Assembly (NCBI GenBank): GCA_965234725.1
Contig: CBDDUX010000014.1
Coordinates: 1 to 64,000, forward strand
Direction of reading: 5' to 3'
Origin: Thermoplasmatota archaeon
GTDB lineage: Archaea; Thermoplasmatota; Penumbrarchaeia; Penumbrarchaeales; Penumbrarchaeaceae
Length of the DNA: 64,000 nucleotides
A program made the translations under genes and the position numbers. Numbering within the stretch: position 1 is the stretch's first letter; every line of letters starts with the position of its first letter. Below are positions 1 to 64,000 of the stretch, piece after piece. The notes under the pieces were generated by a model. That model searched no databases. It was not told where the DNA came from and saw nothing but the letters and a program-made list of their open reading frames with translations.

Positions 1-270
1 ATAGTACTTACGGTACCTGGGCTCAAAAAGTCATCATTACTCAGACAGACTCTAAACATCAATAATTAATACAAACATTCCGTATAATGCTTTCATTCTC
101 CTAAAATATTCTCTTTTTCTTCCTCTAAAACCTGGTCCAATTTCAATGTGGCATCCCTATAACCATTAACAAATAGATCATACTGTAAATCCTTGAAGAT
201 CTTGACCGCTTCCCATATCAAAGAAAAATAATCAACCTGACATTTGTCAGGTTGTTCTGCAAGAATTGCT

Positions 271-3200
271 TCAGGAACCAAACAATCCATCAAGTTCTGA
301 CGGTGATTCATCAGGTATGGAGGGATTGCTGATCCCCGAAGTGGATTCAGAACTCCCTGGGAGAGGAGTATGAAGTGGATCATCCTTTTTCCCACTTCTT
401 TTCCTGAAGAAAAGAATTATCGATATGACCAATAAAATGATGGTGAGGATCGGTGGGATCATCATCCAGACAGGTATTCCACTTTTAGCATCATCATTAT
501 TTTCATCAGACGAGGTGACCTCAATCTTGAATGAGAAAGTGTCTTTATTTCCACTTTGATCGAGGGCCTCGACAGTGACCAAATAGATCCCTGGTTCTTC
601 GATTATTCCAACAATTTTCCCATCAACTGGGGTAATGGGACTTCCTGTGATCTTCAATTCAGCGATCCCAATATTGTCGGATGCTTCGATCATCAGATTT
701 ATACTTGTCTTTGTTGAAACCTTGATATCTTGCTGTGGAATGATCTCTGGTAGGATCGTATCTTGGATCAAGACCTGGAATTGCTCGGTTACAAAGGTAT
801 TACCCAGTATGTCAACGATCACATACCTGTAATTGAACGGAGAGATATCATCCGATGGGACCTTGATATTGGCCGTATAGAATATCTCTTTCCTTTCAAG
901 GTCCATTGTATCAGTCAAAGTGTCAGAATAACCATATTCCAGTCGAACTTTTCTAATTCCAATGTTATCAATGGTTCTTACAATAATGTTCAAGTCTCCT
1001 CCAGTTTCAGCAAAGGGTCGAGTCAGATCTTCGATGAACACCGGTTTTTGGACATCTTCAAAATTAAAAGTATTGACCTCCGATTCGATCGAATTTCCAC
1101 TTGAATCAAAAACAGTGACGAAATATGAAATGATTCCTGTCATGTAGGATGGGAATTTGATAGACCCTTCCCACACGACTTCTCCTGCAAGGTTGGTATT
1201 AAGATGATCGCCATCATTGAACCAGTATTCCACAATTGCAGACCCGATCTCGATATTATCCTTCAGTTCGAAAGCTAGTTCCAGGACCTCAGGATCAAAG
1301 ATCGATATATTGGTCTTATCTTCTATGATCTCGGGATCATCGATATCGATAATCGGGATCTCCTTCACTGGCAACCATCCTATATTTCCATTCTCATCAA
1401 TTGAATAGAATGTATAGGAAATCCTTCCAAGGACATCGGGAACATCGATCGTCAACTGGTATGATCCACCCTGCCCTTTTACCAGGGATTCGTTCATCAA
1501 CAACCCGTCGTTGATAGAATAGTGGACCCAAGTATCATTGATCCTCTGATTGTCACTAATGAAAATATCGAATAAAATGGACTTCCCAGCATATGCTTCA
1601 ACAGGAGTTCTATCAGAGGACAGAACCGGTGAATCAACATCAATGACCGACACGGATCTTTGTTCTGAAATGTTCCAATGACTTGATCCATCCATGACAT
1701 GGAAAACATAATCGATCGGAACCAGGGAATACCTCTTTGTCAGGTATTTATACTCGAATACATCCGGGCTGATCTCGTCCATGGTCACGTTGAATGACTG
1801 TTGGGAATTGGACCAGTATTCAAGATGGACCGACCTGATCTCATCATTATCCCAGGCCTTGACCTTGAACTTCAGAACATCCCCTGCTTTCACGTTTTCA
1901 GGGGTCATATCGGAGGCGATCGTTGGTCTGATATCTCCTGTGATATTGATCGAGAACCTTTGAGATTCTATCCAGTTGTTGGAAGTATCGTTCAAATGGA
2001 AAACATAACCCAATTCAAAAACCTCGTCCGGGTGATCGACTGAATAAGAGTAGGTACCAGGGCCGACCTCTTCCATCGAGATGTTCATATGTCCAAAATG
2101 ATCTCCCCTCCAGTACTCGACAAAGATACTGTCAAGGAATGTATTGTCCAACGCCCTGACCGAGAATGTCGTTTTTCCAAGAGGTGTAAGATCGGATGTT
2201 GTGAGGTCCATATCGATCCAGGGTTTGATGGAATCGAAGAATCGAATAATGTTGGATGGATATGAAGTCCCGATGGTATTGACAGCTTTCACATAGAATT
2301 GATAATCCCCATCAGGGATCAGACCGCTGATGTTGTATGTGAGCGTCAAGGATGATACTGTCTGAACAATCTTAGGTACGTGTCCTTTTTGCACCATCCA
2401 CACCTGATATCCTGTAATAGGCCTGCCTCCGTCATCAGGAGGTGTTTTCCATGTCAGTTCAACCCAGTCGTACCCCATCTTGCTTGTCAGATCCATAGGT
2501 TTGCTCGGTGGTGAAAGCAGGCTTAATTCTGTAATGTAACCCTTGTTATTCGTACCGGATGGAGCTTTGGTATCATATGCTCCTTTTGTTACCGGAAAAT
2601 CAGGAGAATTCGTTCTTCCTACCAAAACCAGATTGTAATCCGAAATCTGCACTGATTCAGAGTTGAATTCCGATCCGGAACCTCCCAGGAATGTCGAATA
2701 CATCAGGTACGTACCATCACTATCCAATTTTGTAACAAAGGCGTTCACATTATTGGTCCCGTTGTAAGATTCATCATAAGCTCCGGGTGTTGTGGGAAAA
2801 TCGGTCGATTGAGTGTATCCCGAAATGAAGATATTATCATTCGAGTCAATTTCCAGTTTGGAGAATCTTTCATCACCTGACCCACCCAGATAAGTACAGA
2901 AATTCAATGTTGAAAGGGTGGGATCCATTTCCGAGATCACAATATCATTCGCACCATTTTGTGATTGATCAAAAGCTCCGGGAGTAACAGGGAATCCGGA
3001 TCCATATGCATCCATAATGAGGTTCCCCTCACTGTTAATAACCATATCGCTCAAGGCTTCATAACCAACTGAACCCCAAAGTGTTGCCCTTTTGATCGTT
3101 GAGATATTGAAATCGGTTCTGATTATCCAACAATCACCGGGTCCAGACATTGTATTATCATATGCTCCTGACGGGAAATAGAGATCATTCGATGATGATG

Positions 3201-4617
3201 ATCCATAAAGGAACAGGTCACCGGATGGGTCCTGTATCGCACCATTGAGGCTGTCAAATCCGTTTCCCCCCATAAATGATGCATAGACAAGATCGGTTCC
3301 ATTGGGTAACAATTTAACGACCCAACCATCATAAGTTGAACTTATTGAGCTTGAATATGCATCTGATGTTACTGGAAAATCTGTTGAATTTGTATAACCT
3401 AAGAAAATAATATTCCCATCTTTATCTATCTCGATATCCATTCCAAAATCATCCTCTGAACCCGAGATAAGCGTTGAGAATATTAGACCGGTTCCTGTTT
3501 TATTCATTCTTGTAACGAAGCCGTCCCTCCATCCTCCCTTTGTCTCATTCTGGTAACAACCAGGAGTTGTCTGAAAATCATAGGATTGAGTATACCCCGA
3601 AATAATGGCTTCCCCATCGACCACTCTGAGACCACCTTGTTCTTCCGCATCACTTCCTCCGAAAATAGAGGAGTAATCCAGTGTTCCAAGGGATTTGTTC
3701 ATCTTGGTGATAAACATATCTCCAAAGACTCCGGAGTAACCAGGTTTTATGGTTCCGGGTGTCGTTGGAAAATCAGTGGAAAATGTTTCTCCTGCAACGT
3801 AATAATCGCCATTTTCATCTGTTTCGATATTTTGTATGTTATCTGAAGAGGATCCACCCAAGAAAGTCGATCTGATAATGGGGTCGATGATGACGGGTCT
3901 TGATGGATCCCTACCCTTGAGTTCGAATCCGAAGATTCTTCCGTTGCCGCTGAATCTTGCAGGTATTACCGACAGATCATCTGCATAATAAGTCAGCAAT
4001 CCCGAATCGATGAAATTATTATCGTCTGGTAATGAGAAGATCAGTTCACCAGGTTTGATCTCCACTCCATCTTGTCCCTCACATTCGATCTGGATATCAC
4101 TCACTTTAGACCCTGGCATGACAGTGAAGGAATATTTTGCCCCATCTTCCGTGATGATATAATCAAGGTCGATACCATCCCAGAGGTTTCTGTACCGAAC
4201 TCCCTTATAGCTCATAGCTCCTGAAACCCATTTCGATGGATCATTCCCTTTGAAATAACTTGTGGGGTATGATAATCTATCCAATCCGATTGGCAAAACA
4301 TCGTTTGAATTGAGGAAGCTCATCTTCAAGATGGTTATCATTTCCTCTTTATCCTGGTCGGAATATGATCCAATCTGGTGGAACAAAGCATCCGGACCGA
4401 GGGCTATTCGGCCGTATGATGTCTCACCAACAAATGATATCTCCTCACTCCACTGACCAAGGTTTTCGATGAAATGACCTTCAGGGTCCATCTCTATCTG
4501 ATCCGGATTCTCTGTTGTCCAATATGTATCTTCAGAGTTACCGTCGGTAAGACCTGTTAATATTGTCGATAGCATGAGGAAAGCTATCAGTGGGGTGATC
4601 ACACTCCCGTATCTCAT
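271..4617 (-). CDS. Secreted, membrane-anchored SBBP (beta-propeller) repeat protein with FN3 and Ig-like repeats and a C-terminal TM helix
   Basis: 1448 aa. Signal peptide, FIENLGQW N-terminal domain, repeated STFLGGSxxD...YVAGxTxSxDFPTTPGAYD units, FN3 (LTWKTPPDDGGRPITGY), TM helix followed by RKR, disordered tail. GGAGGTGA RBS; ATGA overlap with the upstream gene. Confidence 0.85.
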   Translation of the reverse strand: MRYGSVITPLIAFLMLSTILTGLTDGNSEDTYWTTENPDQIEMDPEGHFIENLGQWSEEISFVGETSYGRIALGPDALFHQIGSYSDQDKEEMITILKMSFLNSNDVLPIGLDRLSYPTSYFKGNDPSKWVSGAMSYKGVRYRNLWDGIDLDYIITEDGAKYSFTVMPGSKVSDIQIECEGQDGVEIKPGELIFSLPDDNNFIDSGLLTYYADDLSVIPARFSGNGRIFGFELKGRDPSRPVIIDPIIRSTFLGGSSSDNIQNIETDENGDYYVAGETFSTDFPTTPGTIKPGYSGVFGDMFITKMNKSLGTLDYSSIFGGSDAEEQGGLRVVDGEAIISGYTQSYDFQTTPGCYQNETKGGWRDGFVTRMNKTGTGLIFSTLISGSEDDFGMDIEIDKDGNIIFLGYTNSTDFPVTSDAYSSSISSTYDGWVVKLLPNGTDLVYASFMGGNGFDSLNGAIQDPSGDLFLYGSSSSNDLYFPSGAYDNTMSGPGDCWIIRTDFNISTIKRATLWGSVGYEALSDMVINSEGNLIMDAYGSGFPVTPGAFDQSQNGANDIVISEMDPTLSTLNFCTYLGGSGDERFSKLEIDSNDNIFISGYTQSTDFPTTPGAYDESYNGTNNVNAFVTKLDSDGTYLMYSTFLGGSGSEFNSESVQISDYNLVLVGRTNSPDFPVTKGAYDTKAPSGTNNKGYITELSLLSPPSKPMDLTSKMGYDWVELTWKTPPDDGGRPITGYQVWMVQKGHVPKIVQTVSSLTLTYNISGLIPDGDYQFYVKAVNTIGTSYPSNIIRFFDSIKPWIDMDLTTSDLTPLGKTTFSVRALDNTFLDSIFVEYWRGDHFGHMNISMEEVGPGTYSYSVDHPDEVFELGYVFHLNDTSNNWIESQRFSINITGDIRPTIASDMTPENVKAGDVLKFKVKAWDNDEIRSVHLEYWSNSQQSFNVTMDEISPDVFEYKYLTKRYSLVPIDYVFHVMDGSSHWNISEQRSVSVIDVDSPVLSSDRTPVEAYAGKSILFDIFISDNQRINDTWVHYSINDGLLMNESLVKGQGGSYQLTIDVPDVLGRISYTFYSIDENGNIGWLPVKEIPIIDIDDPEIIEDKTNISIFDPEVLELAFELKDNIEIGSAIVEYWFNDGDHLNTNLAGEVVWEGSIKFPSYMTGIISYFVTVFDSSGNSIESEVNTFNFEDVQKPVFIEDLTRPFAETGGDLNIIVRTIDNIGIRKVRLEYGYSDTLTDTMDLERKEIFYTANIKVPSDDISPFNYRYVIVDILGNTFVTEQFQVLIQDTILPEIIPQQDIKVSTKTSINLMIEASDNIGIAELKITGSPITPVDGKIVGIIEEPGIYLVTVEALDQSGNKDTFSFKIEVTSSDENNDDAKSGIPVWMMIPPILTIILLVISIILFFRKRSGKKDDPLHTPLPGSSESTSGISNPSIPDESPSELDGLFGS

Positions 4618-7600
4618 GATATCACCTCCTCATTTAGAGTATTGAGGAATTGATCGATCTCCTCATCTGTTCTTGGTATAGCACTGTCAGATTGGATCAG
4701 GACCTGACCGGTCTCGGATCCATCCTCGATCGGTCCATCTAACTGAACAGGTGGTTCCTGCTGCTGTTCATCGACCATTTCGTAAGGTTCAGGCTCGATA
4801 GGTGAAGTTCCTAACTGGCCGATTTGAACATCATTTTCTATCAAGTTGACTTCTGTAACTGTCAAATCCTCGATCTCGGATTCGATAGAAGACCTTCCCT
4901 CTTCTTTTTGAGTCTCACTCTTTGATACTTTTTTCTTCAGAGCGAGGAAGATCAGGATGATAGCGATTATCAAGGGGATCAGTGTGAAAACGATCATTAG
5001 GATAATTGAACCTGATGAAGAATCCTCGTCCTTGTTAATAAGGGATATTTCAGACGACTGGACATGTTCGGAGGCCCCAATATCATTCGAAGTGTATATC
5101 CTATAGTTGTATTCGACACCTGACCTGACATTTTTATCGATGAATAATGAAACATCACTCTCGAGATCAACGATCTGGAAGAAATCTCCTCCATCTACCG
5201 ATCTCTCGATAATGATCTTCATTTCACCAGTTCCTTCATCATCGACCTGATCCCAGGTCAATTCGATCCTGTCTTTATATCTAACGACTTCAAATGATTC
5301 TATTTTATAAGGGATCCTGAAAGCATACGATTTGATCTGATCACTCGAAGGTCCGGTTCCGATCTGGTTTTTCGCACTGATGGAATATTGATATTCCTTT
5401 CCAGGGACCACGGATAAATCCTCATATGGAACTGTCCCTGGATCTACCTCGATTTCTGTTAGGTCTCCACTTTCGATCTCGATCCTCTCAATTATGAAGG
5501 CGATCAGGGGAGAACCTCCATCGGAGATCGGACCTACCCATGAGAGAATGAGGATCCCATCACCTTGCTGGATTATTGGATCCAGCGGTTCCGATGGGAT
5601 ACCATATGTCATAACACGGATCTCTTTCGAAAGATCCGATTCACCATGGATATTGTATGCAGATACTATATATGCGTATTCTAATCTTGGTAGTATCTTA
5701 GTATCGTTGAACTCGAAGGTGGACGCATCAACTTCAGCTATCATCAGAGGATCCCCCGATTGATATCTGTATATTCTGTATCCGATTATTGGGCTTCCAC
5801 CGGTATTGTTTACCTCATTCCAACGGACAAGCACATGCTGGTCAGAGTTGGAGATCAATTTAAGTTCTGGAGTTGAGGGAATCGTTAACGGAATTACCTC
5901 TATCTGATCTGTCCAATCTGATTTCCCCACATCAGAGACCGCTCTGAGGGAATAGGAGTGGACAAGTCCATTCTCCAGGCCCCCATCAACATAGGTGAAA
6001 ACATCATCAGAAATTTCGATCCTGACCTCCAGATCCGATATCTTTCTCAGGATCTCGTAACCTGTTATAGGAGATCCTCCATCATTGATGGGTCGTTCCC
6101 ATTCGATAATTGCTTCACCATTTCCTGCGTGAACCTTGAAGAAAAGTGGTATGGAAGGCCTGCACATTGGTACTGCTAATATCGTCTCCGATGGAATGGA
6201 TTCACCTATCTGATTGACAGCAGTAATGTAGTATGAATATCCGATACCATTTATGACCTGTGTGTCATTGTAAGAAAGGGAATTGGGACCGAGGACCTTC
6301 AGAAGTCTAGCCTGGTCTTCCTCCATTATTCTGTAAAGATTGAAATTATTGATTATGGACCCCCTGCTATTTTCAGGTTTTTCCCAGGTGAGTTGATTGA
6401 ATTCATCACCTGAGACAGCGGTCAGATTCCTTGGCGATGTGGGAACATCCTTGGCAATACCAGTCTTATGGACCGATTGCTCTGATCTACCAACAATATT
6501 GATTGCTCTTATACAATAGTTATATTCAATCCCTGCAATCACATCCTGATCTACCAGTTCAAATTCTCCGGGACCGAAATGGATCGATACCATCTCTGTG
6601 TCATTCCATTCCTTTTCAATAACAAACCCGGTTATGAATGTTCCACCATCCTCCAGAGGAGGGGACCATTCTATAGTGATCATCTTGATCCCGGATATTA
6701 CATCAAAACCAAGGGGAGCGGAAGGGACATCAAGGGGAATAACAGAAATGACCCCCGTTGGGAGTGAATTCACTGCAAGATTGGAGGCTCTCAACCAATA
6801 TTTGTATTCATTTCCATTCACTACATCGGTATCATTGTAGATATTCACTAGACCAAGATCGATGGTCTCTATGATGCCGGTTGCATTTACAAGTTTGAAA
6901 AGTTGGAATCCTGCAAGGTCCTGGGATCCATGGTCATCCGGATCAGTCCATGTCATTTCAACGAATCCTCCCCCGGTCCTTGCTTTGAAATTCCTCGGTA
7001 TCGTTGGTGGGGTGTCAAGAGATAGTCCCATTATGTAAGCATCTTCAAACCCATTATGGGTCCTGTCGTAAGCTCCGAGAGATGTCGGGATCGAAGCATT
7101 ATCCGTCCATCCAGTAAAGCATATGTGACCGTTGGGATCAGAATATACGGATAAGGTCGCATCAAACCAACCATCTCCTCCAATATATGTTGAATAAAGG
7201 AGGTCCTTTAGATCGTAGGAGATCGATACAACAAATCCGTCATTTGATCCTCCCTTGTATACTGATTGAATAGCGTCACTTGTGACAGGAAAATCCATGG
7301 ATGACAGATCACCTACTATCGTCACCCTGTTAAACGGATCGAGAACCATATCGATGGGTCCATCTCTACTTGACCCGCCGATGAATGTTGATTTCATTAT
7401 AGTGAAATCTGTTCCATTCAATTGAGTAACAAAGATATCACCGCCACCCTTGTTCGTTGTCTGGTAGACTCCAGAAGTAGCCGGGAATCCATCAGAATAA
7501 GTGATCCCTGTCAGCCAGATATTCCCATCCGAGTCCAGTTCCAATCCATATCCACCCTCTCCATCTGATCCGCCTAAAAAAGAACTGTAGAGGATCTGAT

Positions 7601-9101
7601 TGCAATTGGAATTGATCTTCATAAAAAAGCACTCACTTGATCCCTCGTAGGTACTATCAAGGGGATCAGATGATAATGGAAATTCGTCGGACCTTGTCAT
7701 TCCCGTAATATATGCATTTCCAGCTTCGTCAACATCCAACCCGTTTATCCTGTCATCTTCCGCTGTTGAGATATAAGTGGAGTACGATAGTTGACTCATC
7801 ATGGGGTTGATCTTGAACAGGAATGCGCTGATATCTCCGCCACTATAATCATCGTCTATGTTGTTATTTGTTATGGGGAGGTCCTCGGATGATGTCCATC
7901 CACCAATATAGCAATATCCAGTTCCATCAACCACAAGGTTGACCACCGCATCCGTCCCGGCACCTCCATAATAAGTAGCTGTCAGGAGATCGGTCCCCGT
8001 TGGATTCAATTTGATCAAAAATACATCCCATCCCCCATCTATTGTATCATCATACGCTGATCCGTGGGTGGGAATATCTGTAGAGGTCGTTCTTCCGGCA
8101 ACAATAATATTCCCGTTTCCATCCCTTTCTATTTCGAAACCTGTATCATCACCTTCACCACCAATAAGTGTACAAAAATCAAGATCTGTCCCATCTGGGT
8201 TGAATTTCGCAACAAATGCGTCAAGGCCCCCCATTCTATCGGTCTGATAACTTCCTGCAGTCAATGGAAAGTCCCAGGGAGAAGTTTGACCTGTAACATA
8301 CGAATTACCCTGATCATCCATTACTATACCTTCGGAATGGTCGGAAGTCGATCCTCCCAGATAGGTTGAAAAAACGACTGGGTCAATAACTACGGATCTT
8401 GTTCTGTCATAGTCACCTAGATCATATCCATATGTCAGTTGATCTATCTGTTTGAACGAGGCTTCGATCCTCTCACCATTATCTTGGTAATATACGAAAA
8501 GGTCCTTCTCTTCGTAGATCACATCATTGGGAAGGATTATCTCCACTTTTTCAGAATGAACATCAATATCCTTTACACCTTCAAAGGAAATCTTGATCTC
8601 CTCAACAGGAGAGAGGGGTTTCAAGATCAGATCATATTTCAATGTTGCTCCTATGGAAGAAACCTTCATATCGATACCCGCGTATAAATTCTCATATTTA
8701 ATAGATCTGAAAGAGGAAATTCCCGAGACCCATTTGGACTGATCCCTTCCTATCAGATAGTTGAAATTTGTTGACGTGATATCCGATCCTTCGGGGAAGG
8801 ATCCTCTGGCACCTACAAAATTCATTTCAAAAGCGTTAATCTTATTATTCGATTGCTCAACAAACATTATGGAATCATCTTTGAATGCCACTCTACTTGA
8901 TCCCCTTGTATAGAAATGAAATGGATCATCAATTTGTCCCTGGTTTTCAATGAATTCCAGTTCAGGATCGGAATTTACAGCCTGATCTGGAATGTCTATA
9001 TCATCAACAATATTTTCTGAATATACCATAGCAGGTGTATACATCAATATACCAACTGCTAACAAACCGGCCAATGATAGAGGTTTCATATTATCACTCA
9101 C
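4614..9101 (-). CDS. Secreted, membrane-anchored SBBP repeat protein with about 7 FN3 domains and a C-terminal TM helix
   Basis: 1495 aa. FIENQGQ N-terminal domain, STYLGGS repeats, multiple WxxPxxDGGSPIxGY FN3 motifs, TM helix followed by KKK, acidic tail. Paralogous to the neighbouring gene. Confidence 0.85.
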   Translation of the reverse strand: MSDNMKPLSLAGLLAVGILMYTPAMVYSENIVDDIDIPDQAVNSDPELEFIENQGQIDDPFHFYTRGSSRVAFKDDSIMFVEQSNNKINAFEMNFVGARGSFPEGSDITSTNFNYLIGRDQSKWVSGISSFRSIKYENLYAGIDMKVSSIGATLKYDLILKPLSPVEEIKISFEGVKDIDVHSEKVEIILPNDVIYEEKDLFVYYQDNGERIEASFKQIDQLTYGYDLGDYDRTRSVVIDPVVFSTYLGGSTSDHSEGIVMDDQGNSYVTGQTSPWDFPLTAGSYQTDRMGGLDAFVAKFNPDGTDLDFCTLIGGEGDDTGFEIERDGNGNIIVAGRTTSTDIPTHGSAYDDTIDGGWDVFLIKLNPTGTDLLTATYYGGAGTDAVVNLVVDGTGYCYIGGWTSSEDLPITNNNIDDDYSGGDISAFLFKINPMMSQLSYSTYISTAEDDRINGLDVDEAGNAYITGMTRSDEFPLSSDPLDSTYEGSSECFFMKINSNCNQILYSSFLGGSDGEGGYGLELDSDGNIWLTGITYSDGFPATSGVYQTTNKGGGDIFVTQLNGTDFTIMKSTFIGGSSRDGPIDMVLDPFNRVTIVGDLSSMDFPVTSDAIQSVYKGGSNDGFVVSISYDLKDLLYSTYIGGDGWFDATLSVYSDPNGHICFTGWTDNASIPTSLGAYDRTHNGFEDAYIMGLSLDTPPTIPRNFKARTGGGFVEMTWTDPDDHGSQDLAGFQLFKLVNATGIIETIDLGLVNIYNDTDVVNGNEYKYWLRASNLAVNSLPTGVISVIPLDVPSAPLGFDVISGIKMITIEWSPPLEDGGTFITGFVIEKEWNDTEMVSIHFGPGEFELVDQDVIAGIEYNYCIRAINIVGRSEQSVHKTGIAKDVPTSPRNLTAVSGDEFNQLTWEKPENSRGSIINNFNLYRIMEEDQARLLKVLGPNSLSYNDTQVINGIGYSYYITAVNQIGESIPSETILAVPMCRPSIPLFFKVHAGNGEAIIEWERPINDGGSPITGYEILRKISDLEVRIEISDDVFTYVDGGLENGLVHSYSLRAVSDVGKSDWTDQIEVIPLTIPSTPELKLISNSDQHVLVRWNEVNNTGGSPIIGYRIYRYQSGDPLMIAEVDASTFEFNDTKILPRLEYAYIVSAYNIHGESDLSKEIRVMTYGIPSEPLDPIIQQGDGILILSWVGPISDGGSPLIAFIIERIEIESGDLTEIEVDPGTVPYEDLSVVPGKEYQYSISAKNQIGTGPSSDQIKSYAFRIPYKIESFEVVRYKDRIELTWDQVDDEGTGEMKIIIERSVDGGDFFQIVDLESDVSLFIDKNVRSGVEYNYRIYTSNDIGASEHVQSSEISLINKDEDSSSGSIILMIVFTLIPLIIAIILIFLALKKKVSKSETQKEEGRSSIESEIEDLTVTEVNLIENDVQIGQLGTSPIEPEPYEMVDEQQQEPPVQLDGPIEDGSETGQVLIQSDSAIPRTDEEIDQFLNTLNEEVIS

Positions 9102-9400
9102 AAGGGGTTCGATGAAGTTTTCCTTTACTCAATGGAGTGAACATCCATGGGATATTTTATAAAAAGGATATGTGGGAGACTTTTCCATATATATATATAC
9201 CTTCTGAAATGCATTTCTATGGGATGAACCATATGGATGAAATAATCAAAGTGAGATGTCATCTATCGCCAATCAAGATAATTGTTGATTTGCCTTGGAT
9301 CAGGTATCTCTTCCAGAGACCTAATGTTGTCATAATATGTGGATATCAATTATTGAAATTTTCCTTTCAAGGAGAATTATATGGGGAGAACTACTGAATA

Positions 9401-9691
9401 TCATCCTTCCAGGGGACAATCCTCTTGATGGTCTTCCCATTCTTCCTCTGAAAGATATTCATCATGATATGAACAGTAACCCTCTTCACTATCTGAATAG
9501 GATTCATCATGACAATGTGAAAAACCGTTTTCATTTTCTCCAAAATGGGATGATCCTCCTCCACAACCTCCCCTACCACTCCAATCATCGATAATATCAT
9601 CGACAACCTGTGCTCCACCCACGATCAATGCACCGAATCCGAAGAATCCAGATATTACTATGCCTATCAAGAGCACTTTTATTATTGCCAT
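9401..9691 (-). CDS. Small exported acidic His/Cys-rich protein
   Basis: 96 aa. Hydrophobic N-terminus, Gly linker, then an acidic region with HCH, CSYH and HQEDC. Confidence 0.6.
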   Translation of the reverse strand: MAIIKVLLIGIVISGFFGFGALIVGGAQVVDDIIDDWSGRGGCGGGSSHFGENENGFSHCHDESYSDSEEGYCSYHDEYLSEEEWEDHQEDCPLEG

Positions 9692-9808
9692 ATTATCAAA
9701 TGATATGATCGATAAGGCACCATAAAGGATATGGTATTATCTTGACAGATATTTTGATAATCTTCAATCATATTTTTGCAATAAAAGCGAGGAGTGGAAG
9801 TTTTCCAT

Positions 9809-10156
9809 TTACTTGTTTATTTCACAGATCAGGTCATATTTGTGTTTTGCACCGATCGAATCCATGATACTATGGGGTATTGGAATATGCCAATAATCAT
9901 TGAAATGGCCTGGATTCCTAATTGGAAAAACATCCTTAAGCTCATATTCCATTTCATTGTTCTTGTTAATGACCTTGCCGGAGATCATTTTCTGTGATTT
10001 CATCTTCGGGAAGATTATCGCGATCTCACCTGTTCTATCTGTGAAAAGCATATGCTTGATATCTTTAATATCGGTCACCCCCAAAATCAAATAGAATATC
10101 AAACATAAGGTTTTTTCTAAGAAATTTGTTTTTAAAATGATATTCTGAGGTAACAT
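9809..10156 (-). CDS. Hypothetical protein (start uncertain, AT-rich)
   Basis: Open frame only; no recognised motif. Confidence 0.25.
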   Translation of the reverse strand: MLPQNIILKTNFLEKTLCLIFYLILGVTDIKDIKHMLFTDRTGEIAIIFPKMKSQKMISGKVINKNNEMEYELKDVFPIRNPGHFNDYWHIPIPHSIMDSIGAKHKYDLICEINK

Positions 10157-10185
10157 ATTATTTATAAAAATTCAAACCCCTGATC

Positions 10186-11331
10186 TCAGATCTTCGGATA
10201 GCTGAAGAATATGGACTCCAAGCCGAAGGTTTCCTTCAGTATATCGCATATCTCCTGAACATGTTCCTTCTTGAGGATGGGGACTGCAAGGTAGTAGAAG
10301 GGTGGTAGGGTCCAAACCTCGAGCAGTGAATTGTTCACAGCCATTGGGTAGTTGGAGATCTTCTTCATTTTGGATACCTCATCCATGTCTGAGATATCAC
10401 CCCTCATCACCTGTCCGTAATCAATGAATCCCTGGTCATCCAGCTGGATTATATAATCGATCAGGTCCTCACCGAAATTCTCCAAGTTCTCTTCCCACTT
10501 CCTGAAGAAAAGGACACCCAGTCCTGAGTTCTTATCTCCATCATCCACGAAGTAGGCCATCTTCTCATTATCAATGGCCTTTGACTCTTTAATATCCGGA
10601 TAGAGTCCAAGCAGTTTTGGATCGAACCTCTTTTCCACCTTCACTTCCCTTTGTTCCGATGTCATGATCCCTTGTCTGAGCTTCTCATCATGAAGGGCCC
10701 TCGTAGTAGGATCGAGAAGGATCTCCTTGGAGTAATTGATCTCCCTTATCCTGTCCATTATAGTCCCCTCAATTACCTCCCCTTTATCCGGGTGATATTT
10801 CGATGCCAATTTTCTGTAAGCTTTCTTGATTTCATCCTGTGAAGCTGAATCCGAGACACCGAGGATATCATAGCAGTTCATCTTCTTACGATCAAGTTCC
10901 TTGAAGATGTTCTTCAGGTCTCTCTTGATATCGAAGTCTATCCAGGAAATATCGATCTCCTCTTCCACTTTCGCTTCTGGGATCTCCTTGATCTTCACAT
11001 CATGGTCCATGAAATGGTTCGTGTCCTGTGTGGCTGGATCATAGACCTCCCTCTGGTCCAGCTCCTTTTGTGTCATTGGCTGGTAGATACTGTTCATCCC
11101 TTCGAATTCATCTCGCGTTTCTTCTTTCTTCTCTTCGGGTTGTTCTGAAACCATGAAATCGGTAATAAGTGTCTCTTTCTCGATTGGACCTGTTTCTAAT
11201 ATCTCCTCAGTTCCATCCTCACTCTTTGTCTTTTGCTCCTTCTTTCCCCAGAACTTCCAGAATAACAGGTCTGAAATAAGGATGAGGCAGGTCCAGACTG
11301 TGGTCAGAAGAAGTAAGGATTGGACGATCAT
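10186..11331 (-). CDS. Membrane-anchored J-domain (DnaJ-like) protein
   Basis: N-terminal TM helix, acidic linker, J domain (YDILGVSDSASQDEIKKAYRKLASKYHPDK with HPD), unknown C-terminal domain. Confidence 0.85.
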   Translation of the reverse strand: MIVQSLLLLTTVWTCLILISDLLFWKFWGKKEQKTKSEDGTEEILETGPIEKETLITDFMVSEQPEEKKEETRDEFEGMNSIYQPMTQKELDQREVYDPATQDTNHFMDHDVKIKEIPEAKVEEEIDISWIDFDIKRDLKNIFKELDRKKMNCYDILGVSDSASQDEIKKAYRKLASKYHPDKGEVIEGTIMDRIREINYSKEILLDPTTRALHDEKLRQGIMTSEQREVKVEKRFDPKLLGLYPDIKESKAIDNEKMAYFVDDGDKNSGLGVLFFRKWEENLENFGEDLIDYIIQLDDQGFIDYGQVMRGDISDMDEVSKMKKISNYPMAVNNSLLEVWTLPPFYYLAVPILKKEHVQEICDILKETFGLESIFFSYPKI

Positions 11332-11407
11332 GATTTCACCCCGGAGCTACAACTGATCAGACCTCTATAAAGAACCAGTTGCAGTATTCCATGGGTGGAA
11401 TTGAGAT

Positions 11408-11887
11408 TTATACCTTTCCAATCCTGGAATTGATGTCCTTGATCCATTCATCCAGGTCCTTCAACTGCCATGCTGAGGATACCATTTGACCGTTCATAAC
11501 GTGGTTCACTCGCAGTAATTTCTTACCCCTGGATTTTCCAAGGAAGCTTCTTGTTGTCTCCAATCCCACTACGGATGAGAGGGGTATATCGATCCTCTTT
11601 TTCGGTATGAGCATCTCGAAATGAAGCCCTTCTTCAGTCAAGATGAGGACCCCATTACCCCGGACCTGGGCATACCCCTTGTCAGTGCAACCGAAGAAAT
11701 TGCCACCGCGAGATGACCTGACAAACCCCTCTCTGTTCAAGCCCTTCTTCATCTCCATTTCCTTCCTCAGGATCCAAATGATCATGATGATGTATAGAAG
11801 AATGATGAAGGCAAACGGTATGAAACAGATTATAGCAAGGATATCAGGTAGGGTCAAGGCTGCAGGTATCATCGTAGAGAGGACCAT
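11408..11887 (-). CDS. Single-TM hypothetical protein, possible PH/GRAM-like soluble domain
   Basis: TM helix, then a beta-rich GNGVLILTEEGLHF segment and a terminal helix. Confidence 0.6.
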   Translation of the reverse strand: MVLSTMIPAALTLPDILAIICFIPFAFIILLYIIMIIWILRKEMEMKKGLNREGFVRSSRGGNFFGCTDKGYAQVRGNGVLILTEEGLHFEMLIPKKRIDIPLSSVVGLETTRSFLGKSRGKKLLRVNHVMNGQMVSSAWQLKDLDEWIKDINSRIGKV

Positions 11888-11907
11888 GATCGATAATCGA
11901 ATAATAT

Positions 11908-12672
11908 CTATATATCCAATTCCACCCCGATAGGGCAGTGATCTGACCCCATAACTTCATTCCGGATGAAGGCATCGCACAACTTGGCTTTCAATCCCTT
12001 GTTGATGAAGAAATAATCGATCCTCCACCCGATATTCCTCTCCCTCGCCCTGGTCTTGTAATCCCACCAGGAATAATTATCTCCCTCTTCATGCAACTCC
12101 CGGAAAGTATCCAGATATCCTGCAGAAAGAAACCTGTCTATCCATTCTCTTTCGATGGGAAGAAATCCGGACACATTTTCATTCTCCTTGGGTCTTGCAA
12201 GGTCAATTTCCCTGTGAGCGGTGTTCACATCACCGCAGACAATGATATCCTTCCCATTCTTACGATATTCCTCTGCCTTCTCCAGAAAACACTCATAGAA
12301 GTCCAATTTATATTGCAGCCTCTCAGCATTCTTCTTTCCGTTGGGGAAATAGATGTTGAACAGTGCATTATTCCCGAAATGTGTGATGAGGGTCCTTCCC
12401 TCTGAATCGAACCTGTCAACACCCAGGCCGTATTCCACTTCATCGGGTTCCTTCAAGGTCCAGGTAGTTACACCCGAATATCCTTTCTTTTCAGCAGATG
12501 AAAAATATTTATGATATCCTCCAAAATCCAGAACTTTACTCGGAAGCTGCTCAGGGTGGGCCTTTGTCTCCTGAATACATAGAACATCCATTCCATCCTT
12601 CTCAATGATATCAAGAAGTCCCTTGTTCAGGATAGCCCTTATCCCATTGACATTCCAGGATATCAATCTCAT
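11908..12672 (-). CDS. xth: Exodeoxyribonuclease III (AP endonuclease)
   Basis: MRLISWNVNGIRA, CIQETK, GYSGV, YFPNG, CGDVNTAH, WRIDY, SDHCP. Start moved to ATG 12672, which follows an AAGGGGGA RBS. Confidence 0.95.
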   Translation of the reverse strand: MRLISWNVNGIRAILNKGLLDIIEKDGMDVLCIQETKAHPEQLPSKVLDFGGYHKYFSSAEKKGYSGVTTWTLKEPDEVEYGLGVDRFDSEGRTLITHFGNNALFNIYFPNGKKNAERLQYKLDFYECFLEKAEEYRKNGKDIIVCGDVNTAHREIDLARPKENENVSGFLPIEREWIDRFLSAGYLDTFRELHEEGDNYSWWDYKTRARERNIGWRIDYFFINKGLKAKLCDAFIRNEVMGSDHCPIGVELDI

Positions 12673-12676
12673 TGGT

Positions 12677-13930
12677 TCAATCCCCCTTCGAAGTGGCCCT
12701 GATGTCCACTTCGGGGGATATGTCGATGATGCTGTGTCCTTTGACAAGATCGTCCGGAAGTCCCTCTTCTTCTCCTATTAGCTCAGGGAATAGCTCTATC
12801 AGTTTCTTGGTATTGTATGGGCCTGGTCTTATCAGCTTTGGCGGTTTCTTGGAAAGGTCCAGGACCGTGTGTCCGATCCTGTAAAGTGAAGGTCCCCCAT
12901 CCACTGCAAGCGTCAATTCCTCCCCAAGCTGTTTTAGGGCACCGGAAAGAGTTGAAGGAGGGGGCATCCCGGATATATTAGCAGAAGTTCCGCATATCTC
13001 GATCTTTTCCATGATCCTTTTCATGAAGGAGTTCTCGCCGTCGGCAAGGGATACGGTATCAAGTCCGGAGGTGACATAATCCGGAACCCTGTTACCCTTC
13101 TTCGGTAGAATGATCGAGATCGGACCCATTAGTTCGTTGAATAATAATTTCTCCACCCTCTCGGGTATCTCCGCATAATCGGAGAACTTCTCCCTGGGAA
13201 CGATCATTGTCAGAGGCATGGAATCACTCCGTTTCTTCAGTGTGTATACCTTCTTCACTGCATCCGGCCTCTTGATGGAGGCAAAGAGTCCGTATGTTGT
13301 ATCGAAGGGTCCGCAAAGGACCTCACCCTGCTCAAGGCGCTCTATTACTGTATCCACATATTTATCGTAGGCAGGATATATTTTCGTATTGCCCACCTCC
13401 TGTACCTCTGTATGTTCCTCAAGGGGTCTTGCTCTTGACGAGATGCCCCCTCTTTCCGTTATCATATTGAACAACCCCCCGCTCTCGATTACCCTTACCA
13501 TGAATGATGGAAGTTCCTTAAGTTCAGACTCCTGGTTCTTTGTCAGGTTCTTGAACTCATCTGTATATACCTCCACCTTATCCCCGGTATCACAGGTGTA
13601 GGGAAGATCCACATCCACGAAAACTGGTATCCCGTTATTCATCAGATTCCTCTTCATGATCGGTGAAATGGATTCCACAATGACGGCCTTGATCCCCAGA
13701 CACTTTATTGCAAGGGATGCATGCTCCCTTGAAGACCCCTTTCCAAAGTCTCTCTTTGCCAATATTATATCCCCGGTCTTCACCCCTTTGGCAAACTCCG
13801 GGTGAGAAGCTTCCAGGCAGTGCTTACAGTATTTTTCAGGCTCCATTGAAAGGTATTGGGTCGGAGCGAGCATATCCGTGTTAATCTCTTCTTCAAGGAC
13901 CCATACCTTTCCCCTAGTGATCAGGGTCAA
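12677..13930 (-). CDS. Fusion of an isopropylmalate/homoaconitate dehydratase small subunit (LeuD-like) and a divergent YrdC/Sua5 (TsaC-like) domain
   Basis: aa 1-160: INTD, FGKGSSREHA, RNxxNNG, GGL. aa ~180-385: PFDTTYGL, KKR, GP, TSANISG, DGG, HTVLDL, IRPG. TTG start overlaps the leuC stop. Confidence 0.9.
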   Translation of the reverse strand: MTLITRGKVWVLEEEINTDMLAPTQYLSMEPEKYCKHCLEASHPEFAKGVKTGDIILAKRDFGKGSSREHASLAIKCLGIKAVIVESISPIMKRNLMNNGIPVFVDVDLPYTCDTGDKVEVYTDEFKNLTKNQESELKELPSFMVRVIESGGLFNMITERGGISSRARPLEEHTEVQEVGNTKIYPAYDKYVDTVIERLEQGEVLCGPFDTTYGLFASIKRPDAVKKVYTLKKRSDSMPLTMIVPREKFSDYAEIPERVEKLLFNELMGPISIILPKKGNRVPDYVTSGLDTVSLADGENSFMKRIMEKIEICGTSANISGMPPPSTLSGALKQLGEELTLAVDGGPSLYRIGHTVLDLSKKPPKLIRPGPYNTKKLIELFPELIGEEEGLPDDLVKGHSIIDISPEVDIRATSKGD

Positions 13931-15162
13931 GATACCACCTCCTCGGGATGGGATATCATCCCTCTAATTGCAGTGGCTCCAGCCACAGCAGCTCCTGAGA
14001 TATAGATCCTTGATGTCTTTTCTCCCATTCTACCCTGAAAATTCCTGTTGGATGTTGTCAGGGCGACCTCCCCATCCGGTAATATGCCCAGGAATCCACC
14101 GGCGCAGGGACCGCAAGTAGGCATGCTTAAAACCCCTCCCGCATCCATGATGATCTTTAGATAACCCGCCCTCTGGGCAGCAGAATATACCGCCCTGGAA
14201 CCTGGTATGACCAGGAGTCTTACATCAGGATGGACCTTCCTTCCCTTAAGTGTGCCAGATAATATCCTGAGATCGTCCAGTCTGCCGTTTGTGCATGATC
14301 CTACAAATACCTGGTCCACAACCTTGCCTTCAAGATTTTCCACATCATCCGCATCATTTGGAGATCCGGGTTTGGCCACCTGGGGGCCCATGTCATCGAT
14401 GTCGATCGTCTCTGTATCCCAACCCCAATCAGGTGAAAGTGGCCCGTTCTCCTTGATGTCGGTTGTTATCAATGCTGCAACGGCAGAAGTCTCTGCTGCC
14501 ATATTGGAGATGGTCATCCTCCCATCATTTCCCATCCAATTCAGGATCTGACCGTCCATTTCCAGGATCCTGTTACTTCCTCCACCGCAGCCAAGCCATG
14601 AGATCATACGGAGGGCCAGGTCCTTTCCCTCACACCAAACATCAGGGATCCCTGAAAATTCCACTCCAAGAGGTTTGGGAACCTCCAACCAAAACTCACC
14701 GGAAGCCACTGCAGCTGCAAGGTCGGTTGACCCTACTCCCATGCAGAAAGCACCGAGAGCGCCTCCTGTTGTCGTATGAGAATCAGCCCCTATAACAAGC
14801 TGACCTTTCTGGACCCTTCCATCCTCGAAAAGGTGGACATGGCAGATGCCCTCTCCCCATTCGATCAGGTCTCTTATGCTGTATCTGGAGCTGAACTCTC
14901 TCATTGACCTGCAAGCTTCGGCACTGTCACGGTCTTTTGGGGGAGTGAAATGGTCCATGTAAAGAACGGTTCTCATAGCTGCTCTGAGGTATGGCAGTCC
15001 ATGTTCATTGATCAGATTTATTGAAGGAAGGGCAGTTACATCGTGTCCCATAATGATGTCCGGGTTGAAGACCGAATATTCCCCTACCTCCATGGTTCCC
15101 TCAACGAGGTGTTCCTTCAGTATACTTAGACCTAAAGAACTTGAGTAAGCTTGATCGTCCAT
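13927..15162 (-). CDS. leuC: 3-isopropylmalate/homoaconitate dehydratase large subunit (aconitase family)
   Basis: GHD, DH, EGICH, GADSHT, GSTD, GSCTNGR, CGPCxG (three Fe-S cysteines), TSNRNFxGRMG. Confidence 0.92.
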   Translation of the reverse strand: MDDQAYSSSLGLSILKEHLVEGTMEVGEYSVFNPDIIMGHDVTALPSINLINEHGLPYLRAAMRTVLYMDHFTPPKDRDSAEACRSMREFSSRYSIRDLIEWGEGICHVHLFEDGRVQKGQLVIGADSHTTTGGALGAFCMGVGSTDLAAAVASGEFWLEVPKPLGVEFSGIPDVWCEGKDLALRMISWLGCGGGSNRILEMDGQILNWMGNDGRMTISNMAAETSAVAALITTDIKENGPLSPDWGWDTETIDIDDMGPQVAKPGSPNDADDVENLEGKVVDQVFVGSCTNGRLDDLRILSGTLKGRKVHPDVRLLVIPGSRAVYSAAQRAGYLKIIMDAGGVLSMPTCGPCAGGFLGILPDGEVALTTSNRNFQGRMGEKTSRIYISGAAVAGATAIRGMISHPEEVVS

Positions 15163-16362
15163 CTATCCCCCCTCCGTAACATCAAGCTCGAATCCATTCT
15201 TCAAGGCAAAATCGATAAGATCATTCTCATCCTCGAGAGGTCCTAGGTCTACTGGTCTCTCCTTTACCATCTCTGTTAGTTTATCTATCTCATTCTCAGG
15301 GAGTCGGCATCCTTTCCTCTCAAGGAAATGTTTGACAGCAGCCTTACCCGTATGTTTGCCCAGTATGTACCTTTTGCCCAGGATACCCAAGACCTTCGGG
15401 TCGACCAGTTCATAGGTCATGGGATTGTTCAACATACCGTGAACATGGATGCCTGATTCATGTCTGAAAGCGTTATCACCAACCAATGGTTGGGTGAGGC
15501 CGACCTTAAGGTTCATCTCTCTGATGACCGTGTCACATGTGGATCCCAGCTTCTCATGATGGATGTTGGTTTTGATATTGAAATGCTTTTCATGGAATAA
15601 TAATCCTACAGCCAGCTGTTCAAGGGCGGTATTCCCGGCCCGTTCTCCTATTCCCGTTACCGTCACATCGACCTGCTCGGCACCAGCACGGATCGAAGCC
15701 AAGGTATTGGCAGTAGCTAGATTAAGATCATTATGGCAGTGAACACCAACTGGTATCTTGTCCTTGACCCCCTTTCTGATCTCTTTGACAAGAAGTGCCA
15801 TGTGCTCTGGTAAGGCGCAGCCAACGGTATCGGCTAGATTGACCACATCCACACCGGCCCTTGCTGCTTCCCTCATCAGATTGGTAAGGAAATCCAGGTT
15901 TGATCTGGTGGCATCCTCGGATGAGAACTGTACAGAGTCGAACTTCCCGGAAGCATACCTTATTGCACTGATCGATTTCTCCATCACCTTGCCCGGACTC
16001 ATGTTCAATTTGTATTTCATGTGAATGGGGGAAGTTGCTATCCAGAGATGAAGCCTTGAATAATTGGCTTTTTTAAGGATCTGGTGGCAGAGATCGATCT
16101 CTTCCTTCATAGGTCGGCATAACACTGCTATCTCTGTATTCTGGATATCCTTGGCGATCATCTCAACGGCCATTCTCTCGGAGGGACTGTTGATGGGGAA
16201 GCCCGCTTCAAGAACATCCACACCTACGCTTTCGAGAGCTCTGGCTATTATCAGCTTACTCTCTGGAGAGAGCTGAATACCAGGGGCCTGCTCACCGTCC
16301 CGAAGCGTTGTATCGAATATTCTAATGGTTCGAGAGAAAATATTCCCCCCTAACACGGTCAT
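15163..16362 (-). CDS. Short-form 2-isopropylmalate/homocitrate/citramalate synthase family enzyme (no C-terminal regulatory domain)
   Basis: DTTLRDGEQ, EAGFP, IATSPIH, EDATRS, HCHNDL, GIGERAGN, HESGIH, LGKHTG. About 399 aa from ATG 16362. Confidence 0.92.
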   Translation of the reverse strand: MTVLGGNIFSRTIRIFDTTLRDGEQAPGIQLSPESKLIIARALESVGVDVLEAGFPINSPSERMAVEMIAKDIQNTEIAVLCRPMKEEIDLCHQILKKANYSRLHLWIATSPIHMKYKLNMSPGKVMEKSISAIRYASGKFDSVQFSSEDATRSNLDFLTNLMREAARAGVDVVNLADTVGCALPEHMALLVKEIRKGVKDKIPVGVHCHNDLNLATANTLASIRAGAEQVDVTVTGIGERAGNTALEQLAVGLLFHEKHFNIKTNIHHEKLGSTCDTVIREMNLKVGLTQPLVGDNAFRHESGIHVHGMLNNPMTYELVDPKVLGILGKRYILGKHTGKAAVKHFLERKGCRLPENEIDKLTEMVKERPVDLGPLEDENDLIDFALKNGFELDVTEGG

Positions 16363-16516
16363 AAAGCCACGGCTGCTTAGGGAAAACAGTAATGTCTGGC
16401 TGTTATAAACACAGAGGGGGGGTGGTCGAAAGTAAAACAATTCGATCTACAAATCGAAGGCCTTATTTACCAACTCCTCTTCTTGAGCTGATAATCTTTG
16501 CGATCCAAGGGGATGA

Positions 16517-17197
16517 ATGATGCTCAAGGAATACCCGCTCGAGGATACTCTGCTGATAGGTTTTGAATTCCCTGTAGCCCTGGTCATAGAAGTGACAAAA
16601 CAGGGAGTTGTCCTTTCCAAGATGAGATACCTGAAGGCTTTGGGAGATGTCATCAATCAGACCATTAGATGTCCCATGATCACAATGTACGCCCACATGG
16701 GCACATTCAGGGATCCACATCTCTCTTCTGAGATGATAAGCCCAATGGGTGTTGACCTGATCTACTTGTTCCAGATCGATAAGCAATATTTCAACGAGAC
16801 AATAGAGGCTATTAAAAGGGGAAGGGCTACCCTTAACTTCCATAACCCTCAGACCAGGGATATGGCTAGAGGTCTTATGGAGAAGATAATGAAGAAAGAG
16901 AGGATCAACTTCAGGAGGCTATCGGCCCAGGAACAGGGTCTGATCCTGGAACCATATATCTACTATCTTCTTCAGAGAGTTGGAGAAGGAAAGAGGAATG
17001 TCCTCCAGAACGTTGAACTCCTTGAACGGGAAGGCGTTTTAAAATGCGAGATAGGCAATGACACTCTCAGATACAGACCTGGCCCGGCACCAACAATGGA
17101 ACTGGATATCCTTTTATTCACGGATCTAAAATACCTGCCATCAATTTTGAGAGGTCTTGAATCCCATGGATTCAAACACGAGATCCAGAGAGGTTAA
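16517..17197 (+). CDS. Hypothetical protein
   Basis: 226 aa ORF with an AAGGGG RBS, divergent from the leuA-like operon; no motif recognised. Confidence 0.65.
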   Translation: MMLKEYPLEDTLLIGFEFPVALVIEVTKQGVVLSKMRYLKALGDVINQTIRCPMITMYAHMGTFRDPHLSSEMISPMGVDLIYLFQIDKQYFNETIEAIKRGRATLNFHNPQTRDMARGLMEKIMKKERINFRRLSAQEQGLILEPYIYYLLQRVGEGKRNVLQNVELLEREGVLKCEIGNDTLRYRPGPAPTMELDILLFTDLKYLPSILRGLESHGFKHEIQRG

Positions 17198-17215
17198 GAT
17201 CCTTTAAGATATCAT

Positions 17216-19663
17216 TCAGGAATTCCTGTCAGGGACCAGGTAGATGTGGGTTGATTTTCCCTTCTTCCTGACTTCTATCTGACCCTTATCCTTGAGGGAT
17301 TTTATATTATAATTGACAGTTGAATTTGAGATCGAAAGTCTTTCGGATATCTCCTTCTGGGATAGACCAGGTTCCCCTTCAATTAGTGCCATGACATCTC
17401 GCTGGATGGGTGAAAGGCTTACTCTTACTTCTTCTATATTGTATCCAGCAGGATAGAACCTTCTGTACAAACCATCTTTTTGGCTTCTGATAAGGTTCTC
17501 CTTCTCCAGTGTATAGAGATGATGTGCAAGTGTGCCGTTGGTGAGATTGAGATTGACCAGTATGGACCTGAAATGCTCCCCGGGATTGTTCTGGACATAT
17601 ACGTATATCCTCTTTCTCAACCTGTTGGAAAGAAGATGTTCGGGTTTCAATTTACTGTATAACGGAAATAGACTGGCAAAGAGGGGATATTTGACATATT
17701 CAGTGTTGATGAAAAGAGCAAGGGAGGTGAGGATAACAGATCCACCTACAGCCACGGCAACAGCGGTGGAGGCATCGATCTCACCCGGATCGCCACCTGT
17801 CTGGGCATCCCCGGACCCTGTCCTTTTTGGAATCACATTGATGGGCTCGGTAAGGTCATTATCATTGATCTCAGATTCCTCCGATCCCTCTGAAGGTACT
17901 AGGATAGCTCTGATCTTCTGGGTGGATGGTCTTGCAGTCCAGTTGAATTTGAATGTGATCTCATCCCCCGAGGAAAGGGATATCGGTATTGATCCGATAA
18001 GATTGTTGGAGAACGAGTATGAGATCTCGTATAGCTCCAATGATATTCCGTTCATATCAATGTTCGAAGGATTGAGGACCGTGATATTTACCTGGACGGT
18101 CTCCCCTTCATCAATGGGTCTGTTTGGAAGGATGATCGACCTGACCGCAATATTGGGCAGTTCCATCATTTTAACAGGGACCTCGAAATCCGTGGCAAGG
18201 ACCCATTCCTTGTTCTCTTCCAATGGCACCTTGATATTGACATGGAATGAGAATTGGAGTGGCACCTCGTTGTTCCTGGGATAGAGGACCACTATTATTC
18301 CTCTCGATGTACCAGGGCCAAGACTGAATGAGGATGGATCGATGCTGGATATGAAACATGTTGGAAGGTCCTTCAGGTCAAGTACTATCTGGCTGGTTGA
18401 ATCTCCATTGTTCAGAACCCTGAACTTAATAATCACATCGGACCCGATCTTTGCATCCGAGATCTCGAGGTCAGTATAGGTGATGTTCGATCCTGAGGTC
18501 AACATTACAGTCATACTGCCTTCTATGACCTTTGCGTTGTCTGACCGTCCCCCCAGGGTGATATCGAAATCCCCCGAGGTCCCTTTAGGTGGAAGTAATT
18601 GTACCATCACGATCCTCGTTTCTCCCACTTCCAGGGTCGAAGAATCTCCGATATCGATCGTATACTGCCAGTTAGACTGTTCGAAGGAACCTGAAAGTAC
18701 CTTCAATTGAGGGTCGATCGTGGAAGGGAGAACTCCAGTATGGATCAGATCGAATTGCAGATCAAGCGGAGATCCGCTCTCCGCTTCCAACATGGCCTTT
18801 TTGGGGTGAATGGAGATCGTGGAAGGATTCACAACCCTGAAAATGAGGTCGATCCTGTCAGTTGCTTTTCCTGTCCCGTAACGTAAAAACATCTCTGATG
18901 AGGAATAAATGGATATGGTCTGGGAATCTCCAACCTTGCTCGTCTCAGGGACACCTATCAAGATCCTTGTAATAAAAATGGAATCACTGGAACCGGGTGG
19001 CAGAGTGACCATAAAGGAATCCTCTTCATCCTGGAATCTGGCATCCCAGCTGGACTGATGTTCCATGATCTTCAATGTAAGATCATCGATGATGTCTCCC
19101 TGGTTCCTTAACAGGATCTCCATGTAAGACCTTTGACCAGGGTAAACCTGGACCTCCATTTCCTTTTCCGCATCCGGGTATATCAGGAGTTCGTGGTCAA
19201 CTTCTGCTTCAAGTCTCACAACCGCAATTATGAAGGCTCTATCACCTGTAATATTTGCGATCCCATCGATTCTTATCTGGAATTCACCCTCGGGATCCAT
19301 CATCATATCCTTGGGTATGGAAACATCGAGAAGTATCGAGTTCCTACCCTGACCCGGTACTTTGACGGATCCTGTGATGTATATGTTCCAGTCCTCGGGG
19401 GACTGCATCTCCATGATCACAGTCTGCTCAAGTTCATGATCATTATTGAGCCAGATCCTGTATTCCAGCTCCTGGCCGGGAATTGCTGTTAGGATGGGGT
19501 AACCCATTTCAGTTACATCATCTCCTTCATCGGCCTCCATCGTAATGGTACCTTCATTAATCTGAGACCTGACCTGTCCAGATCCAGGGATAGAGATCAT
19601 TATTGCCACAGATGAGATCAATATGGCAATGAGGACCAGAAAGGAGGTCGACCGTATGTTCAT
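17216..19663 (-). CDS. Membrane-spanning one-component regulator: extracellular Ig-like (NEW3/CARDB) repeats, TM helix, tandem winged-HTH
   Basis: Signal peptide from MNIRST (start uncertain), CARDB-like end (EINDND), TM helix, RKRIYVYVQNNPGEHF..GTLAHHL and PGLSQKEISERL..STVNYNIK wHTH domains. Confidence 0.85.
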   Translation of the reverse strand: MNIRSTSFLVLIAILISSVAIMISIPGSGQVRSQINEGTITMEADEGDDVTEMGYPILTAIPGQELEYRIWLNNDHELEQTVIMEMQSPEDWNIYITGSVKVPGQGRNSILLDVSIPKDMMMDPEGEFQIRIDGIANITGDRAFIIAVVRLEAEVDHELLIYPDAEKEMEVQVYPGQRSYMEILLRNQGDIIDDLTLKIMEHQSSWDARFQDEEDSFMVTLPPGSSDSIFITRILIGVPETSKVGDSQTISIYSSSEMFLRYGTGKATDRIDLIFRVVNPSTISIHPKKAMLEAESGSPLDLQFDLIHTGVLPSTIDPQLKVLSGSFEQSNWQYTIDIGDSSTLEVGETRIVMVQLLPPKGTSGDFDITLGGRSDNAKVIEGSMTVMLTSGSNITYTDLEISDAKIGSDVIIKFRVLNNGDSTSQIVLDLKDLPTCFISSIDPSSFSLGPGTSRGIIVVLYPRNNEVPLQFSFHVNIKVPLEENKEWVLATDFEVPVKMMELPNIAVRSIILPNRPIDEGETVQVNITVLNPSNIDMNGISLELYEISYSFSNNLIGSIPISLSSGDEITFKFNWTARPSTQKIRAILVPSEGSEESEINDNDLTEPINVIPKRTGSGDAQTGGDPGEIDASTAVAVAVGGSVILTSLALFINTEYVKYPLFASLFPLYSKLKPEHLLSNRLRKRIYVYVQNNPGEHFRSILVNLNLTNGTLAHHLYTLEKENLIRSQKDGLYRRFYPAGYNIEEVRVSLSPIQRDVMALIEGEPGLSQKEISERLSISNSTVNYNIKSLKDKGQIEVRKKGKSTHIYLVPDRNS

Positions 19664-19854
19664 GAGAAACCAATCCCTCCAAAGACTATTTAAGCCCATT
19701 AGTACACGAATTGGATTGAAAATCGACATGGTCAAGGTTCGATCAGGAACCATGCCACCCATATCCGATCCAACCCATAAGGTCCCAAAGGAAAGAATTA
19801 TAGTAATCAATCTCATGACGGACCACCTGTCGGGGCGATCATTGAGGTATATTC

Positions 19855-20298
19855 ATGGCTGAAAAGAAATATAGAAGTAATGGCCGGTTCCTTGATCTCA
19901 TTGGTGGCAGGGTCAATCTTTTCCTGGGTGTCCTGGCCCTGGCAATTATCCTCGGATCGCTATCCGCTTTGGTCTACAACGCCGTGAACACCAGGTCAAC
20001 TGATGTTCTAACTGTCAACGGAAAAGAATATGATTGGGAGTCCATGCAAAATGATTTTGATGTTATGGAATATGATGGGAACACTGGAATATCCATAAGA
20101 GAACTCCTTTCGGATTCGGGTGTTGAAGGCCTTGAAGGCAGGTCTTTCAGATTCATTGGAGCTGATGGATATGAAAAGGAGATACCTTGGTCCGATATGA
20201 ACAATGGAATGTTGAATACGGATGAGAAGAAGGCGATCTTCCCTGATCTTGCAAAAGCTTTCTGGGTCAGAGACCTTGTGGAAATTGAGGTTGTTTGA
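19855..20298 (+). CDS. Membrane-anchored protein with a truncated sulfite-oxidase/molybdopterin-binding-like domain
   Basis: TM helix, then TGISIRELL...FIGADGY...FPDLAKAFWVRDLVEIEV. Confidence 0.65.
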   Translation: MAEKKYRSNGRFLDLIGGRVNLFLGVLALAIILGSLSALVYNAVNTRSTDVLTVNGKEYDWESMQNDFDVMEYDGNTGISIRELLSDSGVEGLEGRSFRFIGADGYEKEIPWSDMNNGMLNTDEKKAIFPDLAKAFWVRDLVEIEVV

Positions 20299-20299
20299 T

Positions 20300-21025
20300 A
20301 TGGATAAGAGAGGTGTTTTTTTCGGCATCGGAATGGCTGCGATAATATTCTCGGTCATCCTTTCAGGATGCACAGAGGAAGAGGATGATGGTGACAAGGT
20401 AACCATTTTGATCAATGGAGAGGAGATTCCCCTTGGGTCCATCTTCGATGACCACGGAACGGAAACCGTGTTCACTGGAGGAACCAATTACACTGGAGTA
20501 TCCCTCAGTGACCTGATCAATGAAACGGATCTTTCCTCACCGGAGGACAACCAATACAGGATCACTGCCCAGGACGGTTGGAATCAGGATGTGACCTGGG
20601 GTGACATGATGAAAGGTATCCTGGTTGAAGAGGATACAATGACAGCTTTCCCGGGCCTCCCGGGAAAATACAGGATCAAAGATGTTGTAGAGATAAAGGC
20701 CGTTTCCTCGCCCACGATAGAGGTGAACGACCAATTGTATGTCTGGCCTCAGGTTTTCCATATTATTGATAATCCAGTTGAAATGACTGATAATGAAAAT
20801 AACACCATTGAGGGAGTATATCTCTCAACTGTCATCAACCTGACAGGTCTTTCAGACCAGGATATGCATATGTACAATATCATCGGAAAAGACGGATATA
20901 ATCAGACCGTCACCTGGATAGACTTGACAGAAGGCTTGTTGGTATTGGAAGGGAATGAATGTTTCTTCCCTCATCTTGCAAAGAAGTATAATATTTCGGA
21001 TATCGTAAGAATAGAGGTGATGTGA
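20300..21025 (+). CDS. Lipoprotein with two tandem molybdopterin-binding-like domains
   Basis: Lipobox ILSGC; two copies of GVxLSxxI...DG[WY]NQxVTWxD..GxLV...P.L..KY.I.D.V.I. Paralogous to the upstream gene. Confidence 0.7.
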   Translation: MDKRGVFFGIGMAAIIFSVILSGCTEEEDDGDKVTILINGEEIPLGSIFDDHGTETVFTGGTNYTGVSLSDLINETDLSSPEDNQYRITAQDGWNQDVTWGDMMKGILVEEDTMTAFPGLPGKYRIKDVVEIKAVSSPTIEVNDQLYVWPQVFHIIDNPVEMTDNENNTIEGVYLSTVINLTGLSDQDMHMYNIIGKDGYNQTVTWIDLTEGLLVLEGNECFFPHLAKKYNISDIVRIEVM

Positions 21026-21708
21026 GGATGGATCGGAAAAGGTCAGCGATCGATTACGGAATGATAACGGTGGGGATAATCCTGCTGGGTTCGGTCTGGG
21101 GTTTACTTGAATGCACTATAGGCGGTCTGAAATGGAACGTTGCCGGATTGTATGTTTCCATGGGGGCAGTAATGGCTGGCCTTTTCGGACTATCCTTCAT
21201 GATCCTCGCTAAGAGGATCTTCAATTTTGCAGGGGCCGCTTTGCTTGTGGCGCTTGTGGCATCGGTCCTGAGGTTCATTGCTCCTGTGGGATCATGTGTG
21301 ATCTGTTCCGCGATCGCCATTGGGGTCGAGGGTATGGTATTCGAGATGATCGTCAGCAGAAAGGTGTTCATGGGGAACCTTTGGGGAAAGAAGGATTTCA
21401 GGACACTTGCTTTCCTTGGGATAATAAGTGGTTTTTCTGTATTCACTGTTGGATATTTCACAACCCAGTTATTGACTCCCGTTTTCACAGGTGGAACCCT
21501 TTTCATCATGGACGTTGTCAATATCCTTCCATTGATATTCGGCAGGGCTTTCTATGCGGCTGTCCTCGGAGGGATCTCCGTTCCATTAATAGCGCTCTAT
21601 GATAATTTGCACCTTGATCTGAACAAGTGGAACAAGGGGGCATATTTCGCAAGCACGACAGCTATCAGCGCTGTTTGCTGGGTACTGGTGATATTCATTC
21701 TCTTTTAG
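21022..21708 (+). CDS. Integral membrane protein resembling an ECF transporter S component
   Basis: About 6-7 hydrophobic helices, LGSVWGLLExTIG start, 228 aa; GTGA overlap with the upstream gene. Confidence 0.55.
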   Translation: MRMDRKRSAIDYGMITVGIILLGSVWGLLECTIGGLKWNVAGLYVSMGAVMAGLFGLSFMILAKRIFNFAGAALLVALVASVLRFIAPVGSCVICSAIAIGVEGMVFEMIVSRKVFMGNLWGKKDFRTLAFLGIISGFSVFTVGYFTTQLLTPVFTGGTLFIMDVVNILPLIFGRAFYAAVLGGISVPLIALYDNLHLDLNKWNKGAYFASTTAISAVCWVLVIFILF

Positions 21709-21709
21709 G

Positions 21710-22168
21710 GTGGTCCAGATGGTAGAAAAAGTAAAGATAATCAAGTTCCACGCAGAGAAATGCAAGGGACATAGGGAATGTGAAAAGGCCTGTTCAAATA
21801 TCCATTTCAAGACGGATGTGGGAGGGGACAGATCAGCCATCCATATAATCAAGAAAGGATCCCATTTCGAGATGGTAAATTGCAACCAGAACGGTCTGTG
21901 CATGGATGTCTGCCCTGTCCAGGCGATCAAGAGGCTCCCCACCGGTGTGGTGATAATTGACAAGAAGACCTGCATAGGTTGCATGACCTGTGTCGCATTC
22001 TGCCCCATGGATGGAATGAGAAGGGCAGAGGGTATGATAGTACCTCACAAGTGCATTTCCTGCGGTGCCTGTGTGAAGGCCTGTCCTGAAGGTGCTCTGG
22101 AACTGGTAGAGGTGAATATCAGTGACATCGAGCAAAGGGTTTACATCCACCAGGGGGTGTGCGAATGA
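21710..22168 (+). CDS. 4Fe-4S polyferredoxin subunit
   Basis: CxxHxxCxxxC, CxxxxxCxxxCP, and two CxxCxxCxxxCP motifs. Confidence 0.9.
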   Translation: MVQMVEKVKIIKFHAEKCKGHRECEKACSNIHFKTDVGGDRSAIHIIKKGSHFEMVNCNQNGLCMDVCPVQAIKRLPTGVVIIDKKTCIGCMTCVAFCPMDGMRRAEGMIVPHKCISCGACVKACPEGALELVEVNISDIEQRVYIHQGVCE

Positions 22169-24519
22169 GCGGGAAATGTCAAAGTCATGCAAGCAATGCC
22201 AAGACCATTGGTAGGGGAAATGGCCCATTTGAAACCAATAATACCAAGATAGAAGTGGACCTGGAAAGACTCAGAACCGGGCACCGGATACTAGCCGAAC
22301 ACAAGTACGAGAAACGTGAGATCGTAAAGGGCTATGCCGGGCGTCTTCTCTATGTCAATCTTTCAAAGAATGAGATCAGGGAGATCCCTCTGACCGAAGA
22401 TGTCAAGCACAAGTTCACTGGAGGAAAGGGTTTCGGATTGAAGATGATCTGGGACCATGTTCGCCCGGATACGAAGTGGGATGATCCTGAGAACATACTT
22501 GCGTTGAACAGCGGACCCATGAATGGCACAACCCAATACTCGGGTATGGGGAAAGCCCTCAGCACAACCATATCCCCCTCAACGGATATCGTTTGCGATT
22601 CCAACGCGGGAGGATATTTCGCACCATATCTCAAATTCTGTGGATTCGATTCCATATCCATCCAGGGTAAAGCGAAAGAAGATGTTGTGGTTTTCATCGA
22701 TGGTGTCGAGGGTAAGATCACGATCGAAACCGCTCCCTTCGAGGAGACCAACTCACATCTCCTTGCCGAGCAGCTCACTCACCTCTATGCCCTTGAGGAC
22801 ACACCACCCTCAAGACAGAAGGTCTCTGTTGTATCCGCGGGAAAGGGCTCAGAGAACTCGTATTGGGGCATCCTGAACATCTCTTTCTATGATCCCAGGA
22901 GGAAGGTCCCCAGGATCAAACAGCATGGAAGAGGGGGCCTCGGAACCGTTTTCAGGAACAAAAAGGTCAAGGGTCTTGTTGCAAGAATAGAAGGTTTCGA
23001 TGGAATGATCAACCATCCCGTGGATGTAGACAAGATAGCAAGGACCGGTATCAAACATCACAGAGAGATAAGGGACCTGGACAAGCACGAGAACAACATG
23101 AGAACAGTAGGTACGGGGAACCTTGTTGAGATAATGGATGCGTATGACCTTCTACCAACAGAGAACTACAGGTTCGGCTCATTCCCCAAAGCATCAAGGA
23201 TCTATTCACCAAAGTTCTACCCCTATTATACACAGGGTATACCAGATGGATGCTGGTACGGATGTAACATAGCCTGCTCGAAGGCAGTTGATGGATTCCT
23301 TCTGAAGACGGGTCCTTACAAAGGGCATAGGGTTACTGTGGATGGTCCGGAATATGAGACGGTCGCAGGTGGTTCCAACATGTCCCTCTGGGATGTGGAA
23401 TGGATATTGGAATTCAACTTCTATTGTGATACCTATGGCTTGGATACGATCTCTGCTGCTACATCCATTGCCTTTTACATGGAGATGTACGAATACGGCA
23501 TCCTTGATAAGGAGAGATGCGGTGGACTGGAGCTTTGCTTCGGAAACGCAAGGGCGATCCTTGAGTTCCTCCACAGGATAGCAGAGGGCGATGAGAATGA
23601 ATTCATCCAGGTTGCTTCAAAGGGTGTGAGAAGAATGAAGGACTGGTTGATCGGCAAGGGGTGGGGAGATCCGGACCTCATAGAGAACTGCGGTATGGAG
23701 ATCAAGGGTCTGGAATACTCGGAATATGTGTGCAAGGAATCGCTGGCACAGCAAGGGGGATTCGCCCTGGCCACCAAAGGTCCTCAGCATGATGAGGCAT
23801 GGCTGATCTTCATGGACATGGTAAACAATCAGATCCCCACATTCAAGGACAAGGCGGAAGCCCTTCACTATTTCCCTGTCTGGAGGACCTGGTTCGGGTT
23901 GGTGGGTCTATGCAAACTTCCCTGGAATGATATAGTCCCGGCTGATAATGCAAAGACCGATGAACCCGCAAAGATCCCGAAACATGTACAAAACTATGCC
24001 GATATCATGAGCGGTGTCACTGGATCGGATATCCTACCAAAGGACCTGATAGACCAGTCCGAAAGAGTGTACAACTGGCAGAGGGCCATGAGCGTATGGA
24101 TGGGAAAGGGTAGGAGGAAGAGTGACATGCCACCATACAGATCAATGGGTCCTGTCACAGAGATGGAATACCTTTCAAGAGAGGATCGATATGACGGTCA
24201 TCTGAAGGAATTCATGGGTTATGATGATGAGGCCATCAACAGTATGCTGGTCAAGGAGAAGATAAAAATACTCAGGGAGTACAGATATGGCCAGTATCAG
24301 AAATTGGTGGATTCTGTATACTTCAGAAGGGGTTGGACCCCAAATGGTGTCCCGTCTCCAAAGAAGATGAAGGAGCTGGGTTTCGGAGATGAGAAGGAAA
24401 TGCTTGAGGTGCTTCAAAGAGCAATTGACGAGGATGGTGCCAAGGGTATGAACGTTTGGGGAGGAATATACTCCGGAAGCGGAGAACATCCCTCCAGCAA
24501 TGACAGGTACTGGGAATAA
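22159..24519 (+). CDS. aor: Tungsten-dependent aldehyde:ferredoxin oxidoreductase family enzyme
   Basis: RLLYVNLS, GGKGFG, ISPST..DSNAGG, GRGGLG, CWYGCNIAC, GPEYET, DTYGLDTIS, GLCKL, RGWTPNGVP. Confidence 0.93.
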   Translation: MRMSGKCQSHASNAKTIGRGNGPFETNNTKIEVDLERLRTGHRILAEHKYEKREIVKGYAGRLLYVNLSKNEIREIPLTEDVKHKFTGGKGFGLKMIWDHVRPDTKWDDPENILALNSGPMNGTTQYSGMGKALSTTISPSTDIVCDSNAGGYFAPYLKFCGFDSISIQGKAKEDVVVFIDGVEGKITIETAPFEETNSHLLAEQLTHLYALEDTPPSRQKVSVVSAGKGSENSYWGILNISFYDPRRKVPRIKQHGRGGLGTVFRNKKVKGLVARIEGFDGMINHPVDVDKIARTGIKHHREIRDLDKHENNMRTVGTGNLVEIMDAYDLLPTENYRFGSFPKASRIYSPKFYPYYTQGIPDGCWYGCNIACSKAVDGFLLKTGPYKGHRVTVDGPEYETVAGGSNMSLWDVEWILEFNFYCDTYGLDTISAATSIAFYMEMYEYGILDKERCGGLELCFGNARAILEFLHRIAEGDENEFIQVASKGVRRMKDWLIGKGWGDPDLIENCGMEIKGLEYSEYVCKESLAQQGGFALATKGPQHDEAWLIFMDMVNNQIPTFKDKAEALHYFPVWRTWFGLVGLCKLPWNDIVPADNAKTDEPAKIPKHVQNYADIMSGVTGSDILPKDLIDQSERVYNWQRAMSVWMGKGRRKSDMPPYRSMGPVTEMEYLSREDRYDGHLKEFMGYDDEAINSMLVKEKIKILREYRYGQYQKLVDSVYFRRGWTPNGVPSPKKMKELGFGDEKEMLEVLQRAIDEDGAKGMNVWGGIYSGSGEHPSSNDRYWE

Positions 24520-24521
24520 AG

Positions 24522-25145
24522 ATGCAATGCAAGAACCCGGGAAAGAAGGCTCCACTACCTTTTGACAAGGGTCAGGTTGCAGTAAGATTGAAAGGATCAT
24601 ATGTTGGTATTGCTGGAGCAGGGGGGCTTGGTTCGAATGTTGCTATGGCCCTTGCCAGAGCTGGTGTGGGTCGTCTGCTTATAGTGGATTTCGATAAAGT
24701 GGAATCCTCCAACCTGAACAGGCAGTATTTTTTTAGGGAGCAGGTGGGACGTTCCAAGGTAGATGCTCTTAAGGAGAATATTATCAGAGCCGTTGAAGGC
24801 TGTGATGTATTTGTTCTGGACCAAAAATTGGAGAAGGGAGCAATGGCCGATCCTTTCTACGAGGTCGATATAATCGTAGAAGCCCTTGACTCAGCATCCA
24901 CAAAGGTTGCCTTCATTGAGGAGGTTCTAACAAGATATCCTGATCGCTACCTTGTGGCTGCTTCCGGAGTTGCCGGTATCGGAGGTTCTGAGAGAGTGGA
25001 GATAAAACGTTTTGGCAGCCTGATAATGGTGGATGATCCTCAGGCATATTCAAGTGATGAGGATATACTTCTCAGCCCCAAGGTTGGTGTCTTTGCTCAC
25101 CATCAGGCAAATATCGTCCTGGAACTACTTATGGAGGACGGTTGA
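24522..25145 (+). CDS. thiF: ThiF/MoeB-family sulfur-carrier adenylyltransferase
   Basis: GIAGAGGLGS, DFDKVESSNLNRQ, K, EALD. Confidence 0.9.
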   Translation: MQCKNPGKKAPLPFDKGQVAVRLKGSYVGIAGAGGLGSNVAMALARAGVGRLLIVDFDKVESSNLNRQYFFREQVGRSKVDALKENIIRAVEGCDVFVLDQKLEKGAMADPFYEVDIIVEALDSASTKVAFIEEVLTRYPDRYLVAASGVAGIGGSERVEIKRFGSLIMVDDPQAYSSDEDILLSPKVGVFAHHQANIVLELLMEDG

Positions 25146-25345
25146 TGACAATAATGGTGAACAGACGTCCGGTTGAATATAAACCGGAGGAGTCGATAAC
25201 GAGCCTTATTAAGAGAATGAACTACACCTTTCCCCTGCTCGTTGTGAAAGTCAATGGGAAGTTAGTTACAGGACCCGAGCAGAAGCATCATTTGATCAAA
25301 GATGGTTCTGAGATAGACATTATTCATCTGACCAGCGGAGGTTGA
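25142..25345 (+). CDS. ThiS/MoaD ubiquitin-like sulfur carrier
   Basis: 67 aa beta-grasp, VKVNG, C-terminal SGG. Confidence 0.9.
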   Translation: MMTIMVNRRPVEYKPEESITSLIKRMNYTFPLLVVKVNGKLVTGPEQKHHLIKDGSEIDIIHLTSGG

Positions 25346-25349
25346 AAGA

Positions 25350-25532
25350 ATGGTAATCACAGATGCTACCGTAAGGAAGAGGTTCTTCGAGGTCGCAGTT
25401 AAAGGACGGATCACTTGCAGTGATTGCTTAGATATAGCAGACGAGCTGGGGATCGAGAAGAGGGAGATCGCTTCCACCCTAAAAGAGATGGGTATCAAGA
25501 TAGTCCAGTGCCAGCTTGGATGCTTCCAGTGA
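25350..25532 (+). CDS. Small Cys-containing protein (ITCxxC...KIxxCQLGCF)
   Basis: 60 aa, coupled within the AOR operon; HTH-like middle and C-terminal CQLGCF. Confidence 0.75.
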   Translation: MVITDATVRKRFFEVAVKGRITCSDCLDIADELGIEKREIASTLKEMGIKIVQCQLGCFQ

Positions 25533-26068
25533 GTGATGGAATGATCATCGTATCCTTGATCGGGTTGAAGAAATGTGGAAAGACCACAACCGCAGAGGCC
25601 CTAATTACCGCTTTTAAAAAGAGGGGTTTCATTGTGGGTGGTGTGAAGTTCATGCCCAATTCCACCATCACACTGGATGTGGTGGGAAAGGATACATGGA
25701 GGCACAGGGAAGCAGGGGCAGATTTTGTGATCTCGCTTTCTAGGGGGGAGATCGGTTACATTGGCAACGTTTCTGGTAGAGCCAGTATTGACGATGCACT
25801 GAGATTGGTGCCTCAAGGAACGGAAATTCTGATCTGCGAGGGATATAACGATCCTGATCCCAGGATAGTCAAGGTCCTTCTTGCCAAGGATCCAGATTCT
25901 CTCGAGGAGACATTGAATGTAAGAGATATGTCTGAAGGATTCATTGCAGTATCCGGAATAATATCAACAACCGGATTCCACCATCCAGACCTACCGGTCC
26001 TTGATGCAACCTCAAGTGAACAATTGGAATTGCTCGTAGATCTGATACTTGAAAAGGGTAAGGGATGA
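25529..26068 (+). CDS. mobB: Molybdopterin-guanine dinucleotide biosynthesis protein B (P-loop)
   Basis: IVSLIGLKKCGKTT, DVVGKDTWRHREAGA, ILICEGY. Start GTG 25529 or ATG 25541. Confidence 0.85.
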   Translation: MSDGMIIVSLIGLKKCGKTTTAEALITAFKKRGFIVGGVKFMPNSTITLDVVGKDTWRHREAGADFVISLSRGEIGYIGNVSGRASIDDALRLVPQGTEILICEGYNDPDPRIVKVLLAKDPDSLEETLNVRDMSEGFIAVSGIISTTGFHHPDLPVLDATSSEQLELLVDLILEKGKG

Positions 26069-26076
26069 TCCCGGTT

Positions 26077-26358
26077 TCATCTCTTGTCAGTTACCTTGAT
26101 GATGTGATACCCGAATTGGGTCTGGACCGGATCGGAGACATCACCTTTGTTCATGGTGAATGCCGTATCCTCGAAAGGTTTCACCATCTGACCCTTTCCG
26201 AAATAACCAAGGTCCCCACCTTTCTTTCCGGAAGGACATTGGGAATGCTTTCTGGCAAGGTCCTCGAATTTAGCCCCTGCCTTGATCCTGTTCAATATCT
26301 TATCCGCTTCGGTCTTGGATCTGACCAGAATATGACTTGCCCTTACTTGCGACACCAT
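26077..26358 (-). CDS. ppiC: Parvulin-type peptidyl-prolyl isomerase
   Basis: [46 protein letters not shown]. Confidence 0.95.
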
Positions 26359-26821
26359 GTCAAGGCCTCCAATGGAAAGAGGAAGTTTGATATTTAAGGT
26401 TCGCCTGGATGGATCCCTCCCAAGGAAGTATTCACACGATGGTTCCATGATCCTGCTACATTCTTCACCCAGGATATTGTGGAATTTGGATCTTTATTGG
26501 ATGGGGTGATCAAGACCAAATGAACTAAGATCATCTTCTTCAGGACCCCATCTGCAAGAGGAATGAAACAGGGCAAAGGATTTATAGACCCCCCGAGGGT
26601 GGAACAATGGGCATTGTTTAATAGGAAGTCATATCCCAAGTATATAGAAAAACCATCGAAATTTAATTGAAATGATATCAAATTTTCCATGGCCAGTGTA
26701 CAATATTTGTAATAATATCCGATAAATATTAACTGTTTCGATACCTTTTTATATTAGAAATGATGTCAGTGGATGGAAATGTTTATATCAGATGATATGA
26801 ACGAAAAAGAGCCTAAGGAGG

Positions 26822-27802
26822 ATGATCCATATGGTAATTGATGATGACCCCGCAATGCTTCGAAAGAAACAGAAATCCGACAGGGTCCAGATCGAAGAGA
26901 CCACAACCTGCCCCGAATGTGGAAGCGAGCATATAATCAGAGATTATGAGAGAGGAGAGCTCGTTTGCGGGGACTGTGGAATTGTCATAAATGACCTGCA
27001 GATCGATATGGGACCAGAATGGAGGGCATTTGATTCGGTCCAGACCGAACAAAGGGCCAGGACCGGTGCACCAATGACCCTTACAATACACGACAAGGGT
27101 CTATCAACTGAGATAGGATGGAAGAACAAGGATTCCTATGGTAAATCCATCCCAACGAGGAACAGGGCTCAGATGTACAGGCTCAGGAAATGGCAGAGGA
27201 GGATAAGGGTTTCCAATGCCACTGAGAGGAACCTTGCATTTGCATTATCTGAACTGGATCGGATGGCAGCCGGTATCGGACTTCCAAGGAACGTCAGGGA
27301 GACAGCGGCCAGGATCTACAGGAACGCTGTTAACAAGAACCTTATCAGGGGAAGGTCCATAGAAGGAGTTGTTGCATCTTCGATATATGCTGCATGCAGG
27401 CAGTGCAACGTTCCCAGGACCCTTGATGAGATTGCCTCTGCGTCCAGAGTGGGCAGAAAGGAGATTGGCAGGACCTACCGATTCATGACAAGAGAGTTGG
27501 ACATGAGGCTCATGCCTACATCACCTCAGGATTATATTTCCAGGTTCTGTTCCGAGCTGAAGCTCTCGGGAGAGACCCAGACCAAGACAATGGAGATCCT
27601 AAAACAGGCTGATGAGATGGAGATCACATCGGGAAGGGGACCGACAGGTATGGCCGCAGCTGCGATCTATATAGCCTCCATCATGACAAATGAGAGAAGG
27701 ACCCAGAGAGAGGTCGCAGACGTTGCAGGGGTTACCGAGGTAACCATAAGGAACCGTTACAAGGAACTTGCAGATAAGCTCGGTATCGATCTTGAGATCT
27801 AA
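26822..27802 (+). CDS. tfb: Transcription initiation factor IIB (TFB)
   Basis: Zn ribbon CPECG..CGDCG, GPEWRAF, two cyclin repeats, [21 protein letters not shown]. Confidence 0.98.
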
Positions 27803-27901
27803 CCTTCAAGGAATCCATTAAACAAACAGAGGTTAAATCTCAAGGCTGGTTAAAACTAAAAAGCGGAGCTTGTTTTTACCAAGGTCTCGAGATCTTAATG
27901 T

Positions 27902-28285
27902 CTAACGTAGTATCATGAATATGATCGCATGCAGTATAGCTGAAGCGATAAAGACCACCATAAAGACCGACTTTCTTGTCTTATGCCAGAAGAAGTACAT
28001 TCCCACGAGACCACCAAGGAAGCCTCCCAACAAAGACATCATATGGAGATTTAGTTCCGGGATCCTCCTACCATCTCCCTTTGCTTGTCCCTTGTCGTAT
28101 CCGAAAAGTCCGAAAAGGGTTATCGAGGTTCCGATCACCCATGAGATGTGGAGCCCCTGGTCAAATGGTGAAAAGGCCCAGACCGGAACAGTAAGGATAA
28201 TTGAGAATATCAATGGATAGATGGTCCACTCCAGTTTTGGATCCATCCTGCCAGACCCTTTCTTACCCCTTCTTTTCCTGGACAT
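27902..28285 (-). CDS. DUF1294-family small membrane protein
   Basis: GYDKxxA...RRIPExxL...GGxxG...F.HKTRK..F. Confidence 0.85.
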   Translation of the reverse strand: MSRKRRGKKGSGRMDPKLEWTIYPLIFSIILTVPVWAFSPFDQGLHISWVIGTSITLFGLFGYDKGQAKGDGRRIPELNLHMMSLLGGFLGGLVGMYFFWHKTRKSVFMVVFIASAILHAIIFMILR

Positions 28286-28362
28286 TCATCACTGGAATGA
28301 GGGTAAGGGATATCACTTTTACCTAGAAGAATATAAGAGTTGACTTTAAAAGGTCCAGAATC

Positions 28363-28833
28363 TCACTCTATCTGGGCATAGACCTCAGTGAGGATCTCTT
28401 CCGGTGGGACCTCTCCCGGATCATTAAGGTAATATTCCCTGTAAGGTCCCTTTACTTCCCTATTGTTTTGGGCCATCCAATCGAACAATCTATTGTATGT
28501 CTCACCCACCTTTTCATAAGGACCCTTATGAACGGTCTTGACCATCTTCACTTTGGGCAGCTCATAGTAACTGATCTCATCGGTCTCCTTGATATCACCG
28601 GAAACAGGGAGTGCCACCTCAAGGTCCGCATCATTGTTCCTCATGGCCCTTTCAACTTCTTCCATGGAAAGTTCATGGCAAAGGGATATCGGTGGTCCAG
28701 TTATTTTCAAGCTATTTCTCATTGCGTGTTCGAAAACCTTCGGGATCAGGATCCCCAAATCGTGGTATGCTCCCTTTGCTCTCATCCCTATGACCTTTAC
28801 CGGTTCAAGTTCAACTATATCAATATCGTTCAT
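28363..28833 (-). CDS. GyrI-like small-molecule-binding protein
   Basis: HKGPYEKVGETYNRL..W...REYYLNDP..VPPEEILTEVY. Confidence 0.9.
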   Translation of the reverse strand: MNDIDIVELEPVKVIGMRAKGAYHDLGILIPKVFEHAMRNSLKITGPPISLCHELSMEEVERAMRNNDADLEVALPVSGDIKETDEISYYELPKVKMVKTVHKGPYEKVGETYNRLFDWMAQNNREVKGPYREYYLNDPGEVPPEEILTEVYAQIE

Positions 28834-28944
28834 TTTTTCACCTCACTTCCTTTCAATTCATATTATTATATAATTGTAAGATTGGGAGTGAGAGCGGTAT
28901 GAAAGTGGAAAATAATTTCATACTTCCATTCTTACCAAGGGTGT

Positions 28945-30283
28945 CTATGTCCAATATACACTTTTAATGAACTCATCCCACTGTGTGTCCTGACAGAACT
29001 GGATATCCTCATAGGCCGGGTTATATGAAGAGGACCTATAAGGCAGATAGATGGAGACCCCGTGAGCATCAGGATGCCCGCCATCCTCGTAAGTGTTACG
29101 ATACATGATAACCAGATCCTCAACTGCATCCATAACTTCTTGAGAGTAAGAAGACCTGATAGTCCCTGCCGTAGCTTTCGAAAGCTGATAGGCCAGGTCG
29201 TAGACATCGTAATTTGTATATGTGGCCTGGCCGATCCATTCCATCTGATGAGAGAAGTATTCAGTATAGAGATTCGAGCTCTGATATTCCGGGTGTCCGA
29301 TCACTGTGTTTATCAGAATTCCCTGGTTGACGGTCTGTCCGATACCTGTCATCTTTGGTAGAAGCTCTGATGCCATTGAATCAAGAGCGGAGACAAGTGG
29401 TTCGACATTGCTGAGATTGAAGATACCGAAAACGTCAGAATATCCCTCCTTGGGAATGTAGGGAGGAGCCGTCCAGGGCCCATAAGGGGTGAATGTCTCT
29501 CCCATTACAATGGCAAAATCCTCCCCGGACATCTTCGGGTCCTTTGATAGTTCACCCCAGCAATCGTCATACTGCCAGTTACCTGCATCCCATTTATCAT
29601 TTTCAGGTTCCGCTTCGGCTCCCCATCCGTATGTGGATCCTCCTACGAAGTAGTTGCATGAATCCCTTACTTCATATGCGAACTCCACCATTCCGACGAG
29701 ACACGCTTCAGTTGAAAGTATATCCACTTTTTTTCCTAAATGATCGCTGAATGACTTCATGGTCTTCCCGATCTCTGGAAGGTCCAGATGATCGTTTGAG
29801 AGAACATCCCAGCAGATACCTCTCCAGCCGCCACCGTGGTTCACAAGATGGACATTGTACTTCTTTGCTGGATAATTATCCGCTCCCCAATTCAGGAATT
29901 GGAGTAGCTGGTCCATCACCTGTGTTCAGTTCATTATTTCCCCATTCAGGATTGATGTCTGTTAGATTGAGATAGGTGGATCCTCCCTGATGAAGCTCTA
30001 TCAGTTTGGTATCTCCTTCTTCCTCCTTATCAAGAATGATTATCACATTCATACTGGGGTTATCAGGGACCATCTCAAGGAAATGGAGGTTGCAAAGACC
30101 CATGTTCCACTCACCAAGGTCTCCTTCCGAACACATCCACATCAATGTGGTCCATTCAGCTTCAACTTGGTTCCCCTCACCCTCGCCAGTTCCATTTCTT
30201 CCTGAAGAAGTTATCATAACAGCTCCAAGGATCATAATAACGACCACAGCGAAAACCATGATCAAGATATGCTGTCTCTTCAT
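28945..30283 (-). pseudogene. Clostripain (peptidase C11) family gene split by a frameshift near 29910-29915
   Basis: The 5' ORF (30283-29876) carries the signal anchor, WTTLMWM..DL and ELNTGD. The 3' ORF (29919-28945) continues LLQFLNW..NYPAKKY, NHGGGW (catalytic His) and EACL (catalytic Cys). Confidence 0.8.
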
Positions 30284-30378
30284 CCATCCCTGATTAGGCC
30301 GGTTTGATATCTATATTTCTATGGAAGCGTCCAGACAATGGACCATGGTTTTGATCAACATAGATTTGAAGTTCACTT

Positions 30379-33345
30379 CTAATGGCCAAAGAGGTCATCA
30401 ATATTACTGGAATAATCCTGAGTACTGGATCCGGGAGGAGAGGAATACTGTGCCGGTTGGTACTGAGGCGCCTGCTGCTGAGGGGGCTGATACTGCTGGA
30501 CCTGCTCCTGTTGAACAGGAGCGGGCTGATAGGGTTTCAACTGCTCTTTCTGTGGTGGAGCTTCCAGATTCAACCCGAATGGCCCGGTCCCCACCTGGGG
30601 TTTTGGGAGTGCTTTATTAATCTCATCTTCCACCTTTGCTTCCTTCACCTTCTCTTGGTTACCTCTTTTAGCATAAGCTCTTGTGAACAAAAGGATAGAG
30701 ATGATGATGGCCAAGGAGATCATTGCAAATGCGATCAGTATCCCGATCATCACCATAAGTCCGGTTGACCTGATCGTTTTCTCCATTTCCTTATCCTCGG
30801 GTTCCGGGGATGACATTATTGAGAGCTCTTCACCATCCTGAGCGAAAAAATCGGCAGAATTCCCATATTCGTCTCTATAACTGGTCCTGACGACCATACA
30901 ACATTGTTCGGAATGCCCAAGTTGTGGTGTGGCCAGGCACTGGAAGGAAGCTGTTGCTGTATCTCCGGGTTCCACCGGGTCCATTTGGAATATTGGCGTG
31001 TCCAGTGTTATCAAATTATCTTTGGATAAGAGTAGTATCTCGGACCATGTCACCCTTGCGGATCCTGTGTTTAGAACCTTCACGGTAACAGTGAAAGGTT
31101 CTCCTGGCAAGATCTCAGATGTGGATGTGGATATCACTTTCAGCATTCCAGTGTTCTCCGGTATCAGGATATAAGTGTAATACGGGTCCCTATCGAAGTA
31201 ATCCATTGAAAAACCATTCACGTCCACCATGGATGCCCTAATACTCAGAGAATATGTGGAACCGGGGGTAACTCCTTCGCCGAGAGTACAGTTGAATTCT
31301 ATTGTTCGCAACTCTCCCAATGAGAGAATGCCCATGATAATCATGTCCTGGTCGAATGTTATCATATTATCTGGAGAGTTGATCAGGACAGAATGGTGCT
31401 CAATAACGGTATCACCCGTATTGATCACATCGATATAGACAGTGAATCTCTCATTTACGATATCGGAGACCCTGGCGGTTAGAATATCGATACTGCCCTC
31501 ACCTGGATAAATGATAACAGGAATATCAAATGAATTGGACTGAACATTCCCCGTTATATTCATGAAGTTTACTAAAAGTGTGCAATTCAGGAACGTTTCG
31601 GTCCGGAAAGTCTCAACATCCACAGGGACCTCGATCTTAAGAACCCCGGATCTTTCAAAGGTAGCAGCAGGTATAACAAGATTATTTTTGTCTAACAATA
31701 TACCTGATCCTTTATCTGCTCCAGAAAGCAGGATCCTATCCGGTTCTGGTGTTGTTAGGATCGCTGACACTCCGGTAAGGGTGTAGAGCTCTCTATTGAT
31801 GATCTCGAAGGAGATGGATTGTCCCCTCTTCGAGGAATTGAGTATATTATGTGACTGGATAGAAATATCTGCCCCGACAGCATCATCCTCGACCCGCAAG
31901 ATCACGTAGGGTCGTGAAAGGTGAACAGGTCTGGGATCTTCCCTGTACCACATGATCTCCATATAATCCTCTGTGCCCATCTCGTCCCATTGGTATGAAT
32001 ATAATTTAGAGGAGATCCCTGAATCATCGAAAGGATCAACGTAGGTTACAGAGTAATCCACAGGGATCATGTATTCACCCGGAGGCATCATCTCATATAC
32101 CTCGATAAAGGGGAAGAACGCATTGAAACTGGTCTCAGTTTTCACATCAAATTTTGTGAATTCGAGGGGAGGATATACTTTTTCACCCCCTCCTCCCTCA
32201 TCATATTTGAATTCACCTTGTTTGAGGAACTTTGATGAATCAATGTCCAACCTGATCGTTACCGTCGCAAGGTCCACGTTCCCTATGTTCCGTATATTGA
32301 AAGAAATGCCACATGTCTTTTCCTTCTGAAGTATTGACGCGACAGGTAGGTCAGTATCCATATTGGACGGATGAAGAAGTGGCGTGGATTCCACCTTCAA
32401 TTTGATCTCATAAGGGCCATCGATGTATTGTTCATCGTTTTGGATATATCTGAATATTAATGATCCTGTATAGAAACCAGGGGGTGCGGTATCGATTATA
32501 TCTACCCTCCATTTGAGGTTCCTGTAAGTATAATCGAATACTTCATAGGATATTCTACTGGTGGTGGGTCTTATACCCTCATTACCGAAATCGATGTCTG
32601 CTTTGAATTCAGTCAAGGTGTTGGTCTGGACCCGGAAAGTGTTCTTCGTCTGGATGGTCATATATTTGGCCCCTGCGTATAGTGGAGCAGGTCCGTTTCC
32701 TTCCCTTCCCTCTATCTCAAGAGGTGCATATTCAACTCCATAGACATGGCTCCTAACATAGAACTGGACATAACCATCCTGGAACTTTGATAGGTAGAAC
32801 ACCTCACCTGGATTCTGATCATTGTAGGATCTTGCCACCTTGAAGCTCAACCTTAACGGTATCCTGTAATAACCTTCTTTGATGTTGCTGGTGTCTATCT
32901 TCATCTGGAAGTAGTTGCCATATTCATCTTCGTAATAGTTATTAGAAGATGAAATGGTGAATCCCTCGCTGGATGGTCCGTTATATGGTGTAAGGGAACC
33001 TGATTGGGTAGGTTGGATTATCGGTTTAATAAATCCCAGATCATCGGTTACGTCGTCATACTTTATCGAAAGTTTTGAGTTGTAGAGATAATGATCATAG
33101 TAGTAGTTATCCTCATCCTCCCAATGTCTACCATCGTATGTGTTGTAGACCCTTATCCTGAAACTGACAACATCGCCCATGTAATGCGAGTCCAGATAGT
33201 AATCGTAGAAAGTACAGTATGGATTGTCTCCCTCTCCATCCCTGGTTCCCAGACCCTCGGTCCTCGATCCTTCAGTCAGAACAAAACTTCCAATTATCAG
33301 TAGCGATAAAACTACTGTTACGGTCACCTCTCTTGAATATCTCAT
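30379..33345 (-). CDS. Large surface protein with COG1361/CARDB-like Ig repeats, TM anchor and Gln/Pro-rich tail
   Basis: Signal peptide; repeated xNxGx Ig motifs (RNIGN, INTGD, LNTGS); TM helix; QQYQPPQQQ tail. Confidence 0.8.
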   Translation of the reverse strand: MRYSREVTVTVVLSLLIIGSFVLTEGSRTEGLGTRDGEGDNPYCTFYDYYLDSHYMGDVVSFRIRVYNTYDGRHWEDEDNYYYDHYLYNSKLSIKYDDVTDDLGFIKPIIQPTQSGSLTPYNGPSSEGFTISSSNNYYEDEYGNYFQMKIDTSNIKEGYYRIPLRLSFKVARSYNDQNPGEVFYLSKFQDGYVQFYVRSHVYGVEYAPLEIEGREGNGPAPLYAGAKYMTIQTKNTFRVQTNTLTEFKADIDFGNEGIRPTTSRISYEVFDYTYRNLKWRVDIIDTAPPGFYTGSLIFRYIQNDEQYIDGPYEIKLKVESTPLLHPSNMDTDLPVASILQKEKTCGISFNIRNIGNVDLATVTIRLDIDSSKFLKQGEFKYDEGGGGEKVYPPLEFTKFDVKTETSFNAFFPFIEVYEMMPPGEYMIPVDYSVTYVDPFDDSGISSKLYSYQWDEMGTEDYMEIMWYREDPRPVHLSRPYVILRVEDDAVGADISIQSHNILNSSKRGQSISFEIINRELYTLTGVSAILTTPEPDRILLSGADKGSGILLDKNNLVIPAATFERSGVLKIEVPVDVETFRTETFLNCTLLVNFMNITGNVQSNSFDIPVIIYPGEGSIDILTARVSDIVNERFTVYIDVINTGDTVIEHHSVLINSPDNMITFDQDMIIMGILSLGELRTIEFNCTLGEGVTPGSTYSLSIRASMVDVNGFSMDYFDRDPYYTYILIPENTGMLKVISTSTSEILPGEPFTVTVKVLNTGSARVTWSEILLLSKDNLITLDTPIFQMDPVEPGDTATASFQCLATPQLGHSEQCCMVVRTSYRDEYGNSADFFAQDGEELSIMSSPEPEDKEMEKTIRSTGLMVMIGILIAFAMISLAIIISILLFTRAYAKRGNQEKVKEAKVEDEINKALPKPQVGTGPFGLNLEAPPQKEQLKPYQPAPVQQEQVQQYQPPQQQAPQYQPAQYSSPPGSSTQDYSSNIDDLFGH

Positions 33346-33416
33346 ATCTCTTCCACCTGGATAAATCCAGCTGATTCATTATCTTCTTAAAATATAAAGG
33401 TAATGGACAATTGTTA

Positions 33417-34319
33417 TTACTTTTCTTTTCCTGAGAACCTCGCTACAAGGAAGATCCCAAGGAGCACCAGTGGGCCTCCAAGCAATGCTCCTGTTCCCGG
33501 ATATTCAGATAAAATTAACATTGCAAGTATTGAGGACCCTACGGGTTCACCTAACAGAGTTACGGAAATTACAGTGGGGGATACAAATTTCAGGGACCAG
33601 TTGTAGATCGTATGTCCAGCAAGCATGGGGCCAAGGGCTAGAAGAAGGAATATCAGATATTCCGCAGGATCCACAGGGACGATCTCGATCCTTGATATCA
33701 GAGTGGCTACGAGAAGAAAAAGAGATGCAGGTCCGTAAACAAGGTAAGCATAAGTTGGGAGGGATAACCTTTTCCTGAACCTGGACCCCGCCAGGATGTA
33801 GATACCAGCCATCAATCCGCCTCCAAGAGCAAGCAGATTCCCTTTAACAGCTTCTCCTGAGAAGGTGAGGTCTCCTCCGATGACAACCACTGACCCAATT
33901 AAGGCCAGGACCATTCCGATAAGGACCTTGGGTCCGAACCTTTCCCCGAAAGCTGAATAGGATATCAATGCAACAAAGATCGGATGTGTTGTAACCAGAA
34001 GCACGGAACTGGCCACAGTTGTGAATTGAAAGGACCAGATCCACAGACCGAAATGGAGGGCAAGGATTAAACCCACCATGACCAAACCGATCAATGTCCT
34101 TTTATCAAGTTCCGGAAGCTCCCTTTTTATTGTGGGAATTGCGAAGGGAAGTAGGAATGCCTCTGCTATCAGAAGCCTCCATAGTGCAATGGTCAAAGGG
34201 TGGCTGTCGGAAAGTCTTATCAGGATCGCGGCGGTGGACACTGCACCCATGGCGATAATTATCCAGAAGGGAGCATGCTCGGATCGGAAAGGACCCTTTC
34301 CATTTTCGATGCCGGGCAT
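33417..34319 (-). CDS. DMT/EamA-family transporter
   Basis: About 10 TM helices; LHFGLWIWS..TTVASS, GHTIYNW, LGEPVGS. Confidence 0.92.
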   Translation of the reverse strand: MPGIENGKGPFRSEHAPFWIIIAMGAVSTAAILIRLSDSHPLTIALWRLLIAEAFLLPFAIPTIKRELPELDKRTLIGLVMVGLILALHFGLWIWSFQFTTVASSVLLVTTHPIFVALISYSAFGERFGPKVLIGMVLALIGSVVVIGGDLTFSGEAVKGNLLALGGGLMAGIYILAGSRFRKRLSLPTYAYLVYGPASLFLLVATLISRIEIVPVDPAEYLIFLLLALGPMLAGHTIYNWSLKFVSPTVISVTLLGEPVGSSILAMLILSEYPGTGALLGGPLVLLGIFLVARFSGKEK

Positions 34320-34340
34320 GAAAAGGTCATCGGTATGCAG

Positions 34341-34350
34341 ATTATATAAT
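34341..34350. promoter_or_regulatory. Palindromic TATA box (ATTATATAAT) shared by divergent genes
   Basis: Perfect palindrome with exactly 21 nt to each divergent ATG (34319 and 34372). Confidence 0.6.
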
Positions 34351-34371
34351 AGGTATCGGGATCAGGGTTCA

Positions 34372-35394
34372 ATGGGTGATGAGGTCCATTGGGAGAAACT
34401 GACCATCTGCAGGGGGGGAGAAAGGATCCCCCTTGAGATTCCAATATTCCCGGCTCCCATGGCCGGAGCTTTGGAACCACCATATCGAATGTTATTACAT
34501 GACCTGGGTGTTGAACTTTCCTTTACCGAAATGGTTTCGGCCCGTGGTGTCTTCGAAGAGTCCAAGAGGACACTGGAGATAGCCGGTTGGGTCCCAGAAA
34601 ATGGTTATTCCGGAGCCCAGATCTTCGGAAACGATGAACAATATATCTCGAGGGCTGCTGAAGAGATGGTCCGCCTTGGTCATCATATGATCGACCTGAA
34701 TGCTGGATGTCCCAAAAAAAAGGTAATGTCACAGGGATCCGGAGGTGCTCTTCTCAAGGATCCAGATCGATTGATCACACTCCTTTCTTCCATTTTGGAT
34801 TCCGTGGAGGTCCCGGTAGGTGTGAAGTTAAGGTCAGGTTATAATGGATTCGATGGGCCCTCATTTCGCAAACTAATACTGGAAATGGAGGGTCTGGGGT
34901 TATCATATATCTCCATTCACGGAAGGACCGTTACCCAGGGTTTCCGCGGTTCGGCTGACAGAGAAATCATCCGAGTTGCCGCATCAATGGTCGATATCCC
35001 AATAATCGCTTCCGGGGATGTAAAGGGGCTTTCCGATGTATTGGACTACTTCTCCAGAGGAGCTTCCGGAGTCATGATAGGAAGGGCATTGATGGGTGAT
35101 CCATTTTTGATCAGGAGGATTGTTGCATCAGAAGATGATAGTTACCCTAAAGGTCCTTCAGATATTGAGGGGATATTTTCTATGGCAAGAAAACATCTAC
35201 AATACTCTCTGAGGTTCTTCGGGGAGAAGAGAGGGTGTGTGAAGTTCAGGACACATCTGGGTTGGTACGTCCATTCCTTTCCCGGAAGACGGCCTTTCAT
35301 GGATAGGATACATCATATTTCGGATGTAAAGGATTTCATTGGTCTGATGGAAGAGATAGAAAATGAATGGAAATGTCAACTGGACCCTTGTTAA
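34372..35394 (+). CDS. dus: tRNA-dihydrouridine synthase (DusB-like)
   Basis: APMAG, TEMVSA, QIFG, IDLNAGCP, GGALL, KLRSG, HGRT, SGDV, GVMIGRA. Start at ATG 34372. Confidence 0.93.
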   Translation: MGDEVHWEKLTICRGGERIPLEIPIFPAPMAGALEPPYRMLLHDLGVELSFTEMVSARGVFEESKRTLEIAGWVPENGYSGAQIFGNDEQYISRAAEEMVRLGHHMIDLNAGCPKKKVMSQGSGGALLKDPDRLITLLSSILDSVEVPVGVKLRSGYNGFDGPSFRKLILEMEGLGLSYISIHGRTVTQGFRGSADREIIRVAASMVDIPIIASGDVKGLSDVLDYFSRGASGVMIGRALMGDPFLIRRIVASEDDSYPKGPSDIEGIFSMARKHLQYSLRFFGEKRGCVKFRTHLGWYVHSFPGRRPFMDRIHHISDVKDFIGLMEEIENEWKCQLDPC

Positions 35395-35467
35395 CTTTTA
35401 ATAGTGGTTATATCCATTAAGCGGGAGTCGATCGATTCGGAAACGTTCCCTCAGGAGGTGTGATCCA

Positions 35468-38461
35468 ATGAGATACTGGACAACCCGTAATATTTCCATG
35501 ATAGTGCTTGTAACAATGATCCTGACAGCTCTCTCCTCCATTCCATCATTTACTGGTGTGGAAGGCGAGAACGTAACAAGGTCTTCTACCGGATATATCT
35601 CTCTGGATGATTTCTATCTCCACTCCGAATATGAACTGGATGATATGTGGGTGGTTGTCTGGATGGAGAATCGGGATACGATCTACAAACAGGTTCCCGG
35701 AGATGATAATTTCTTCTATTTCAGGGAAATGGCCAATTCATTTGCATTCCCGGTGGATGGGACAAGTCATTCCTCAGGAGAGGTGAAGAGGACACTGGTC
35801 GAACTTTTCACAGCCACTGATTGCATTTATTGTCCTGGGGCCGAGGGCGCCCTCGATGCATTGGTTGGAGAGAGATATCCGGACGATTTCTCGCTGATAG
35901 AATGGCACAGTGCAATAAACCCAGGGAACGATCAGTATGAAACGCCTGCCTCCAGGGGAAGGTTTTCGGCATATAATGTAACCGGAAGGCCAACTGTGAT
36001 CTTTGACGGTATGTCAGCTCAGATAGGTGGAGATCAGAATCCTACCAATACCCAGCTTCCCAAGGACTACGGGAAGAAGATAGATAATGGGAACTTGGAA
36101 CTTCCCATGGTCAAGTTCAATGGATTTGCAGATACAGGAGGAGATTACCTCAATTACAATATCAGTTTCGAGGTAGTGAACCCGATGACAATGGGAAATT
36201 GGGTAATCCAGGCCGCTGTATGTGAGGACTTGAAGAGTGACCATAACGGGGCCAGGATGAGGTTCGTTCCCAGAGGTTCAATATATTCGAAAACCCTCCT
36301 CGATCTCCAATCAGGATTTCCGGATATTACCATAGATGAGGAAGCTACCTTTGACGGTGTGAACAAGAATAAGGTGAAAGGGAATCTTACAATATCATGG
36401 GAAGCCGATGATCCGGAAGATGGTAATGATGTGATCGTTGACATCCGCTACAGGCGTGTTGGAGAGGAATGGAACGATCTGGTTACCGGACTTGAGAATA
36501 CCGGTTCCTACAAATGGAACACATTTCAGCCCAGGGTCATGGATGGAACATATCAGCTGAGACTTGTGGTAACTGATAAGGATTCCAACCCTGTAATGTC
36601 CCATGAGAAATTGCAATTCATCATCAACAATCCCGATGTCCCTACTGGTAATTTCTCATTCCCCGTAGGATTCACCTCCCTTTCCGGTCAAAAGGATATC
36701 ACCTGGTTATCCGATGATGATGAGGATGCTGGCATGGACATGCTCGTCAGGATATCAATTTCAAATGATACTGGCCTTACGTGGAGGATCATATCATACA
36801 ATATTGTAAACGGCCAGGACTGGATCGCCAATTTGGGTTCGTTCAAACTGAATACACTGAATTATGAAGATATTTCCACCTACCTATTGATGTTGGATCT
36901 TAAGGATTCTGATGGTATGGTAACCACCCTGATCTCGGATGTTTTCGAGATCTACAACAATGATGCCCCAAGAGCCTTCCTTTTCAAACCCGAACAGGAA
37001 TCTACCATCTCCTCTGTTCTGGATATAGGTTGGAAGGTTACAGATCAGGAGGACCTTCCCTCTGCGATCTGGGGTAACTTCTCCATAAAAAGGGCTGATC
37101 AGGAGAGGTGGACCATACTTTTTGAGGGATTACTTGATGATCAGCTTCAGAACAAGACCTTCGATACCTCTGACCTTTTCGGGGATGGTGATTATATTTT
37201 GAAGTTCTCAATAAGGGATTCAAGGGGAAAGACGGATTCCATAACAAGAGAATTCACCCTTTACGATCCGGATGCTCCAGAGTTCGGATCCATATCCTCT
37301 CCGATCAAAGAGTTGGATGATATCAGGGTAAGTTCAATTGAACTAGTATGGTCCTGTTCTGACCCAGACCTGGGAGAGACAGTGAAATATGCTGTTCATA
37401 TCTCCCAATCCGGTGAGGAGAACTGGACACTGGTATCTGAGGATCTGACCTCCACCTCCATTGATGTTGACCTTTCGGAACTGGAAGAGGGTAGTTATGA
37501 GCTCAGGGTTACTGCCAGGGATTCATCTGCAGGCCACCTTACATCGGAGGCGAGGTTCGGCCCATTTTACTACAATGCACCTGATAGTCCCCTGATCAGC
37601 ATTTTCCTTCCATCCGAAACATTGGAAGATGGGATACCATCAGACATCAATTCCACATTGAAGGATGGAGAGTATTTCCTTGACCTCAGCTGGTCCGCTT
37701 CTGACAGTGATGATGACAACATCTCATATTCACTTCACTTCCGAAAGATCGGAGACCTGGAATGGACCTTGATAATAGGTGATATCAATGGAAGTTCATA
37801 CAGTTGGAACATGACATCCCTTCCATCTGGAGATTACAGGGTAAGGGTCCTTGCAACAGATGATTCTCCTGATGATCTTAAAAGTGAAATGATAATGGGT
37901 CCTTTCACATGGACAAATCCGTTCCTTACTTCATCAGCCGATGATGATACAGATGACGATGTACCTGTGGATGATGATGGAGATACCAACAGCGAAGAAA
38001 TCGATTGGGGATTTTTCATAATCATCGCTATCGCAAGTGTGGTCCTGATCATCGTGATAGTCCTTGTGGCCTTGTTCCTTGCTTCAATTGCGGGAAAGAA
38101 GAAAGATGATACTCCTGTGATCCCCCAGGAGAAGGATATGGATTACAACCAGATACCTGAATTCGAAAGGAATTCCCAACCCTCCATGATACGCACACAA
38201 CCAATGGATGTGGTTGGAGGGATGTATGGGCAGAGTCAATTCCAGACCCAGGAAGTCCAGGGACAGGTCAAGTGGGAGGATGATCAGGCAATATCCGAAA
38301 CTTCCCCATCCCAAGAACAAGTTAATGGTAACCAGGTAACCCCAATCACTCCGGTCGAAGGTATCGATGAGCTTAATATCCAGCTACCAGATGGGAGCGA
38401 TCAGTCCCATATAAGTGGGACCGAAAAGCAGATGGGGGCTCCACCTGAACCACCGTTGTAG
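35468..38461 (+). CDS. Surface protein with an Omp28/thioredoxin-like CxxC domain, Ig-like repeats and a TM anchor
   Basis: LVELFTATDCIYCP..EWH..VTGRPTVIFDG; repeats of W..DD.D...Y.W..GxYxLRVxxxD; TM helix followed by KKK. Confidence 0.8.
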   Translation: MRYWTTRNISMIVLVTMILTALSSIPSFTGVEGENVTRSSTGYISLDDFYLHSEYELDDMWVVVWMENRDTIYKQVPGDDNFFYFREMANSFAFPVDGTSHSSGEVKRTLVELFTATDCIYCPGAEGALDALVGERYPDDFSLIEWHSAINPGNDQYETPASRGRFSAYNVTGRPTVIFDGMSAQIGGDQNPTNTQLPKDYGKKIDNGNLELPMVKFNGFADTGGDYLNYNISFEVVNPMTMGNWVIQAAVCEDLKSDHNGARMRFVPRGSIYSKTLLDLQSGFPDITIDEEATFDGVNKNKVKGNLTISWEADDPEDGNDVIVDIRYRRVGEEWNDLVTGLENTGSYKWNTFQPRVMDGTYQLRLVVTDKDSNPVMSHEKLQFIINNPDVPTGNFSFPVGFTSLSGQKDITWLSDDDEDAGMDMLVRISISNDTGLTWRIISYNIVNGQDWIANLGSFKLNTLNYEDISTYLLMLDLKDSDGMVTTLISDVFEIYNNDAPRAFLFKPEQESTISSVLDIGWKVTDQEDLPSAIWGNFSIKRADQERWTILFEGLLDDQLQNKTFDTSDLFGDGDYILKFSIRDSRGKTDSITREFTLYDPDAPEFGSISSPIKELDDIRVSSIELVWSCSDPDLGETVKYAVHISQSGEENWTLVSEDLTSTSIDVDLSELEEGSYELRVTARDSSAGHLTSEARFGPFYYNAPDSPLISIFLPSETLEDGIPSDINSTLKDGEYFLDLSWSASDSDDDNISYSLHFRKIGDLEWTLIIGDINGSSYSWNMTSLPSGDYRVRVLATDDSPDDLKSEMIMGPFTWTNPFLTSSADDDTDDDVPVDDDGDTNSEEIDWGFFIIIAIASVVLIIVIVLVALFLASIAGKKKDDTPVIPQEKDMDYNQIPEFERNSQPSMIRTQPMDVVGGMYGQSQFQTQEVQGQVKWEDDQAISETSPSQEQVNGNQVTPITPVEGIDELNIQLPDGSDQSHISGTEKQMGAPPEPPL

Positions 38462-38465
38462 TCCT

Positions 38466-41186
38466 TTAAAAACCGAAATTGAAGAATGAACCCAGAGTGC
38501 TCTCGAGGAAGAGAACGTATATGATCACGAATGCACCTGCGGCCATCAACATAACAGCGGAGACCTTCTTGATGATCTCTGTCCTTGCTACCATCTTCTG
38601 GAGGAAGCCTGATCCGGACGCTGCCAGATATGTGAAGAGGACCATCATCGCTCCCAGTGATAGGGTGTAAAGGCCAAAGATAAGGGCCCCTCCAAGGATA
38701 CCTCCAATGGTCAATGAGATCAGGATCATTCCTATGAATGCAGGTGCCATGCAGCTTGAAGCTGCTGCTCCGTATCCAAAACCATAGGCGAACAACCCAC
38801 CGGCCATGGAATCTTCCTCGAGACTCTTACCTCTCAATCTGGCTATGATGATTTCGAAAGGTCTTTTTATGTGATCCATACCTCTTTCCATGAAGGAATC
38901 CTTCCCTATGAACGTAAGGAAACCGAGCACTACAAGGATACCACCAATTGGAATTATCAAATATCTTAGGTACTGGGAAATCACACCTCCAAGAACAGCC
39001 ACCAATATCCCAATAAGGATGAAAAAAGTGATGATCCCAACTGCGGCAACTATGCCGCCAACAAGTGGATTCTGCTTCTTGCCAGTGGTTGACTCCTGCT
39101 TGATATAGTATGTGATATAACCGGGTAACATTGGTAGGGAGCAGGGTGAGAAGAAAGTGACTATCCCAAAAAGGGCTGCTATGGATCCAAAAGCTATAAT
39201 GGATCCTCCTGTCTGGGTTATGGAAACTGCTTTGTAATCCCCTGAATGTGAATCAGCTATCTTATCAAGGACAGTGCTTTTGTCGATGATACCCGTATGT
39301 TGATACACAATATCACCGTTTGGAGCCACCACAACCATTTTCGGAACGGCAAGAGCATCGAACAGTCCCACGAAATCCCTGTTCAATCCTATTGGCCATT
39401 TGGCACCGTATTTTGTCTGAAAATCGTTCATTGCCTTGATGTTGTCAGCATTATCAACGGAGACCGATATGAATTCCACATCATCTCCATATTTTTCCTT
39501 CGCCTCATTGTAAACCTCTACGACTATCGGCATCTCCTGGTTGCATGAGGAACAAGTGGTGTACATGATATCGATCACAAGGGTCTTCCCTTCATAGTTA
39601 CTCGGTGTGTGAACGATACCTTTTGTATCGGTAACAGTGAAATCCGGAACAGTTGAGGTCGATCCTGTGAAAACAGTTGATGCGGATACCGAAGTCACTA
39701 TTATTCCAAGTGCGACAATAACCGCAAGGCTTGCCTTCGAGGAAAAGAGTTTCAGGAGACCACCGTTCACTTTCCTGGTGGCATAATAGAGCAATGGGCC
39801 GATGATAATAAGGGCGATACCCATCAGTAGGAATATGGTTCCAGTCTCCATTCCTATCAGAGTGGCACCCTTATCTTTGGACGCAGAATCCATACTTACC
39901 AGGGTATAAACTTCCGATGAGGATTGGGCGAACTGATCATCATATAGAAGGACCTGAGCGAAGAGAGGACCTCCGGAATAATCGATCTCAGCCGATCCTA
40001 AAGCATCGGAGTATGCATAACAGACACCGCTGTCATCGCAGACCTCCTCACCTGTGATGGTCAGCTCAACAGGGGTCCAGATCGGTTCTTCTGTCCCTAC
40101 TGTATTGATGAAGACGAATCCCCTTGCGATTCCCCCCTCATCGTCCATGGTGACAGATATTACATTATCTGTCAGGGATATCGATTTTACCTTGGCAGGG
40201 ACATTTTCCCTGTCATATGCTGTGGACCTTGATGTGGCCGATTGGACACATCTGGGGGATCCAGCCCTCTGATTGCCATCCGTTCCACCAGGACTTGAGT
40301 CGGTATCCAGCGTGTCAAAAATGGCTGCCACTGCATACATGTCCTGAGGTTTTATCTGGATATCTGCATCGGGAATGTCGTATGTGAAGGAGAATAACTT
40401 CTCTTCTCCCTGGTTCATTGAGAACCTTTCGTCGTTTGCTGCGTATCCCCTGAAGACTGCATCGTTTGAAACGTTCAGATCATAAACCAAAGAATAAGCT
40501 GTCACATTGTCCTCGACCATGAAGACGAAAAGGGACCCCTGAAGTGGAAGCAGGTTGCCTCCCACCATCTTTGCGTTTGCCTCATAAGAGGCCTTCACTT
40601 CAACATAATAGGAGGAGCCGTCGAATATCTGGTCAACCTCCATCTTCACGAAGGGAAATGACCAGGAAAGCCTGTCTATCGGCCTCAAGGGTGCATTATC
40701 ATATCTGCCTTCGGACTCAAGGAGGGCCCAGTCGATCGTAGGTTGATCAATGGGCTTGTTGGATGCCGAGAAACCACCTATTTCAACATATCCTCCGTCG
40801 AACTGGACATCAGGGGTACCGGAAAGTCCGGGTTGATAGTATCTCATTCTGGCAGTGGATTCCTCATTGTTCAGAGCATCCACTCCACCACCGTTCAATT
40901 CATGGAAGAAAACCGTACTGAAAGGTGCCGAGGGGTCCTCCATCCCATCTAAGAAAGCATTATGGACGGCTTTCTCAGGTGAATCAGAATCTGGATCCCG
41001 GCCCATACATGAAGGACATGAAAGACCGGTGAAGAATTCCATCAAGGGTCTATGGACATACCCTTGGGGAGGAGGAGCCATGGGCTGGATAATTGCGTTC
41101 TCTTTTCCATCGACATCCCCAATATGTATGAGTGATGCCAACATAAGGGCTGCCAAAGTCATCAATACGACGGTTCTTCCCTTCAT
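38466..41186 (-). CDS. Fusion of an Omp28-like CxxC domain, a TlpA/redoxin domain and a CcdA/DsbD membrane domain
   Basis: MEFFTGLSCPSC..GTPDVQFDG; PDFTVTD..IMYTTCSSCNQEMP..VPKMVVV; FFSPCSLPMLPGY and AASSCMAP. Confidence 0.85.
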   Translation of the reverse strand: MKGRTVVLMTLAALMLASLIHIGDVDGKENAIIQPMAPPPQGYVHRPLMEFFTGLSCPSCMGRDPDSDSPEKAVHNAFLDGMEDPSAPFSTVFFHELNGGGVDALNNEESTARMRYYQPGLSGTPDVQFDGGYVEIGGFSASNKPIDQPTIDWALLESEGRYDNAPLRPIDRLSWSFPFVKMEVDQIFDGSSYYVEVKASYEANAKMVGGNLLPLQGSLFVFMVEDNVTAYSLVYDLNVSNDAVFRGYAANDERFSMNQGEEKLFSFTYDIPDADIQIKPQDMYAVAAIFDTLDTDSSPGGTDGNQRAGSPRCVQSATSRSTAYDRENVPAKVKSISLTDNVISVTMDDEGGIARGFVFINTVGTEEPIWTPVELTITGEEVCDDSGVCYAYSDALGSAEIDYSGGPLFAQVLLYDDQFAQSSSEVYTLVSMDSASKDKGATLIGMETGTIFLLMGIALIIIGPLLYYATRKVNGGLLKLFSSKASLAVIVALGIIVTSVSASTVFTGSTSTVPDFTVTDTKGIVHTPSNYEGKTLVIDIMYTTCSSCNQEMPIVVEVYNEAKEKYGDDVEFISVSVDNADNIKAMNDFQTKYGAKWPIGLNRDFVGLFDALAVPKMVVVAPNGDIVYQHTGIIDKSTVLDKIADSHSGDYKAVSITQTGGSIIAFGSIAALFGIVTFFSPCSLPMLPGYITYYIKQESTTGKKQNPLVGGIVAAVGIITFFILIGILVAVLGGVISQYLRYLIIPIGGILVVLGFLTFIGKDSFMERGMDHIKRPFEIIIARLRGKSLEEDSMAGGLFAYGFGYGAAASSCMAPAFIGMILISLTIGGILGGALIFGLYTLSLGAMMVLFTYLAASGSGFLQKMVARTEIIKKVSAVMLMAAGAFVIIYVLFLESTLGSFFNFGF

Positions 41187-41324
41187 AAAGCCAGGCTCCT
41201 TCAGACAATAGGGATACTAATTTGATATCTAGAACAACAGGTTATAATTAATTTACCATTGAATCATTGAAAGTCCAGGTTAGGGATATTTATATTTAGT
41301 TCCCTTTGGACGCTCGGTAGGCCC

Positions 41325-42392
41325 ATGGAGCTCGATCTGTTCGACTATTATCTTCCATCGGAAATGATCGCCCAATCAAAGTCAATACCAAGGGATTTGT
41401 CCAGACTTTTCTATTTGGATGCCAGGTTAGAGGTCCCGGAATATGAACATCTCAGGTTCAGGGACATTGAGGACAAGCTCGAGGAGGGAGATATACTTAT
41501 ATTGAACCGGTCCAGAGTGATACCTGCCAGGATCAGAACAAGGAAGGAGACCGGTGGAAGATCCGAGGTCCTGCTCCTTGGCAGAAGAGACGGGAGGGAG
41601 TGGGAGGCTCTTGTGGCGGGAAAGAAGATATCAGAGGGTACCAAACTAATAACGGAAGAGGGTCATCTTTCGATAGAGATAAAGAAGAGATTGGACGAAG
41701 GCAGATGTTTGGTTGGATTCATTAGGGATGGAAAATACCTTGAACATCATGAGGTCCTGGATTGGTTGCGGGATTTTGGTCTGATGCCGACCCCTCCTTA
41801 TATAAAGAGGATGTTGGAGGACCCGGAAGAATACCAGACCGTCTATGGCGATATCGAAGGTTCGGTCGCCGCACCAACAGCCGGTCTTCATTTTACAGAT
41901 GAATTATTGGATCGTTTGAGGTCCAAGGGAGTGAAGGTGGAATTTTTGGTACTGCATGTTGGCCTTGGAACCTTTGCTCCGGTCAAATCAAAGGATATTA
42001 CCGATCATATCATGGAAGAGGAGGAATATCTTGTTCCTCCGGATGTTGCGAAGGTTATTGATGAGGCTGTGAATGATCACAGATCAACCGGGAAGAAGAG
42101 GATATGGGCAGTGGGTACGACTGTCATGAGGACACTGGAATCCGCTTTCGATCGGAGAGGTAAGTTGGTGAAAAGCTCCGGCAGGACGGGACTCTATATC
42201 ACCCCTGGATACCAATTCCATCTTCCCTATAAAGGATTCATCACCAATTTCCATCTTCCTCGTTCCACTCCCTTGATCCTTGTCTCCTCATTCTATAACA
42301 GGGAGAAGGTGATCGATGCTTACAATGAAGCGATCAAAGTGGGATATCGGTTCTATTCACTGGGTGATTCCATGATGATAAGGAGGGGTTGA
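41325..42392 (+). CDS. queA: S-adenosylmethionine:tRNA ribosyltransferase-isomerase
   Basis: FDYYLP..IAQ, NxSRVIPAR, PPYIKR, YQTVY, GSVAAPTAGLHF, LHVGLGTF, AVGTT, TNFHLPRST, YRFYSLGDSM. Confidence 0.97.
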   Translation: MELDLFDYYLPSEMIAQSKSIPRDLSRLFYLDARLEVPEYEHLRFRDIEDKLEEGDILILNRSRVIPARIRTRKETGGRSEVLLLGRRDGREWEALVAGKKISEGTKLITEEGHLSIEIKKRLDEGRCLVGFIRDGKYLEHHEVLDWLRDFGLMPTPPYIKRMLEDPEEYQTVYGDIEGSVAAPTAGLHFTDELLDRLRSKGVKVEFLVLHVGLGTFAPVKSKDITDHIMEEEEYLVPPDVAKVIDEAVNDHRSTGKKRIWAVGTTVMRTLESAFDRRGKLVKSSGRTGLYITPGYQFHLPYKGFITNFHLPRSTPLILVSSFYNREKVIDAYNEAIKVGYRFYSLGDSMMIRRG

Positions 42393-42393
42393 A

Positions 42394-43530
42394 ATGGATT
42401 TTTTCGAACTTCAAAAGGGGGAGAAGGAAGGTCCCAGGGCAGGCCTCCTAAAACTTCCATCAGGATCAAATGTTGAAACTCCACTTTTCATGCCAGTTGC
42501 AACCAAGATGTCGGTCAAGACCCTTGATCCCGATGAACTTTCCAGAACGGGGACCTCCACTGTAATCACAAACGGATTTCTTTCTTTCCTTGAACCAGGA
42601 AGTGATCTGATAAGAGAAATGGGTGGAATGCACAAGATCATGGGATGGAACGGAGGAATATTCTCGGATTCCGGGGGATTTCAATTCATCAGGAAGGGAT
42701 TCGATGCTGTGATTTCCGAAGATGGTGTGGGATTGAACTCGCCTTACACTGGAGAAAAAGTGTTTATCACTCCCGAGAGCGTCGTGGATATGCATATAGC
42801 ACATGGCGTGGATGTGGGAATGGTACTCGATCACTGTCCTCCTTATCCGTCCTCAAAGGATGAGATCATTTCTTCAGCTAATAGAACGGTCTATTGGGCC
42901 CGGAGGTCTAGTATTAGGATGAAAAGTCCCGAGATACTTGAGATGCTGCCCCCTGGTAGGCATCTGCCACTCTTCTTCGCAATTACCCAGGGTGGAACGG
43001 ATACTGATCTCAGAATGAAATGTACCGAGAAGTTGATAGAAATGGACTTCCATGGATATGGTATAGGTGGCCTTTCCATCGGTGAATCAAAGGATGATAC
43101 CTTCAGATCTTTAAGAGCCTCCACCGTTATGATACCAAAGGACCGTCCCAGATATTTCATGGGTGTGGGAGACCCTGATGATATTGTGAGGTCAGTACTT
43201 TCAGGAGTGGATATCTTCGACAGTGTTTTTCCCACCAGGAATGCCCGGCATAAGAATGTCTTTTCAAATAATGGTAGAGAGAATATCAGAGCCTCGGGAT
43301 GGAAGGGAAAAGATAGCCCAATCAGAGAGGGATGCAAATGCGATACCTGCAGAAGGTTCTCCAGGGGGTATATATACCATCTTTTCAAAGCAGGTGAACC
43401 CTTAGGCCCAAGGTTAGCCACCGTCCATAATATCTTCTACCTCCAGGAGCTTGTTTCCAGGATAAGGGAGCTTATCATGGAAGATGGTCTGAAGGTAACT
43501 ATCACTTCCACTTCTATCATGGACCCTTGA
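42394..43530 (+). CDS. tgt: Bacterial-type queuine/preQ1 tRNA-guanine transglycosylase
   Basis: TPLFMPVAT, DSGGFQ, LDHCPP, QGG, GGLSIGE, PRYFMGVG, DIFDSVFPTRNAR, CxCxxC..H zinc site; 378 aa, no PUA domain. Confidence 0.95.
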   Translation: MDFFELQKGEKEGPRAGLLKLPSGSNVETPLFMPVATKMSVKTLDPDELSRTGTSTVITNGFLSFLEPGSDLIREMGGMHKIMGWNGGIFSDSGGFQFIRKGFDAVISEDGVGLNSPYTGEKVFITPESVVDMHIAHGVDVGMVLDHCPPYPSSKDEIISSANRTVYWARRSSIRMKSPEILEMLPPGRHLPLFFAITQGGTDTDLRMKCTEKLIEMDFHGYGIGGLSIGESKDDTFRSLRASTVMIPKDRPRYFMGVGDPDDIVRSVLSGVDIFDSVFPTRNARHKNVFSNNGRENIRASGWKGKDSPIREGCKCDTCRRFSRGYIYHLFKAGEPLGPRLATVHNIFYLQELVSRIRELIMEDGLKVTITSTSIMDP

Positions 43531-43640
43531 ATTTCTCCTTTATTTAGGAATATTATTAGAAAACCATTATAGTTCTCTATACAAGTGTGGAAAATAATAC
43601 GTCAATAAGTGAAAATAATCTGTCTTGTAAAGTATTGTTC

Positions 43641-43658
43641 CGAAAAACTCTTATATAT
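43641..43658 (+). promoter_or_regulatory. BRE and TATA promoter of the major surface glycoprotein gene
   Basis: CGAAAAA-CTC-TTATATAT about 80 nt upstream of the ATG, in an AT-rich intergenic region. Confidence 0.55.
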
Positions 43659-43739
43659 CATCTATTTTCATTGGCGCCTTGTGGCACATGTCTTTGGCCG
43701 TGTCAATGAAAGAAATAATTAATACACCGAGGTGTTAAA

Positions 43740-46340
43740 ATGATGGATAAAAAAAGATCGAAGGTCGTGATGGCATATTCGGCTATTACCGTCCTTGTTG
43801 GAATGGCCCTGCTGGGAATCTTTATTCCCGCAGTTGCCGATGCGGATGTCGTTGTGGACAACCATTTGGTTGTGTCGGCATCTTTGGATCCCACTTGGGT
43901 ATACAGCACCTCAACGGTTGATGTTGATATATCATATTCTCTGGCTTCTGTGGATAATACCCTTGAGCTTTCTAATCTCACAATAACCGTTGTTGAAGAA
44001 GGATCTGCGGTCCTACCAGTGTTGCTTTATAGCTATAACAGGACATCTGCAGTGACCCCATTGGAAAATCCTTACACCTGGTCCCTTGATGGAACCCAGA
44101 CCGTTGGGAATTGGATCGTAAACGTTACGGTCGAATATTTCAACGGAACATCCGGAGACAACCTTTTCGGTTCCAAGGAAGCACACTTCCAGGTTCTGGA
44201 TGGAACACATGTGATCAAGGAGATCTCCGCTAACCCCATGACAGTTACGAACAGTGGAATGGATACTGTGAATATATCATTGATGTTCAACAGGTTGTTC
44301 TCCGAGATCGATACCGATATAACAGAAGTCCAGTTCTTCCATGTGGATACTATGTCCTGGGTGGATGATTCTATCCTTGATATTCCCGAACCCGCCCCCG
44401 AGAACATAACCGATGGTGATCACAACGTGACTGCGTGGTCCCACCTCATGATACCCCTGGACCTTCCGGTCGGTGAATACAAGTTATATTTCAATCTCTA
44501 TGACATCTGGGGATATAACGAGTCCAAGAATGATACTTTGTTCAACGTTCTATGGAAGGAACTTCCTCCGGTAATGACAAACGATACGATCTACATGCAG
44601 GAGGATGGTTCCGTCGATGTGGACCTGGATGACCACTTCGATGATGTGAACCAACAGGAGCTGATGTATTACATCAACATGTCAGCTGTCGAGAACCTCA
44701 CGATCATCTTTGTGGATGAGGACACAATCACGATCACCCCTTCCCAGGATTTCTTCGGGGAACAGGATCTTGAGATAGCTGTCACTGACGGTATCGATAT
44801 GCCCGGTCACAATGTGACATTCACCCTCACTGTCATGGTCGAACCCACGCCAGATGACCTCATGCCAGCAGAGGACAGGACAATAATGGTTGAGGAAATG
44901 GTCGATGAAGTTGAGATCGAGACATCCTTCAATCCTCAGGACCTCTTCTATGATCCCGATGGTCCTGCAGAGTTCGTTGTGTCTCTAGGATGGGAATGGG
45001 CAAAGAACGAGACCAATGTCTCTGTAATGACCCCTATCTGGACATGGACAGACAATAACTTCTCCATTGCCATTAACGACACTGACAACTCCGACGGTAT
45101 GGCAAAGGTCATTGCTGATTTGGAAGAAGGTTCCGTGGAATTCCCCATTTCTGCCTGGATTAACGATACCCCTTACATGAACTCGACAGCAATGCTGGAG
45201 ATCATTCCTGTAAATGATATCCCTGCACCGATAGACGATACCATCACGGTTTACAGAAATGAAACCTTAACAGCCAACCTGTCAGCTCTCTTCAAGGACC
45301 CTGACAGCACCGATCTCAACTTCACAGTCAATGCAACGATGGCGCAAAATATTGTGGTTGAATACGACTGGATGACCTTTGCCCTGACGATAACACCAGC
45401 AGTGAACTGGACCGGTGAGACCTCCTTCAAGGTCAATGCCACCGACGGGATCGATCATCAGGAATATACGATGACAGTATTGGTTACCAAGAGATCATAC
45501 ACTGTTTCAGGGACCGTGGAGTTCGAAGAGATCGCTGGTGTGGATGTCAATTTGACCAATGTGACCCTTACCATCGGCGAGACTACGGTTGTTATCGGAG
45601 ATGATGGAAGCTTCAGCGTGCTCCTCATGGAAGGAGACTATACAGTTGCATTGGATGTTCCAGAGGCACTTCTCTATTCCGAATCTGGGAAGATGTCCGG
45701 ATACATCGTTCCGACACTAGACCCGATAAATCTGACTGCTGGAAAAACCTACGACATCATGGTTTCCTACATGGTCTACGACGAGACATCCGGTGTTGCT
45801 GCATGGGAGGACCTCGACTTCGATAATGTGGAGTTCGACGACGATGATGATCTCATGGTGATACTTCCTGTTATGAACGGAACCGGTAACTATACTGGTT
45901 GGGATACCTTCGTTGTGAAGCTCATTATTGTGGAGTCCGACGATGAAGAATTGAACTTCACCATGATCTGGGATGCTACAGAGAAGCAGTTCGCTGTAAC
46001 ACTTACAGGCGACGATCTTGATGACCTCGGAGAGGGAAAGAAGACCTATTACTTCACAAATGAGAACGGGTCCCTCAAGTCCTCAGAGGAGAAGTATGAG
46101 TTCAAGGGAAAGAATGAGAATGCAGGTCCAATGACCATCATCATTCTTGTTGCCCTTATCCTCTTGGTCCTCGTAGCCCTTATCTTCATCATGAGGAAGC
46201 CCTCGGAAGAGGATTTCGACGAGGATGAGGAAGAGGAAGAGGAAGACGGCAGGTCCTGCCCAGGATGCGGAGAGTCCGTCACCGATGACGAGGCAGAGGA
46301 ATGCCCGTACTGCGGTGAGGACCTCGAAGCAGAAGAGTAA
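43740..46340 (+). CDS. S-layer-like acidic surface glycoprotein with cadherin-like Ig repeats, TM anchor and cytoplasmic Zn ribbon
   Basis: Signal peptide, dense NxS/T sequons, F.DPD/ITP..xGE..VTDG repeats, TM helix followed by RK, poly-acidic stretch, CPGC..CPYC. GAGGTG RBS. Confidence 0.8.
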   Translation: MMDKKRSKVVMAYSAITVLVGMALLGIFIPAVADADVVVDNHLVVSASLDPTWVYSTSTVDVDISYSLASVDNTLELSNLTITVVEEGSAVLPVLLYSYNRTSAVTPLENPYTWSLDGTQTVGNWIVNVTVEYFNGTSGDNLFGSKEAHFQVLDGTHVIKEISANPMTVTNSGMDTVNISLMFNRLFSEIDTDITEVQFFHVDTMSWVDDSILDIPEPAPENITDGDHNVTAWSHLMIPLDLPVGEYKLYFNLYDIWGYNESKNDTLFNVLWKELPPVMTNDTIYMQEDGSVDVDLDDHFDDVNQQELMYYINMSAVENLTIIFVDEDTITITPSQDFFGEQDLEIAVTDGIDMPGHNVTFTLTVMVEPTPDDLMPAEDRTIMVEEMVDEVEIETSFNPQDLFYDPDGPAEFVVSLGWEWAKNETNVSVMTPIWTWTDNNFSIAINDTDNSDGMAKVIADLEEGSVEFPISAWINDTPYMNSTAMLEIIPVNDIPAPIDDTITVYRNETLTANLSALFKDPDSTDLNFTVNATMAQNIVVEYDWMTFALTITPAVNWTGETSFKVNATDGIDHQEYTMTVLVTKRSYTVSGTVEFEEIAGVDVNLTNVTLTIGETTVVIGDDGSFSVLLMEGDYTVALDVPEALLYSESGKMSGYIVPTLDPINLTAGKTYDIMVSYMVYDETSGVAAWEDLDFDNVEFDDDDDLMVILPVMNGTGNYTGWDTFVVKLIIVESDDEELNFTMIWDATEKQFAVTLTGDDLDDLGEGKKTYYFTNENGSLKSSEEKYEFKGKNENAGPMTIIILVALILLVLVALIFIMRKPSEEDFDEDEEEEEEDGRSCPGCGESVTDDEAEECPYCGEDLEAEE

Positions 46341-46364
46341 GCAGGTTCTTTGAACGGACCTTAG

Positions 46365-46395
46365 GGGAGCTTCGAAAGGAGCTCCCTTTTTTTTT
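46365..46395 (+). terminator. Hairpin plus T-tract terminator
   Basis: GGGAGCTTC-GAAA-GGAGCTCCC followed by T9, about 25 nt after the stop codon. Confidence 0.85.
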
Positions 46396-46399
46396 ATTT

Positions 46400-46671
46400 T
46401 TAAGTTAGGATACTATCCTCAATATCAGAATTCATTAGAGACACATTCTGCAGATAACGATGCTGATGGAGATGGAACGAATCCTCTGATTAAGGAGAAG
46501 AAGGATGATGAGGGTGGTTTCCCGATCATAGTAATTGTGTTGATAATCATTGTAATTCTCATCGCACTTGGGATTCTTGTATTCTTGATGATGAGAAAAA
46601 AAGAAGAGAATTTACCGGATGAGCCATCTGTGGAACAGGTCCCGTTGAACGATATTGATCCTGCAACCTGA
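46400..46671 (+). pseudogene. Orphan C-terminal membrane-anchor fragment lacking a start codon
   Basis: Frame 1 reads ...ADNDADGDGTNPLIKEKKDDEGGFPIIVIVLIIIVILIALGILVFLMMRKKEENL...PAT*. There is an in-frame stop at 46351 and no ATG before the TM helix. Confidence 0.65.
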
Positions 46672-46873
46672 GGTTGAACTTGATCAACAATTGATCTGAT
46701 CGAAAGAATCAAAGTAAATTACTAAAGCTTGATAATCCTGAAATAGTTTAATATTCCGTGTTATTTTCCAGCTTTCACCGGTTACACCATCCTCTGGTCC
46801 TTGAATATTTTAGATAGTTTTTCAACAAAATGAGTTAAATATCTCTTCATGCTATTTCCATCCAGGTATTTTC

Positions 46874-47569
46874 ATGAAGAGCAAGATTATCGTATCTGTC
46901 GCTGTGGTTTCCCTCGCGGTACTCCTCATCAGCACAATTCCTTATGCTTTCGGTGAAGATGAGAGACCTGAAAGGAAGGAAAAGGCTGAAAATGAGAGGA
47001 TCGACAGGGATGCAGATGGCTCCGTCACATACAGAGAATTCTACGCCAAGTTCAGCGAGAAGTACGATGATACCACATTGAAAAGGATCTTCGAGGAAGC
47101 TGATGTCAATAATGACGGTCTCATCTCCGGAAGGGAGTTAATCAAGGCAAGACTCCTCCTTGCCAAGGTCAGAGTAAAGGAAGCTGTCCAGAAAATAAAG
47201 AGACCAGATGCTGACGGTGACGGATACCTGACCCTCAGGGAGCTCAACGCATTCATGAACGGAAAAATAGACGAAGCTACCCTCAAGAGGATCTTCAACG
47301 CCGCTGATGGTGATAATGACGGTAAACTGTCCAGAAGGGAACAGGCTCATGCCATGCAGCTGATCATGAAATATGTCAAGACAAAGATGGTTGAGAAGAA
47401 AGAGCGGATAAGAGAGAATATTGACAGCGACCGCTCTGGTGAGAGAGAAGAAAAGGTCGTCAAGATCAGAAGGATCCTCAATAATGCTGACAAAGATGAA
47501 AACGGAAAGATCTCCTTGAGAGAGATCCTCTGGGTCCTAAAGATGATAAGAAGGACGATCTCTGCCTGA
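46874..47569 (+). CDS. Secreted multi-EF-hand calcium-binding protein
   Basis: Signal peptide; DRDADGSVTYRE, DVNNDGLISGRE, DADGDGYLTLRE, DGDNDGKLSRRE, DKDENGKISLRE. Confidence 0.9.
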   Translation: MKSKIIVSVAVVSLAVLLISTIPYAFGEDERPERKEKAENERIDRDADGSVTYREFYAKFSEKYDDTTLKRIFEEADVNNDGLISGRELIKARLLLAKVRVKEAVQKIKRPDADGDGYLTLRELNAFMNGKIDEATLKRIFNAADGDNDGKLSRREQAHAMQLIMKYVKTKMVEKKERIRENIDSDRSGEREEKVVKIRRILNNADKDENGKISLREILWVLKMIRRTISA

Positions 47570-47687
47570 TCTTAAAGCTCGACCTTATGGTCAAAGAGGT
47601 CATTTTTCATTTCTTATCTACTTTTATCGCTTCTTATATATTCTAAGAGATTTCTTCCATGGGAAGGACCGTTGTGGGGAACCTTAG

Positions 47688-48680
47688 ATGCTGGTGGAGT
47701 CTGTCGATGAGAATACCAAGAGGGAGATCTGGAAAAGGGACGAGTTCACCTGCCGTTATTGTGGACGTACAGTCCCCTGGGAGAATGTCAATATTGTCTT
47801 CGACATTCCTCCGAAAAAGGGAATGGAACCAACCCCATCCAACATGCTTACCGTTTGTTCTGACTGTCTCAAGGAAGGAAAAACGGCCCCTGTCCAGGAA
47901 AAGGACAAGCAGAGAATGCTGGGAATAATCCGGGAATTGGTCTGTTATACGGACCTTTCGGATGAGATAATCTTCGAGATGGACCACGAGCAGGAGTTGG
48001 AGAGACTCTCATCCAAGATCGAAGCTTTGAAAGAAGATAACAGGAAGCTTTCAGAGGCAATTTCCGAGAGGGAAAGGCACATTATCTCTTACAAGGAGAA
48101 GATGGAAAGAGCATACAAGGATATGGAAAACCTGAAAAGGAGACAGGAAACCGATGTCAATCTAATGGTGGGGGAAGGAACGAGGAACGTGCTCCTCTCG
48201 ATGATATCGACTCTTGATGATATCGAGAGGGCCATCCAGGAAGCAAGGAAGGATGAGAAGATAAAGGAAGTCAGAAATATCATCTCAGGATTGGGGATGA
48301 TCAGAAAAGCGACCATGGATCGTTTATCATCTATGGGAGCCGAAGTACAAAAGCCACTGGGCTCCATTTTTGATCCTAGATACCATGAGGCAACCTCTTT
48401 TCGGACAGATAAAAGTGTACCTAAAGGGACCATTCTTGAGGTCCTTCAATCAGGTTTCATACACAATTCACATCTTCTTAGACCTGCAAAGGTCATTATC
48501 GCAAAGGGAGGACCAAAACCTAAAAAGGTTGAAGAAGAATTAGAAGAATTCGAGCTGGAAGATGATATTGAAGAAGAGAAGGTCCTTCACATGGAACCCT
48601 GGAATCCTGAAGATGATGAATATGTGGTCAGTAAACCAAAGGTGAAAAAGAAGAAGAAGAAACGGGTCCTTAAAAAATAA
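47688..48680 (+). CDS. grpE: GrpE nucleotide exchange factor with an N-terminal degenerate HNH (Zn-finger) domain
   Basis: RDEFTCRYCG..NMLTVCSDC; then RAYKDMENLKRR, LDDIERA, FDPRYHEA, GTILEVLQSG, LLRPAKV. Confidence 0.85.
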   Translation: MLVESVDENTKREIWKRDEFTCRYCGRTVPWENVNIVFDIPPKKGMEPTPSNMLTVCSDCLKEGKTAPVQEKDKQRMLGIIRELVCYTDLSDEIIFEMDHEQELERLSSKIEALKEDNRKLSEAISERERHIISYKEKMERAYKDMENLKRRQETDVNLMVGEGTRNVLLSMISTLDDIERAIQEARKDEKIKEVRNIISGLGMIRKATMDRLSSMGAEVQKPLGSIFDPRYHEATSFRTDKSVPKGTILEVLQSGFIHNSHLLRPAKVIIAKGGPKPKKVEEELEEFELEDDIEEEKVLHMEPWNPEDDEYVVSKPKVKKKKKKRVLKK

Positions 48681-48730
48681 CCTCTCGAACAGGTTTATAT
48701 CGGTCAAATTCACTCCTGATCCCGATAAGA

Positions 48731-51217
48731 GTGGGGTTGAAGGATCATGGACTCACGGCCCAGGAAGGGATATTGCTTCACCTGCTTGACTTCAACAGGT
48801 ACAGAGATGATGATATCCTCCCGGAATCCGTTACTCAGCCAGGGATAGCAAGAATTCTGGATACCAAAAGGAGCTACATCTCATTTGTCCTTTCACAGAT
48901 GCTGAAGAGAAAAATGATAACTTTCAAACTCAGCAGGGTCGAAGGAGGGAGGAGGAAAAAGAAGGTATATTTCCTTGATGATGAAGGACTATCAGCTTCC
49001 AGGGAGATAAGGACCCTTCTTTCCAGGGAGAATATTTCCTGCAGGAGGGGAGGAAAGGAGTTCCGTGGTGATCTTGAGGATGTCTCCAAAGCTACTGGAC
49101 TTTCCCTTGTTTCCCTTACAGTCATCACAGATCCGGAAAGAACGGTCGATATCGATCAATGGTTCACAGAGAGGACCTCGATCAATAATAGTTACAAGTC
49201 TCCCCAGGGTCCTCCCTTCTCAGAGAACTTCACTGGGAGGTTAGAGGAGATATCGGCTATCCACTCATGGATCAGAAGCAGGTCCGGTCTGGCACTGGTA
49301 AAAGGTATTGCGGGTACCGGGAAGACCTCACTGGTGGGTAAAGTTATTGCGAAATGTCAGCAACCAGATCTTTCGTTTCTCTATCTTACCGTGTGTCCTC
49401 CGGGAGATGGATCCACCTTGATCAATGATCTGGCTATCCGGATGGATCGGATCGGAAGGTCGTCATTATCAAATCTTCTGAAGGAAAAAGGTTCCATTAC
49501 CCTGTCTGAGCTTGAAAGTAACCTTGAGCAGGAATCATCAAGGTCACCATTTCTACTTATCTTGGATGATGTCCACAATCTCACTACGATCAATAAAGAA
49601 AGCCGGATACTGGACGTGCTCCTGAAGATCGCTGATGAAAATTTAAAGGTCCTTCTGATTTCCAGAGAATCCATAGATGTGGATCCCAGGTCCATTCTTG
49701 GACCTACACCCCCTGTTCATATTGAAGTGCGTGGTCTGGAAAAGAATGATGTGATGACCTTGTTCGAGAACGCGGGAATGGATTTCAGAGATAATCTTTT
49801 CGAGCTAACCGCCGGACATCCACTCTATGTCAATCTGCTGATCCATTACACCTGTAATGAAAGACCATTGGAAGCCCGCAGGAGTATCAGGGCTTTCATA
49901 AGGAAGGAGGTACTGGATTGCTTGAACAGGACAGAAAGGGATATGTTGGACATATTTTCCCTTCTACGTTCTCCGATTTCACGGGAGGATCTGTTCGACA
50001 TGGATGCAGGTGATCTTATGATATCCGAGGCAGGGTTCCAGAGCTTGATGGGAAACGGTATCTTGCAGGGGGATGAACGTGAATTGTCCGTACATCAGCT
50101 GATCGGAGAAATCCTTGTTGAGTTGATGCCACGGGCAAGGGGGATCCAGATCCAGAGGGTGATCTCGGAACATTATAGAGAGCTGATCGACCTCGAACAT
50201 GGAATGGACATGTCCGTACCTGAGAGGATCAATTTCCTAAGGGAATACATGCACCATCTATGGGCATGCGGATCCCTTGGTGAGAGATTATCCGCCCTTT
50301 CCGATCTTGGAGAGGAGATGATGAGCAGGTCCCAGACCGATGACCTTGAGAAGTATACAGAAGAGATCCTTGGAAGGATCGACCGTTCTAGTGAGATGGA
50401 TGCACTGGACCCATCCTTAATCACTCGTATCATGATCTTCAATGGGTGGTGTCTATCAGTAAAAGGTGATTGGGAGGGTGCTTTGAAGATATACAACAAA
50501 GCCCGTGAAAAAGCTGACAGGATAGGTGATAGAGATCTTGTGGGAAGATGCCTCAATGCAATAGGTACAATTTACCTAAGAAGAGGTGAACCGGAGAAAG
50601 CCCAAGACCTGATATCCTCTTCCATCGAGATGATGGAAGACAGGTGCAGCCTCTGCAAGGCAAGGTCCAATCTTGCCGTAGTTCATTGGATGATCGGAAA
50701 CCTTGACAATGCTCTGGAAGAGGTTGACAGGTCAATGGACCTCGCCATGTTCCTGGATGATGCCATGGGTGTATCCAGAGGTTTGATCAACAAAGGGATC
50801 ATACTTGCCCAGATGGATGATCTTGAAGGTTCAAGGTCAGCCTATGAGAGAGCTCTTGCAATATGTGAAAGGGAGGCTTTTTCCCATACTCTATCCATCG
50901 TACATGATAACCTGGGAGAAATCCATAGAGAAAATGGTGATAATGATAGATCCCAGATACATTTCCAAAAGAGCCTGGAACTTGCAAGGGGACTAGGGTT
51001 CAAATGGCAGATCGCAGAGGCAACCAGGAACCTTGCATCCCTTGAATCCGAAGGACCTGGAAGGATCGGCCTTTTCATGGATGCTATCGGGATATTCAGG
51101 GACCTTGGAGATCTTCAAGAAGTTGAAAGAACGGAAAAGATGATGAAAGGTATTCCCTCAGTGAAAAGAAAATCGGAAAAAGGGGGGAATGATATTGATA
51201 AGAATTTTCATCGATGA
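48731..51217 (+). CDS. wHTH, STAND-type P-loop NTPase and TPR repeat protein
   Basis: N-terminal wHTH (TQPGIA..RRKKKVYFL), FTGRLEE, Walker A GIAGTGKT, Walker B LLILDD, AGHPL, C-terminal TPRs. Confidence 0.88.
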   Translation: MGLKDHGLTAQEGILLHLLDFNRYRDDDILPESVTQPGIARILDTKRSYISFVLSQMLKRKMITFKLSRVEGGRRKKKVYFLDDEGLSASREIRTLLSRENISCRRGGKEFRGDLEDVSKATGLSLVSLTVITDPERTVDIDQWFTERTSINNSYKSPQGPPFSENFTGRLEEISAIHSWIRSRSGLALVKGIAGTGKTSLVGKVIAKCQQPDLSFLYLTVCPPGDGSTLINDLAIRMDRIGRSSLSNLLKEKGSITLSELESNLEQESSRSPFLLILDDVHNLTTINKESRILDVLLKIADENLKVLLISRESIDVDPRSILGPTPPVHIEVRGLEKNDVMTLFENAGMDFRDNLFELTAGHPLYVNLLIHYTCNERPLEARRSIRAFIRKEVLDCLNRTERDMLDIFSLLRSPISREDLFDMDAGDLMISEAGFQSLMGNGILQGDERELSVHQLIGEILVELMPRARGIQIQRVISEHYRELIDLEHGMDMSVPERINFLREYMHHLWACGSLGERLSALSDLGEEMMSRSQTDDLEKYTEEILGRIDRSSEMDALDPSLITRIMIFNGWCLSVKGDWEGALKIYNKAREKADRIGDRDLVGRCLNAIGTIYLRRGEPEKAQDLISSSIEMMEDRCSLCKARSNLAVVHWMIGNLDNALEEVDRSMDLAMFLDDAMGVSRGLINKGIILAQMDDLEGSRSAYERALAICEREAFSHTLSIVHDNLGEIHRENGDNDRSQIHFQKSLELARGLGFKWQIAEATRNLASLESEGPGRIGLFMDAIGIFRDLGDLQEVERTEKMMKGIPSVKRKSEKGGNDIDKNFHR

Positions 51218-51235
51218 GAGGAGTAACTAGTGAAA

Positions 51236-51586
51236 ACAAAGATGGTGTGAGGGCTGTGACCTTAGAGTTGTACTAAAATCATCGGTAATCCAAACTCTAA
51301 GGTCAAGATGAAAAACGGTCAGAATCACCTATCATCATTTTTCATCGAGTGTTAACAATTTAGAGCACCATTTTTCGTATAGTTTTAAAATTGACGAGAG
51401 AAAAATGGTGCGAGGGCTGTGACCTTAGAGTTGTTGTTCAATTGACGATGATCCAAACTCTAAGGTTTAGACCAAAAACGGTTAACATTTTAGTATCATC
51501 ATTTTTGGTCGCAATTAATCATTTTCAAGCACCATTTTCTGTATCAATTTAAAATTGACGAGAGAAAAATGGTGCGAGGGCTGTGA
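51236..51586. repeat. Two tandem ~164-bp structured repeats, each beginning with a copy of the tRNA-Leu 3' end
   Basis: ATGGTG(C/T)GAGGGCTGTGA at 51242, 51405 and 51569 (the last is the tRNA itself). Conserved inverted repeats lie inside each unit. Confidence 0.9.
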
Positions 51587-51656
51587 TTTGAACACAGGAA
51601 CCACTAAGGACTAGACCCTCAATCTAGCGCCGTTGACCAAGCTGAGCTACCCTCGC
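51570..51656 (-). tRNA. tRNA-Leu(GAG) with encoded CCA
   Basis: GCGAGGG/CCCTCGC acceptor stem, CTAGA-TTGAGGG-TCTAG anticodon arm, long variable arm, CTGTG-TTCAAAT-CACAG T arm, ACCA end. Position after rpoD matches other archaea. Confidence 0.96.
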
Positions 51657-51891
51657 AATAGTTTGGTGGTCACGACTAGAGGCAGTCGGGGTTCAGGGCG
51701 GATGCATGTGATCGTGAAGTGACCGCCACAGCTTGGTCAACGGCCCGGGAACTTGTTCCCGGATATGACCAAGTTGGGCTACCGAAGGTGTCCATTCCGT
51801 GAACGCTTTGACCCGTGGTCAAAGAGTTCTGAGCTACCCTCGCAATTGTTTTTGGTGGTCACGACTTGAGGCAGTCGGGTTCGGGCGGATG
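51642..51891. repeat. Direct repeat (~63 bp, period 187) of the tRNA 5' end plus leader, enclosing inverted and decoy tRNA D-arm copies
   Basis: CTGAGCTACCCTCGCAAT..TTTGGTGGTCACGACT.GAGGCAGTCGGG at 51642-51704 and 51829-51891. Confidence 0.88.
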
Positions 51892-51943
51892 AAATTTGTC
51901 CGGAGGTAAGATACCTCCGGTCGGCAGAAAGTCCATTGAATAT

Positions 51944-52819
51944 TTAAGCTTCATCAAGTCCTGATATCTCCTCTCTCAGTTCCTCGTAGAAATCAGAGAG
52001 GTAATTCAGTGCATGATTGAGGGCATCCTTCGCAGTGATGGCGCCATCAGTTTCGAAATTGAATACGAATTTATTTTCCTCATGGGATAACTCAACGATC
52101 TTCTTCTCAGATCCATCGAGAGCATCCAGAATGGGGGATTCGTAATAGGACGGGTCCTTATCTTCAAGGGGTTTAAGGTCCTTGACAACTATCTTCCCCT
52201 TTTCGATCCCAAGGACCCCTTCTGGGAAGACCTTGATTATGGCCTCAACATCATCGATCCTCACATCGTTATTGATCACGAGCTTTGGGTAGTTCATGTA
52301 GCCACAGATGGTAACCGGCTGCCATTTCGTATGGGTCTTTCCTCTTCCCATGACCGCTGTTGCATAGATCAGCAGGGCCTGTTTCTCCTTGAGTTTGACA
52401 ATAGGGATGAGTTCCTCTTTGATCCTCAGGCTCATATCGCCAAGGGGTTGAAGGTCCCCGGAGTAAACTGTACACGGTCCTTTCTTGTTCATCACATAGA
52501 TGATGGTGCAGTGAGGGCAGCCAGAGCCACCACATTCACATTTGTCCCTGAAGGTATAATTTTCAAGATCGGTAGGAATGGGGACCATGCTTAGCCTGTG
52601 GGCGATCATCTCATCAAAAAGAGCAGAATTGGAATCATACTCGTTTCCTTCTTCATCTCTGATCGGTCCCATATGGAACTCCACTTCATCTATTGCCATT
52701 TTTGGGACCTCGGATACGAGAGTCCTCCTGATTGTATTGACCACATCAGGTCTCACCTGATCCACAACGAACGAGCATTTCGTATCGGTGAGTTCCCTTA
52801 CCTCAAGCTTCATCCTCAC
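51944..52819 (-). CDS. rpoD: DNA-directed RNA polymerase subunit D (Rpo3)
   Basis: NTIRRTLVSEVPKMAI, NSALFDEMIAHRLSMVPI, CECxxxxCxxC loop, IPIVKL, KWQP, FETDG. Confidence 0.96.
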   Translation of the reverse strand: MRMKLEVRELTDTKCSFVVDQVRPDVVNTIRRTLVSEVPKMAIDEVEFHMGPIRDEEGNEYDSNSALFDEMIAHRLSMVPIPTDLENYTFRDKCECGGSGCPHCTIIYVMNKKGPCTVYSGDLQPLGDMSLRIKEELIPIVKLKEKQALLIYATAVMGRGKTHTKWQPVTICGYMNYPKLVINNDVRIDDVEAIIKVFPEGVLGIEKGKIVVKDLKPLEDKDPSYYESPILDALDGSEKKIVELSHEENKFVFNFETDGAITAKDALNHALNYLSDFYEELREEISGLDEA

Positions 52820-52828
52820 ACCTCTGGT

Positions 52829-53215
52829 TCAGACCCTTCTTCCCCTCTTTCCACCCTTGGGTTTTGTCCCGTCGTGTGGAATTGGGGTAACATCCTCTAT
52901 CCTGCCGATCCTCAAACCTGCCCTTGATAGGGACCTTATAACTCCCTGGGCACCAGGTCCCGGTGAGGAGGGTCCATTCCCTCCCGGGGCTCGGACCTTT
53001 ATGTGGATATTGGTTATTCCCTTTTCCTTTGCCTTGTCGGCTATGACCTCTCCGGCCCTCATTGCTGCAAATGGTGATGCTTCGTCCTTCGCAGCCTTTA
53101 CGACCATGCCGCCAGTAGCCTTTGCAATAGTCTCTGCGCCGGTCAGGTCGGTCAGTGTGATCAGGATATTATTGTAGGAGGCATAGATATGACAGACTCC
53201 CCATTTCTCGGACAT
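52829..53215 (-). CDS. rps11: 30S ribosomal protein uS11
   Basis: [35 protein letters not shown]. Confidence 0.98.
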
Positions 53216-53826
53216 CAGTTCTCACCTCCTTCGGATGAAGGTGCCTCGATGCTGATCTTCTCGGGGACCTGTGAAACGCCTTCTATTCCCTCGGACTGGA
53301 TGGATGATTTTGGTCTCATGGGGTGTTCCTCGAATGCAAATGGCGAGGATTCATCATAATTTAATGTCCTCTCATCGAATTTGGGAACCAGCATTCCAGG
53401 AATTGTCGCTCTTCTGTCCTTCAGAATGATATGACCATGTGATATCAACTGTCTTGCCTGTTTTGGAGTCGATGCCAAGCCCTTTGTGTATACAAGGGTT
53501 TGAAGTCTCCTTGAAAGAACGGTCTCGATCTCTATTGCAAGGACATCCTGCAGGGGAGCACCCTCGTTGAGTATGCCCAATTTGTAACATCTTTTCAGGA
53601 GAAGATCGGCTTCCTTGATGGATTGTTTATTTTCGGTCCTTATATGAGCCTGCAATGTCCTGGCCTGGCCTCTCAGGTCCCTTAGATAGGACTGTGCCTT
53701 CCAGACCTCTTTCTTGTTCTTTAGACCGAACTTGATCATCAGTTCCTTCTCCTCCTTGATCCTCTCTCCCTGCCAGGGGTGTGAAGGTGTATCATATCTT
53801 TTCCTTAATTTCCTTGGATCTCCCAT
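53215..53826 (-). CDS. rps4: 30S ribosomal protein uS4
   Basis: [35 protein letters not shown]. Confidence 0.98.
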
Positions 53827-53838
53827 CTTAACACCTCC

Positions 53839-54342
53839 TTACTTCATCGCTTTCTTCCTGGACACGCCGACGGTAGCTCCGGTCCTTCCGTTGGATCTGG
53901 ACCTCTGTCCCCTGACCTTCTGGCCAGTTTCATGCCTAATTCCGCGATAGCTCCTTATCTTCCTCAGAAGGTTGATATCTTCCTTCTCAGCCATGGAAAG
54001 TTCCGAAGCTATGGCATGTGTGTCCTCACCTGTTTCCAGGTCCCTCTGTCTGTTGAGAAGCCAGGGCGGGAGAAGAGTAGGAATATCATCTATGAGCTCT
54101 ACCAGTTTCTTTACCTCATCATCGGTGAGGTCTCCCATGAGATTGTCCTTGGGGACACCAAGCTCCTTGGTCAGGATGTGTGAGATCCTGTAATTGATAC
54201 CTGTAATGGAGGTGATGCCATCAATGATCTTCTTCTCTCCGTTAATATCGGTACCTGCCATACGAACAATGAACTTGAAATCAGGACCATGCTCTTTGTC
54301 CTGATCCTTGTTCTGACCTTTGCCTTTTTTCTTTTCGGCCAA
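53839..54342 (-). CDS. rps13: 30S ribosomal protein uS13
   Basis: FIVRMAGTDING, PWLLNRQRD, SYRGIRH..GQKVRGQRSRSNGR. TTG start after a GGAGG RBS. Confidence 0.98.
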   Translation of the reverse strand: MAEKKKGKGQNKDQDKEHGPDFKFIVRMAGTDINGEKKIIDGITSITGINYRISHILTKELGVPKDNLMGDLTDDEVKKLVELIDDIPTLLPPWLLNRQRDLETGEDTHAIASELSMAEKEDINLLRKIRSYRGIRHETGQKVRGQRSRSNGRTGATVGVSRKKAMK

Positions 54343-54464
54343 GTTAATCCCTCCAGAAGCAGCCAGTCATCGCAGGGATGCTTTGAACCGGCCCGCAATT
54401 TGAGATTTTGCGGCGGCCAGATGATATCTGGCTTTGGCTTCAGGTTCCTCCCGATATTAGTTCT

Positions 54465-54478
54465 TATTTATATCCCTT
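54465..54478 (-). promoter_or_regulatory. BRE and TATA promoter of the rps13 operon
   Basis: Minus strand reads AAAGGGA-TATAAATA, about 120 nt upstream of the start. Confidence 0.55.
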
Positions 54479-54575
54479 TCCATTTAAAGGGCAGGTCATT
54501 CCCACTTACGCTAATATTGTAAGATTCCAACTACAAAGATAAATATATCGGTGATGTCTGGTGGCAGTTTGATGA

Positions 54576-55013
54576 ATGATGGGAATTATAACTTTGGCCG
54601 GTAGAGCACTTGCAAAGGAGGGCGTAATCTTCAGATATACTGGTCCAGCAGAAGAATGCACGGATTGCGGATTAAAAGCTGTCTGCCATAAATTGACACC
54701 CGGAAGGAAGTACAAGGTTGTCTCCGTGCGTGATGTGGAACATGCTTGTAAGGTCCATGAAGGGGATAAGGTAAGGGTTGTTGAGGTAGTGGAACTCCCG
54801 ATCGAATTGTCGATCCCGAGCAGAAAGGCCCTTGAAGCGGCACTTGTCGTGCTTGACGAACCGGATTGTCCAAGGAAGTGGTGTCCAAATCATATCCTTT
54901 GTACCATCCCTTCCGGATTGAAGGGGAGAAAAGTTGCAATTAAGGAGATAGGGGCCATTGTTGATTGTCCCAGGGGTTTAAAGCTCAAGAGAGCGATCGT
55001 GGAGCCACACTGA
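54576..55013 (+). CDS. UPF0179-family archaeal protein
   Basis: ITLAG..LAKEG..F.Y.G...C..C.LK.VC..L..G..Y.V..VR...H.C.VHE; further Cys cluster; C-terminal CPRG. Confidence 0.88.
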   Translation: MMGIITLAGRALAKEGVIFRYTGPAEECTDCGLKAVCHKLTPGRKYKVVSVRDVEHACKVHEGDKVRVVEVVELPIELSIPSRKALEAALVVLDEPDCPRKWCPNHILCTIPSGLKGRKVAIKEIGAIVDCPRGLKLKRAIVEPH

Positions 55014-55029
55014 ACAGACCGGTGATCTT

Positions 55030-56304
55030 ATGGGTTCGGAAATACCTGGATTGTACAAATTGAGTTTGAAGGATAGAATAGATCAAGTAGCCAGATCATC
55101 AGAATTAACTTCCGATGACCTTGAAGGCTTTGCGACAGGATCATCGAACATGCCATTACTGGATGGTATGATCGAGAATGTTGTAGGTGTTTTCGAACTT
55201 CCAGTAGGTATAGCGACGAATTTCATGATCAATGGTATTGAAAGGCTTGTACCCATGGCAATTGAGGAACCATCAGTTGTTGCTGCAGCATCGAAAGCAG
55301 CCAAACTTGCCAGGGAAATGGGGGGTTTCACCTGTTCAACCACCGATCCTGTAATGATCGGCCAGGTTCAGCTCGTAAACATCGATGACCCTGATCATGC
55401 GATGAATATCCTGAAGGGAGCAAAGGAAGGTCTCATTGATATCGCCAACTCAAAGGATCCCATGCTTCTGAGATTGGGTGGAGGATGCAGGGATATCGAG
55501 ATCCGGAGACTTGATGGCGAAATGGGTCCCATGATCATACTACATCTTCTTGTTGACTGCCGGGACGCAATGGGAGCAAATGCAGTTAATACGATGGCAG
55601 AAGCCGTTGCACCTGAAGTGGAGAGGCTGACAGGTGGAAACGTGGTTCTAAGGATAATCTCGAATCTGGCAGTTCACAGACTTGCCAGAGCCAGCGCCGT
55701 CTTTTCGAAGAAGGACCTTGGAGGGGATGATGGTGTTGAACTAATACTTTGGGCACAGTCAATGGCAAAGTTGGATCCATTCAGGGCGGCCACCCATAAT
55801 AAAGGGGTCATGAATGGTGTTTCTTCTGTTGTAAGGGTTACAGGTAATGATACAAGAGCGGTTGAAGCGGGAGTCCATGCATATGCCTCCTTTGGCAGGA
55901 CCTATGGACCCGTGACAGATTATTCCCGGGATAGGGAAGGAAATCTTGTAGGTAAGATCGAGATCCCGGTCCCGATCGGATTGGTGGGCGGAGCAACAAG
56001 GGTCCATCCGGCTGCCCAGGCAGCGATCAAGGTCATGGGAATAAAAACGGCTTCGGAACTTGGAGAAGTACTGGCAGCTGTCGGACTTGCACAGAATCTG
56101 GCTGCCCTAAGGGCTCTTTCTCAGGAGGGGATCCAGAGAGGACATATGAAACTGCATGCCAGGAACCTGGCGATCCAGGCAGGTGCTGCTGGTGAAGAGG
56201 CCGAACAGGTGGTTCTAATGATGATCGGTTCTGGGACGATAACTGCATCTTCAGCTGTGGATATCCTTGAAAGTATCAGGAACAAGGAGACACAGAAACC
56301 TTAA
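55030..56304 (+). CDS. mvaA: Class II (bacterial-type) HMG-CoA reductase
   Basis: IENVVG, EEPSVVAA, DAMGANAVN, ISNL, ATHNKG, GNDTRA, GLAQN, GIQRGHMKLHA. Confidence 0.96.
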   Translation: MGSEIPGLYKLSLKDRIDQVARSSELTSDDLEGFATGSSNMPLLDGMIENVVGVFELPVGIATNFMINGIERLVPMAIEEPSVVAAASKAAKLAREMGGFTCSTTDPVMIGQVQLVNIDDPDHAMNILKGAKEGLIDIANSKDPMLLRLGGGCRDIEIRRLDGEMGPMIILHLLVDCRDAMGANAVNTMAEAVAPEVERLTGGNVVLRIISNLAVHRLARASAVFSKKDLGGDDGVELILWAQSMAKLDPFRAATHNKGVMNGVSSVVRVTGNDTRAVEAGVHAYASFGRTYGPVTDYSRDREGNLVGKIEIPVPIGLVGGATRVHPAAQAAIKVMGIKTASELGEVLAAVGLAQNLAALRALSQEGIQRGHMKLHARNLAIQAGAAGEEAEQVVLMMIGSGTITASSAVDILESIRNKETQKP

Positions 56305-56339
56305 CTATCGAGCATCGACTTCAAGTTAGAGGTGAGGCA

Positions 56340-56822
56340 ATGGAGATCCAAAGTATCGCTGTGGAGAAACCTGACGATATCAACTTCATTTTAGGACAAT
56401 CACATTTCATCAAGACCGTTGAGGATATCTACGAGGCAATGGTGAACACCAATCCGGATCTAAAGTTCGGCATAGCATTTTGCGAAGCTTCCATGAAATG
56501 CCTGGTCAGATGGACCGGTAATGATGAAGAAATGATCGAACTGGCAAAAAGGAATGCTAGTAATATCGGAGCCGGTCATTCGTTCATTGTCTTCATGAAG
56601 AACGGTTTCCCGATCAACGTCCTCCAGAGGATCAAATCTGTACCGGAAGTGTGTAGGATATTCTGTGCCACTGCAAATCCAACAGATGTCCTTATAGCTG
56701 AGAATGAGAGGGGAAGAGGAATAATGGGTGTAATAGATGGAAACAAACCCCTCGGTGTAGAGGGACCCGAGGATCAGGAATGGAGAAGGGACTTCCTCAG
56801 GAAGATAGGTTATAAACAGTAA
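56340..56822 (+). CDS. Adenosine-specific kinase family (DUF355) protein
   Basis: NFILGQSHFIKTVEDIYE, FCEAS, AGHSF, VPEVCRIFCATANP, RGIMGVIDG, FLRKIGYK. Confidence 0.9.
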   Translation: MEIQSIAVEKPDDINFILGQSHFIKTVEDIYEAMVNTNPDLKFGIAFCEASMKCLVRWTGNDEEMIELAKRNASNIGAGHSFIVFMKNGFPINVLQRIKSVPEVCRIFCATANPTDVLIAENERGRGIMGVIDGNKPLGVEGPEDQEWRRDFLRKIGYKQ

Positions 56823-56841
56823 TATTGAAAGGATTGGTCCC

Positions 56842-58836
56842 ATGAAAGAAAACCAGGAGAAGGATGAAGGTCCTTCTGAAATGGAAAAGGAGATTTCATC
56901 ATTCACTCCCATCAAAGCTGTTATGCCAATATCCATGATGGTGATCCTGATTGTCGTCACGCTCCTTTTAGGCCTTTGGATTGGACCTTATTTTGATGCG
57001 CTGGGAATCACTTCTGAGATGAGCAAATATGCTGATAATCCCCTCTACGCTTTCGTTTTCTTAGGATTTGTAATAGGGTTTGCGGTATTCATTCTGGTCC
57101 TTCGAAAATTGTTGAAAAGGAGGAGGTTCAAGCTGAAGTATCTCTTTGCAGCAGCCGTCCTTCTATCCTCGCTTTACATTCTTACCCCATTGGTGGATAT
57201 TATCGCCAACGGATTTCCGGAGGTATGGGACGAATATGAATTGGATATTGATGGTATCAGGGGAGCTCTTCCCCTTGATCCTGACGACCCCGGAAAGGGA
57301 ATCATCGTTGTCACAGATTCGTCATTCCATGTCCTTGAAAGAAAGAAGTATGAATATGAGGAAGTGTGGAAAACCGAGGGTCTAGAGAGCACATTCGATC
57401 CCAGTTTTAGTAACGGATTGTGGGTCTTTGCCGGTAAGGGCCATGGTAATAATTCCTACTGGACATTAGACTCGGACGGAATTGCTCAAGAATTTGGGAT
57501 CATCGAATCGCCAAACGCCACATTCGAACTCCTCGGAGTATCCGCGGCATTTGCAAACGGGACCCATTATCTGATCTCTTTCTGGGAGGGTGTGGAAGGC
57601 CGCTGGTCCGTTCTTGCCTTCGAACCGGGAAGTATAGAACCTGGAACCTGGATAGAAAACATCGGTCATAATGAAGGCCCCTTTTATCCTATCTTCGGAT
57701 GGTCCGATGACCGGGTCCAATATCATGTGGATGATTCTATCGAATACATGGTACTCTCAGGAAGTGAGGGCGGCCTGATCAAGACATCGGGAGGAGTAAG
57801 TAAGATAGAGAACGGAACCTGGATTACAGCAAGAGGTGAGAGTGTTCTCTATTTCACCAATGATCCATTTAACCTGCCAGGAAGGTCAGATCCATCCTAT
57901 CACAATGTTATAGTGGAAATCGTATCGATAGATGGAAGCGGTTTCGGAACGATGACCAATATTTACGCCACTGGATCGGTTTTAGACGGTTACCATGTAT
58001 CTTATATCCATGAGAATAGACCTGAACTGGGATCGATCAGTGATTACAGATTAATATATCTCTCGGGGAAGGATGTCGGAGTGATAACCCCCGATTCAGA
58101 AGATGAGTACTCCTTTACGGATGAACCTATATCCGTCATTCAGGATGGACCTGGTGGGGATATTTATCTCATCTTCGACGGTGCGGTCCTCCAGGGAAGG
58201 TTCGACGGTACCGAGAGAATGCAGGTATGGGTTCAGGTAACAGCATTCCTGATAGCTGTCGGTATGATGGTTCTCCTCCTGAAGATCCCGAAATGGTGGA
58301 TAATCGATCTTTCCGGGATCCTTATGGGAGCCGGGGTCGTTGCGATGATGGGGACCTCATTTCCAATATTGTTCACTCTCCTTCTCATGGTTCTACTTGC
58401 CGTGTACGATGCCATTTCCGTCTACAAGACAAAACACATGATATCGCTTGCAGATTCGGTGGTAGAATCTAAAATGCCAATCCTTCTAGTATTTCCAATG
58501 CGTCTTGATTACAGGTACGAGGATGAGACCAACCTGATGGATCCGAAGAGAAAGCGGGAATCACTTTTCATGGGACTTGGAGACGTTATCATCCCTGGAA
58601 TACTGGTGATATCTTCATTTGCATGGCTTCCAAAAGCTGATGGACTGCTTGGTCTATCAGGGCCACTTTCAGTAGCTCTCTTTACTATTTTAGGAATGCT
58701 CTTCGGCTATGCAATTCTCATCAGATGGGTATTGAAGGGGAGCGCTCATGCCGGTTTGCCTCCATTGAACGGTGGTGCGATCCTTGGCTTCCTTATAGGA
58801 CATCTTCTAGTCTACGGGAGCTTCATCTTCTGGTAA
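56842..58836 (+). CDS. Presenilin/signal-peptide-peptidase-type GxGD intramembrane aspartyl protease with a large soluble insertion
   Basis: LAVYDAISVY, MGLGDVIIP and GLPPLN motifs; about 330 aa hydrophilic insertion after the third TM helix. Confidence 0.9.
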   Translation: MKENQEKDEGPSEMEKEISSFTPIKAVMPISMMVILIVVTLLLGLWIGPYFDALGITSEMSKYADNPLYAFVFLGFVIGFAVFILVLRKLLKRRRFKLKYLFAAAVLLSSLYILTPLVDIIANGFPEVWDEYELDIDGIRGALPLDPDDPGKGIIVVTDSSFHVLERKKYEYEEVWKTEGLESTFDPSFSNGLWVFAGKGHGNNSYWTLDSDGIAQEFGIIESPNATFELLGVSAAFANGTHYLISFWEGVEGRWSVLAFEPGSIEPGTWIENIGHNEGPFYPIFGWSDDRVQYHVDDSIEYMVLSGSEGGLIKTSGGVSKIENGTWITARGESVLYFTNDPFNLPGRSDPSYHNVIVEIVSIDGSGFGTMTNIYATGSVLDGYHVSYIHENRPELGSISDYRLIYLSGKDVGVITPDSEDEYSFTDEPISVIQDGPGGDIYLIFDGAVLQGRFDGTERMQVWVQVTAFLIAVGMMVLLLKIPKWWIIDLSGILMGAGVVAMMGTSFPILFTLLLMVLLAVYDAISVYKTKHMISLADSVVESKMPILLVFPMRLDYRYEDETNLMDPKRKRESLFMGLGDVIIPGILVISSFAWLPKADGLLGLSGPLSVALFTILGMLFGYAILIRWVLKGSAHAGLPPLNGGAILGFLIGHLLVYGSFIFW

Positions 58837-58895
58837 TAGTATCCTACATCACCGATAAGGATTTGTGGACCTATCCGTTTCAACCCCTGTATCCG

Positions 58896-59639
58896 ATGGA
58901 AGCCAATATCATACTATTCCTTATGATGTTCCTGCTGGGGACGGTCCAGGGTCTTACAGTATGCAACCTGACCTGCGGTCCGCTTCTCATTCTAAGATTG
59001 GCCGGACAATCAAGGGGAGTCAGAGAAGGACTCGGTCTCTCTATGCTGTTCTCCCTCCCGAGGATCCTGATACTTACAATTCTAGGTGGGCTACTCGGTG
59101 CTTTCGGTTATTCGATATCATCCCTTGCCGGACTCTCTTCATTCCCATGGTTCCAGGCTGTTGTTTACATTATTATTGCATGCATTATGATCGCCACCGG
59201 ACTAAGATTCATGGGAATTACAGGGAAGAAAAATATTGATGATTGCAGTGGTATGGCACCTGGTCTGAAGAATAGGTTCCTGCTACTACTGACAAAACTT
59301 GGTCCTAGAAAAGGTAAGGGAGAGAGGAGTTCCATGGTAGGACTTGGGATATTGGTCTCCCTGATCTGCTTCGTCGAGGCCTCCGGAGCATCACTGGCCG
59401 TTGCCAATATGCTTGGCCTCGATTCCAGTGACATCGGGACAGGGGTCTTCATGGGAGCTATGACAATGCTCTCCTATTCTCTCGGTCTCACAGTTCCGCT
59501 CCTTATACTCGGGTCCGGTGCCTCGGAATTGGGAAGAAAGCTGAACCGGGGCGATATCAGGATAGTAGGCGGGATCCTGTTGATAGGTATAGGGTCAATA
59601 CTCCTTCTTTTCGAGGTCCTCTCACTCATTTTCCTTTAA
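58896..59639 (+). CDS. CcdA/DsbD-like (sulfite exporter-like) membrane protein
   Basis: GxxxCxxxCGP in TM1, about 6 TM helices, YSLGLTVPL. Start at ATG 58896. Confidence 0.7.
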   Translation: MEANIILFLMMFLLGTVQGLTVCNLTCGPLLILRLAGQSRGVREGLGLSMLFSLPRILILTILGGLLGAFGYSISSLAGLSSFPWFQAVVYIIIACIMIATGLRFMGITGKKNIDDCSGMAPGLKNRFLLLLTKLGPRKGKGERSSMVGLGILVSLICFVEASGASLAVANMLGLDSSDIGTGVFMGAMTMLSYSLGLTVPLLILGSGASELGRKLNRGDIRIVGGILLIGIGSILLLFEVLSLIFL

Positions 59640-60038
59640 CTGATCCATAAGGAATAGATGTGACCCGCATTTACAATCTGAAGAGCCGAAACCTGGGACA
59701 GATGTGAATCTCTTTGAAAAGTACTCAGCTGATACGCATTCATCACCGGGACCATACTCCTTGAAGAAGACGGTCTTATCTCTGGAAATAATTGAAAGGT
59801 GATCTATATGCCACCTGAGATTTACAGGTCCTTCCAGATGCCTCCTCACCCTTCTCCAGACTCCGGCTTTAGCAGAACCTATATAGGCATATTTTCCCTT
59901 CTTGATCCTTAACGGACCGAGTGAACCAACCTTGACCTCCCGGTCCTTTTCGAAGTCCAAGATCAAGATATATGTTCCAGGACCCCTATAAGGGTCCTCT
60001 GGATCGAGTTTTAAATATCCCTCGATCGGAGGTTCCAG
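59622..60038 (-). CDS. GIY-YIG (DUF123) nuclease family protein, probable CTG start
   Basis: GTYIL..VGSLG..GKYAYIGSA..RVRRH..WHIDHL..EC..GFGSSDCKCGSHL. The GTY motif lies upstream of the tracked TTG at 59966. Confidence 0.85.
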   Translation of the reverse strand: MEPPIEGYLKLDPEDPYRGPGTYILILDFEKDREVKVGSLGPLRIKKGKYAYIGSAKAGVWRRVRRHLEGPVNLRWHIDHLSIISRDKTVFFKEYGPGDECVSAEYFSKRFTSVPGFGSSDCKCGSHLFLMDQLKENE

Positions 60039-60042
60039 CCTC

Positions 60043-62001
60043 TCACCTCAATCTGTAGGTTTCAAGGTTAAAGGGTATGGTTGTGGTTATTCCATATTTT
60101 CTATGGATCGAGGAGGCCAGGTCCATCTCTTTTGTCTCATCTCCGTGATGGATAATGATCCGGTTTGGCTTGGGGTCCATTGTGGAGATATAATTGATGA
60201 GCTGTTTCCTGTCCGAGTGTCCTGAGAAACCGTCCACTGTCTCGGCATCGATCTTGAGGCTAACTGACATGGGTTTCCCCTTCTCGGAGATCATTAATTC
60301 TTTCATACCCTTCTGGATCTTTCGCCCGAGGGTTCCCTCTGCCTGGTAACCTACGAAGACCAGGGTATTCTCCCCACTTGATCCCCAGTACTTCAGATAC
60401 TCCATGACGGGACCACCGTTAAGCATACCAGATGTTGCAAGGACAACTGCTGGTTCGGGATCATGGATTATATTGCTTCTCATATCCCTGGAGTTTACTT
60501 TCTGGAAAAATTCAGAAAGGAAGGGGTTTTCATTACGCTGGAATATCTGGGTCCTGAGCTGATTGTTAAGGAACTCTGGATAAGCAGTATGGATTGCAGT
60601 GGCTTCCCATATCATTCCGTCAAGATAGATGGGGGCCCTTGGGATCTGGCCGTTCTTCATCTGTTTTTCAAGGACAATCATCACTTCTTGGGACCTACCA
60701 ACGGCAAAGACCGGGATGAGTACCTTTCCTCCTCTGGAAAGGGTCCTTTTCATCACTGTCTTGAGTTCAGTGGCTGCCTCTTTTCTGGTTGGTTGGAAAT
60801 CTCTTCTTCCACCGTAAGTGGATTCCATAACAAGGGCTTCCAACCTTGGGAACTGGTTGGTAGCAGAATTAAAGAGCCAGGTCCTCTCGAATTTGATATC
60901 TCCGGAATATGCGATGTTGTACAATCCATCTCCCACATGGAAATGAGGGGAGGCTGAACCAAGGATATGCCCAGCATTATGAAGGGTCAGTCTGATATCC
61001 GGCGCAATATCGGTGGTCTCATTGTATTTTATCGGAATTGTATGGAGGATCTCATCCTGGACATGCTTGGATTCGTATGGCGGCCTTTTTCCTTCTGCGA
61101 CTGCCACCTTGATGTAATCAAGTTGCAACAGGGCCATCATATCTCTTGTAGGGGCTGTACAATAGATAGGTCCATCATATCCGTATTTGTACATCAAAGG
61201 TACAAGACCGGAATGGTCTAAATGGGCGTGTGTGATCACCAGTGCATCGATGGAATCGAATGGCTGCACCTCTGCCATCTGAAGATATGGGGAGGGATGG
61301 TCATTGGATCCGACGTTCACCCCTATGTCGATCAACACCTTGGAGTTCCTTGTTGTCAACATATGGCAGGATCTGCCCACCTCCCGGTAGCCTCCAAGAC
61401 TTGTGGCTCTGACCCAGTTCTCATCATCAGGGATGTCCCTGAAGATCCTCCTCCCAACTTTCTTGAGGAAGTTCTTCCTCTTTTCAGTGACATCAGGGTC
61501 CTTCAGGTACTGTCTGATATCCTTTACGCTCCTGGATTCTATTGGTGGTGTTCTTACCACAACAGGAGCCCAACCAGTTCTCTTCTTGATATCATTTAAG
61601 TTGGTACCATGTTTTCCTATGGCAAGACCAGGTGATAAGGCCTCAATAGTGACCTCGTTGGAATCATGGTTGAAAGCGACATCGGTGATCTTCGCCTCCT
61701 CGGGGATGATCTCCTTGATGATCTCACTTGCTTCGTTCACATCCTTTACCAGGGAACTGTGGGGCCTGATGGCCACCCTTCTTTTCAGACCTTGGGCAAG
61801 CTTTCTTACCAGATTGGAATCGTAAACGAACTCATCCATGTTCCTAGTCTTGATCACTACCACTGGACCTTCGAAATCCACTTCGGTGATCTCCACTCCT
61901 TCGGGTACGATCGATTCCACATCTGCCTTGATACGCTTTATAAGCGCCTCATAACTCGTTTTAACCACCCCTTGAAATTCAATAAAAGGGTTACCATCCA
62001 A
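60043..62001 (-). CDS. fttA: Beta-CASP ribonuclease aCPSF1 / transcription termination factor FttA
   Basis: N-terminal KH domains, LGGYREVGRSC, HAHLDH, AGHILG, ESTYG, FAVGRSQE, GFSGHSD. Confidence 0.96.
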   Translation of the reverse strand: MDGNPFIEFQGVVKTSYEALIKRIKADVESIVPEGVEITEVDFEGPVVVIKTRNMDEFVYDSNLVRKLAQGLKRRVAIRPHSSLVKDVNEASEIIKEIIPEEAKITDVAFNHDSNEVTIEALSPGLAIGKHGTNLNDIKKRTGWAPVVVRTPPIESRSVKDIRQYLKDPDVTEKRKNFLKKVGRRIFRDIPDDENWVRATSLGGYREVGRSCHMLTTRNSKVLIDIGVNVGSNDHPSPYLQMAEVQPFDSIDALVITHAHLDHSGLVPLMYKYGYDGPIYCTAPTRDMMALLQLDYIKVAVAEGKRPPYESKHVQDEILHTIPIKYNETTDIAPDIRLTLHNAGHILGSASPHFHVGDGLYNIAYSGDIKFERTWLFNSATNQFPRLEALVMESTYGGRRDFQPTRKEAATELKTVMKRTLSRGGKVLIPVFAVGRSQEVMIVLEKQMKNGQIPRAPIYLDGMIWEATAIHTAYPEFLNNQLRTQIFQRNENPFLSEFFQKVNSRDMRSNIIHDPEPAVVLATSGMLNGGPVMEYLKYWGSSGENTLVFVGYQAEGTLGRKIQKGMKELMISEKGKPMSVSLKIDAETVDGFSGHSDRKQLINYISTMDPKPNRIIIHHGDETKEMDLASSIHRKYGITTTIPFNLETYRLR

Positions 62002-62142
62002 CCATTGATCTTGATATTACTACCCTTTTCAGGATCGGAGTTTCATATAAAGATAATAATCATCGCCCTCAATGGCGAATACGATATTTGGTAAATAATG
62101 GATAATTGGATCGGAAAAACCCGTTCCGGCGGCTCTTATGAC

Positions 62143-62784
62143 CTATTTGATATTTAATTTTTGCTTCCTCTTCTCAAGGTCCTTGGGAGAGAGTGGATTC
62201 CAACCATCCTTTGAAATGACTACTACATCATAGCCATTACCCGAAGCACTATCCCTTCTCATTGCGGCGGTCAGTGCTTTGATGGCAATATCAATACCCT
62301 GGCTCGTGGTCATCCCATCCTGGAAGTTGTCCTCAAGGACTCCGTAAGCGTAAGGTGATCCGGATCCTGTTGCACAGTATTTGTCAGGAATTGACCCGCC
62401 AGCTGCATCAAGGGAATAAATATGTCCCCCCTCTCTGTCCCACCCACCAAGTAATAGTTGGACCCAGTATGGATAATATCTGCTTCCTGAAAGGATATTG
62501 GCCGTGAGGGTAGCAGCTGCCTTGATCGTCATAGCCTGGTCCCTTTTTAACCTGTAGAGTTCTGCCTCTGCAGTAATATACCTGGCAAGGTTCTGGGCGT
62601 CCCCTACAAGGCCCGCAGTTGTCAAACCAATGTGGTCATCGATCCTGAAGAGCTTTTGTGTCTCTGTATGTGCTATGAGGGTTCCCATGGTCGCCCTGTG
62701 CTCCGTTGCCATAACGACCCCATCCTTGCAGACGATACCCAGGGTCGTTGTACCAGTTTTCATATTCTCCTGTTCGTTATTCAT
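62143..62784 (-). CDS. psmB: Proteasome beta subunit
   Basis: Propeptide then KTG/TTT, ATEHRAT, AGLVGDAQ, TGSGSP, RDSASG. Confidence 0.97.
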   Translation of the reverse strand: MNNEQENMKTGTTTLGIVCKDGVVMATEHRATMGTLIAHTETQKLFRIDDHIGLTTAGLVGDAQNLARYITAEAELYRLKRDQAMTIKAAATLTANILSGSRYYPYWVQLLLGGWDREGGHIYSLDAAGGSIPDKYCATGSGSPYAYGVLEDNFQDGMTTSQGIDIAIKALTAAMRRDSASGNGYDVVVISKDGWNPLSPKDLEKRKQKLNIK

Positions 62785-62947
62785 GGGAGCAAGCCTCCTT
62801 TTAAAAGAACTCGCCCTTCATTCTATCCGGTCTATTTAAGGTTGTTGTAACTTGTTTGAAAGTGGTTCATGGACACCAGTCTGGAACCTTTGAAAGGGAT
62901 TATCTATAAGTATACTATCGCTCTAGTATTACCTCCGGAGGAAATCA

Positions 62948-64000
62948 ATGAGATCAAGGTCAATGCTCCCTGTCATTATTCTTCTATTTATCTTATTGAT
63001 GAACATTCCGCATATCGCAACCAGCTCGAAGGAGGACATGGATCCATATGAGAATATCATGCCACTTCTATCACAGATCCCACTATCCTTTGATGGGTAT
63101 GATGGGGATTCAAACGGTGACAGGATCGATGATATCCTGTATGGCGGAGATAAACTTGATTCATTAGATGGAATGATCGGGATAAACGTCCATATGGCTG
63201 GTCCTGTATCGGCAAATGATGTCCGGTCTATTATGGGGAGGGCGAAGACAATTGGACTTGATCCGGTCTTCTTGCGAGTTGGAACCCATACAACGGCCAT
63301 CTATCTCCTTGTTCGGGAGTCTGGTGACTATGAGGATCTCCTGATCGGAGGTGTCAATTTCATAGAATACCGTCCTATGATGGTCCCGTTCCTGGATACT
63401 TCATCTCCGACAATAAGAGCAGGCCCATCTTCATTATATTCACCCTTTTCCGCCGATGACCTCGGGATCACAGGAGAAGGTGTAACGATCGCTATCATGG
63501 ATTCAGGTGTGGATAATAATCATGAATCACTCATTGGAAAATATGAATATGGAGCTGATTTCACTGGAACCACCACATTTTACGGGGTGAATCCAAATGA
63601 TAGCGACGGACATGGCACCCATGTGGCAGGGACGGCCATGGGTACTGGAGGTTCCTCAGAAACATACAGGGGAGTGGCCCCTGGAGCGAGTCTTGTGGAT
63701 CTAAAGATATTCATCTCTTTCGGATCTTTCCTAGGGAACTCCGATCAGGCTTTTGAATGGTTGATAGATAACCATGAAGAAAGGGGAATAAAGGTTGTTT
63801 CCTGCTCCTTTGGTACCACCTCTCCAACTTCCGGCAGGGATACGACCTCACAGCTGGCAAACCGTCTTGTTGATGAAGGGGTTGTGGTCGTCGTAGCCGC
63901 TGGAAATGATGGTACACAAGGTTTGCCCAGTCCTGCATCTGCTGATAAAGTGATCACGGTCGGTGCATATGGTGACCAGGGCACTATTGGAAGGAATGAT
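62948..64000 (+). CDS. Secreted subtilisin-like S8 serine protease (runs off the window end)
   Basis: Not in the ORF track. GGAGG RBS, ATG 62948, signal peptide MRSRSMLPVIILLFILL; frame 2 has TGEGVTIAIMDSG, DGHGTHVAG, GVAPGA, VVAAGNDG, SPASADKVITVGA. Confidence 0.93.
   Translation, partial: MRSRSMLPVIILLFILLMNIPHIATSSKEDMDPYENIMPLLSQIPLSFDGYDGDSNGDRIDDILYGGDKLDSLDGMIGINVHMAGPVSANDVRSIMGRAKTIGLDPVFLRVGTHTTAIYLLVRESGDYEDLLIGGVNFIEYRPMMVPFLDTSSPTIRAGPSSLYSPFSADDLGITGEGVTIAIMDSGVDNNHESLIGKYEYGADFTGTTTFYGVNPNDSDGHGTHVAGTAMGTGGSSETYRGVAPGASLVDLKIFISFGSFLGNSDQAFEWLIDNHEERGIKVVSCSFGTTSPTSGRDTTSQLANRLVDEGVVVVVAAGNDGTQGLPSPASADKVITVGAYGDQGTIGRND

Follow-up and report, generated by a model that had tools for sequence, protein, structure and literature searches.

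An operon of a Thermoplasmatota archaeon was found to encode an IPMS-like synthase, the large subunit of an iron-sulfur dehydratase, and a LeuD-type small subunit fused to a YrdC domain that descends from a Sua5-type threonylcarbamoyl-AMP (TC-AMP) synthase. This domain keeps the predicted ATP/PPi- and carboxylate/bicarbonate-binding residues K232, R234, S316, N318 and R368, and has lost residues that are near-universal in the predicted amino-acid site as well as the SUA5 domain and the PGM and HY motifs of the linker. The module, with up226 divergent to the three genes and xth sometimes after them, is family-specific and vertically inherited, and it points to an ATP-dependent reaction of an alkylmalate-type acid that has not been described before. 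We tentatively propose that it makes a 3-alkylmalate-type acid, which the fused YrdC domain activates with ATP.

Gene layout and distribution of the module

The window, which is the whole stretch of 64,000 nucleotides that was analysed, contains the following features.

11908..12672, minus strand: xth (exodeoxyribonuclease III), fourth gene (TIGR00633)
12677..13930, minus strand: LeuD::YrdC fusion gene, 417 aa, TTG start
12680..12814, minus strand: C-terminal tail of the fusion, residues 373-417 (alignment with long Sua5-type proteins)
12815..13345, minus strand: Sua5-derived YrdC domain with altered substrate pocket, residues 196-372 (PF01300, column comparison)
13346..13450, minus strand: conserved interdomain linker of the fusion, residues 161-195 (pairwise identity, alignment)
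13451..13930, minus strand: LeuD-type small-subunit domain of the fusion, residues 1-160 (TIGR02087, Foldseek)
13927..15162, minus strand: LeuC/HacA-type [4Fe-4S] dehydratase large subunit gene, 411 aa
15163..16362, minus strand: short IPMS-like 2-alkylmalate synthase gene, 399 aa counted from ATG
16363..16516, no strand: divergent intergenic region between the synthase gene and up226 (read from sequence)
16517..17197, plus strand: up226, 226-aa protein divergent to the operon, of no known family

The junctions read directly from the sequence bore out the three coupled genes of the earlier note, whose observation of the operon was correct in all details. The large-subunit ATG directly abuts the synthase TAG, the large-subunit TGA is shared with the TTG start of the fusion in a TTGA overlap, and 4 nt lie between the fusion stop and the xth ATG. 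The synthase reading frame stays open upstream to a TTG at 16440. The gene content described from the sequence, namely a short unregulated synthase, an aconitase large subunit and a small subunit fused to YrdC, was confirmed by Pfam searches.

The carriers of the fusion are one family of uncultured marine-sediment archaea. Of the 23 sister genomes of this Thermoplasmatota family, 16 had the fusion at full length and 2 in part; none of 17 genomes from other families had it. The 16 full-length copies came from 6 genera and had no internal stops. Both domains occurred together in 30 protein clusters at 60-95% identity, beyond which identity fell abruptly to 36%, with 45% of the query covered. The synthase-large subunit-fusion order was kept in 5/5 loci examined, from four other genera. 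The search across genomes and the synteny check suggested earlier thus gave a fusion that is not unique to this assembly, and nothing that the earlier note had named as contradicting its reading was found.

Sequence and structure of the LeuD::YrdC fusion

The LeuD part matched PF00694 (Aconitase_C, residues 54-101, E 1.4e-13) and exceeded the cut-off of TIGR02087 LEUD_arch (126.9 bits vs 108.95). By Foldseek it has the fold of the archaeal IPMI/homoaconitate isomerase small subunits 3VBA and 2PKP (M. jannaschii) and 1V7L (P. horikoshii), with TM of 0.85-0.89 normalised to target and 33-40% identity, and the GSSRE motif and an adjoining three-Cys large subunit are common to these systems. It differs from them by F/Y22A, G24T, N61D, C64K, R90P and Y93K and by a C-terminal extension of 257 residues. 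The atypical stretches first noticed in LeuD (LAPTQYLSM, FGKGSS, SISPIMKRN) are real. GSSRE is kept amid lineage-specific changes in which LAPT.YL stands where (F/Y)PG(K/R)(Y/F)L is usual, DFGKGSS where NFGCGSS is usual and PIMKRN where RIF(Y/F)RN is usual, and the atypical motifs are kept in 13-17 of the 17 full-length fusions. The substrate-recognition loop (residues 25-30) differs between orthologs, which would be odd if the substrate were tightly specified and counts against our proposal. In work on the M. jannaschii enzymes this loop reportedly reads YLRT in homoaconitase and YLVY in IPMI; that of the LeuD part is of neither type.

The YrdC part matched PF01300 (Sua5_yciO_yrdC, residues 198-370, E 6.8e-35) and scored under the TIGR00057 cut-off (115.6 bits vs 123.2). 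Its top Foldseek matches were S. tokodaii Sua5 (3AJE) and T. maritima TsaC2 (9DG5). It shares the fold of the Sua5/TsaC2 enzymes, among them also 9D3H of T. maritima and P. abyssi Sua5 (6F87), with a Foldseek E of 4.5e-19 and an rmsd of 1.7-2.0 Å over about 200-215 columns, and the PDB sequence search matched this group at E 1e-26. The pocket columns of 21 fusions were compared with 148 canonical TsaC/Sua5 sequences. Residues F209, K232, R234, A296, S316, N318, H354, T355, R368 and G370 were invariant in 21/21 aligned fusion proteins, and D358 was likewise invariant. The survival of the ATP motifs (K232-x-R234, S316-x-N318, R368-x-G370) and the change of the threonine-binding positions (F209, A296, H354-T355), both pointed out before, therefore hold across all the fusions. 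Canonical proteins have T (139/148), R (135/148) and S (136/148) at columns 209, 296 and 354, respectively, and the invariant changes relative to Sua5 are T→F209, V→T212, H→I243, R→A296, P→G298 and S→H354. In the canonical enzyme a His binds the hydroxyl of threonine (PMC10321239); this domain has Ile or a gap there. R368 aligns with Arg195 of Pa-Sua5, which holds bicarbonate (PMC6004061). The equivalent of Asn62, which contacts PPi and ribose in the canonical enzyme, is Met238.

The tail was aligned against 80 long Sua5-type proteins and, on this alignment, is a remnant of the Sua5 interdomain linker and of the C-terminal KAS motif, the SUA5 domain having been deleted. Along with the KxR...SxN tetrad and the bicarbonate-binding Arg, the fusion keeps P392, G398, S405 and P406 of the Sua5 linker scaffold. 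Unlike Sua5, it has K-G-H at the PGM position, D-(L/I) at the HY position, no SUA5 domain, and LeuD in front. The pLDDT of tail residues 394-412 was under 50. By mutagenesis, the PGM and HY motifs are required for TC-AMP synthesis in Pa-Sua5 (PMC6004061) and TsaN, and short TsaC enzymes function without these motifs or the SUA5 domain (PMC6004061). Since PGM/HY are replaced and Asn62 has become Met238, the YrdC domain could bind nucleotide without catalysis.

The interdomain linker had a mean pairwise identity of 68%, with G161, G162, S164 and P169 invariant in all 17 full-length fusions, and a pLDDT of 67-82 in the predicted model, whose pTM of 0.64 does not resolve the relative geometry of LeuD and YrdC. 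Mean pairwise identity across fusions was 80% for YrdC and 59% for LeuD; purifying selection is stronger on the YrdC domain than on its partner. Housekeeping TsaC orthologs were 36-53% identical to that of the genome studied (G000), and 76% in its closest relative (G004).

With the YrdC part as query, HMMER searched 1.84 billion representatives exhaustively and returned 12613 matches at E<=1e-3 and 2 at E<=1e-30. One of these two was the cluster of the fusion itself and the other was P0121; the re-specialised YrdC is therefore essentially confined to the fused form. P0121 is an unnamed 331-aa FHA::YrdC protein (38% identity) that has F209, D210, G298, C313 and G314 in common with the fusion and likewise misses the Arg at 296, but an N-terminal FHA domain replaces LeuD and the tail is missing. 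HypF and TobZ/NodU also contain a YrdC-like domain turned from threonine and fused to a cooperating enzyme (review PMC9654439), which is a Kae1-like ASKHA transferase in HypF and TobZ and LeuD here. HypF was among the Foldseek matches of the YrdC part (E 9e-11), and neither HypF nor TobZ was among the PDB sequence-search matches of the fusion at E<=1e-3. YciO is, like the YrdC part, a YrdC-family TsaC paralog that coexists with true TsaC; it is stand-alone and bacterial, was a far weaker match (1K7J, E 5e-4) than Sua5, and has been called inactive in a 2023 Frontiers paper (PMC10321239).

Synthase and dehydratase large subunit

The synthase matched PF00682 (HMGL-like, E 1.9e-79) and PF22617 (HCS_D2), with no Pfam match to the LeuA_dimer regulatory domain, and is an IPMS-like enzyme without feedback domain. 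Its best NCBIfam model was NF002086 (2-isopropylmalate synthase), matched at positions 5-363 of 516 with 430 bits, which does not reach the cut-off of 532. In the PDB it was closest to the catalytic domains of IPMS (3RMJ and 3EEG, E 5e-77). It carries LRDGEQ, RLHLW, FSSED, NLADTVG and HCHND, and its pocket motifs H-L-W, FSSED and N-L-A-D-T are IPMS-like; it lacks an Arg at the position at which HCS carries one. The large subunit matched PF00330 (E 9.6e-75), passed NF001614 (421.7 bits, cut-off 385) and scored under TIGR02086 (382.3 bits, cut-off 410.15). Its Cys290, Cys350 and Cys353 sit in GSCTNG and PTCGPCAG, and its identity to the genome's other three aconitase-type large subunits is 33-35%. 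The dehydratase is a divergent IPMI-type Fe-S enzyme that is predicted to be catalytically complete.

Proposed function and alternatives

In the proposed route, the synthase would join acetyl-CoA to an aliphatic 2-oxo acid and the dehydratase would convert the 2-alkylmalate to a 3-alkylmalate. Replacing the LeuB-type oxidative decarboxylation, the YrdC domain would adenylate a carboxyl of this hydroxy-diacid or a close derivative (R-COO- + ATP -> R-CO-AMP + PPi, as in carbamate adenylation). The acyl-adenylate could then close on its own hydroxyl to form a lactone, or be captured by some nucleophile or partner, which might be up226. Among known systems, IocS/CysF of the ioc/leu, cystargolide and belactosin pathways are functionally the nearest precedent. 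PMC11427300 and PMC9177418 describe CysF adenylating 3-isopropylmalate at C4, the same proposed for IocS, with beta-lactone warheads as the outcome; there, genes for the adenylating enzymes accompany leu-like genes, and an adenylate-forming, ATP-dependent enzyme diverts the output of IPMS and isomerase before LeuB would act, a logic that our module may have in common. The likeness would be one of working alike and not of family membership, as IocS/CysF are bacterial enzymes of the ANL superfamily (PF00501) whereas the candidate here has a YrdC fold; the cys and bel routes additionally require a methyltransferase and a hydrolase, and neither a ligase nor a resistance gene is known for the module here. 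Like the varying LeuD loop, the replaced PGM/HY motifs with Met238 and the lack of a recognisable fold in up226 count against the proposal. Also against it, we know of no YrdC-fold enzyme that adenylates a plain carboxylate instead of a carbamate, and the search for an acceptor downstream, or for genes of export or resistance, identified none. A module that builds and adenylates a non-standard hydroxy acid, as the earlier note had it, stays the best reading, and the tRNA branch of that idea is disfavoured.

A YrdC-like domain reduced to a pseudoenzyme without catalysis, which would sense a nucleotide or metabolite or act as a scaffold and so regulate or stabilise the dehydratase, is rather unlikely; it might, for example, stand in for the feedback domain that the synthase lacks along with LeuA_dimer. 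The loss of PGM/HY and Asn62 and the complete deletion of SUA5 agree with such a role (motif role, PMC6004061), as does the acceptor enzyme not found in a genome with one Kae1 and no Carbam_trans_N (NodU/TobZ-type) transferase, but short TsaC enzymes are active without those motifs or that domain (PMC6004061). Furthermore, the whole tetrad, R368, T355 and D358 stay unchanged in proteins with LeuD parts that have diverged to 51-59% identity. Pseudoenzymes usually lose such residues.

Somewhat less probable again is an ordinary 2-oxo-acid elongation (leucine, citramalate or similar) finished in trans, with a YrdC domain of unrelated job fused by an accident of gene order. The absence of LeuB claimed earlier holds for the operon and the window, where no PF00180 dehydrogenase was found, and not for the organism, since the sole PF00180 dehydrogenase of this 97.65%-complete genome is a LeuB/AksF-type enzyme on another contig, C77. 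This enzyme, the IPMS-like motifs and the window's synthase being the only LeuA-type one in the genome favour ordinary elongation. However, the genome gave 0 matches to IlvD and weak partial KARI_N matches alone, with no convincing IlvC, so the usual routes to 2-oxoisovalerate and isoleucine are barred. In other Thermoplasmatota families the C77-type dehydrogenase is operonic with a C27-type LeuCD, not with the operon's pair, in 3/4 loci examined, and two of these genomes (G037, G039) had no LeuA-type synthase at E<=1e-20; the confinement of the re-specialised YrdC to the fused form and the conserved linker also argue against a fusion by accident. Of 12 genomes with LysX, 11 have a lysine-type second synthase on the LysX contig, no more than about 2.5 kb away; this synthase was absent from the genome studied, and a complete aconitase/IDH/citrate-lyase set is on C3. 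Standard pathways do not depend on the module.

We consider it improbable that the domain makes a carbamoyl-adenylate of an amino or hydroxy acid other than threonine for transfer by the sole Kae1/KEOPS into a new t6A-like nucleoside. The fold and the ATP/bicarbonate residues of TC-AMP synthases are retained, but a separate canonical TsaC (221 aa, above the TIGR00057 cut-off) is present, as the earlier note had wished to see checked, and occurs in 21/23 sister genomes; the domain is not the sole YrdC copy. LeuA/LeuCD chemistry yields 3-alkylmalates and not beta-hydroxy-alpha-amino acids, and no aminotransferase is in the operon. The single Kae1, the lack of a NodU/TobZ-type transferase and the loss of the Sua5 linker motifs HY/PGM from the tail also speak against a t6A-variant or hn6A product. 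According to PMC7430679, hn6A is produced by the ordinary TsaC/TsaD machinery. Hydroxynorvaline is already a substrate of canonical TsaC/TsaC2, with TsaD acting as gatekeeper, which makes a dedicated synthase unnecessary.

An artefact of assembly or gene calling, which the 114-contig metagenome-type assembly and two shorter related database entries (256 and 274 aa) might suggest, is refuted by the unbroken frame of the 16 sister copies and by a 1032-nt contig from an independent marine-sediment run that spans the LeuD-YrdC junction without indels, the 274-aa entry lying on a 1191-nt contig with its start inside LeuD.

Among the neighbours, up226 is inherited together with the operon; it occurs in 18/23 sister genomes, the same 18 that have the synthase ortholog, and adjoins that ortholog wherever coordinates of both are given. 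It had no Pfam or NCBIfam match. No source gives a name to any of its 35 homologs, of which 34 had no Pfam domain and 1 had PF20473. Its AF2 model (pLDDT 70.2) gave 0 PDB matches in Foldseek at E<=0.001, with no recognisable fold, and the Atlas returned weak nucleotidyltransferase-like leads alone (score 0.90). The sequence TTTATAA at 16409..16403 on the minus strand, 41-47 nt 5' of the synthase ATG, may be a promoter. On the other side, xth (TIGR00633, 321.5 bits vs a cut-off of 99.05) lies immediately 3' of the fusion in 2/5 other loci (L018, L020) and is probably a housekeeping gene.

Organization of the operon and occurrence of the fusion protein

The operon was found to comprise three open reading frames in the window, all on the minus strand:

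16362..15163, minus strand, synthase, 399 aa
15162..13927, minus strand, large subunit of the aconitase family, 411 aa
13930..12677, minus strand, LeuD::YrdC fusion protein, 417 aa

The N-terminal 160 residues of the fusion were assigned by Pfam and NCBIfam to a LeuD-type small subunit and residues 198–370 to a YrdC/Sua5 domain, and both halves are from well-known families. The tight gene junctions described in the earlier note were borne out by the sequence, as the TAG of the synthase abuts the ATG of the large subunit and the TTG of the fusion overlaps the TGA of the large subunit as TTGA; GGAGG-like runs precede both of these start codons. The fourth gene, which starts 4 nt past the fusion stop, encodes an exodeoxyribonuclease III (TIGR00633, 321.5 bits) and was treated as a housekeeping passenger because it follows the fusion in just 2 of 5 other loci examined. 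Also on the minus strand are a protein of 1495 aa, secreted or anchored, in which fibronectin-like modules are repeated many times (4614–9101), and a membrane protein of 381 aa whose central part is a DnaJ domain (10186–11331); both appear to be unrelated to the operon.

The LeuD-YrdC arrangement, noticed earlier in this stretch of DNA, recurs together with its gene order in related genomes. A search of 5.8 billion proteins returned 30 two-domain clusters at 60–95% identity, beyond which there was an abrupt fall to 36% identity over 45% of the query, and the source labels of the homologues were Thermoplasmatota, such as “Thermoplasmatales archaeon ex4484_6.” When 40 related genomes were surveyed (23 of the same family and 17 of other families), the full-length fusion without internal stop was present in 16 of the 23 and a partial one in two more (residues 58–417 in G010 and a 49-residue fragment in G019); it was found neither in the remaining five (G012, G014, G015, G022, and G023, completeness 65–90%) nor in any of the 17. 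The order synthase, large subunit, fusion was held in all five loci examined, from four other genera. Furthermore, contigs of an independent marine-sediment run span the LeuD-YrdC junction (12919–13950), showing substitutions but no indels. The fusion is a genuine, lineage-specific protein, and its being an artefact of assembly or gene calling is practically inconceivable.

The copy in G010 (C66:18280-19362) matches residues 58–417 only, and neither a synthase ortholog nor the gene divergent from the synthase was found in that genome; in the database entry P0029, an unrelated N-terminus replaces roughly the first 60 LeuD residues. In both cases, a rearrangement or contig chimerism could be the cause. 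The labels currently given to such proteins are “Sua5/YciO/YrdC/YwlC family protein,” “L-threonylcarbamoyladenylate synthase,” “3-isopropylmalate dehydratase small subunit,” and “hypothetical protein,” none of which covers the whole fusion, and full-text searches of the literature gave no description of a LeuD-YrdC fusion.

Ancestry and pocket of the YrdC domain

The YrdC part of the fusion matched PF01300 (E 6.8e-35), Sulfolobus tokodaii Sua5 3AJE by Foldseek (E 4.5e-19, rmsd 1.7 Å), and Thermotoga maritima TsaC2 in a sequence search of the PDB (E 1e-26). The best solved relatives were long-form Sua5-type enzymes, YciO being a much weaker one (E 5e-4), and the YrdC part derives from a Sua5 that has been remodelled. 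Its pocket was compared in an alignment of 21 fusion proteins with 148 canonical TsaC/Sua5 sequences. The KxR...SxN tetrad and R368 (K232, R234, S316, N318, R368) are invariant in all 21 fusions and matched in 146–148 of the canonical proteins; A317, T355, D358, and G370 are also kept, the whole kept set being matched in 126–148 of 148. In Pa-Sua5, Arg195, the equivalent of R368, binds bicarbonate (PMC6004061). In contrast, the near-universal residues of the presumed amino-acid site in TsaC/Sua5 are absent from the fusion. The invariant F209 stands in place of the T of PT[ED]T (139/148 canonical), A296 in place of the R of VAVR (135/148), H354 in place of the S of (E)ST (136/148), and I243 in place of H (89/148), at or next to Sua5 His67, which contacts the threonine hydroxyl (PMC10321239). 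Likewise invariant in the fusions are T212 (V in 119/148), S272 (T in 125/148), and G298 (P in 131/148).

The fusion also differs from long Sua5 outside this pocket. It has K-G-H in the columns of the PGM motif and D-(L/I)-S-P in those of HY(x)P, the columns of the SUA5 domain (roughly 100 residues) are all gaps, and there was no PF03481 match. Mutagenesis showed TC-AMP synthesis by Sua5-type enzymes to depend on both the PGM and the HY motif (PMC6004061 for Pa-Sua5). The 45-residue tail of the fusion aligns with the Sua5 interdomain linker, with P392, G398, S405, and P406 kept, and its last residues, (K/R)-A-(S/T), coincide in the alignment with the KAS motif at the Sua5 C-terminus, possibly as an end-of-alignment effect. 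In the AlphaFold model, both domains were confident (mean pLDDT 90.5), with low confidence in the interdomain orientation (pTM 0.64) and a pLDDT below 50 for tail residues 394–412. The fusion scored 115.6 bits against TIGR00057, under its cut-off of 123.2. It was shown that the YrdC domain cannot be an ordinary TC-AMP synthase.

Among 17 full-length fusions, the mean pairwise identity was 80% in the YrdC domain, 59% in LeuD, 68% in the linker, and 70% in the tail; the housekeeping TsaC proteins across the family are 36–53% identical to the copy of the window's genome, save one close relative at 76%. As judged from these sequences, the YrdC domain is constrained and not decaying. An exhaustive HMMER search of 1.84 billion representatives gave 12613 matches at E≤1e-3 and just two at E≤1e-30, namely the fusion's own cluster and P0121, a 331-aa FHA::YrdC protein, so the re-specialised domain occurs essentially only fused to LeuD. 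P0121 shares F209, G298, C313, and G314 with the fusion and likewise lacks the Arg at position 296; scans of genome and metagenome contigs for its context gave FHA-domain matches only (2 and 3 loci).

We consider that the YrdC domain may adenylate the 3-alkylmalate-type product of the isomerase, or a derivative of it, in place of oxidative decarboxylation, a reading that we favour over the others while giving it somewhat less than an even chance. The domain could alternatively be a non-catalytic sensing or scaffold domain, for which the loss of the PGM and HY motifs and of Asn62 and the failure to find an acceptor enzyme would speak; the invariance of the tetrad argues against it, and we regard it as unlikely.

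Partner enzymes and related pathways in the genome

The synthase carries PF00682 and PF22617, with an HMGL-like TIM barrel, R-D...H-x-H ligands, and subdomain II; LRDGEQ and HCHND were present in 6/6 orthologs checked, and Pfam gave no match to a C-terminal LeuA_dimer regulatory domain. Its best equivalog, NF002086, was reached with 430 against a cut-off of 532 and covers only positions 5–363 of 516, and the closest structures were the IPMS catalytic domains 3RMJ and 3EEG. The pocket motifs R-L-H-L-W, F-S-S-E-D, and N-L-A-D-T keep the His, Ser, and Asn of IPMS, with Ala replacing its Pro and Trp its Phe, in a mapping of motifs to pocket residues that we presume from published work on M. tuberculosis and on plant MAM. 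From sequence, we infer that the substrate would be an aliphatic 2-oxo acid.

The large subunit was above the NF001614 cut-off and has the three cluster cysteines (C290, C350, C353); by sequence, it makes up a complete Fe-S isomerase with the LeuD domain. The LeuD domain was above that of TIGR02087 (126.9 against 108.95), and its G65-S-S-R-E69 is invariant among the fusions. It is changed (F/Y22A, G24T, N61D, C64K, R90P, Y93K) at six positions conserved in 68–72 of 72 comparison sequences. Characterised specificity classes of the LeuD recognition loop include YLRT and YLVY, and the loop of the fusion reads YL(S/T/M/G/H/N)(M/L/S/Q/T), variable among 17 orthologs; with no Arg, it is unlike the homoaconitase type. 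The large subunit is 33–35% identical to the three other aconitase-type large subunits of the genome and the best match of the synthase outside the family is 43% identical; together, the three proteins form a paralogous set peculiar to the family.

The genome of the window (3.54 Mb in 114 contigs, 97.65% complete) was searched for related pathways. LysX was found in 12 of 24 family genomes, in 11 of which a second synthase, 33–36% identical to that of the window, lies within about 2.5 kb of it on the same contig. Homocitrate synthase of the lysine type is thus encoded by another gene, and the window synthase was rejected as the LysW/AAA homocitrate synthase; its own genome has no LysX above the cut-off and no such paralog. 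A role as Re-citrate synthase in the TCA cycle was weighed since a search of the genome turned up no citrate synthase of full length, the sole Citrate_synt match being partial and inside an AclA-like protein. A compact cluster on contig C3 (L026:17-9067) encodes an aconitase (640 aa, 965.6 bits against a cut-off of 612), a monomeric isocitrate dehydrogenase (747 aa), CitE, CitF, and this AclA-like protein with a CoA-ligase domain, and covers the citrate, isocitrate, and 2-oxoglutarate conversions. Because of this set, which includes citrate lyase, and the IPMS-like motifs of the synthase, the role was set aside, as was, tentatively and on the same grounds, isocitrate as a carba-analogue of N-carboxythreonine serving as YrdC substrate.

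The earlier note had described the operon as lacking LeuB, which holds for the operon itself; the genome does have one LeuB/AksF-type dehydrogenase, on contig C77. This 371-aa protein overlaps the start of a SAM methyltransferase of the generic Methyltransf_11 type (239 aa; L004:1489-3313) and has class I LysRS on one side and an NAD-kinase-like gene on the other, with no adjoining LeuCD. Two further LeuCD-type enzymes are encoded on contig C27 (L025:6955-11185), where a 607-aa fused LeuC-LeuD is followed by LeuC (420 aa), LeuD (162 aa), and an HD-domain protein, and no synthase was found nearby. In other Thermoplasmatota families, a C27-type pair is directly followed by a C77-type dehydrogenase in 3 of 4 loci, and by this synteny the dehydrogenase belongs with another LeuCD pair; in two of those genomes, no LeuA-type synthase was found. 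At L032:3923-6213, in a genome from outside the family, the large subunit of a LeuC/LeuD pair is 49% identical to the fused C27 protein and the pair again precedes an HD-domain protein, and the gene downstream of the dehydrogenase at L032 has no Pfam family. That the module is an ordinary elongation pathway and the YrdC domain an unrelated passenger fused to it is still less likely than a non-catalytic domain, given this pairing elsewhere, the near-exclusive occurrence of the YrdC domain in fused form, and the missing Ilv enzymes (IlvD was absent from the genome and KARI_N gave weak partial matches only).

Three PF01300 domains were found in the genome: the fusion, a 778-aa frame on contig C45 taken to be a putative HypF, and a separate canonical TsaC of 221 aa, the presence of which the earlier note had left to be checked, carrying PTDT, VAVR, and HST and scoring 136.8 bits against TIGR00057. 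There was a single Kae1/TsaD match (PF00814, 1) and no NodU/TobZ-type domain (PF02543, 0). The t6A or hn6A variant offered earlier as a product of the module is disfavoured and now seems quite improbable, since hn6A is a product of canonical enzymes (PMC7430679), TsaC coexists with a single Kae1, and LeuA/LeuCD chemistry gives no β-hydroxy amino acids. In the related genome G004, the housekeeping TsaC match (C5:143570-144233) is split into overlapping pieces (1–176 and 142–221) with stop codons, which points to a frameshift, due to a sequencing error or to genuine disruption of the gene; the fusion of that genome is intact.

Possible products and the divergent gene

The reactions known for the YrdC fold are very few, namely TC-AMP formation for t6A and carbamoyl-AMP formation in HypF and TobZ/NodU. 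In the adenylation reading, the isomerase would deliver a 3-alkylmalate-type product or near derivative, and the YrdC domain would treat it as YrdC enzymes treat carbamates (R-COO- + ATP -> R-CO-AMP + PPi). Such logic has a precedent in bacteria, where ANL enzymes divert 3-isopropylmalate ahead of the LeuB step by adenylation at C4, as demonstrated for CysF and proposed for IocS, and β-lactone proteasome inhibitors result (PMC11427300, PMC9177418). Unlike the HypF/TobZ carbamoyltransferases, the fusion has no Kae1-like transferase domain. If true, the reaction would be new for the YrdC fold and give alkylmalate intermediates a route that is new in archaea, in an abundant uncultured lineage of marine sediment for which genomes are the only source of metabolic knowledge. 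With a strongly constrained YrdC domain that, by its sequence, keeps the ATP motifs, has a rebuilt pocket, and is tied to an aconitase-family isomerase, the fusion is a concrete, clonable candidate for such a reaction.

A more speculative version, which we hold to be a long shot, is that the YrdC fold was recruited for carboxylate adenylation while tethered to the Fe-S isomerase supplying its substrate, and that the reactive acyl-adenylate would go on to a β-lactone or amide metabolite, with the YrdC domain possibly acting as lactone synthetase. On this reading, the module would do in archaea, with a different fold, what the IOC/cystargolide warhead pathway does in bacteria. The likeness to the ANL β-lactone synthetases (IocS/CysF/OleC) is functional only, as the operon has no PF00501 and the 8 matches in the genome are all on other contigs.

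A further component of this speculative version could be the orphan up226, the 226-aa gene divergent from the synthase (16517..17197, plus strand). It is present in 18 of the 23 sister genomes, exactly those with a synthase ortholog, and adjoins the synthase wherever coordinates are given, both being absent from the same five; as these kin are not independent, the pattern shows co-inheritance with the operon and is not proof of function. Tail to tail with up226 lies an 866-aa protein (17216–19816, minus strand), in which a CARDB-like region is combined with HVO_0163-type and HTH_24 winged-helix domains at the C-terminus; this position is kept in 5/5 loci examined. No Pfam or NCBIfam family matched up226, and a fold search with its model (pLDDT 70.2) gave 0 PDB matches at E≤0.001. 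The Atlas leads were weak and of nucleotidyltransferase type (score 0.90, 88 of 256 features shared), and 44 residues of up226, many of them polar, are invariant.

Follow-up and report, generated by a model that had tools for sequence, protein, structure and literature searches.

Gene-less hairpin units stacked behind tRNA genes in a family of Thermoplasmatota archaea

Behind a tRNA-Leu(GAG) gene, in the 64,000-nucleotide stretch of DNA from an uncultured marine-sediment archaeon that was analysed here (the window), we found a tandem array of short units that carry no gene, and the feature is real and conserved. The stacking of mobile elements at tRNA genes is already known; the novelty lies in a unit of such stacks that is conserved, gene-less and defined by hairpins, has long been kept at the same tRNA and forms a hairpin over the tRNA end. 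The units were undescribed in the literature searched, which comprised titles and abstract openings, with subscription journals outside its coverage. As the best explanation we tentatively propose that they are long-lived, non-autonomous integrative mini-cassettes, with the single-strand fold as the selected feature; the main rival is a small-RNA gene in each unit. Should the fold be a recombination signal, it would point to a structure-reading recombination system in archaea; should it be an RNA, it would represent a new abundant RNA family at tRNA 3' ends, outside the Rfam release searched and matched by the model at 3 to 23 places per genome. Either way, the arrays break assemblies of such genomes and are mistakable for tRNA fragments.

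The tRNA-Leu(GAG) locus

ARAGORN places the tRNA-Leu(GAG) gene, which encodes its CCA, at 51570-51656 on the minus strand, and Tandem Repeats Finder reports a tandem array at 51238-51586 with a period of 164, 2.1 copies, 79% matches and a score of 428. The tandem units of about 164 nt that a sequence-only reading of this DNA had placed at the tRNA-Leu 3' end are thus borne out by both programs. Unit A (51238..51401, plus strand) is distal and holds the older position; it is 164 nt long, free of ORFs, and matched at 51252-51357 with 103.1 bits by R1, our covariance model of the unit core. Unit B (51402..51565, plus strand) is proximal to the tRNA, again spans 164 nt in the Tandem Repeats Finder report, and is matched by R1 at 51415-51521 with 104 bits; the two units are 76% identical. 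A DNA contig of a related strain tracks the window to 51237 and then departs, exactly at the outer edge of the array. The array has a STAND NTPase gene and rpoD as neighbours. The NTPase is an 828-aa protein with TPR repeats, whose gene (48731-51217) is read on the plus strand towards the array and ends 20 nt short of it.

Copies of the last 17 nt of the tRNA, all on the minus strand, border the units. The copy at 51570-51586 belongs to the tRNA-Leu itself, the one at 51406-51422 is exact, and the displaced one at 51243-51259 has a single C>T change and is followed by the ancestral trailer GAAAACAAAGA, with a distal flank that is the same at the orthologous locus in three related genomes. Each unit begins with the tRNA 3' end and is closed by an inverted copy of it, as had been noticed before; we add that the inverted copies (51365-51376 and 51529-51539) pair best with the right-hand copy, across a loop of 23-25 nt. 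The trailer and T-run of tRNA-Leu come from unit B, and the CA of the tRNA-adjacent unit completes the CCA.

Three kinds of hairpin can be drawn on the plus strand of each unit. Hairpin 1 (51258-51304 in unit A, 51421-51467 in unit B) was correctly recognised from the letters and has a 12-bp stem, with a loop of 23 nt and not the roughly 20 nt first given; in unit B this loop contains AATTGACGAT at 51440-51449. Hairpin 2 spans 51307-51346 in unit A, with the stem GATGAAAAA ... TTTTTCATC, and 51470-51510 in unit B, where GACCAAAAA ... TTTTTGGTC is compensatory to it, just as claimed. Fourteen copies of the unit A hairpin 2 were found in this genome by nhmmer, and an 18-nt variable stretch follows hairpin 2 on its 3' side in both units, again in agreement with the first description. 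The terminal hairpin of unit A (51365..51411) is a 12-bp inverted repeat with arms at 51365-51376 and 51400-51411 and a loop of 23 nt, in which TTTTAAAA (51383-51390) is followed by TTGACGA (51391-51397); its second arm takes in the outer 6 nt of the next tRNA-end copy. That of unit B (51529..51575) has arms at 51529-51539 and 51565-51575 and TTGACGA in its loop at 51555-51561, and its second arm extends into the functional tRNA-Leu 3' end. Loop 1 of unit A is indeed complementary over 9 nt to loop 2 of unit B, a match to which the sequence-only reading had drawn attention; it is the only case in 129 loop pairs, and it is probably due to chance, since shuffled loops give 0.15 such matches per 129 pairs.

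Three metatranscriptome runs and one DNA run were compared with 50600-52400. The RNA contigs were confined to the tRNA and roughly 30 nt to either side of it, and to portions of rpoD and of the upstream ORF; one of them, from run X10, covers the tRNA-Leu region at 51541-51686. No RNA contig lay over the units; these are assembled contigs only and are uninformative on transcription. No TATA-like box is present within 30 nt of tRNA-Leu(GAG). The 5' side of the tRNA is duplicated too (51640-51885): its first 14 nt and about 50 nt of leader recur 182 nt upstream, with a D-arm-like tRNA fragment between the two copies. A weak match to the C/D-box RNA sR46 inside the rpoD frame (52589-52660, minus strand; 22.4 bits, E 0.047, below the gathering score) is probably a chance match.

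Fold, covariation and strand

The R1 model was built from 12 seeds and has 24 pairs. Standard pairs were found in 96.0% of cells in the 66 matches aligned to it (65 distinct), in an alignment that was fitted to the covariance model and therefore leans towards it. Both sides change in 22 of the 24 pairs among the 65 distinct family members, none of 500 shuffles matched the observed pairing values, and slid registers reached at most 54.9% paired. On the plus strand, which is antisense to the tRNA, there are 80 G-U against 9 A-C combinations, and 30 against 8 when the two least certain pairs (the tRNA-junction pair and one doubtful inner pair) are left out. This excess of G-U over A-C indicates that folding takes place on the antisense strand, be it RNA or single-stranded DNA. 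Selection on the unit structure, with the plus strand as the folding strand, is thus supported, as had been proposed together with the G-U compatibility of the stem deviations on that strand. The z-scores against shuffles are -3.5 and -6.4 for the two strands; both fold better, as inverted repeats generally would.

Hairpins 1 and 2 together with a third one make up the conserved fold of the antisense strand, and two of the three carry ATTGACGA in a loop of about 23 nt. The AATTGACGA that had been pointed out in loop 1 of unit B is confirmed and is one instance of this more general, conserved loop motif; in the loop of hairpin 1, ACG is present in 49 of 65 units, with the consensus ATTGACGAT. 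A TTGACGA-like motif lies 3' of hairpin 2, directly before the 3' arm of the third hairpin, in 42 of 60 units, and 37 of these 42 have an A/T-rich box before it (at least 7 of the 9 preceding bases being A or T). This TATA-like box keeps a constant distance to the tRNA-end copy. Among 39 distinct copies of the third hairpin, 418 of 468 cells are Watson-Crick pairs; its stems are of many kinds and its loops 21-25 nt long. In the class of 155-164 nt (Leu, Gly, Ser) its 3' arm is made up of the trailer and the 6 outermost nt of the tRNA-end copy that comes next; in the class of about 208 nt (Ala, Glu, Arg) it is internal, and a further terminal hairpin pairs the trailer and the outer tRNA end. 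A terminal inverted repeat of at least 8 bp was found in 41 of the 57 units with enough flank, mostly of 12 bp with a loop of 23-25 nt. Its sequence tracks the tRNA, and its strand bias is weak (15 G-U against 8 A-C).

Two adjacent units at tRNA-Glu(CTC) (contig 5:2561-2992) have 3 differences over about 170 nt, and the stem and loop of hairpin 1 are entirely different between them; hairpin 1 looks exchangeable there. A C/D-box identity of hairpin 2 was rejected, as the conserved D box is absent. No Rfam family fits the units: cmscan at E up to 1 over 49000-54000, RF00391 included, returned nothing in them, and the same search at 8 other array loci found true tRNAs and chance matches only.

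Some of these features would also be expected of a small-RNA gene, the main rival, which we regard as possible yet rather unlikely. It would have its promoter in the terminal-hairpin loop and produce a structured RNA of about 120 nt made up of hairpins 1 and 2, bearing an antisense (plus-strand) or sense (minus-strand) copy of the tRNA 3' end; its partner would be a protein bound to the ATTGACGA loops, and its target could be, for instance, the cognate tRNA or the precursor of that tRNA. The covariation and the G-U bias indicate one folded strand, units are retained at the same tRNA across genera, and the constant position of the TATA-like box relative to the tRNA-end copy is more in keeping with a gene than with a mere site of recombination. 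The A/T box before the TTGACGA-like motif is similar to the box of TTTTAAAA type that lies some 40 nt upstream of tRNA genes in this genome, the tRNA-sense strand reads TCGTCAA directly upstream of the box, in the place of a BRE, and the tRNA-end copies are followed by T-runs. However, the minus strand is favoured by the BRE-like arrangement and the plus strand by the G-U bias. Runs of T5 occur within hairpin 2 on both strands, and archaeal polymerase, as is generally known, tends to halt at such runs, which counts against a transcript through this hairpin. A unit-length RNA would miss one arm of the terminal hairpin even though this hairpin covaries, an RNA role alone leaves the flanking copies of each local tRNA end unexplained, and Rfam holds no matching family.

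Arrays behind tRNA genes and their distribution

Extra downstream copies of their own 3' end were found at 16 of the 46 tRNA genes of this genome (40 from ARAGORN and 6 intron-bearing). The query was the last 15 nt of each gene, and an extra copy was counted if it had at least 13 matched bases downstream on the same contig. For the Ala, Ser(AGA), Val, Ile, Lys and Arg(CCG) ends, further copies are present on other contigs. The copies are spaced from 92 nt to 3.7 kb, and the repeated core of 14-15 nt comprises the discriminator, the 3' strands of the acceptor and the T-stem, and 1-2 more bases; it is equally short at CCA-encoding tRNAs (one tRNA-Arg junction here and one junction in the relative G004). 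The direct copies that flank each unit repeat the final 14-17 nt of the tRNA at that locus. The tRNA gene stays intact through the copy that is fused to its body, and older units, together with the original tRNA end and its original trailer, are displaced outward.

BLAST and nhmmer find the unit on many contigs of this genome. The small units are 150-215 nt long and gene-less, and they share the array layout with gene cassettes, integrase-bearing elements and casposons. The array at tRNA-Ala(GGC) (contig 28:5460-14413), for example, starts with a 215-nt unit and continues with single-ORF segments and a 92-nt remnant. Two of these segments, of about 3.5 kb, encode surface proteins of about 1,070 aa each (a peptidase C1/lectin protein and an FG-GAP protein), and one of 1.4 kb encodes a methyltransferase; each cassette has the 14-15-nt tRNA-Ala end on both sides and a GGTTTAGAAC motif some 15 nt in from its left end. 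An AbiEii/AbiEi toxin-antitoxin pair sits between two copies of the tRNA-Ser(AGA) end. The terminal hairpin is absent from the large gene cassettes, so small and large cassettes may have separate mechanisms. Decayed tRNA-end copies are also present in the arrays, and a casposase pseudogene fragment lies within a tRNA-Ala array. A second unit type of this genome has a T-arm-like motif on the plus strand: at tRNA-Arg(GCG) (contig 20:24846-25432) it forms five (4 full) near-identical tandem units of 143 nt, with the T-arm-like GGTTCGAATCC on the strand opposite the tRNA. Modules that are 85% identical and consist of a tRNA-Thr, a 173-aa ORF and a 310-aa integrase were observed on contigs 102 and 44, one behind tRNA-Thr(CGT) and the other behind tRNA-Thr(GGT).

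R1 matches 16 places in this genome and all 23 other genomes of the family that were searched, with 3 to 23 places in each and seven genera represented; outside the family, none of 17 genomes was matched, except for one weak match (E 2.4e-4). The prospect that no other copies exist, which had been named as a way to overturn the sequence-only reading, is dispelled by hundreds of copies across the family, with about 270 matches to the R1 model, and the searches that it suggested, for hairpin cores at other tRNAs and with a covariance model, were both positive. In relatives, ARAGORN found a tRNA beside the unit at 17 of 27 loci, on the opposite strand in every case (Ala-TGC, Ala-CGC, Leu-TAA, Leu-GAG, Glu-TTC, Gly-TCC, Ser-TGA, Ser-GCT and Arg-GCG); the remaining 10 are contig ends or possibly intron-bearing tRNAs. 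Taking this genome and its relatives together, at least 13 tRNA species host the unit family. The exact hairpin-2 pattern was found only in records titled Thermoplasmatales or Thermoplasmatota archaeon MAGs, and the DNA runs that share most of the window's words are marine-sediment metagenomes. A relaxed hairpin-2 pattern gave 2 stretches in IMG/VR (model scores of 21.2 and 15.8 bits), neither of them tRNA-adjacent, and they pointed to no parent virus.

Locus comparison between genomes, which the earlier reading had also called for, shows local change in copy number. At the orthologous tRNA-Leu(GAG) locus there are three units and a remnant in G004, one unit in G003, and one unit plus one more distal in G001, with the same ancestral distal flank and a differing order of two unit subtypes. 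All 22 cross-genome nearest-neighbour rows at 80% identity or more link units at the same tRNA (18 were flagged by script, and 4 are two reciprocal pairs of tRNA-Leu(GAG) loci with one decayed copy), and no recent move between tRNAs is seen among them; units at different tRNAs have a distant likeness only. As close cross-genome relatives are always at the same tRNA, the units appear to be old residents with local turnover and not recent jumpers.

Candidate enzymes are present in this genome, none of the recombinase types tested being common to the family. A 407-aa solo Cas1 adjoins tRNA-Leu(CAG) and matches PDB chain 6opm_A over its full length (E 1.3e-117); the code 6opm appears in excerpts of an eLife paper on the structure of the M. 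mazei casposase. The element on contig 59:6-2456 is likely a casposon, as its solo Cas1 resembles that casposase and its conserved end motif abuts tRNA-Leu(CAG); a second copy of the casposon end was seen on contig 55:230-290, beside a tRNA-end fragment and an integrase-like gene. The end motif is confined to contigs 59 and 55, apart from two weak inverted matches, and none occurs at the units. A likeness between the casposon right end and the unit right end was dropped once the motif had been mapped. Of 15 family genomes searched for the casposase type, 5 gave matches, and part of these matches are fragments or CRISPR Cas1.

On contig 68, a 411-aa tyrosine-integrase-like gene lies 66 nt from a 14-nt copy of the tRNA-Lys end. 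It has four paralogs, two of them beside tRNA ends, and the five members of this divergent family (contigs 68, 55, 66, 56 and 97) are about 410-445 aa long and 38-42% identical; the Pfam Phage_integrase search caught only one of them. PF00589 has 7 matches in this genome, none beside the window's array. In the family, three tyrosine-integrase types were found in 2, 0 and 3 of 23 genomes, and tblastn with four tyrosine integrases and the casposase found none within 1.5 kb of units in the relatives' loci examined. Among other enzymes, PF01797 (Y1 HUH transposase) and Rep_OBD have no match in this genome, which is 97.65% complete; PF01548 has a single match over the cut-off, an IS110-type gene on contig 42 that is not adjacent to units, and the TnpB/Cas12f domain gave only weak zinc-ribbon matches and no clear TnpB. 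The only clear serine recombinase (resolvase) gene of the genome lies on contig 62:27551-27988, about 360 nt behind tRNA-Cys(GCA).

Possible origins and known systems

The reading of the units as integrative mini-cassettes draws on the copies of the tRNA end around them, their occurrence at many tRNAs, and the arrays that they share with gene cassettes, integrase elements and casposons; on the same grounds, a non-autonomous tRNA-targeting element is the best fit among the options that had been listed for this array. The units would have entered by site-specific insertion at the tRNA end, like integrative elements, with an enzyme presumably supplied in trans. Their hairpins may serve as recognition and recombination signals in single-stranded form, like integron attC, and recombination between the repeated tRNA ends could change the copy number of units. 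Several findings speak against this reading: none of the recombinase types tested is family-wide or lies near the units in the relatives' loci examined, casposons use another register, the units have no casposon-like terminal inverted repeats, and no recent move of units between tRNAs is observed. No circular or excised form of a unit was seen in the material, which consists of assembled contigs. An origin by tRNA-primed reverse transcription was rejected, because the tRNA-Glu and tRNA-Ala units repeat the genomic trailer and not CCA.

Like tyrosine-integrase elements, the units lie between direct copies of the 3' part of the target tRNA and leave the gene intact, and the contig-68 integrase of this genome uses the same kind of tRNA-end repeat; such elements differ in having the integrase gene inside, whereas the units at tRNA-Leu are 164 nt long and free of ORFs. 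Integrative elements are known to accumulate in tandem at tRNA genes, a pattern best described for the tycheposon islands of Prochlorococcus (bioRxiv 10.1101/2020.12.28.424599). Tycheposons and archaeal tyrosine-integrase elements resemble the present arrays in using many tRNA genes as landing sites and in combining cargo genes and degraded remnants, while the tRNA segment repeated by tycheposons is about 40 nt (bioRxiv 10.1101/2020.12.28.424599), compared with 14-17 nt here. Unlike tRNA-stacked elements of these kinds, our units are 150-215 nt long, have no gene, and keep covarying hairpins at the same tRNA across genera. Casposons of Methanosarcina mazei and Aciduliprofundum boonei insert in tandem at the tRNA 3' end, with duplication of 14-15 bp, according to excerpts of two articles (PMC4779613, PMC6977970), and the former also places casposons and integrase elements together at tRNA-Leu of M. 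mazei (PMC4779613). The tRNA 3' end is thus a site common to casposons and units, and a casposase lies beside tRNA-Leu(CAG) in this genome. The register differs: casposon ends here abut the last 4-5 nt of the tRNA and about 10 nt of trailer, and that part is duplicated as in M. mazei, so far as the excerpts describe it, while the units repeat the segment from the T-stem to the discriminator. The units also lack casposon-like terminal inverted repeats and a casposase gene.

Short gene-less elements and tRNA-linked repeats of other organisms are comparable in part. PATE and other IS200/IS605 miniatures are short and gene-less, with hairpins near both ends on the same strand that are read as single-stranded DNA. 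The units are likewise short and gene-less and carry hairpins; in contrast, this genome has no Y1 transposase and no clear TnpB, and the units are flanked by direct repeats of the tRNA end, while PATEs, to our knowledge, make no long flanking direct repeat. RtT (RF00391) refers to tandem repeats of about 170-180 nt behind E. coli tyrT, each with the last nucleotides of the tRNA. The analogy with these repeats, drawn by the sequence-only reading, holds for the layout of tandem repeats behind a tRNA gene that contain its 3' end, but it does not extend to the family itself: there was no hit for the Rfam model at E up to 1 in the array loci searched, organism, fold and motifs are unlike, and RtT is tied to one tRNA while the units here occur at 13 or more.

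The cassette of an integron ends in an imperfect inverted repeat, attC, of variable sequence and kept fold, of which one strand folds. An extension of the mini-cassette idea, which we consider unlikely, is that tRNA genes are integron-like capture platforms. An enzyme would read hairpins of one strand, namely those with ATTGACGA loops and a terminal one in which the tRNA end is restored in duplex form, and stack cassettes behind at least 16 tRNA genes per genome, with the gene-less unit as the minimal self-sufficient cassette. Arrays beside a fixed site and a unit-terminal inverted repeat with a kept fold and varying sequence are common to both systems, and the strand bias is clear for hairpins 1 and 2 and weak for the terminal hairpin. 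The differences are that no integron integrase lies beside the unit arrays, that the fixed site here is a tRNA 3' end with at least 16 such sites per genome, and that the small units are gene-less while the large gene cassettes are without the terminal hairpin.

The units could also be cis-acting parts of the tRNA locus (a terminator, insulator or processing signal) that supply the trailer, stop converging transcription and multiply only by unequal crossing-over, which seems improbable. The tRNA-adjacent unit does give its tRNA the CA and the T-run, the plus-strand NTPase ORF of the window ends just ahead of the array, the units are locus-bound, and near-identical tandem copies exist (three at tRNA-Leu of G004 and the five 143-nt units at tRNA-Arg on contig 20). 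However, we know of no requirement for hairpins in archaeal termination, and this general knowledge tells against such a role; the spread of one unit family to many tRNAs, each with its local end and a matching terminal hairpin, and the conserved loop motifs are left unexplained by it.

Far less probable is that the units are genes for guide RNAs of the bridge-RNA or omega-RNA kind, which would direct a recombinase or nuclease, with hairpins 1 and 2 as the scaffold, the adjoining tRNA-end copy as the guide and the conserved T-loop as the adjacent motif. The scaffold does abut a flank-derived segment of 15-17 nt and then a T-run, and the T-loop precedes that segment in the intact tRNA gene but not in the unit copies. 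The bridge-RNA-like or guide array that had been among the first options nevertheless fails on several counts: the loops match their own tRNA end at control level, without excess (mean 3.7-4.2, against 3.6-4.0 for other tRNAs), the one IS110-type gene lies on another contig with none adjacent to the units, the Y1 transposase is absent from the genome search, TnpB/Cas12f has only its weak zinc-ribbon matches, and a version with the guide at the 3' end requires the minus strand, contrary to the G-U bias.

That the units are inert scars of past integrations, of which the decayed tRNA-end copies and the casposase pseudogene fragment are reminiscent, or an assembly artefact, is close to refuted by the pairing with compensatory changes across seven genera, by the presence of units in 24 separate assemblies, and by units at 90-99% identity in contigs of a DNA run from another study.

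Follow-up and report, generated by a model that had tools for sequence, protein, structure and literature searches.

Why does the short spacer in front of an archaeal leucine tRNA gene hold pieces of that same tRNA in both orientations? Partial tRNA copies beside tRNA genes are usually dismissed as integration scars. The locus lies in a 64-kb stretch of archaeal DNA, which we call the window and which comes from a genome (G000) assembled into 114 contigs totalling 3.54 Mb; its G+C content is 45%, and ARAGORN without intron search counts 40 tRNAs. In the window, a minus-strand row of genes for S13, S4, S11 and rpoD is followed by a 287-nt spacer and then by tRNA-Leu(GAG), the sole tRNA of the window. 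Since this tRNA is encoded on the minus strand, its 5' side is at the higher coordinates. The protein-gene neighbours of the spacer and the tRNA are rpoD and a STAND NTPase gene. The original prediction was that an antisense copy of the D arm and a decoy for it, both in the spacer, might form a switch that gates tRNA maturation, with an antisense RNA or single-stranded DNA element as an equally plausible alternative.

Anatomy of the spacer upstream of tRNA-Leu(GAG)

The spacer, which is single-copy in G000, carries one unit assembled from leader and tRNA pieces plus a module that we call X. Read 5' to 3' on the tRNA strand, the rpoD stop is followed by a hairpin, a first leader copy, spare tRNA nt 1-15, X and spare nt 16-23; then come a capping hairpin, the antisense of tRNA nt 13-28, a linker, a second leader copy and the real tRNA. 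The features are listed below in this order, with identities to G004, a genome of the same genus, where available.

51944..52819, minus strand: rpoD/Rpo3, encoding archaeal RNA polymerase subunit D and closing the S13-S4-S11-rpoD row of protein genes (Pfam PF01193 and PF01000)
51898..51924, minus strand: hairpin CCGGAGGTA/TACCTCCGG, 20 nt past the rpoD stop (sequence and fold)
51844..51897, minus strand: leader copy 1 (direct repeats D3/D4; 81% identical to G004)
51829..51843, minus strand: spare copy of tRNA nt 1-15 (direct repeat D4; 93% identical to G004)
51775..51828, minus strand: module X, 54-55 nt, two covarying hairpins joined by conserved CGTTCACGGAA (covariance model R1, alignment A5)
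51763..51774, minus strand: spare tRNA nt 16-23 (CTTGGTCA) plus 3 nt (direct repeat D5; 100% identical to G004)
51745..51762, minus strand: capping hairpin CCGGGAAC/GTTCCCGG (sequence and fold; 100% identical to G004)
51729..51744, minus strand: anti-D stretch, antisense of tRNA nt 13-28 (inverted repeat I1, 16/16; 94%, or 15/16, in G004)
51705..51728, minus strand: linker (sequence and folds; 96% identical to G004)
51657..51704, minus strand: leader copy 2, abutting the real tRNA and holding the CGACT/AGTCG hairpin (direct repeats D3/D4; 87% identical to G004)
51570..51656, minus strand: tRNA-Leu(GAG), intact, with encoded CCA (ARAGORN; 100% identical between G000 and G004)
51243..51569, minus strand: two tandem 163-164-nt units 3' of tRNA-Leu(GAG) (direct repeats D1/D2; 75% identical to G004)

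The repeats and hairpins named in the original prediction were all recovered. The perfect 16-nt inverted repeat between the D arm (51629-51644) and 51729-51744 is present. The proposed decoy at 51766-51783, of which 51763..51774 forms a part, is a near copy of tRNA segment 51634-51651 (89%, 16/18). The first 15 nt of the tRNA and its leader are found a second time in two blocks that a 2-nt indel sets apart, one of 23 nt at 96% identity (spacing 187) and one of 29 nt at 97% (spacing 189); the exact 15-mer of tRNA nt 1-15 has one other occurrence in the G000 genome, at C14:51829. The CTTTGACC/GGTCAAAG hairpin is there with 13-nt arms at 92%, and the hairpins CCGGGAAC/GTTCCCGG, CGACT/AGTCG and CCGGAGGTA/TACCTCCGG can be read in the sequence and appear in minimum-energy folds. 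A chance origin of the 16-mer repeats was rejected by counting matches with at most 3 mismatches: the window holds 3 occurrences against 0.20 expected, and none of 100 shuffles reached 3.

Further pairings and motifs belong to the same layout. Pairing is possible between GGCGGTCAC in the linker and GTGACCACC in leader copy 2; it contains a single C.A mismatch on the tRNA strand, which is a G.U on the plus strand. The motif CATCCGCC...ACCACC of leader copy 2 was found again in leaders of other genera. The unit at tRNA-Leu(GAG) has no antisense of the acceptor strand. On the 3' side, each of the two tandem units ends in a copy of the last 17 nt of tRNA-Leu(GAG) (51406-51422 and 51243-51260), and copies of a tRNA's own 3' end also lie downstream of 12 other G000 tRNAs. 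The R1 match to X covers 51774-51828 with 72.6 bits, and X is 93% identical to its G004 counterpart. Its insertion point is exactly between nt 15 (G15) and nt 16 of the spare tRNA copy, so that X is placed like an intron.

Distribution and conservation of the unit

The unit is found well beyond the source genome, which rejects the idea of a private scar. In G004, 722 of the 731 nt around the tRNA are matched at 84%, and in G010, a member of another genus, 295 nt including the unit are matched at 79%. Of 20 related tRNA-Leu(GAG) loci examined, 17 have rpoD upstream; the other three have no rpoD match, and two of these are cut by a contig end. The spacer between the two genes is short in three genomes of genus g5 (28-31 nt) and in G019 (73 nt), and it measures 209-423 nt in eleven genomes of the family, each of which has one to three tandem units of the same plan. 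Because the unit is missing at this locus in four family genomes, it is not essential, that is, it is dispensable at the tRNA-Leu(GAG) locus. Per locus, the copy number ranges from 0 to 3, and each unit is built from the sequence of its own tRNA, of which it duplicates the leader and the first 15-25 nt.

The original prediction tied the element to rpoD and raised the search for similar patchworks at other tRNAs. The first point did not hold, as nothing in the unit is specific to rpoD and the same design stands before other Leu and Ser tRNAs; the second was borne out. In relatives, units occur upstream of Leu(CAG), Leu(TAA), Ser(TGA) and Ser(GCT). In G000 they occur, apart from Leu(GAG), at Leu(TAA), Leu(CAG) (decayed), Ser(CGA) (three in tandem), Ser(TGA) and Ser(GCT). 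When exact copies of a tRNA's own 5' end were counted within 450 nt upstream in G000 (direct, 9-15 nt; inverted, 10-16 nt), both kinds together were present at 5 of 7 class II tRNAs and at 0 of 33 class I tRNAs. There are two variants of the unit: one bears X, and the other, X-less, forms a three-way junction in which tRNA nt 15-24 pair with their antisense as the closing helix; Ser(GCT) of G000 has one unit of each. Some units (in G011, in G003 and at Leu-TAA of G000) carry acceptor-strand antisense and an acceptor-like helix.

For module X, the covariance model R1 gave the same picture. X is present in 16 of 24 Penumbrarchaeaceae genomes (E <= 0.01) and was found in none of 13 genomes, many of them incomplete, from eight other families of the class (E <= 1e-4). 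Among the 40 sense matches, 37 could be examined, and 32 of these lie 22-338 nt upstream of a same-strand Leu or Ser tRNA; of the remaining five, four are beside contig ends and one stands before a Ser(GCT) gene that a run of N interrupts. All seven matches in G000 are upstream of an uninterrupted Leu or Ser tRNA. The tRNA types met are Leu-GAG, Leu-CAG, Leu-TAA, Ser-CGA, Ser-TGA and Ser-GCT.

We then asked how the unit compares with sites under little constraint. The original prediction allowed for an unconserved spacer left by neutral template-switch duplications, and the comparison among relatives went the other way, with the unit far more conserved than four-fold sites. Between G000 and G004, four-fold sites of rpoD are 65% identical (n=113) and the core segments of the unit 93-100%; the DNA beyond the 3' units is 43% identical. 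Since the unit is that much more alike than the four-fold sites, it is under selection. Two further pairs were similar: between G012 and G014, which belong to different genera, four-fold sites of rpoD are 45% identical (n=96) and the X-less unit 88%, and between G008 and G013 the values are 56% for the four-fold sites and 79% for the 200 nt upstream of Leu(CAG). Several X pairs show compensatory changes (alignment A5), and in the X-less variant 11 of 29 predicted pairs have changed on both sides and are still paired. Judged by these sequence comparisons, the unit is selectively maintained, by purifying selection.

The copies of X relate to each other in a particular way. Within one genome they are about 60-75% alike, and copies at the same locus are conserved between species (93-96%). 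They do not group by tRNA type: copies at the same tRNA in different genomes share a mean identity of 0.57, and copies that differ in both tRNA and genome likewise average 0.57. A single pair, from two genera and two kinds of tRNA, has 95% identity. This pattern argues against both a neutral scar and a recent burst, and leaves room for occasional exchange between loci.

Known families did not account for the unit. With cmscan (E up to 1) on window positions 50500-52800 and on eight related loci, no known RNA family, RtT (RF00391) included, matched over any unit, and the matches returned were only tRNAs and chance matches below the gathering score. A separate weak match to sR46 (E = 0.022) falls inside rpoD, at 52589-52660. 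Coding was rejected from stop-to-stop frames, because 13 units share no frame or strand. In the literature searched, no description of such units was found. The unit is a real, conserved, family-wide element that is apparently undescribed.

Module X and its resemblance to tRNA introns

A loose motif scan of public genome and viral contigs gave mostly chance hits among the matches listed. When 80 loci from each scan were re-scored with R1, the matches that remained were weak, at most 29 bits, and only L077 and L129 were informative. L077 lies in G061, a 1.1-Mb genome of an uncultured archaeon with 24 weak R1 matches (E up to 1 in G061) to a repeated module that has the same end motifs. Several of the G061 copies are lodged in tRNA-like sequence, in its T loop or D loop, and L077 has two X-like inserts in the D loop and the T loop of one tRNA gene. 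When both inserts were removed in silico, ARAGORN called a tRNA in 129 of 192 boundary combinations, and it called none in the unedited sequence. The anticodon assignment at L077 was unstable across the removals. L129, in a Micrarchaeota genome, holds one further X-like insert.

Taken by sequence, X looks intron-like. It shares with introns a sequence family common to different tRNA types, and it departs from them in that it does not interrupt a functional tRNA gene here: in Penumbrarchaeaceae it was seen solely within the spare 5' copy and never within the working tRNA. In the spacer fold, the border of X lies inside a helix, in which G15 pairs with a C after the first hairpin. By reading alone, no canonical bulge-helix-bulge (two 3-nt bulges and a 4-bp helix) was recognised at the borders.

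Two archaeal systems are close enough for comparison. Transposing tRNA intron families that are common to different tRNA types have been described for Thermoproteales, in the part of the preprint used here (bioRxiv 10.64898/2026.10.13.758758). X resembles the introns described there in being a short family spread across tRNA types, with G061 copies at tRNA loop positions, and differs from them in being confined, in Penumbrarchaeaceae, to the spare 5' copy (bioRxiv 10.64898/2026.10.13.758758). The second system is tRNA-Thr(GGU) of Caldiarchaeum subterraneum, for which the section of the report drawn on here (PMC3293823) describes a 5' fragment upstream of the gene and an extra intron at 24/25, and proposes that an element integrated at the 5' terminus and that recombination came next. 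In both cases the two copies differ in an insert of the D-arm region, positioned at 24/25 in Caldiarchaeum and at 15/16 or about 24/25 in the units. By contrast, the Caldiarchaeum copies are, according to the same section, 1.8 kb apart with a recombinase gene (PMC3293823), while here they are separated by about 125 nt with no gene. The units further differ from the case described there in their inverted tRNA copy, their occurrence at six Leu/Ser tRNA types and their purifying selection (PMC3293823). By analogy, the unit fits a small version of the Caldiarchaeum model, as far as that section sets it out (PMC3293823).

Predicted pairing with the D arm, acting strand and competing explanations

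The reading that we tentatively prefer is that recombination displaced an intron-bearing 5' fragment, which has been kept as a leader module and now competes for the D arm. An X-bearing tRNA gene would have undergone recombination or integration in its 5' part; this would have displaced the old 5' fragment and rebuilt an intact, insert-free tRNA gene, following the model proposed for Caldiarchaeum tRNA-Thr in the section drawn on (PMC3293823). The unit would now be transcribed within a long pre-tRNA leader. The anti-D stretch would first pair with the adjacent decoy, which is made earlier, and would then shift to the thermodynamically better real D arm. The presumed effect would be a delay or timing of folding, modification or end-processing of Leu and Ser precursors.

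Folding predictions agree with the two exclusive partners that the original prediction gave to the anti-D stretch. The 287-nt spacer folds better than its shuffles on the tRNA-sense strand (z = -3.82) and on the plus strand (z = -3.48). Folded alone, the spacer has the anti-D stretch paired with the adjacent decoy. In the 374-nt precursor fold (-139.6 kcal/mol), the anti-D stretch pairs with real tRNA nt 13-28 with a mean P of 0.996; separate folds of the leader and the tRNA add up to -126.5 kcal/mol, so that the joint fold gains 13 kcal/mol. With a 200-nt leader, pairing of the leader with the D arm (mean P >= 0.5) was predicted at 25 of 30 unit-bearing Leu/Ser loci and at none of 5 unit-less controls. 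The anti-D stretch matches the real tRNA over more positions than the spare copy at 23 of 25 loci, a count that is biased in two ways, since the real tRNA served to locate the stretch and the spare copy is interrupted by X. All these pairing figures are nearest-neighbour predictions that leave aside tertiary structure, modification, kinetics and transcription order. On such predictions, the idea of a D-arm switch is thermodynamically plausible and general across Penumbrarchaeaceae, and the unit may set when the tRNA precursor folds or is processed.

The RNA data were examined for transcription of the unit. RNA-library contigs are found at 51541-51686, 51853-52201 and 51883-52101. The last two, which come from different studies, run from rpoD across the stop and the hairpin at 51898-51924 to 51853 and 51883, and the first spans tRNA-Leu(GAG) with about 30 nt on each side. 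No RNA-library contig lies over 51690-51850, which counts against the leader-module reading; a DNA run of a related population covers 51662-51842 with 7 differences. The RNA-library contigs are compatible with read-through from rpoD, and transcription of the unit is putative.

Also counting against the leader module is the question of strand, which underlies its strongest competitor. In that explanation, which we consider unlikely, the unit acts on the opposite strand, as antisense RNA or single-stranded DNA, and belongs to one family of outward-pointing hairpin elements at both tRNA ends; it would be a self-propagating insertion that copies the end of its target, and no leader device. RNAfold of the 190 nt upstream of 30 unit loci gave 4.7% G.U pairs on the tRNA-sense strand and 9.9% on the antisense strand, and the antisense folds were the more stable in 26 of 30 loci. 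The tRNAs of G000 show the reverse, with 11% G.U on the sense strand and 5.7% on the opposite strand. For the 3' units, the tRNA-sense strand folds better in 9 of 13. Short-word BLAST of X-less 5' cores against 3' units found 12 of 20 matches inverted, including all those of at least 15 nt, one of which spans 16 nt across a hairpin junction; the E-values of this inverted similarity are weak (0.04 to 6e-4). Together these data hint that the 5' and 3' units both point away from the gene, although base composition could yield such a strand difference.

The stems themselves speak in part for the same explanation. They are almost purely Watson-Crick: in 31 distinct copies of X, 548 stem cells read on the tRNA-sense strand comprise 504 Watson-Crick pairs, 2 G.U, 17 A.C and 25 others. 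This near-absence of G.U is a further point against the leader module. Nine of the 17 A.C cells fall in one column pair, probably a mis-registered bulge, and with that pair set aside A.C exceeds G.U by 8 to 2. On the other hand, censuses of stems showed no significant strand bias (G.T vs A.C, 19 vs 33 in 97 upstream stems and 10 vs 13 in 40 downstream stems), and G.U vs A.C counts in the G000 flanks were 4 vs 6, 17 vs 26 and 13 vs 21. The G-U bias towards the plus strand that the original prediction had seen thus survives only partly, in the family-wide counts, and is not borne out by the z-scores of the spacer. Tandem arrays with variable unit number would suit a propagating element. However, same-locus copies that are more alike across species than copies within one genome are the opposite of what a recently active repeat would show, and no transposase or outward promoter was identified in this analysis of the units. 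A miniature inverted-repeat transposable element was rejected, given that the arms copy the local tRNA, the spacer is single-copy and the X copies are only about 60-75% alike.

Compared with the opposite-strand element, a functionless footprint is more improbable still. It would consist of partial duplications from integration, excision or template switching that are kept alike by gene conversion. Direct repeats of a tRNA terminus are a classic mark of archaeal integrative elements, as stated in the section drawn on (PMC3293823), and the locus has the attL/attR-like trait that the leader and tRNA nt 1-15 are directly repeated 187-189 nt apart, with the repeat extending into the leader. Both leader copies carry the same genome-specific letters, GACTGCC in G000 and GACAGCC in G004, which appear to point to later gene conversion, and the unit is missing or multiplied in relatives. 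Against this stand the small distance of about 125 nt between the repeats, with no integrase gene or remnant either between or beside them, and the hairpins that stay paired through compensatory changes. The strong conservation seen in all three genome pairs weakens the footprint strongly, and neither it nor the antisense copy and the strict restriction to class II (Leu/Ser) tRNAs fits a mere footprint. For the leader module, on the other hand, it is a point against that we know of no reason why class II tRNAs alone would need such a leader.

The least probable of the four is a small RNA gene resembling that of RtT RNA, which is freed from the E. coli tyrT transcript; RNase P would cut at the spare and the real 5' ends, and the product would work in trans, perhaps as the decoy or sponge of a Leu/Ser-tRNA factor: every unit opens with a faithful leader and tRNA 5' end that repeats the cut site, conservation extends to sequence beyond structure, some units include acceptor-strand antisense and RtT is a precedent for a tRNA-linked repeat RNA in the part of the preprint used (bioRxiv 10.1101/2024.07.17.603846), but no Rfam family matches, the tRNA-Leu(GAG) unit lacks that antisense and the RNA-library contigs show no RNA ends. 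The four explanations thus rank as leader module, outward element, footprint and small RNA.

Two other systems help to place the leader module. In E. coli tyrT, RtT RNA (RF00391) and 178-bp tandem repeats on the 3' side copy the end of the tRNA and are co-transcribed with it. The likeness to our unit lies in tandem repetition next to a tRNA gene and in the copied tRNA end within each repeat, with transcription of the unit being putative; the differences are that RtT is bacterial and 3'-sided and that the units have no Rfam match. To our knowledge, the anti-D arm and the inserted X have no counterpart in RtT/tyrT. The intron of archaeal tRNA-Trp guides methylation of its own exons in cis. There, too, a precursor segment that does not belong to the mature tRNA is complementary to it. 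Unlike that guide, the complementarity of the units is continuous over 13-22 nt and lies in the leader, with no C/D boxes readable beside the antisense stretch and no snoRNA family over the unit by cmscan.

We consider a wider generalisation possible, if more doubtful than the leader module itself: archaea may carry an undescribed class of small, structured modules at tRNA gene ends whose arms are tailored direct and antisense copies of the neighbouring tRNA end, and the 5' version in Penumbrarchaeaceae may serve as an antisense 'pro-sequence', maintained by selection, to which the D arm of Leu and Ser pre-tRNAs stays bound until release by the decoy or by processing. The patchwork described here is conserved beyond silent sites, has compensatory hairpins, is specific to long-arm tRNAs and contains a perfect antisense to a working tRNA. 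It links duplications of tRNA 5' fragments to an intron-like module that interrupts a tRNA gene elsewhere in archaea, and X thereby bears on how archaeal tRNA introns arrive. Were the unit a selfish element, it would reveal a novel mechanism by which an insertion fits itself to its target. If it acts on the precursor, it would be a new kind of tRNA maturation control in archaea, and if the reading as a tailored module and pro-sequence is true, this new layer of control would have come from a domesticated, intron-like mobile module.

Covariance-model matches around the locus

Within an E-value of up to 1, Rfam cmscan did not list tRNA-Leu(GAG) either in the window (51570-51656) or at three further loci that were examined (L015, L016 and L023). 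ARAGORN calls this tRNA at the places where cmscan is without it, and other Leu and Ser tRNAs are listed by cmscan. The missing entry may be a filter effect. In addition, there was one weak match to a C/D-box family:

52589-52660, - strand: match to sR46, within the rpoD coding region

This match has an E-value of 0.022 and reaches 22.4 bits, below the family's gathering score of 50; it is probably due to chance.

Surroundings of tRNA-Leu(GAG)

The region on the 3' side of the tRNA contains the following features:

51243-51569, directly after tRNA-Leu(GAG): two tandem 3' units of 163-164 nt each
48731-51217, + strand: STAND-type NTPase with TPR repeats, 828 aa

The last 17 nt of the tRNA are copied at the end of each unit, and each also contains an antisense of the tRNA 3' end and trailer (GCACCATTTTTC / GAAAAATGGTGC). 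The NTPase gene is convergent with the tRNA locus. In many archaea, rpoD is followed by a row of ribosomal-protein genes; this row is absent at the rpoD of the window.

Interrupted tRNA gene in a second archaeon

At locus L077 of G061, a 1.1-Mb uncultured archaeon, a tRNA gene (about 663-1000) is interrupted in its D loop and T loop by hairpin modules resembling the two-hairpin module X of the 5' unit, with a further insert in the anticodon region. Across the G061 genome, the X-like module has 24 weak matches, part of them outside tRNA genes.

Copies of tRNA ends elsewhere in the genome

Counting tRNA-Leu(GAG), 13 tRNAs of G000, the genome that holds the window, have their own 3' end copied downstream. 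Several of these 3' units form a three-way junction whose closing helix pairs an antisense of the T loop with a direct copy of it. On contig C20 of G000, tRNA-Arg(GCG) (25415-25491) is followed by an array of four or more almost identical tandem units of 143 nt that all end in the last 22 nt of this tRNA; the array looks like a recent amplification. Exact 15-nt copies of tRNA ends also occur at a distance from their genes (C28:12854, C38:74041, C89:19450 and C67:11586), and their sources are the 3' ends of tRNA-Ala and tRNA-Val and the 5' end of one tRNA-Cys. These distant copies may be the far borders of larger integrated elements.
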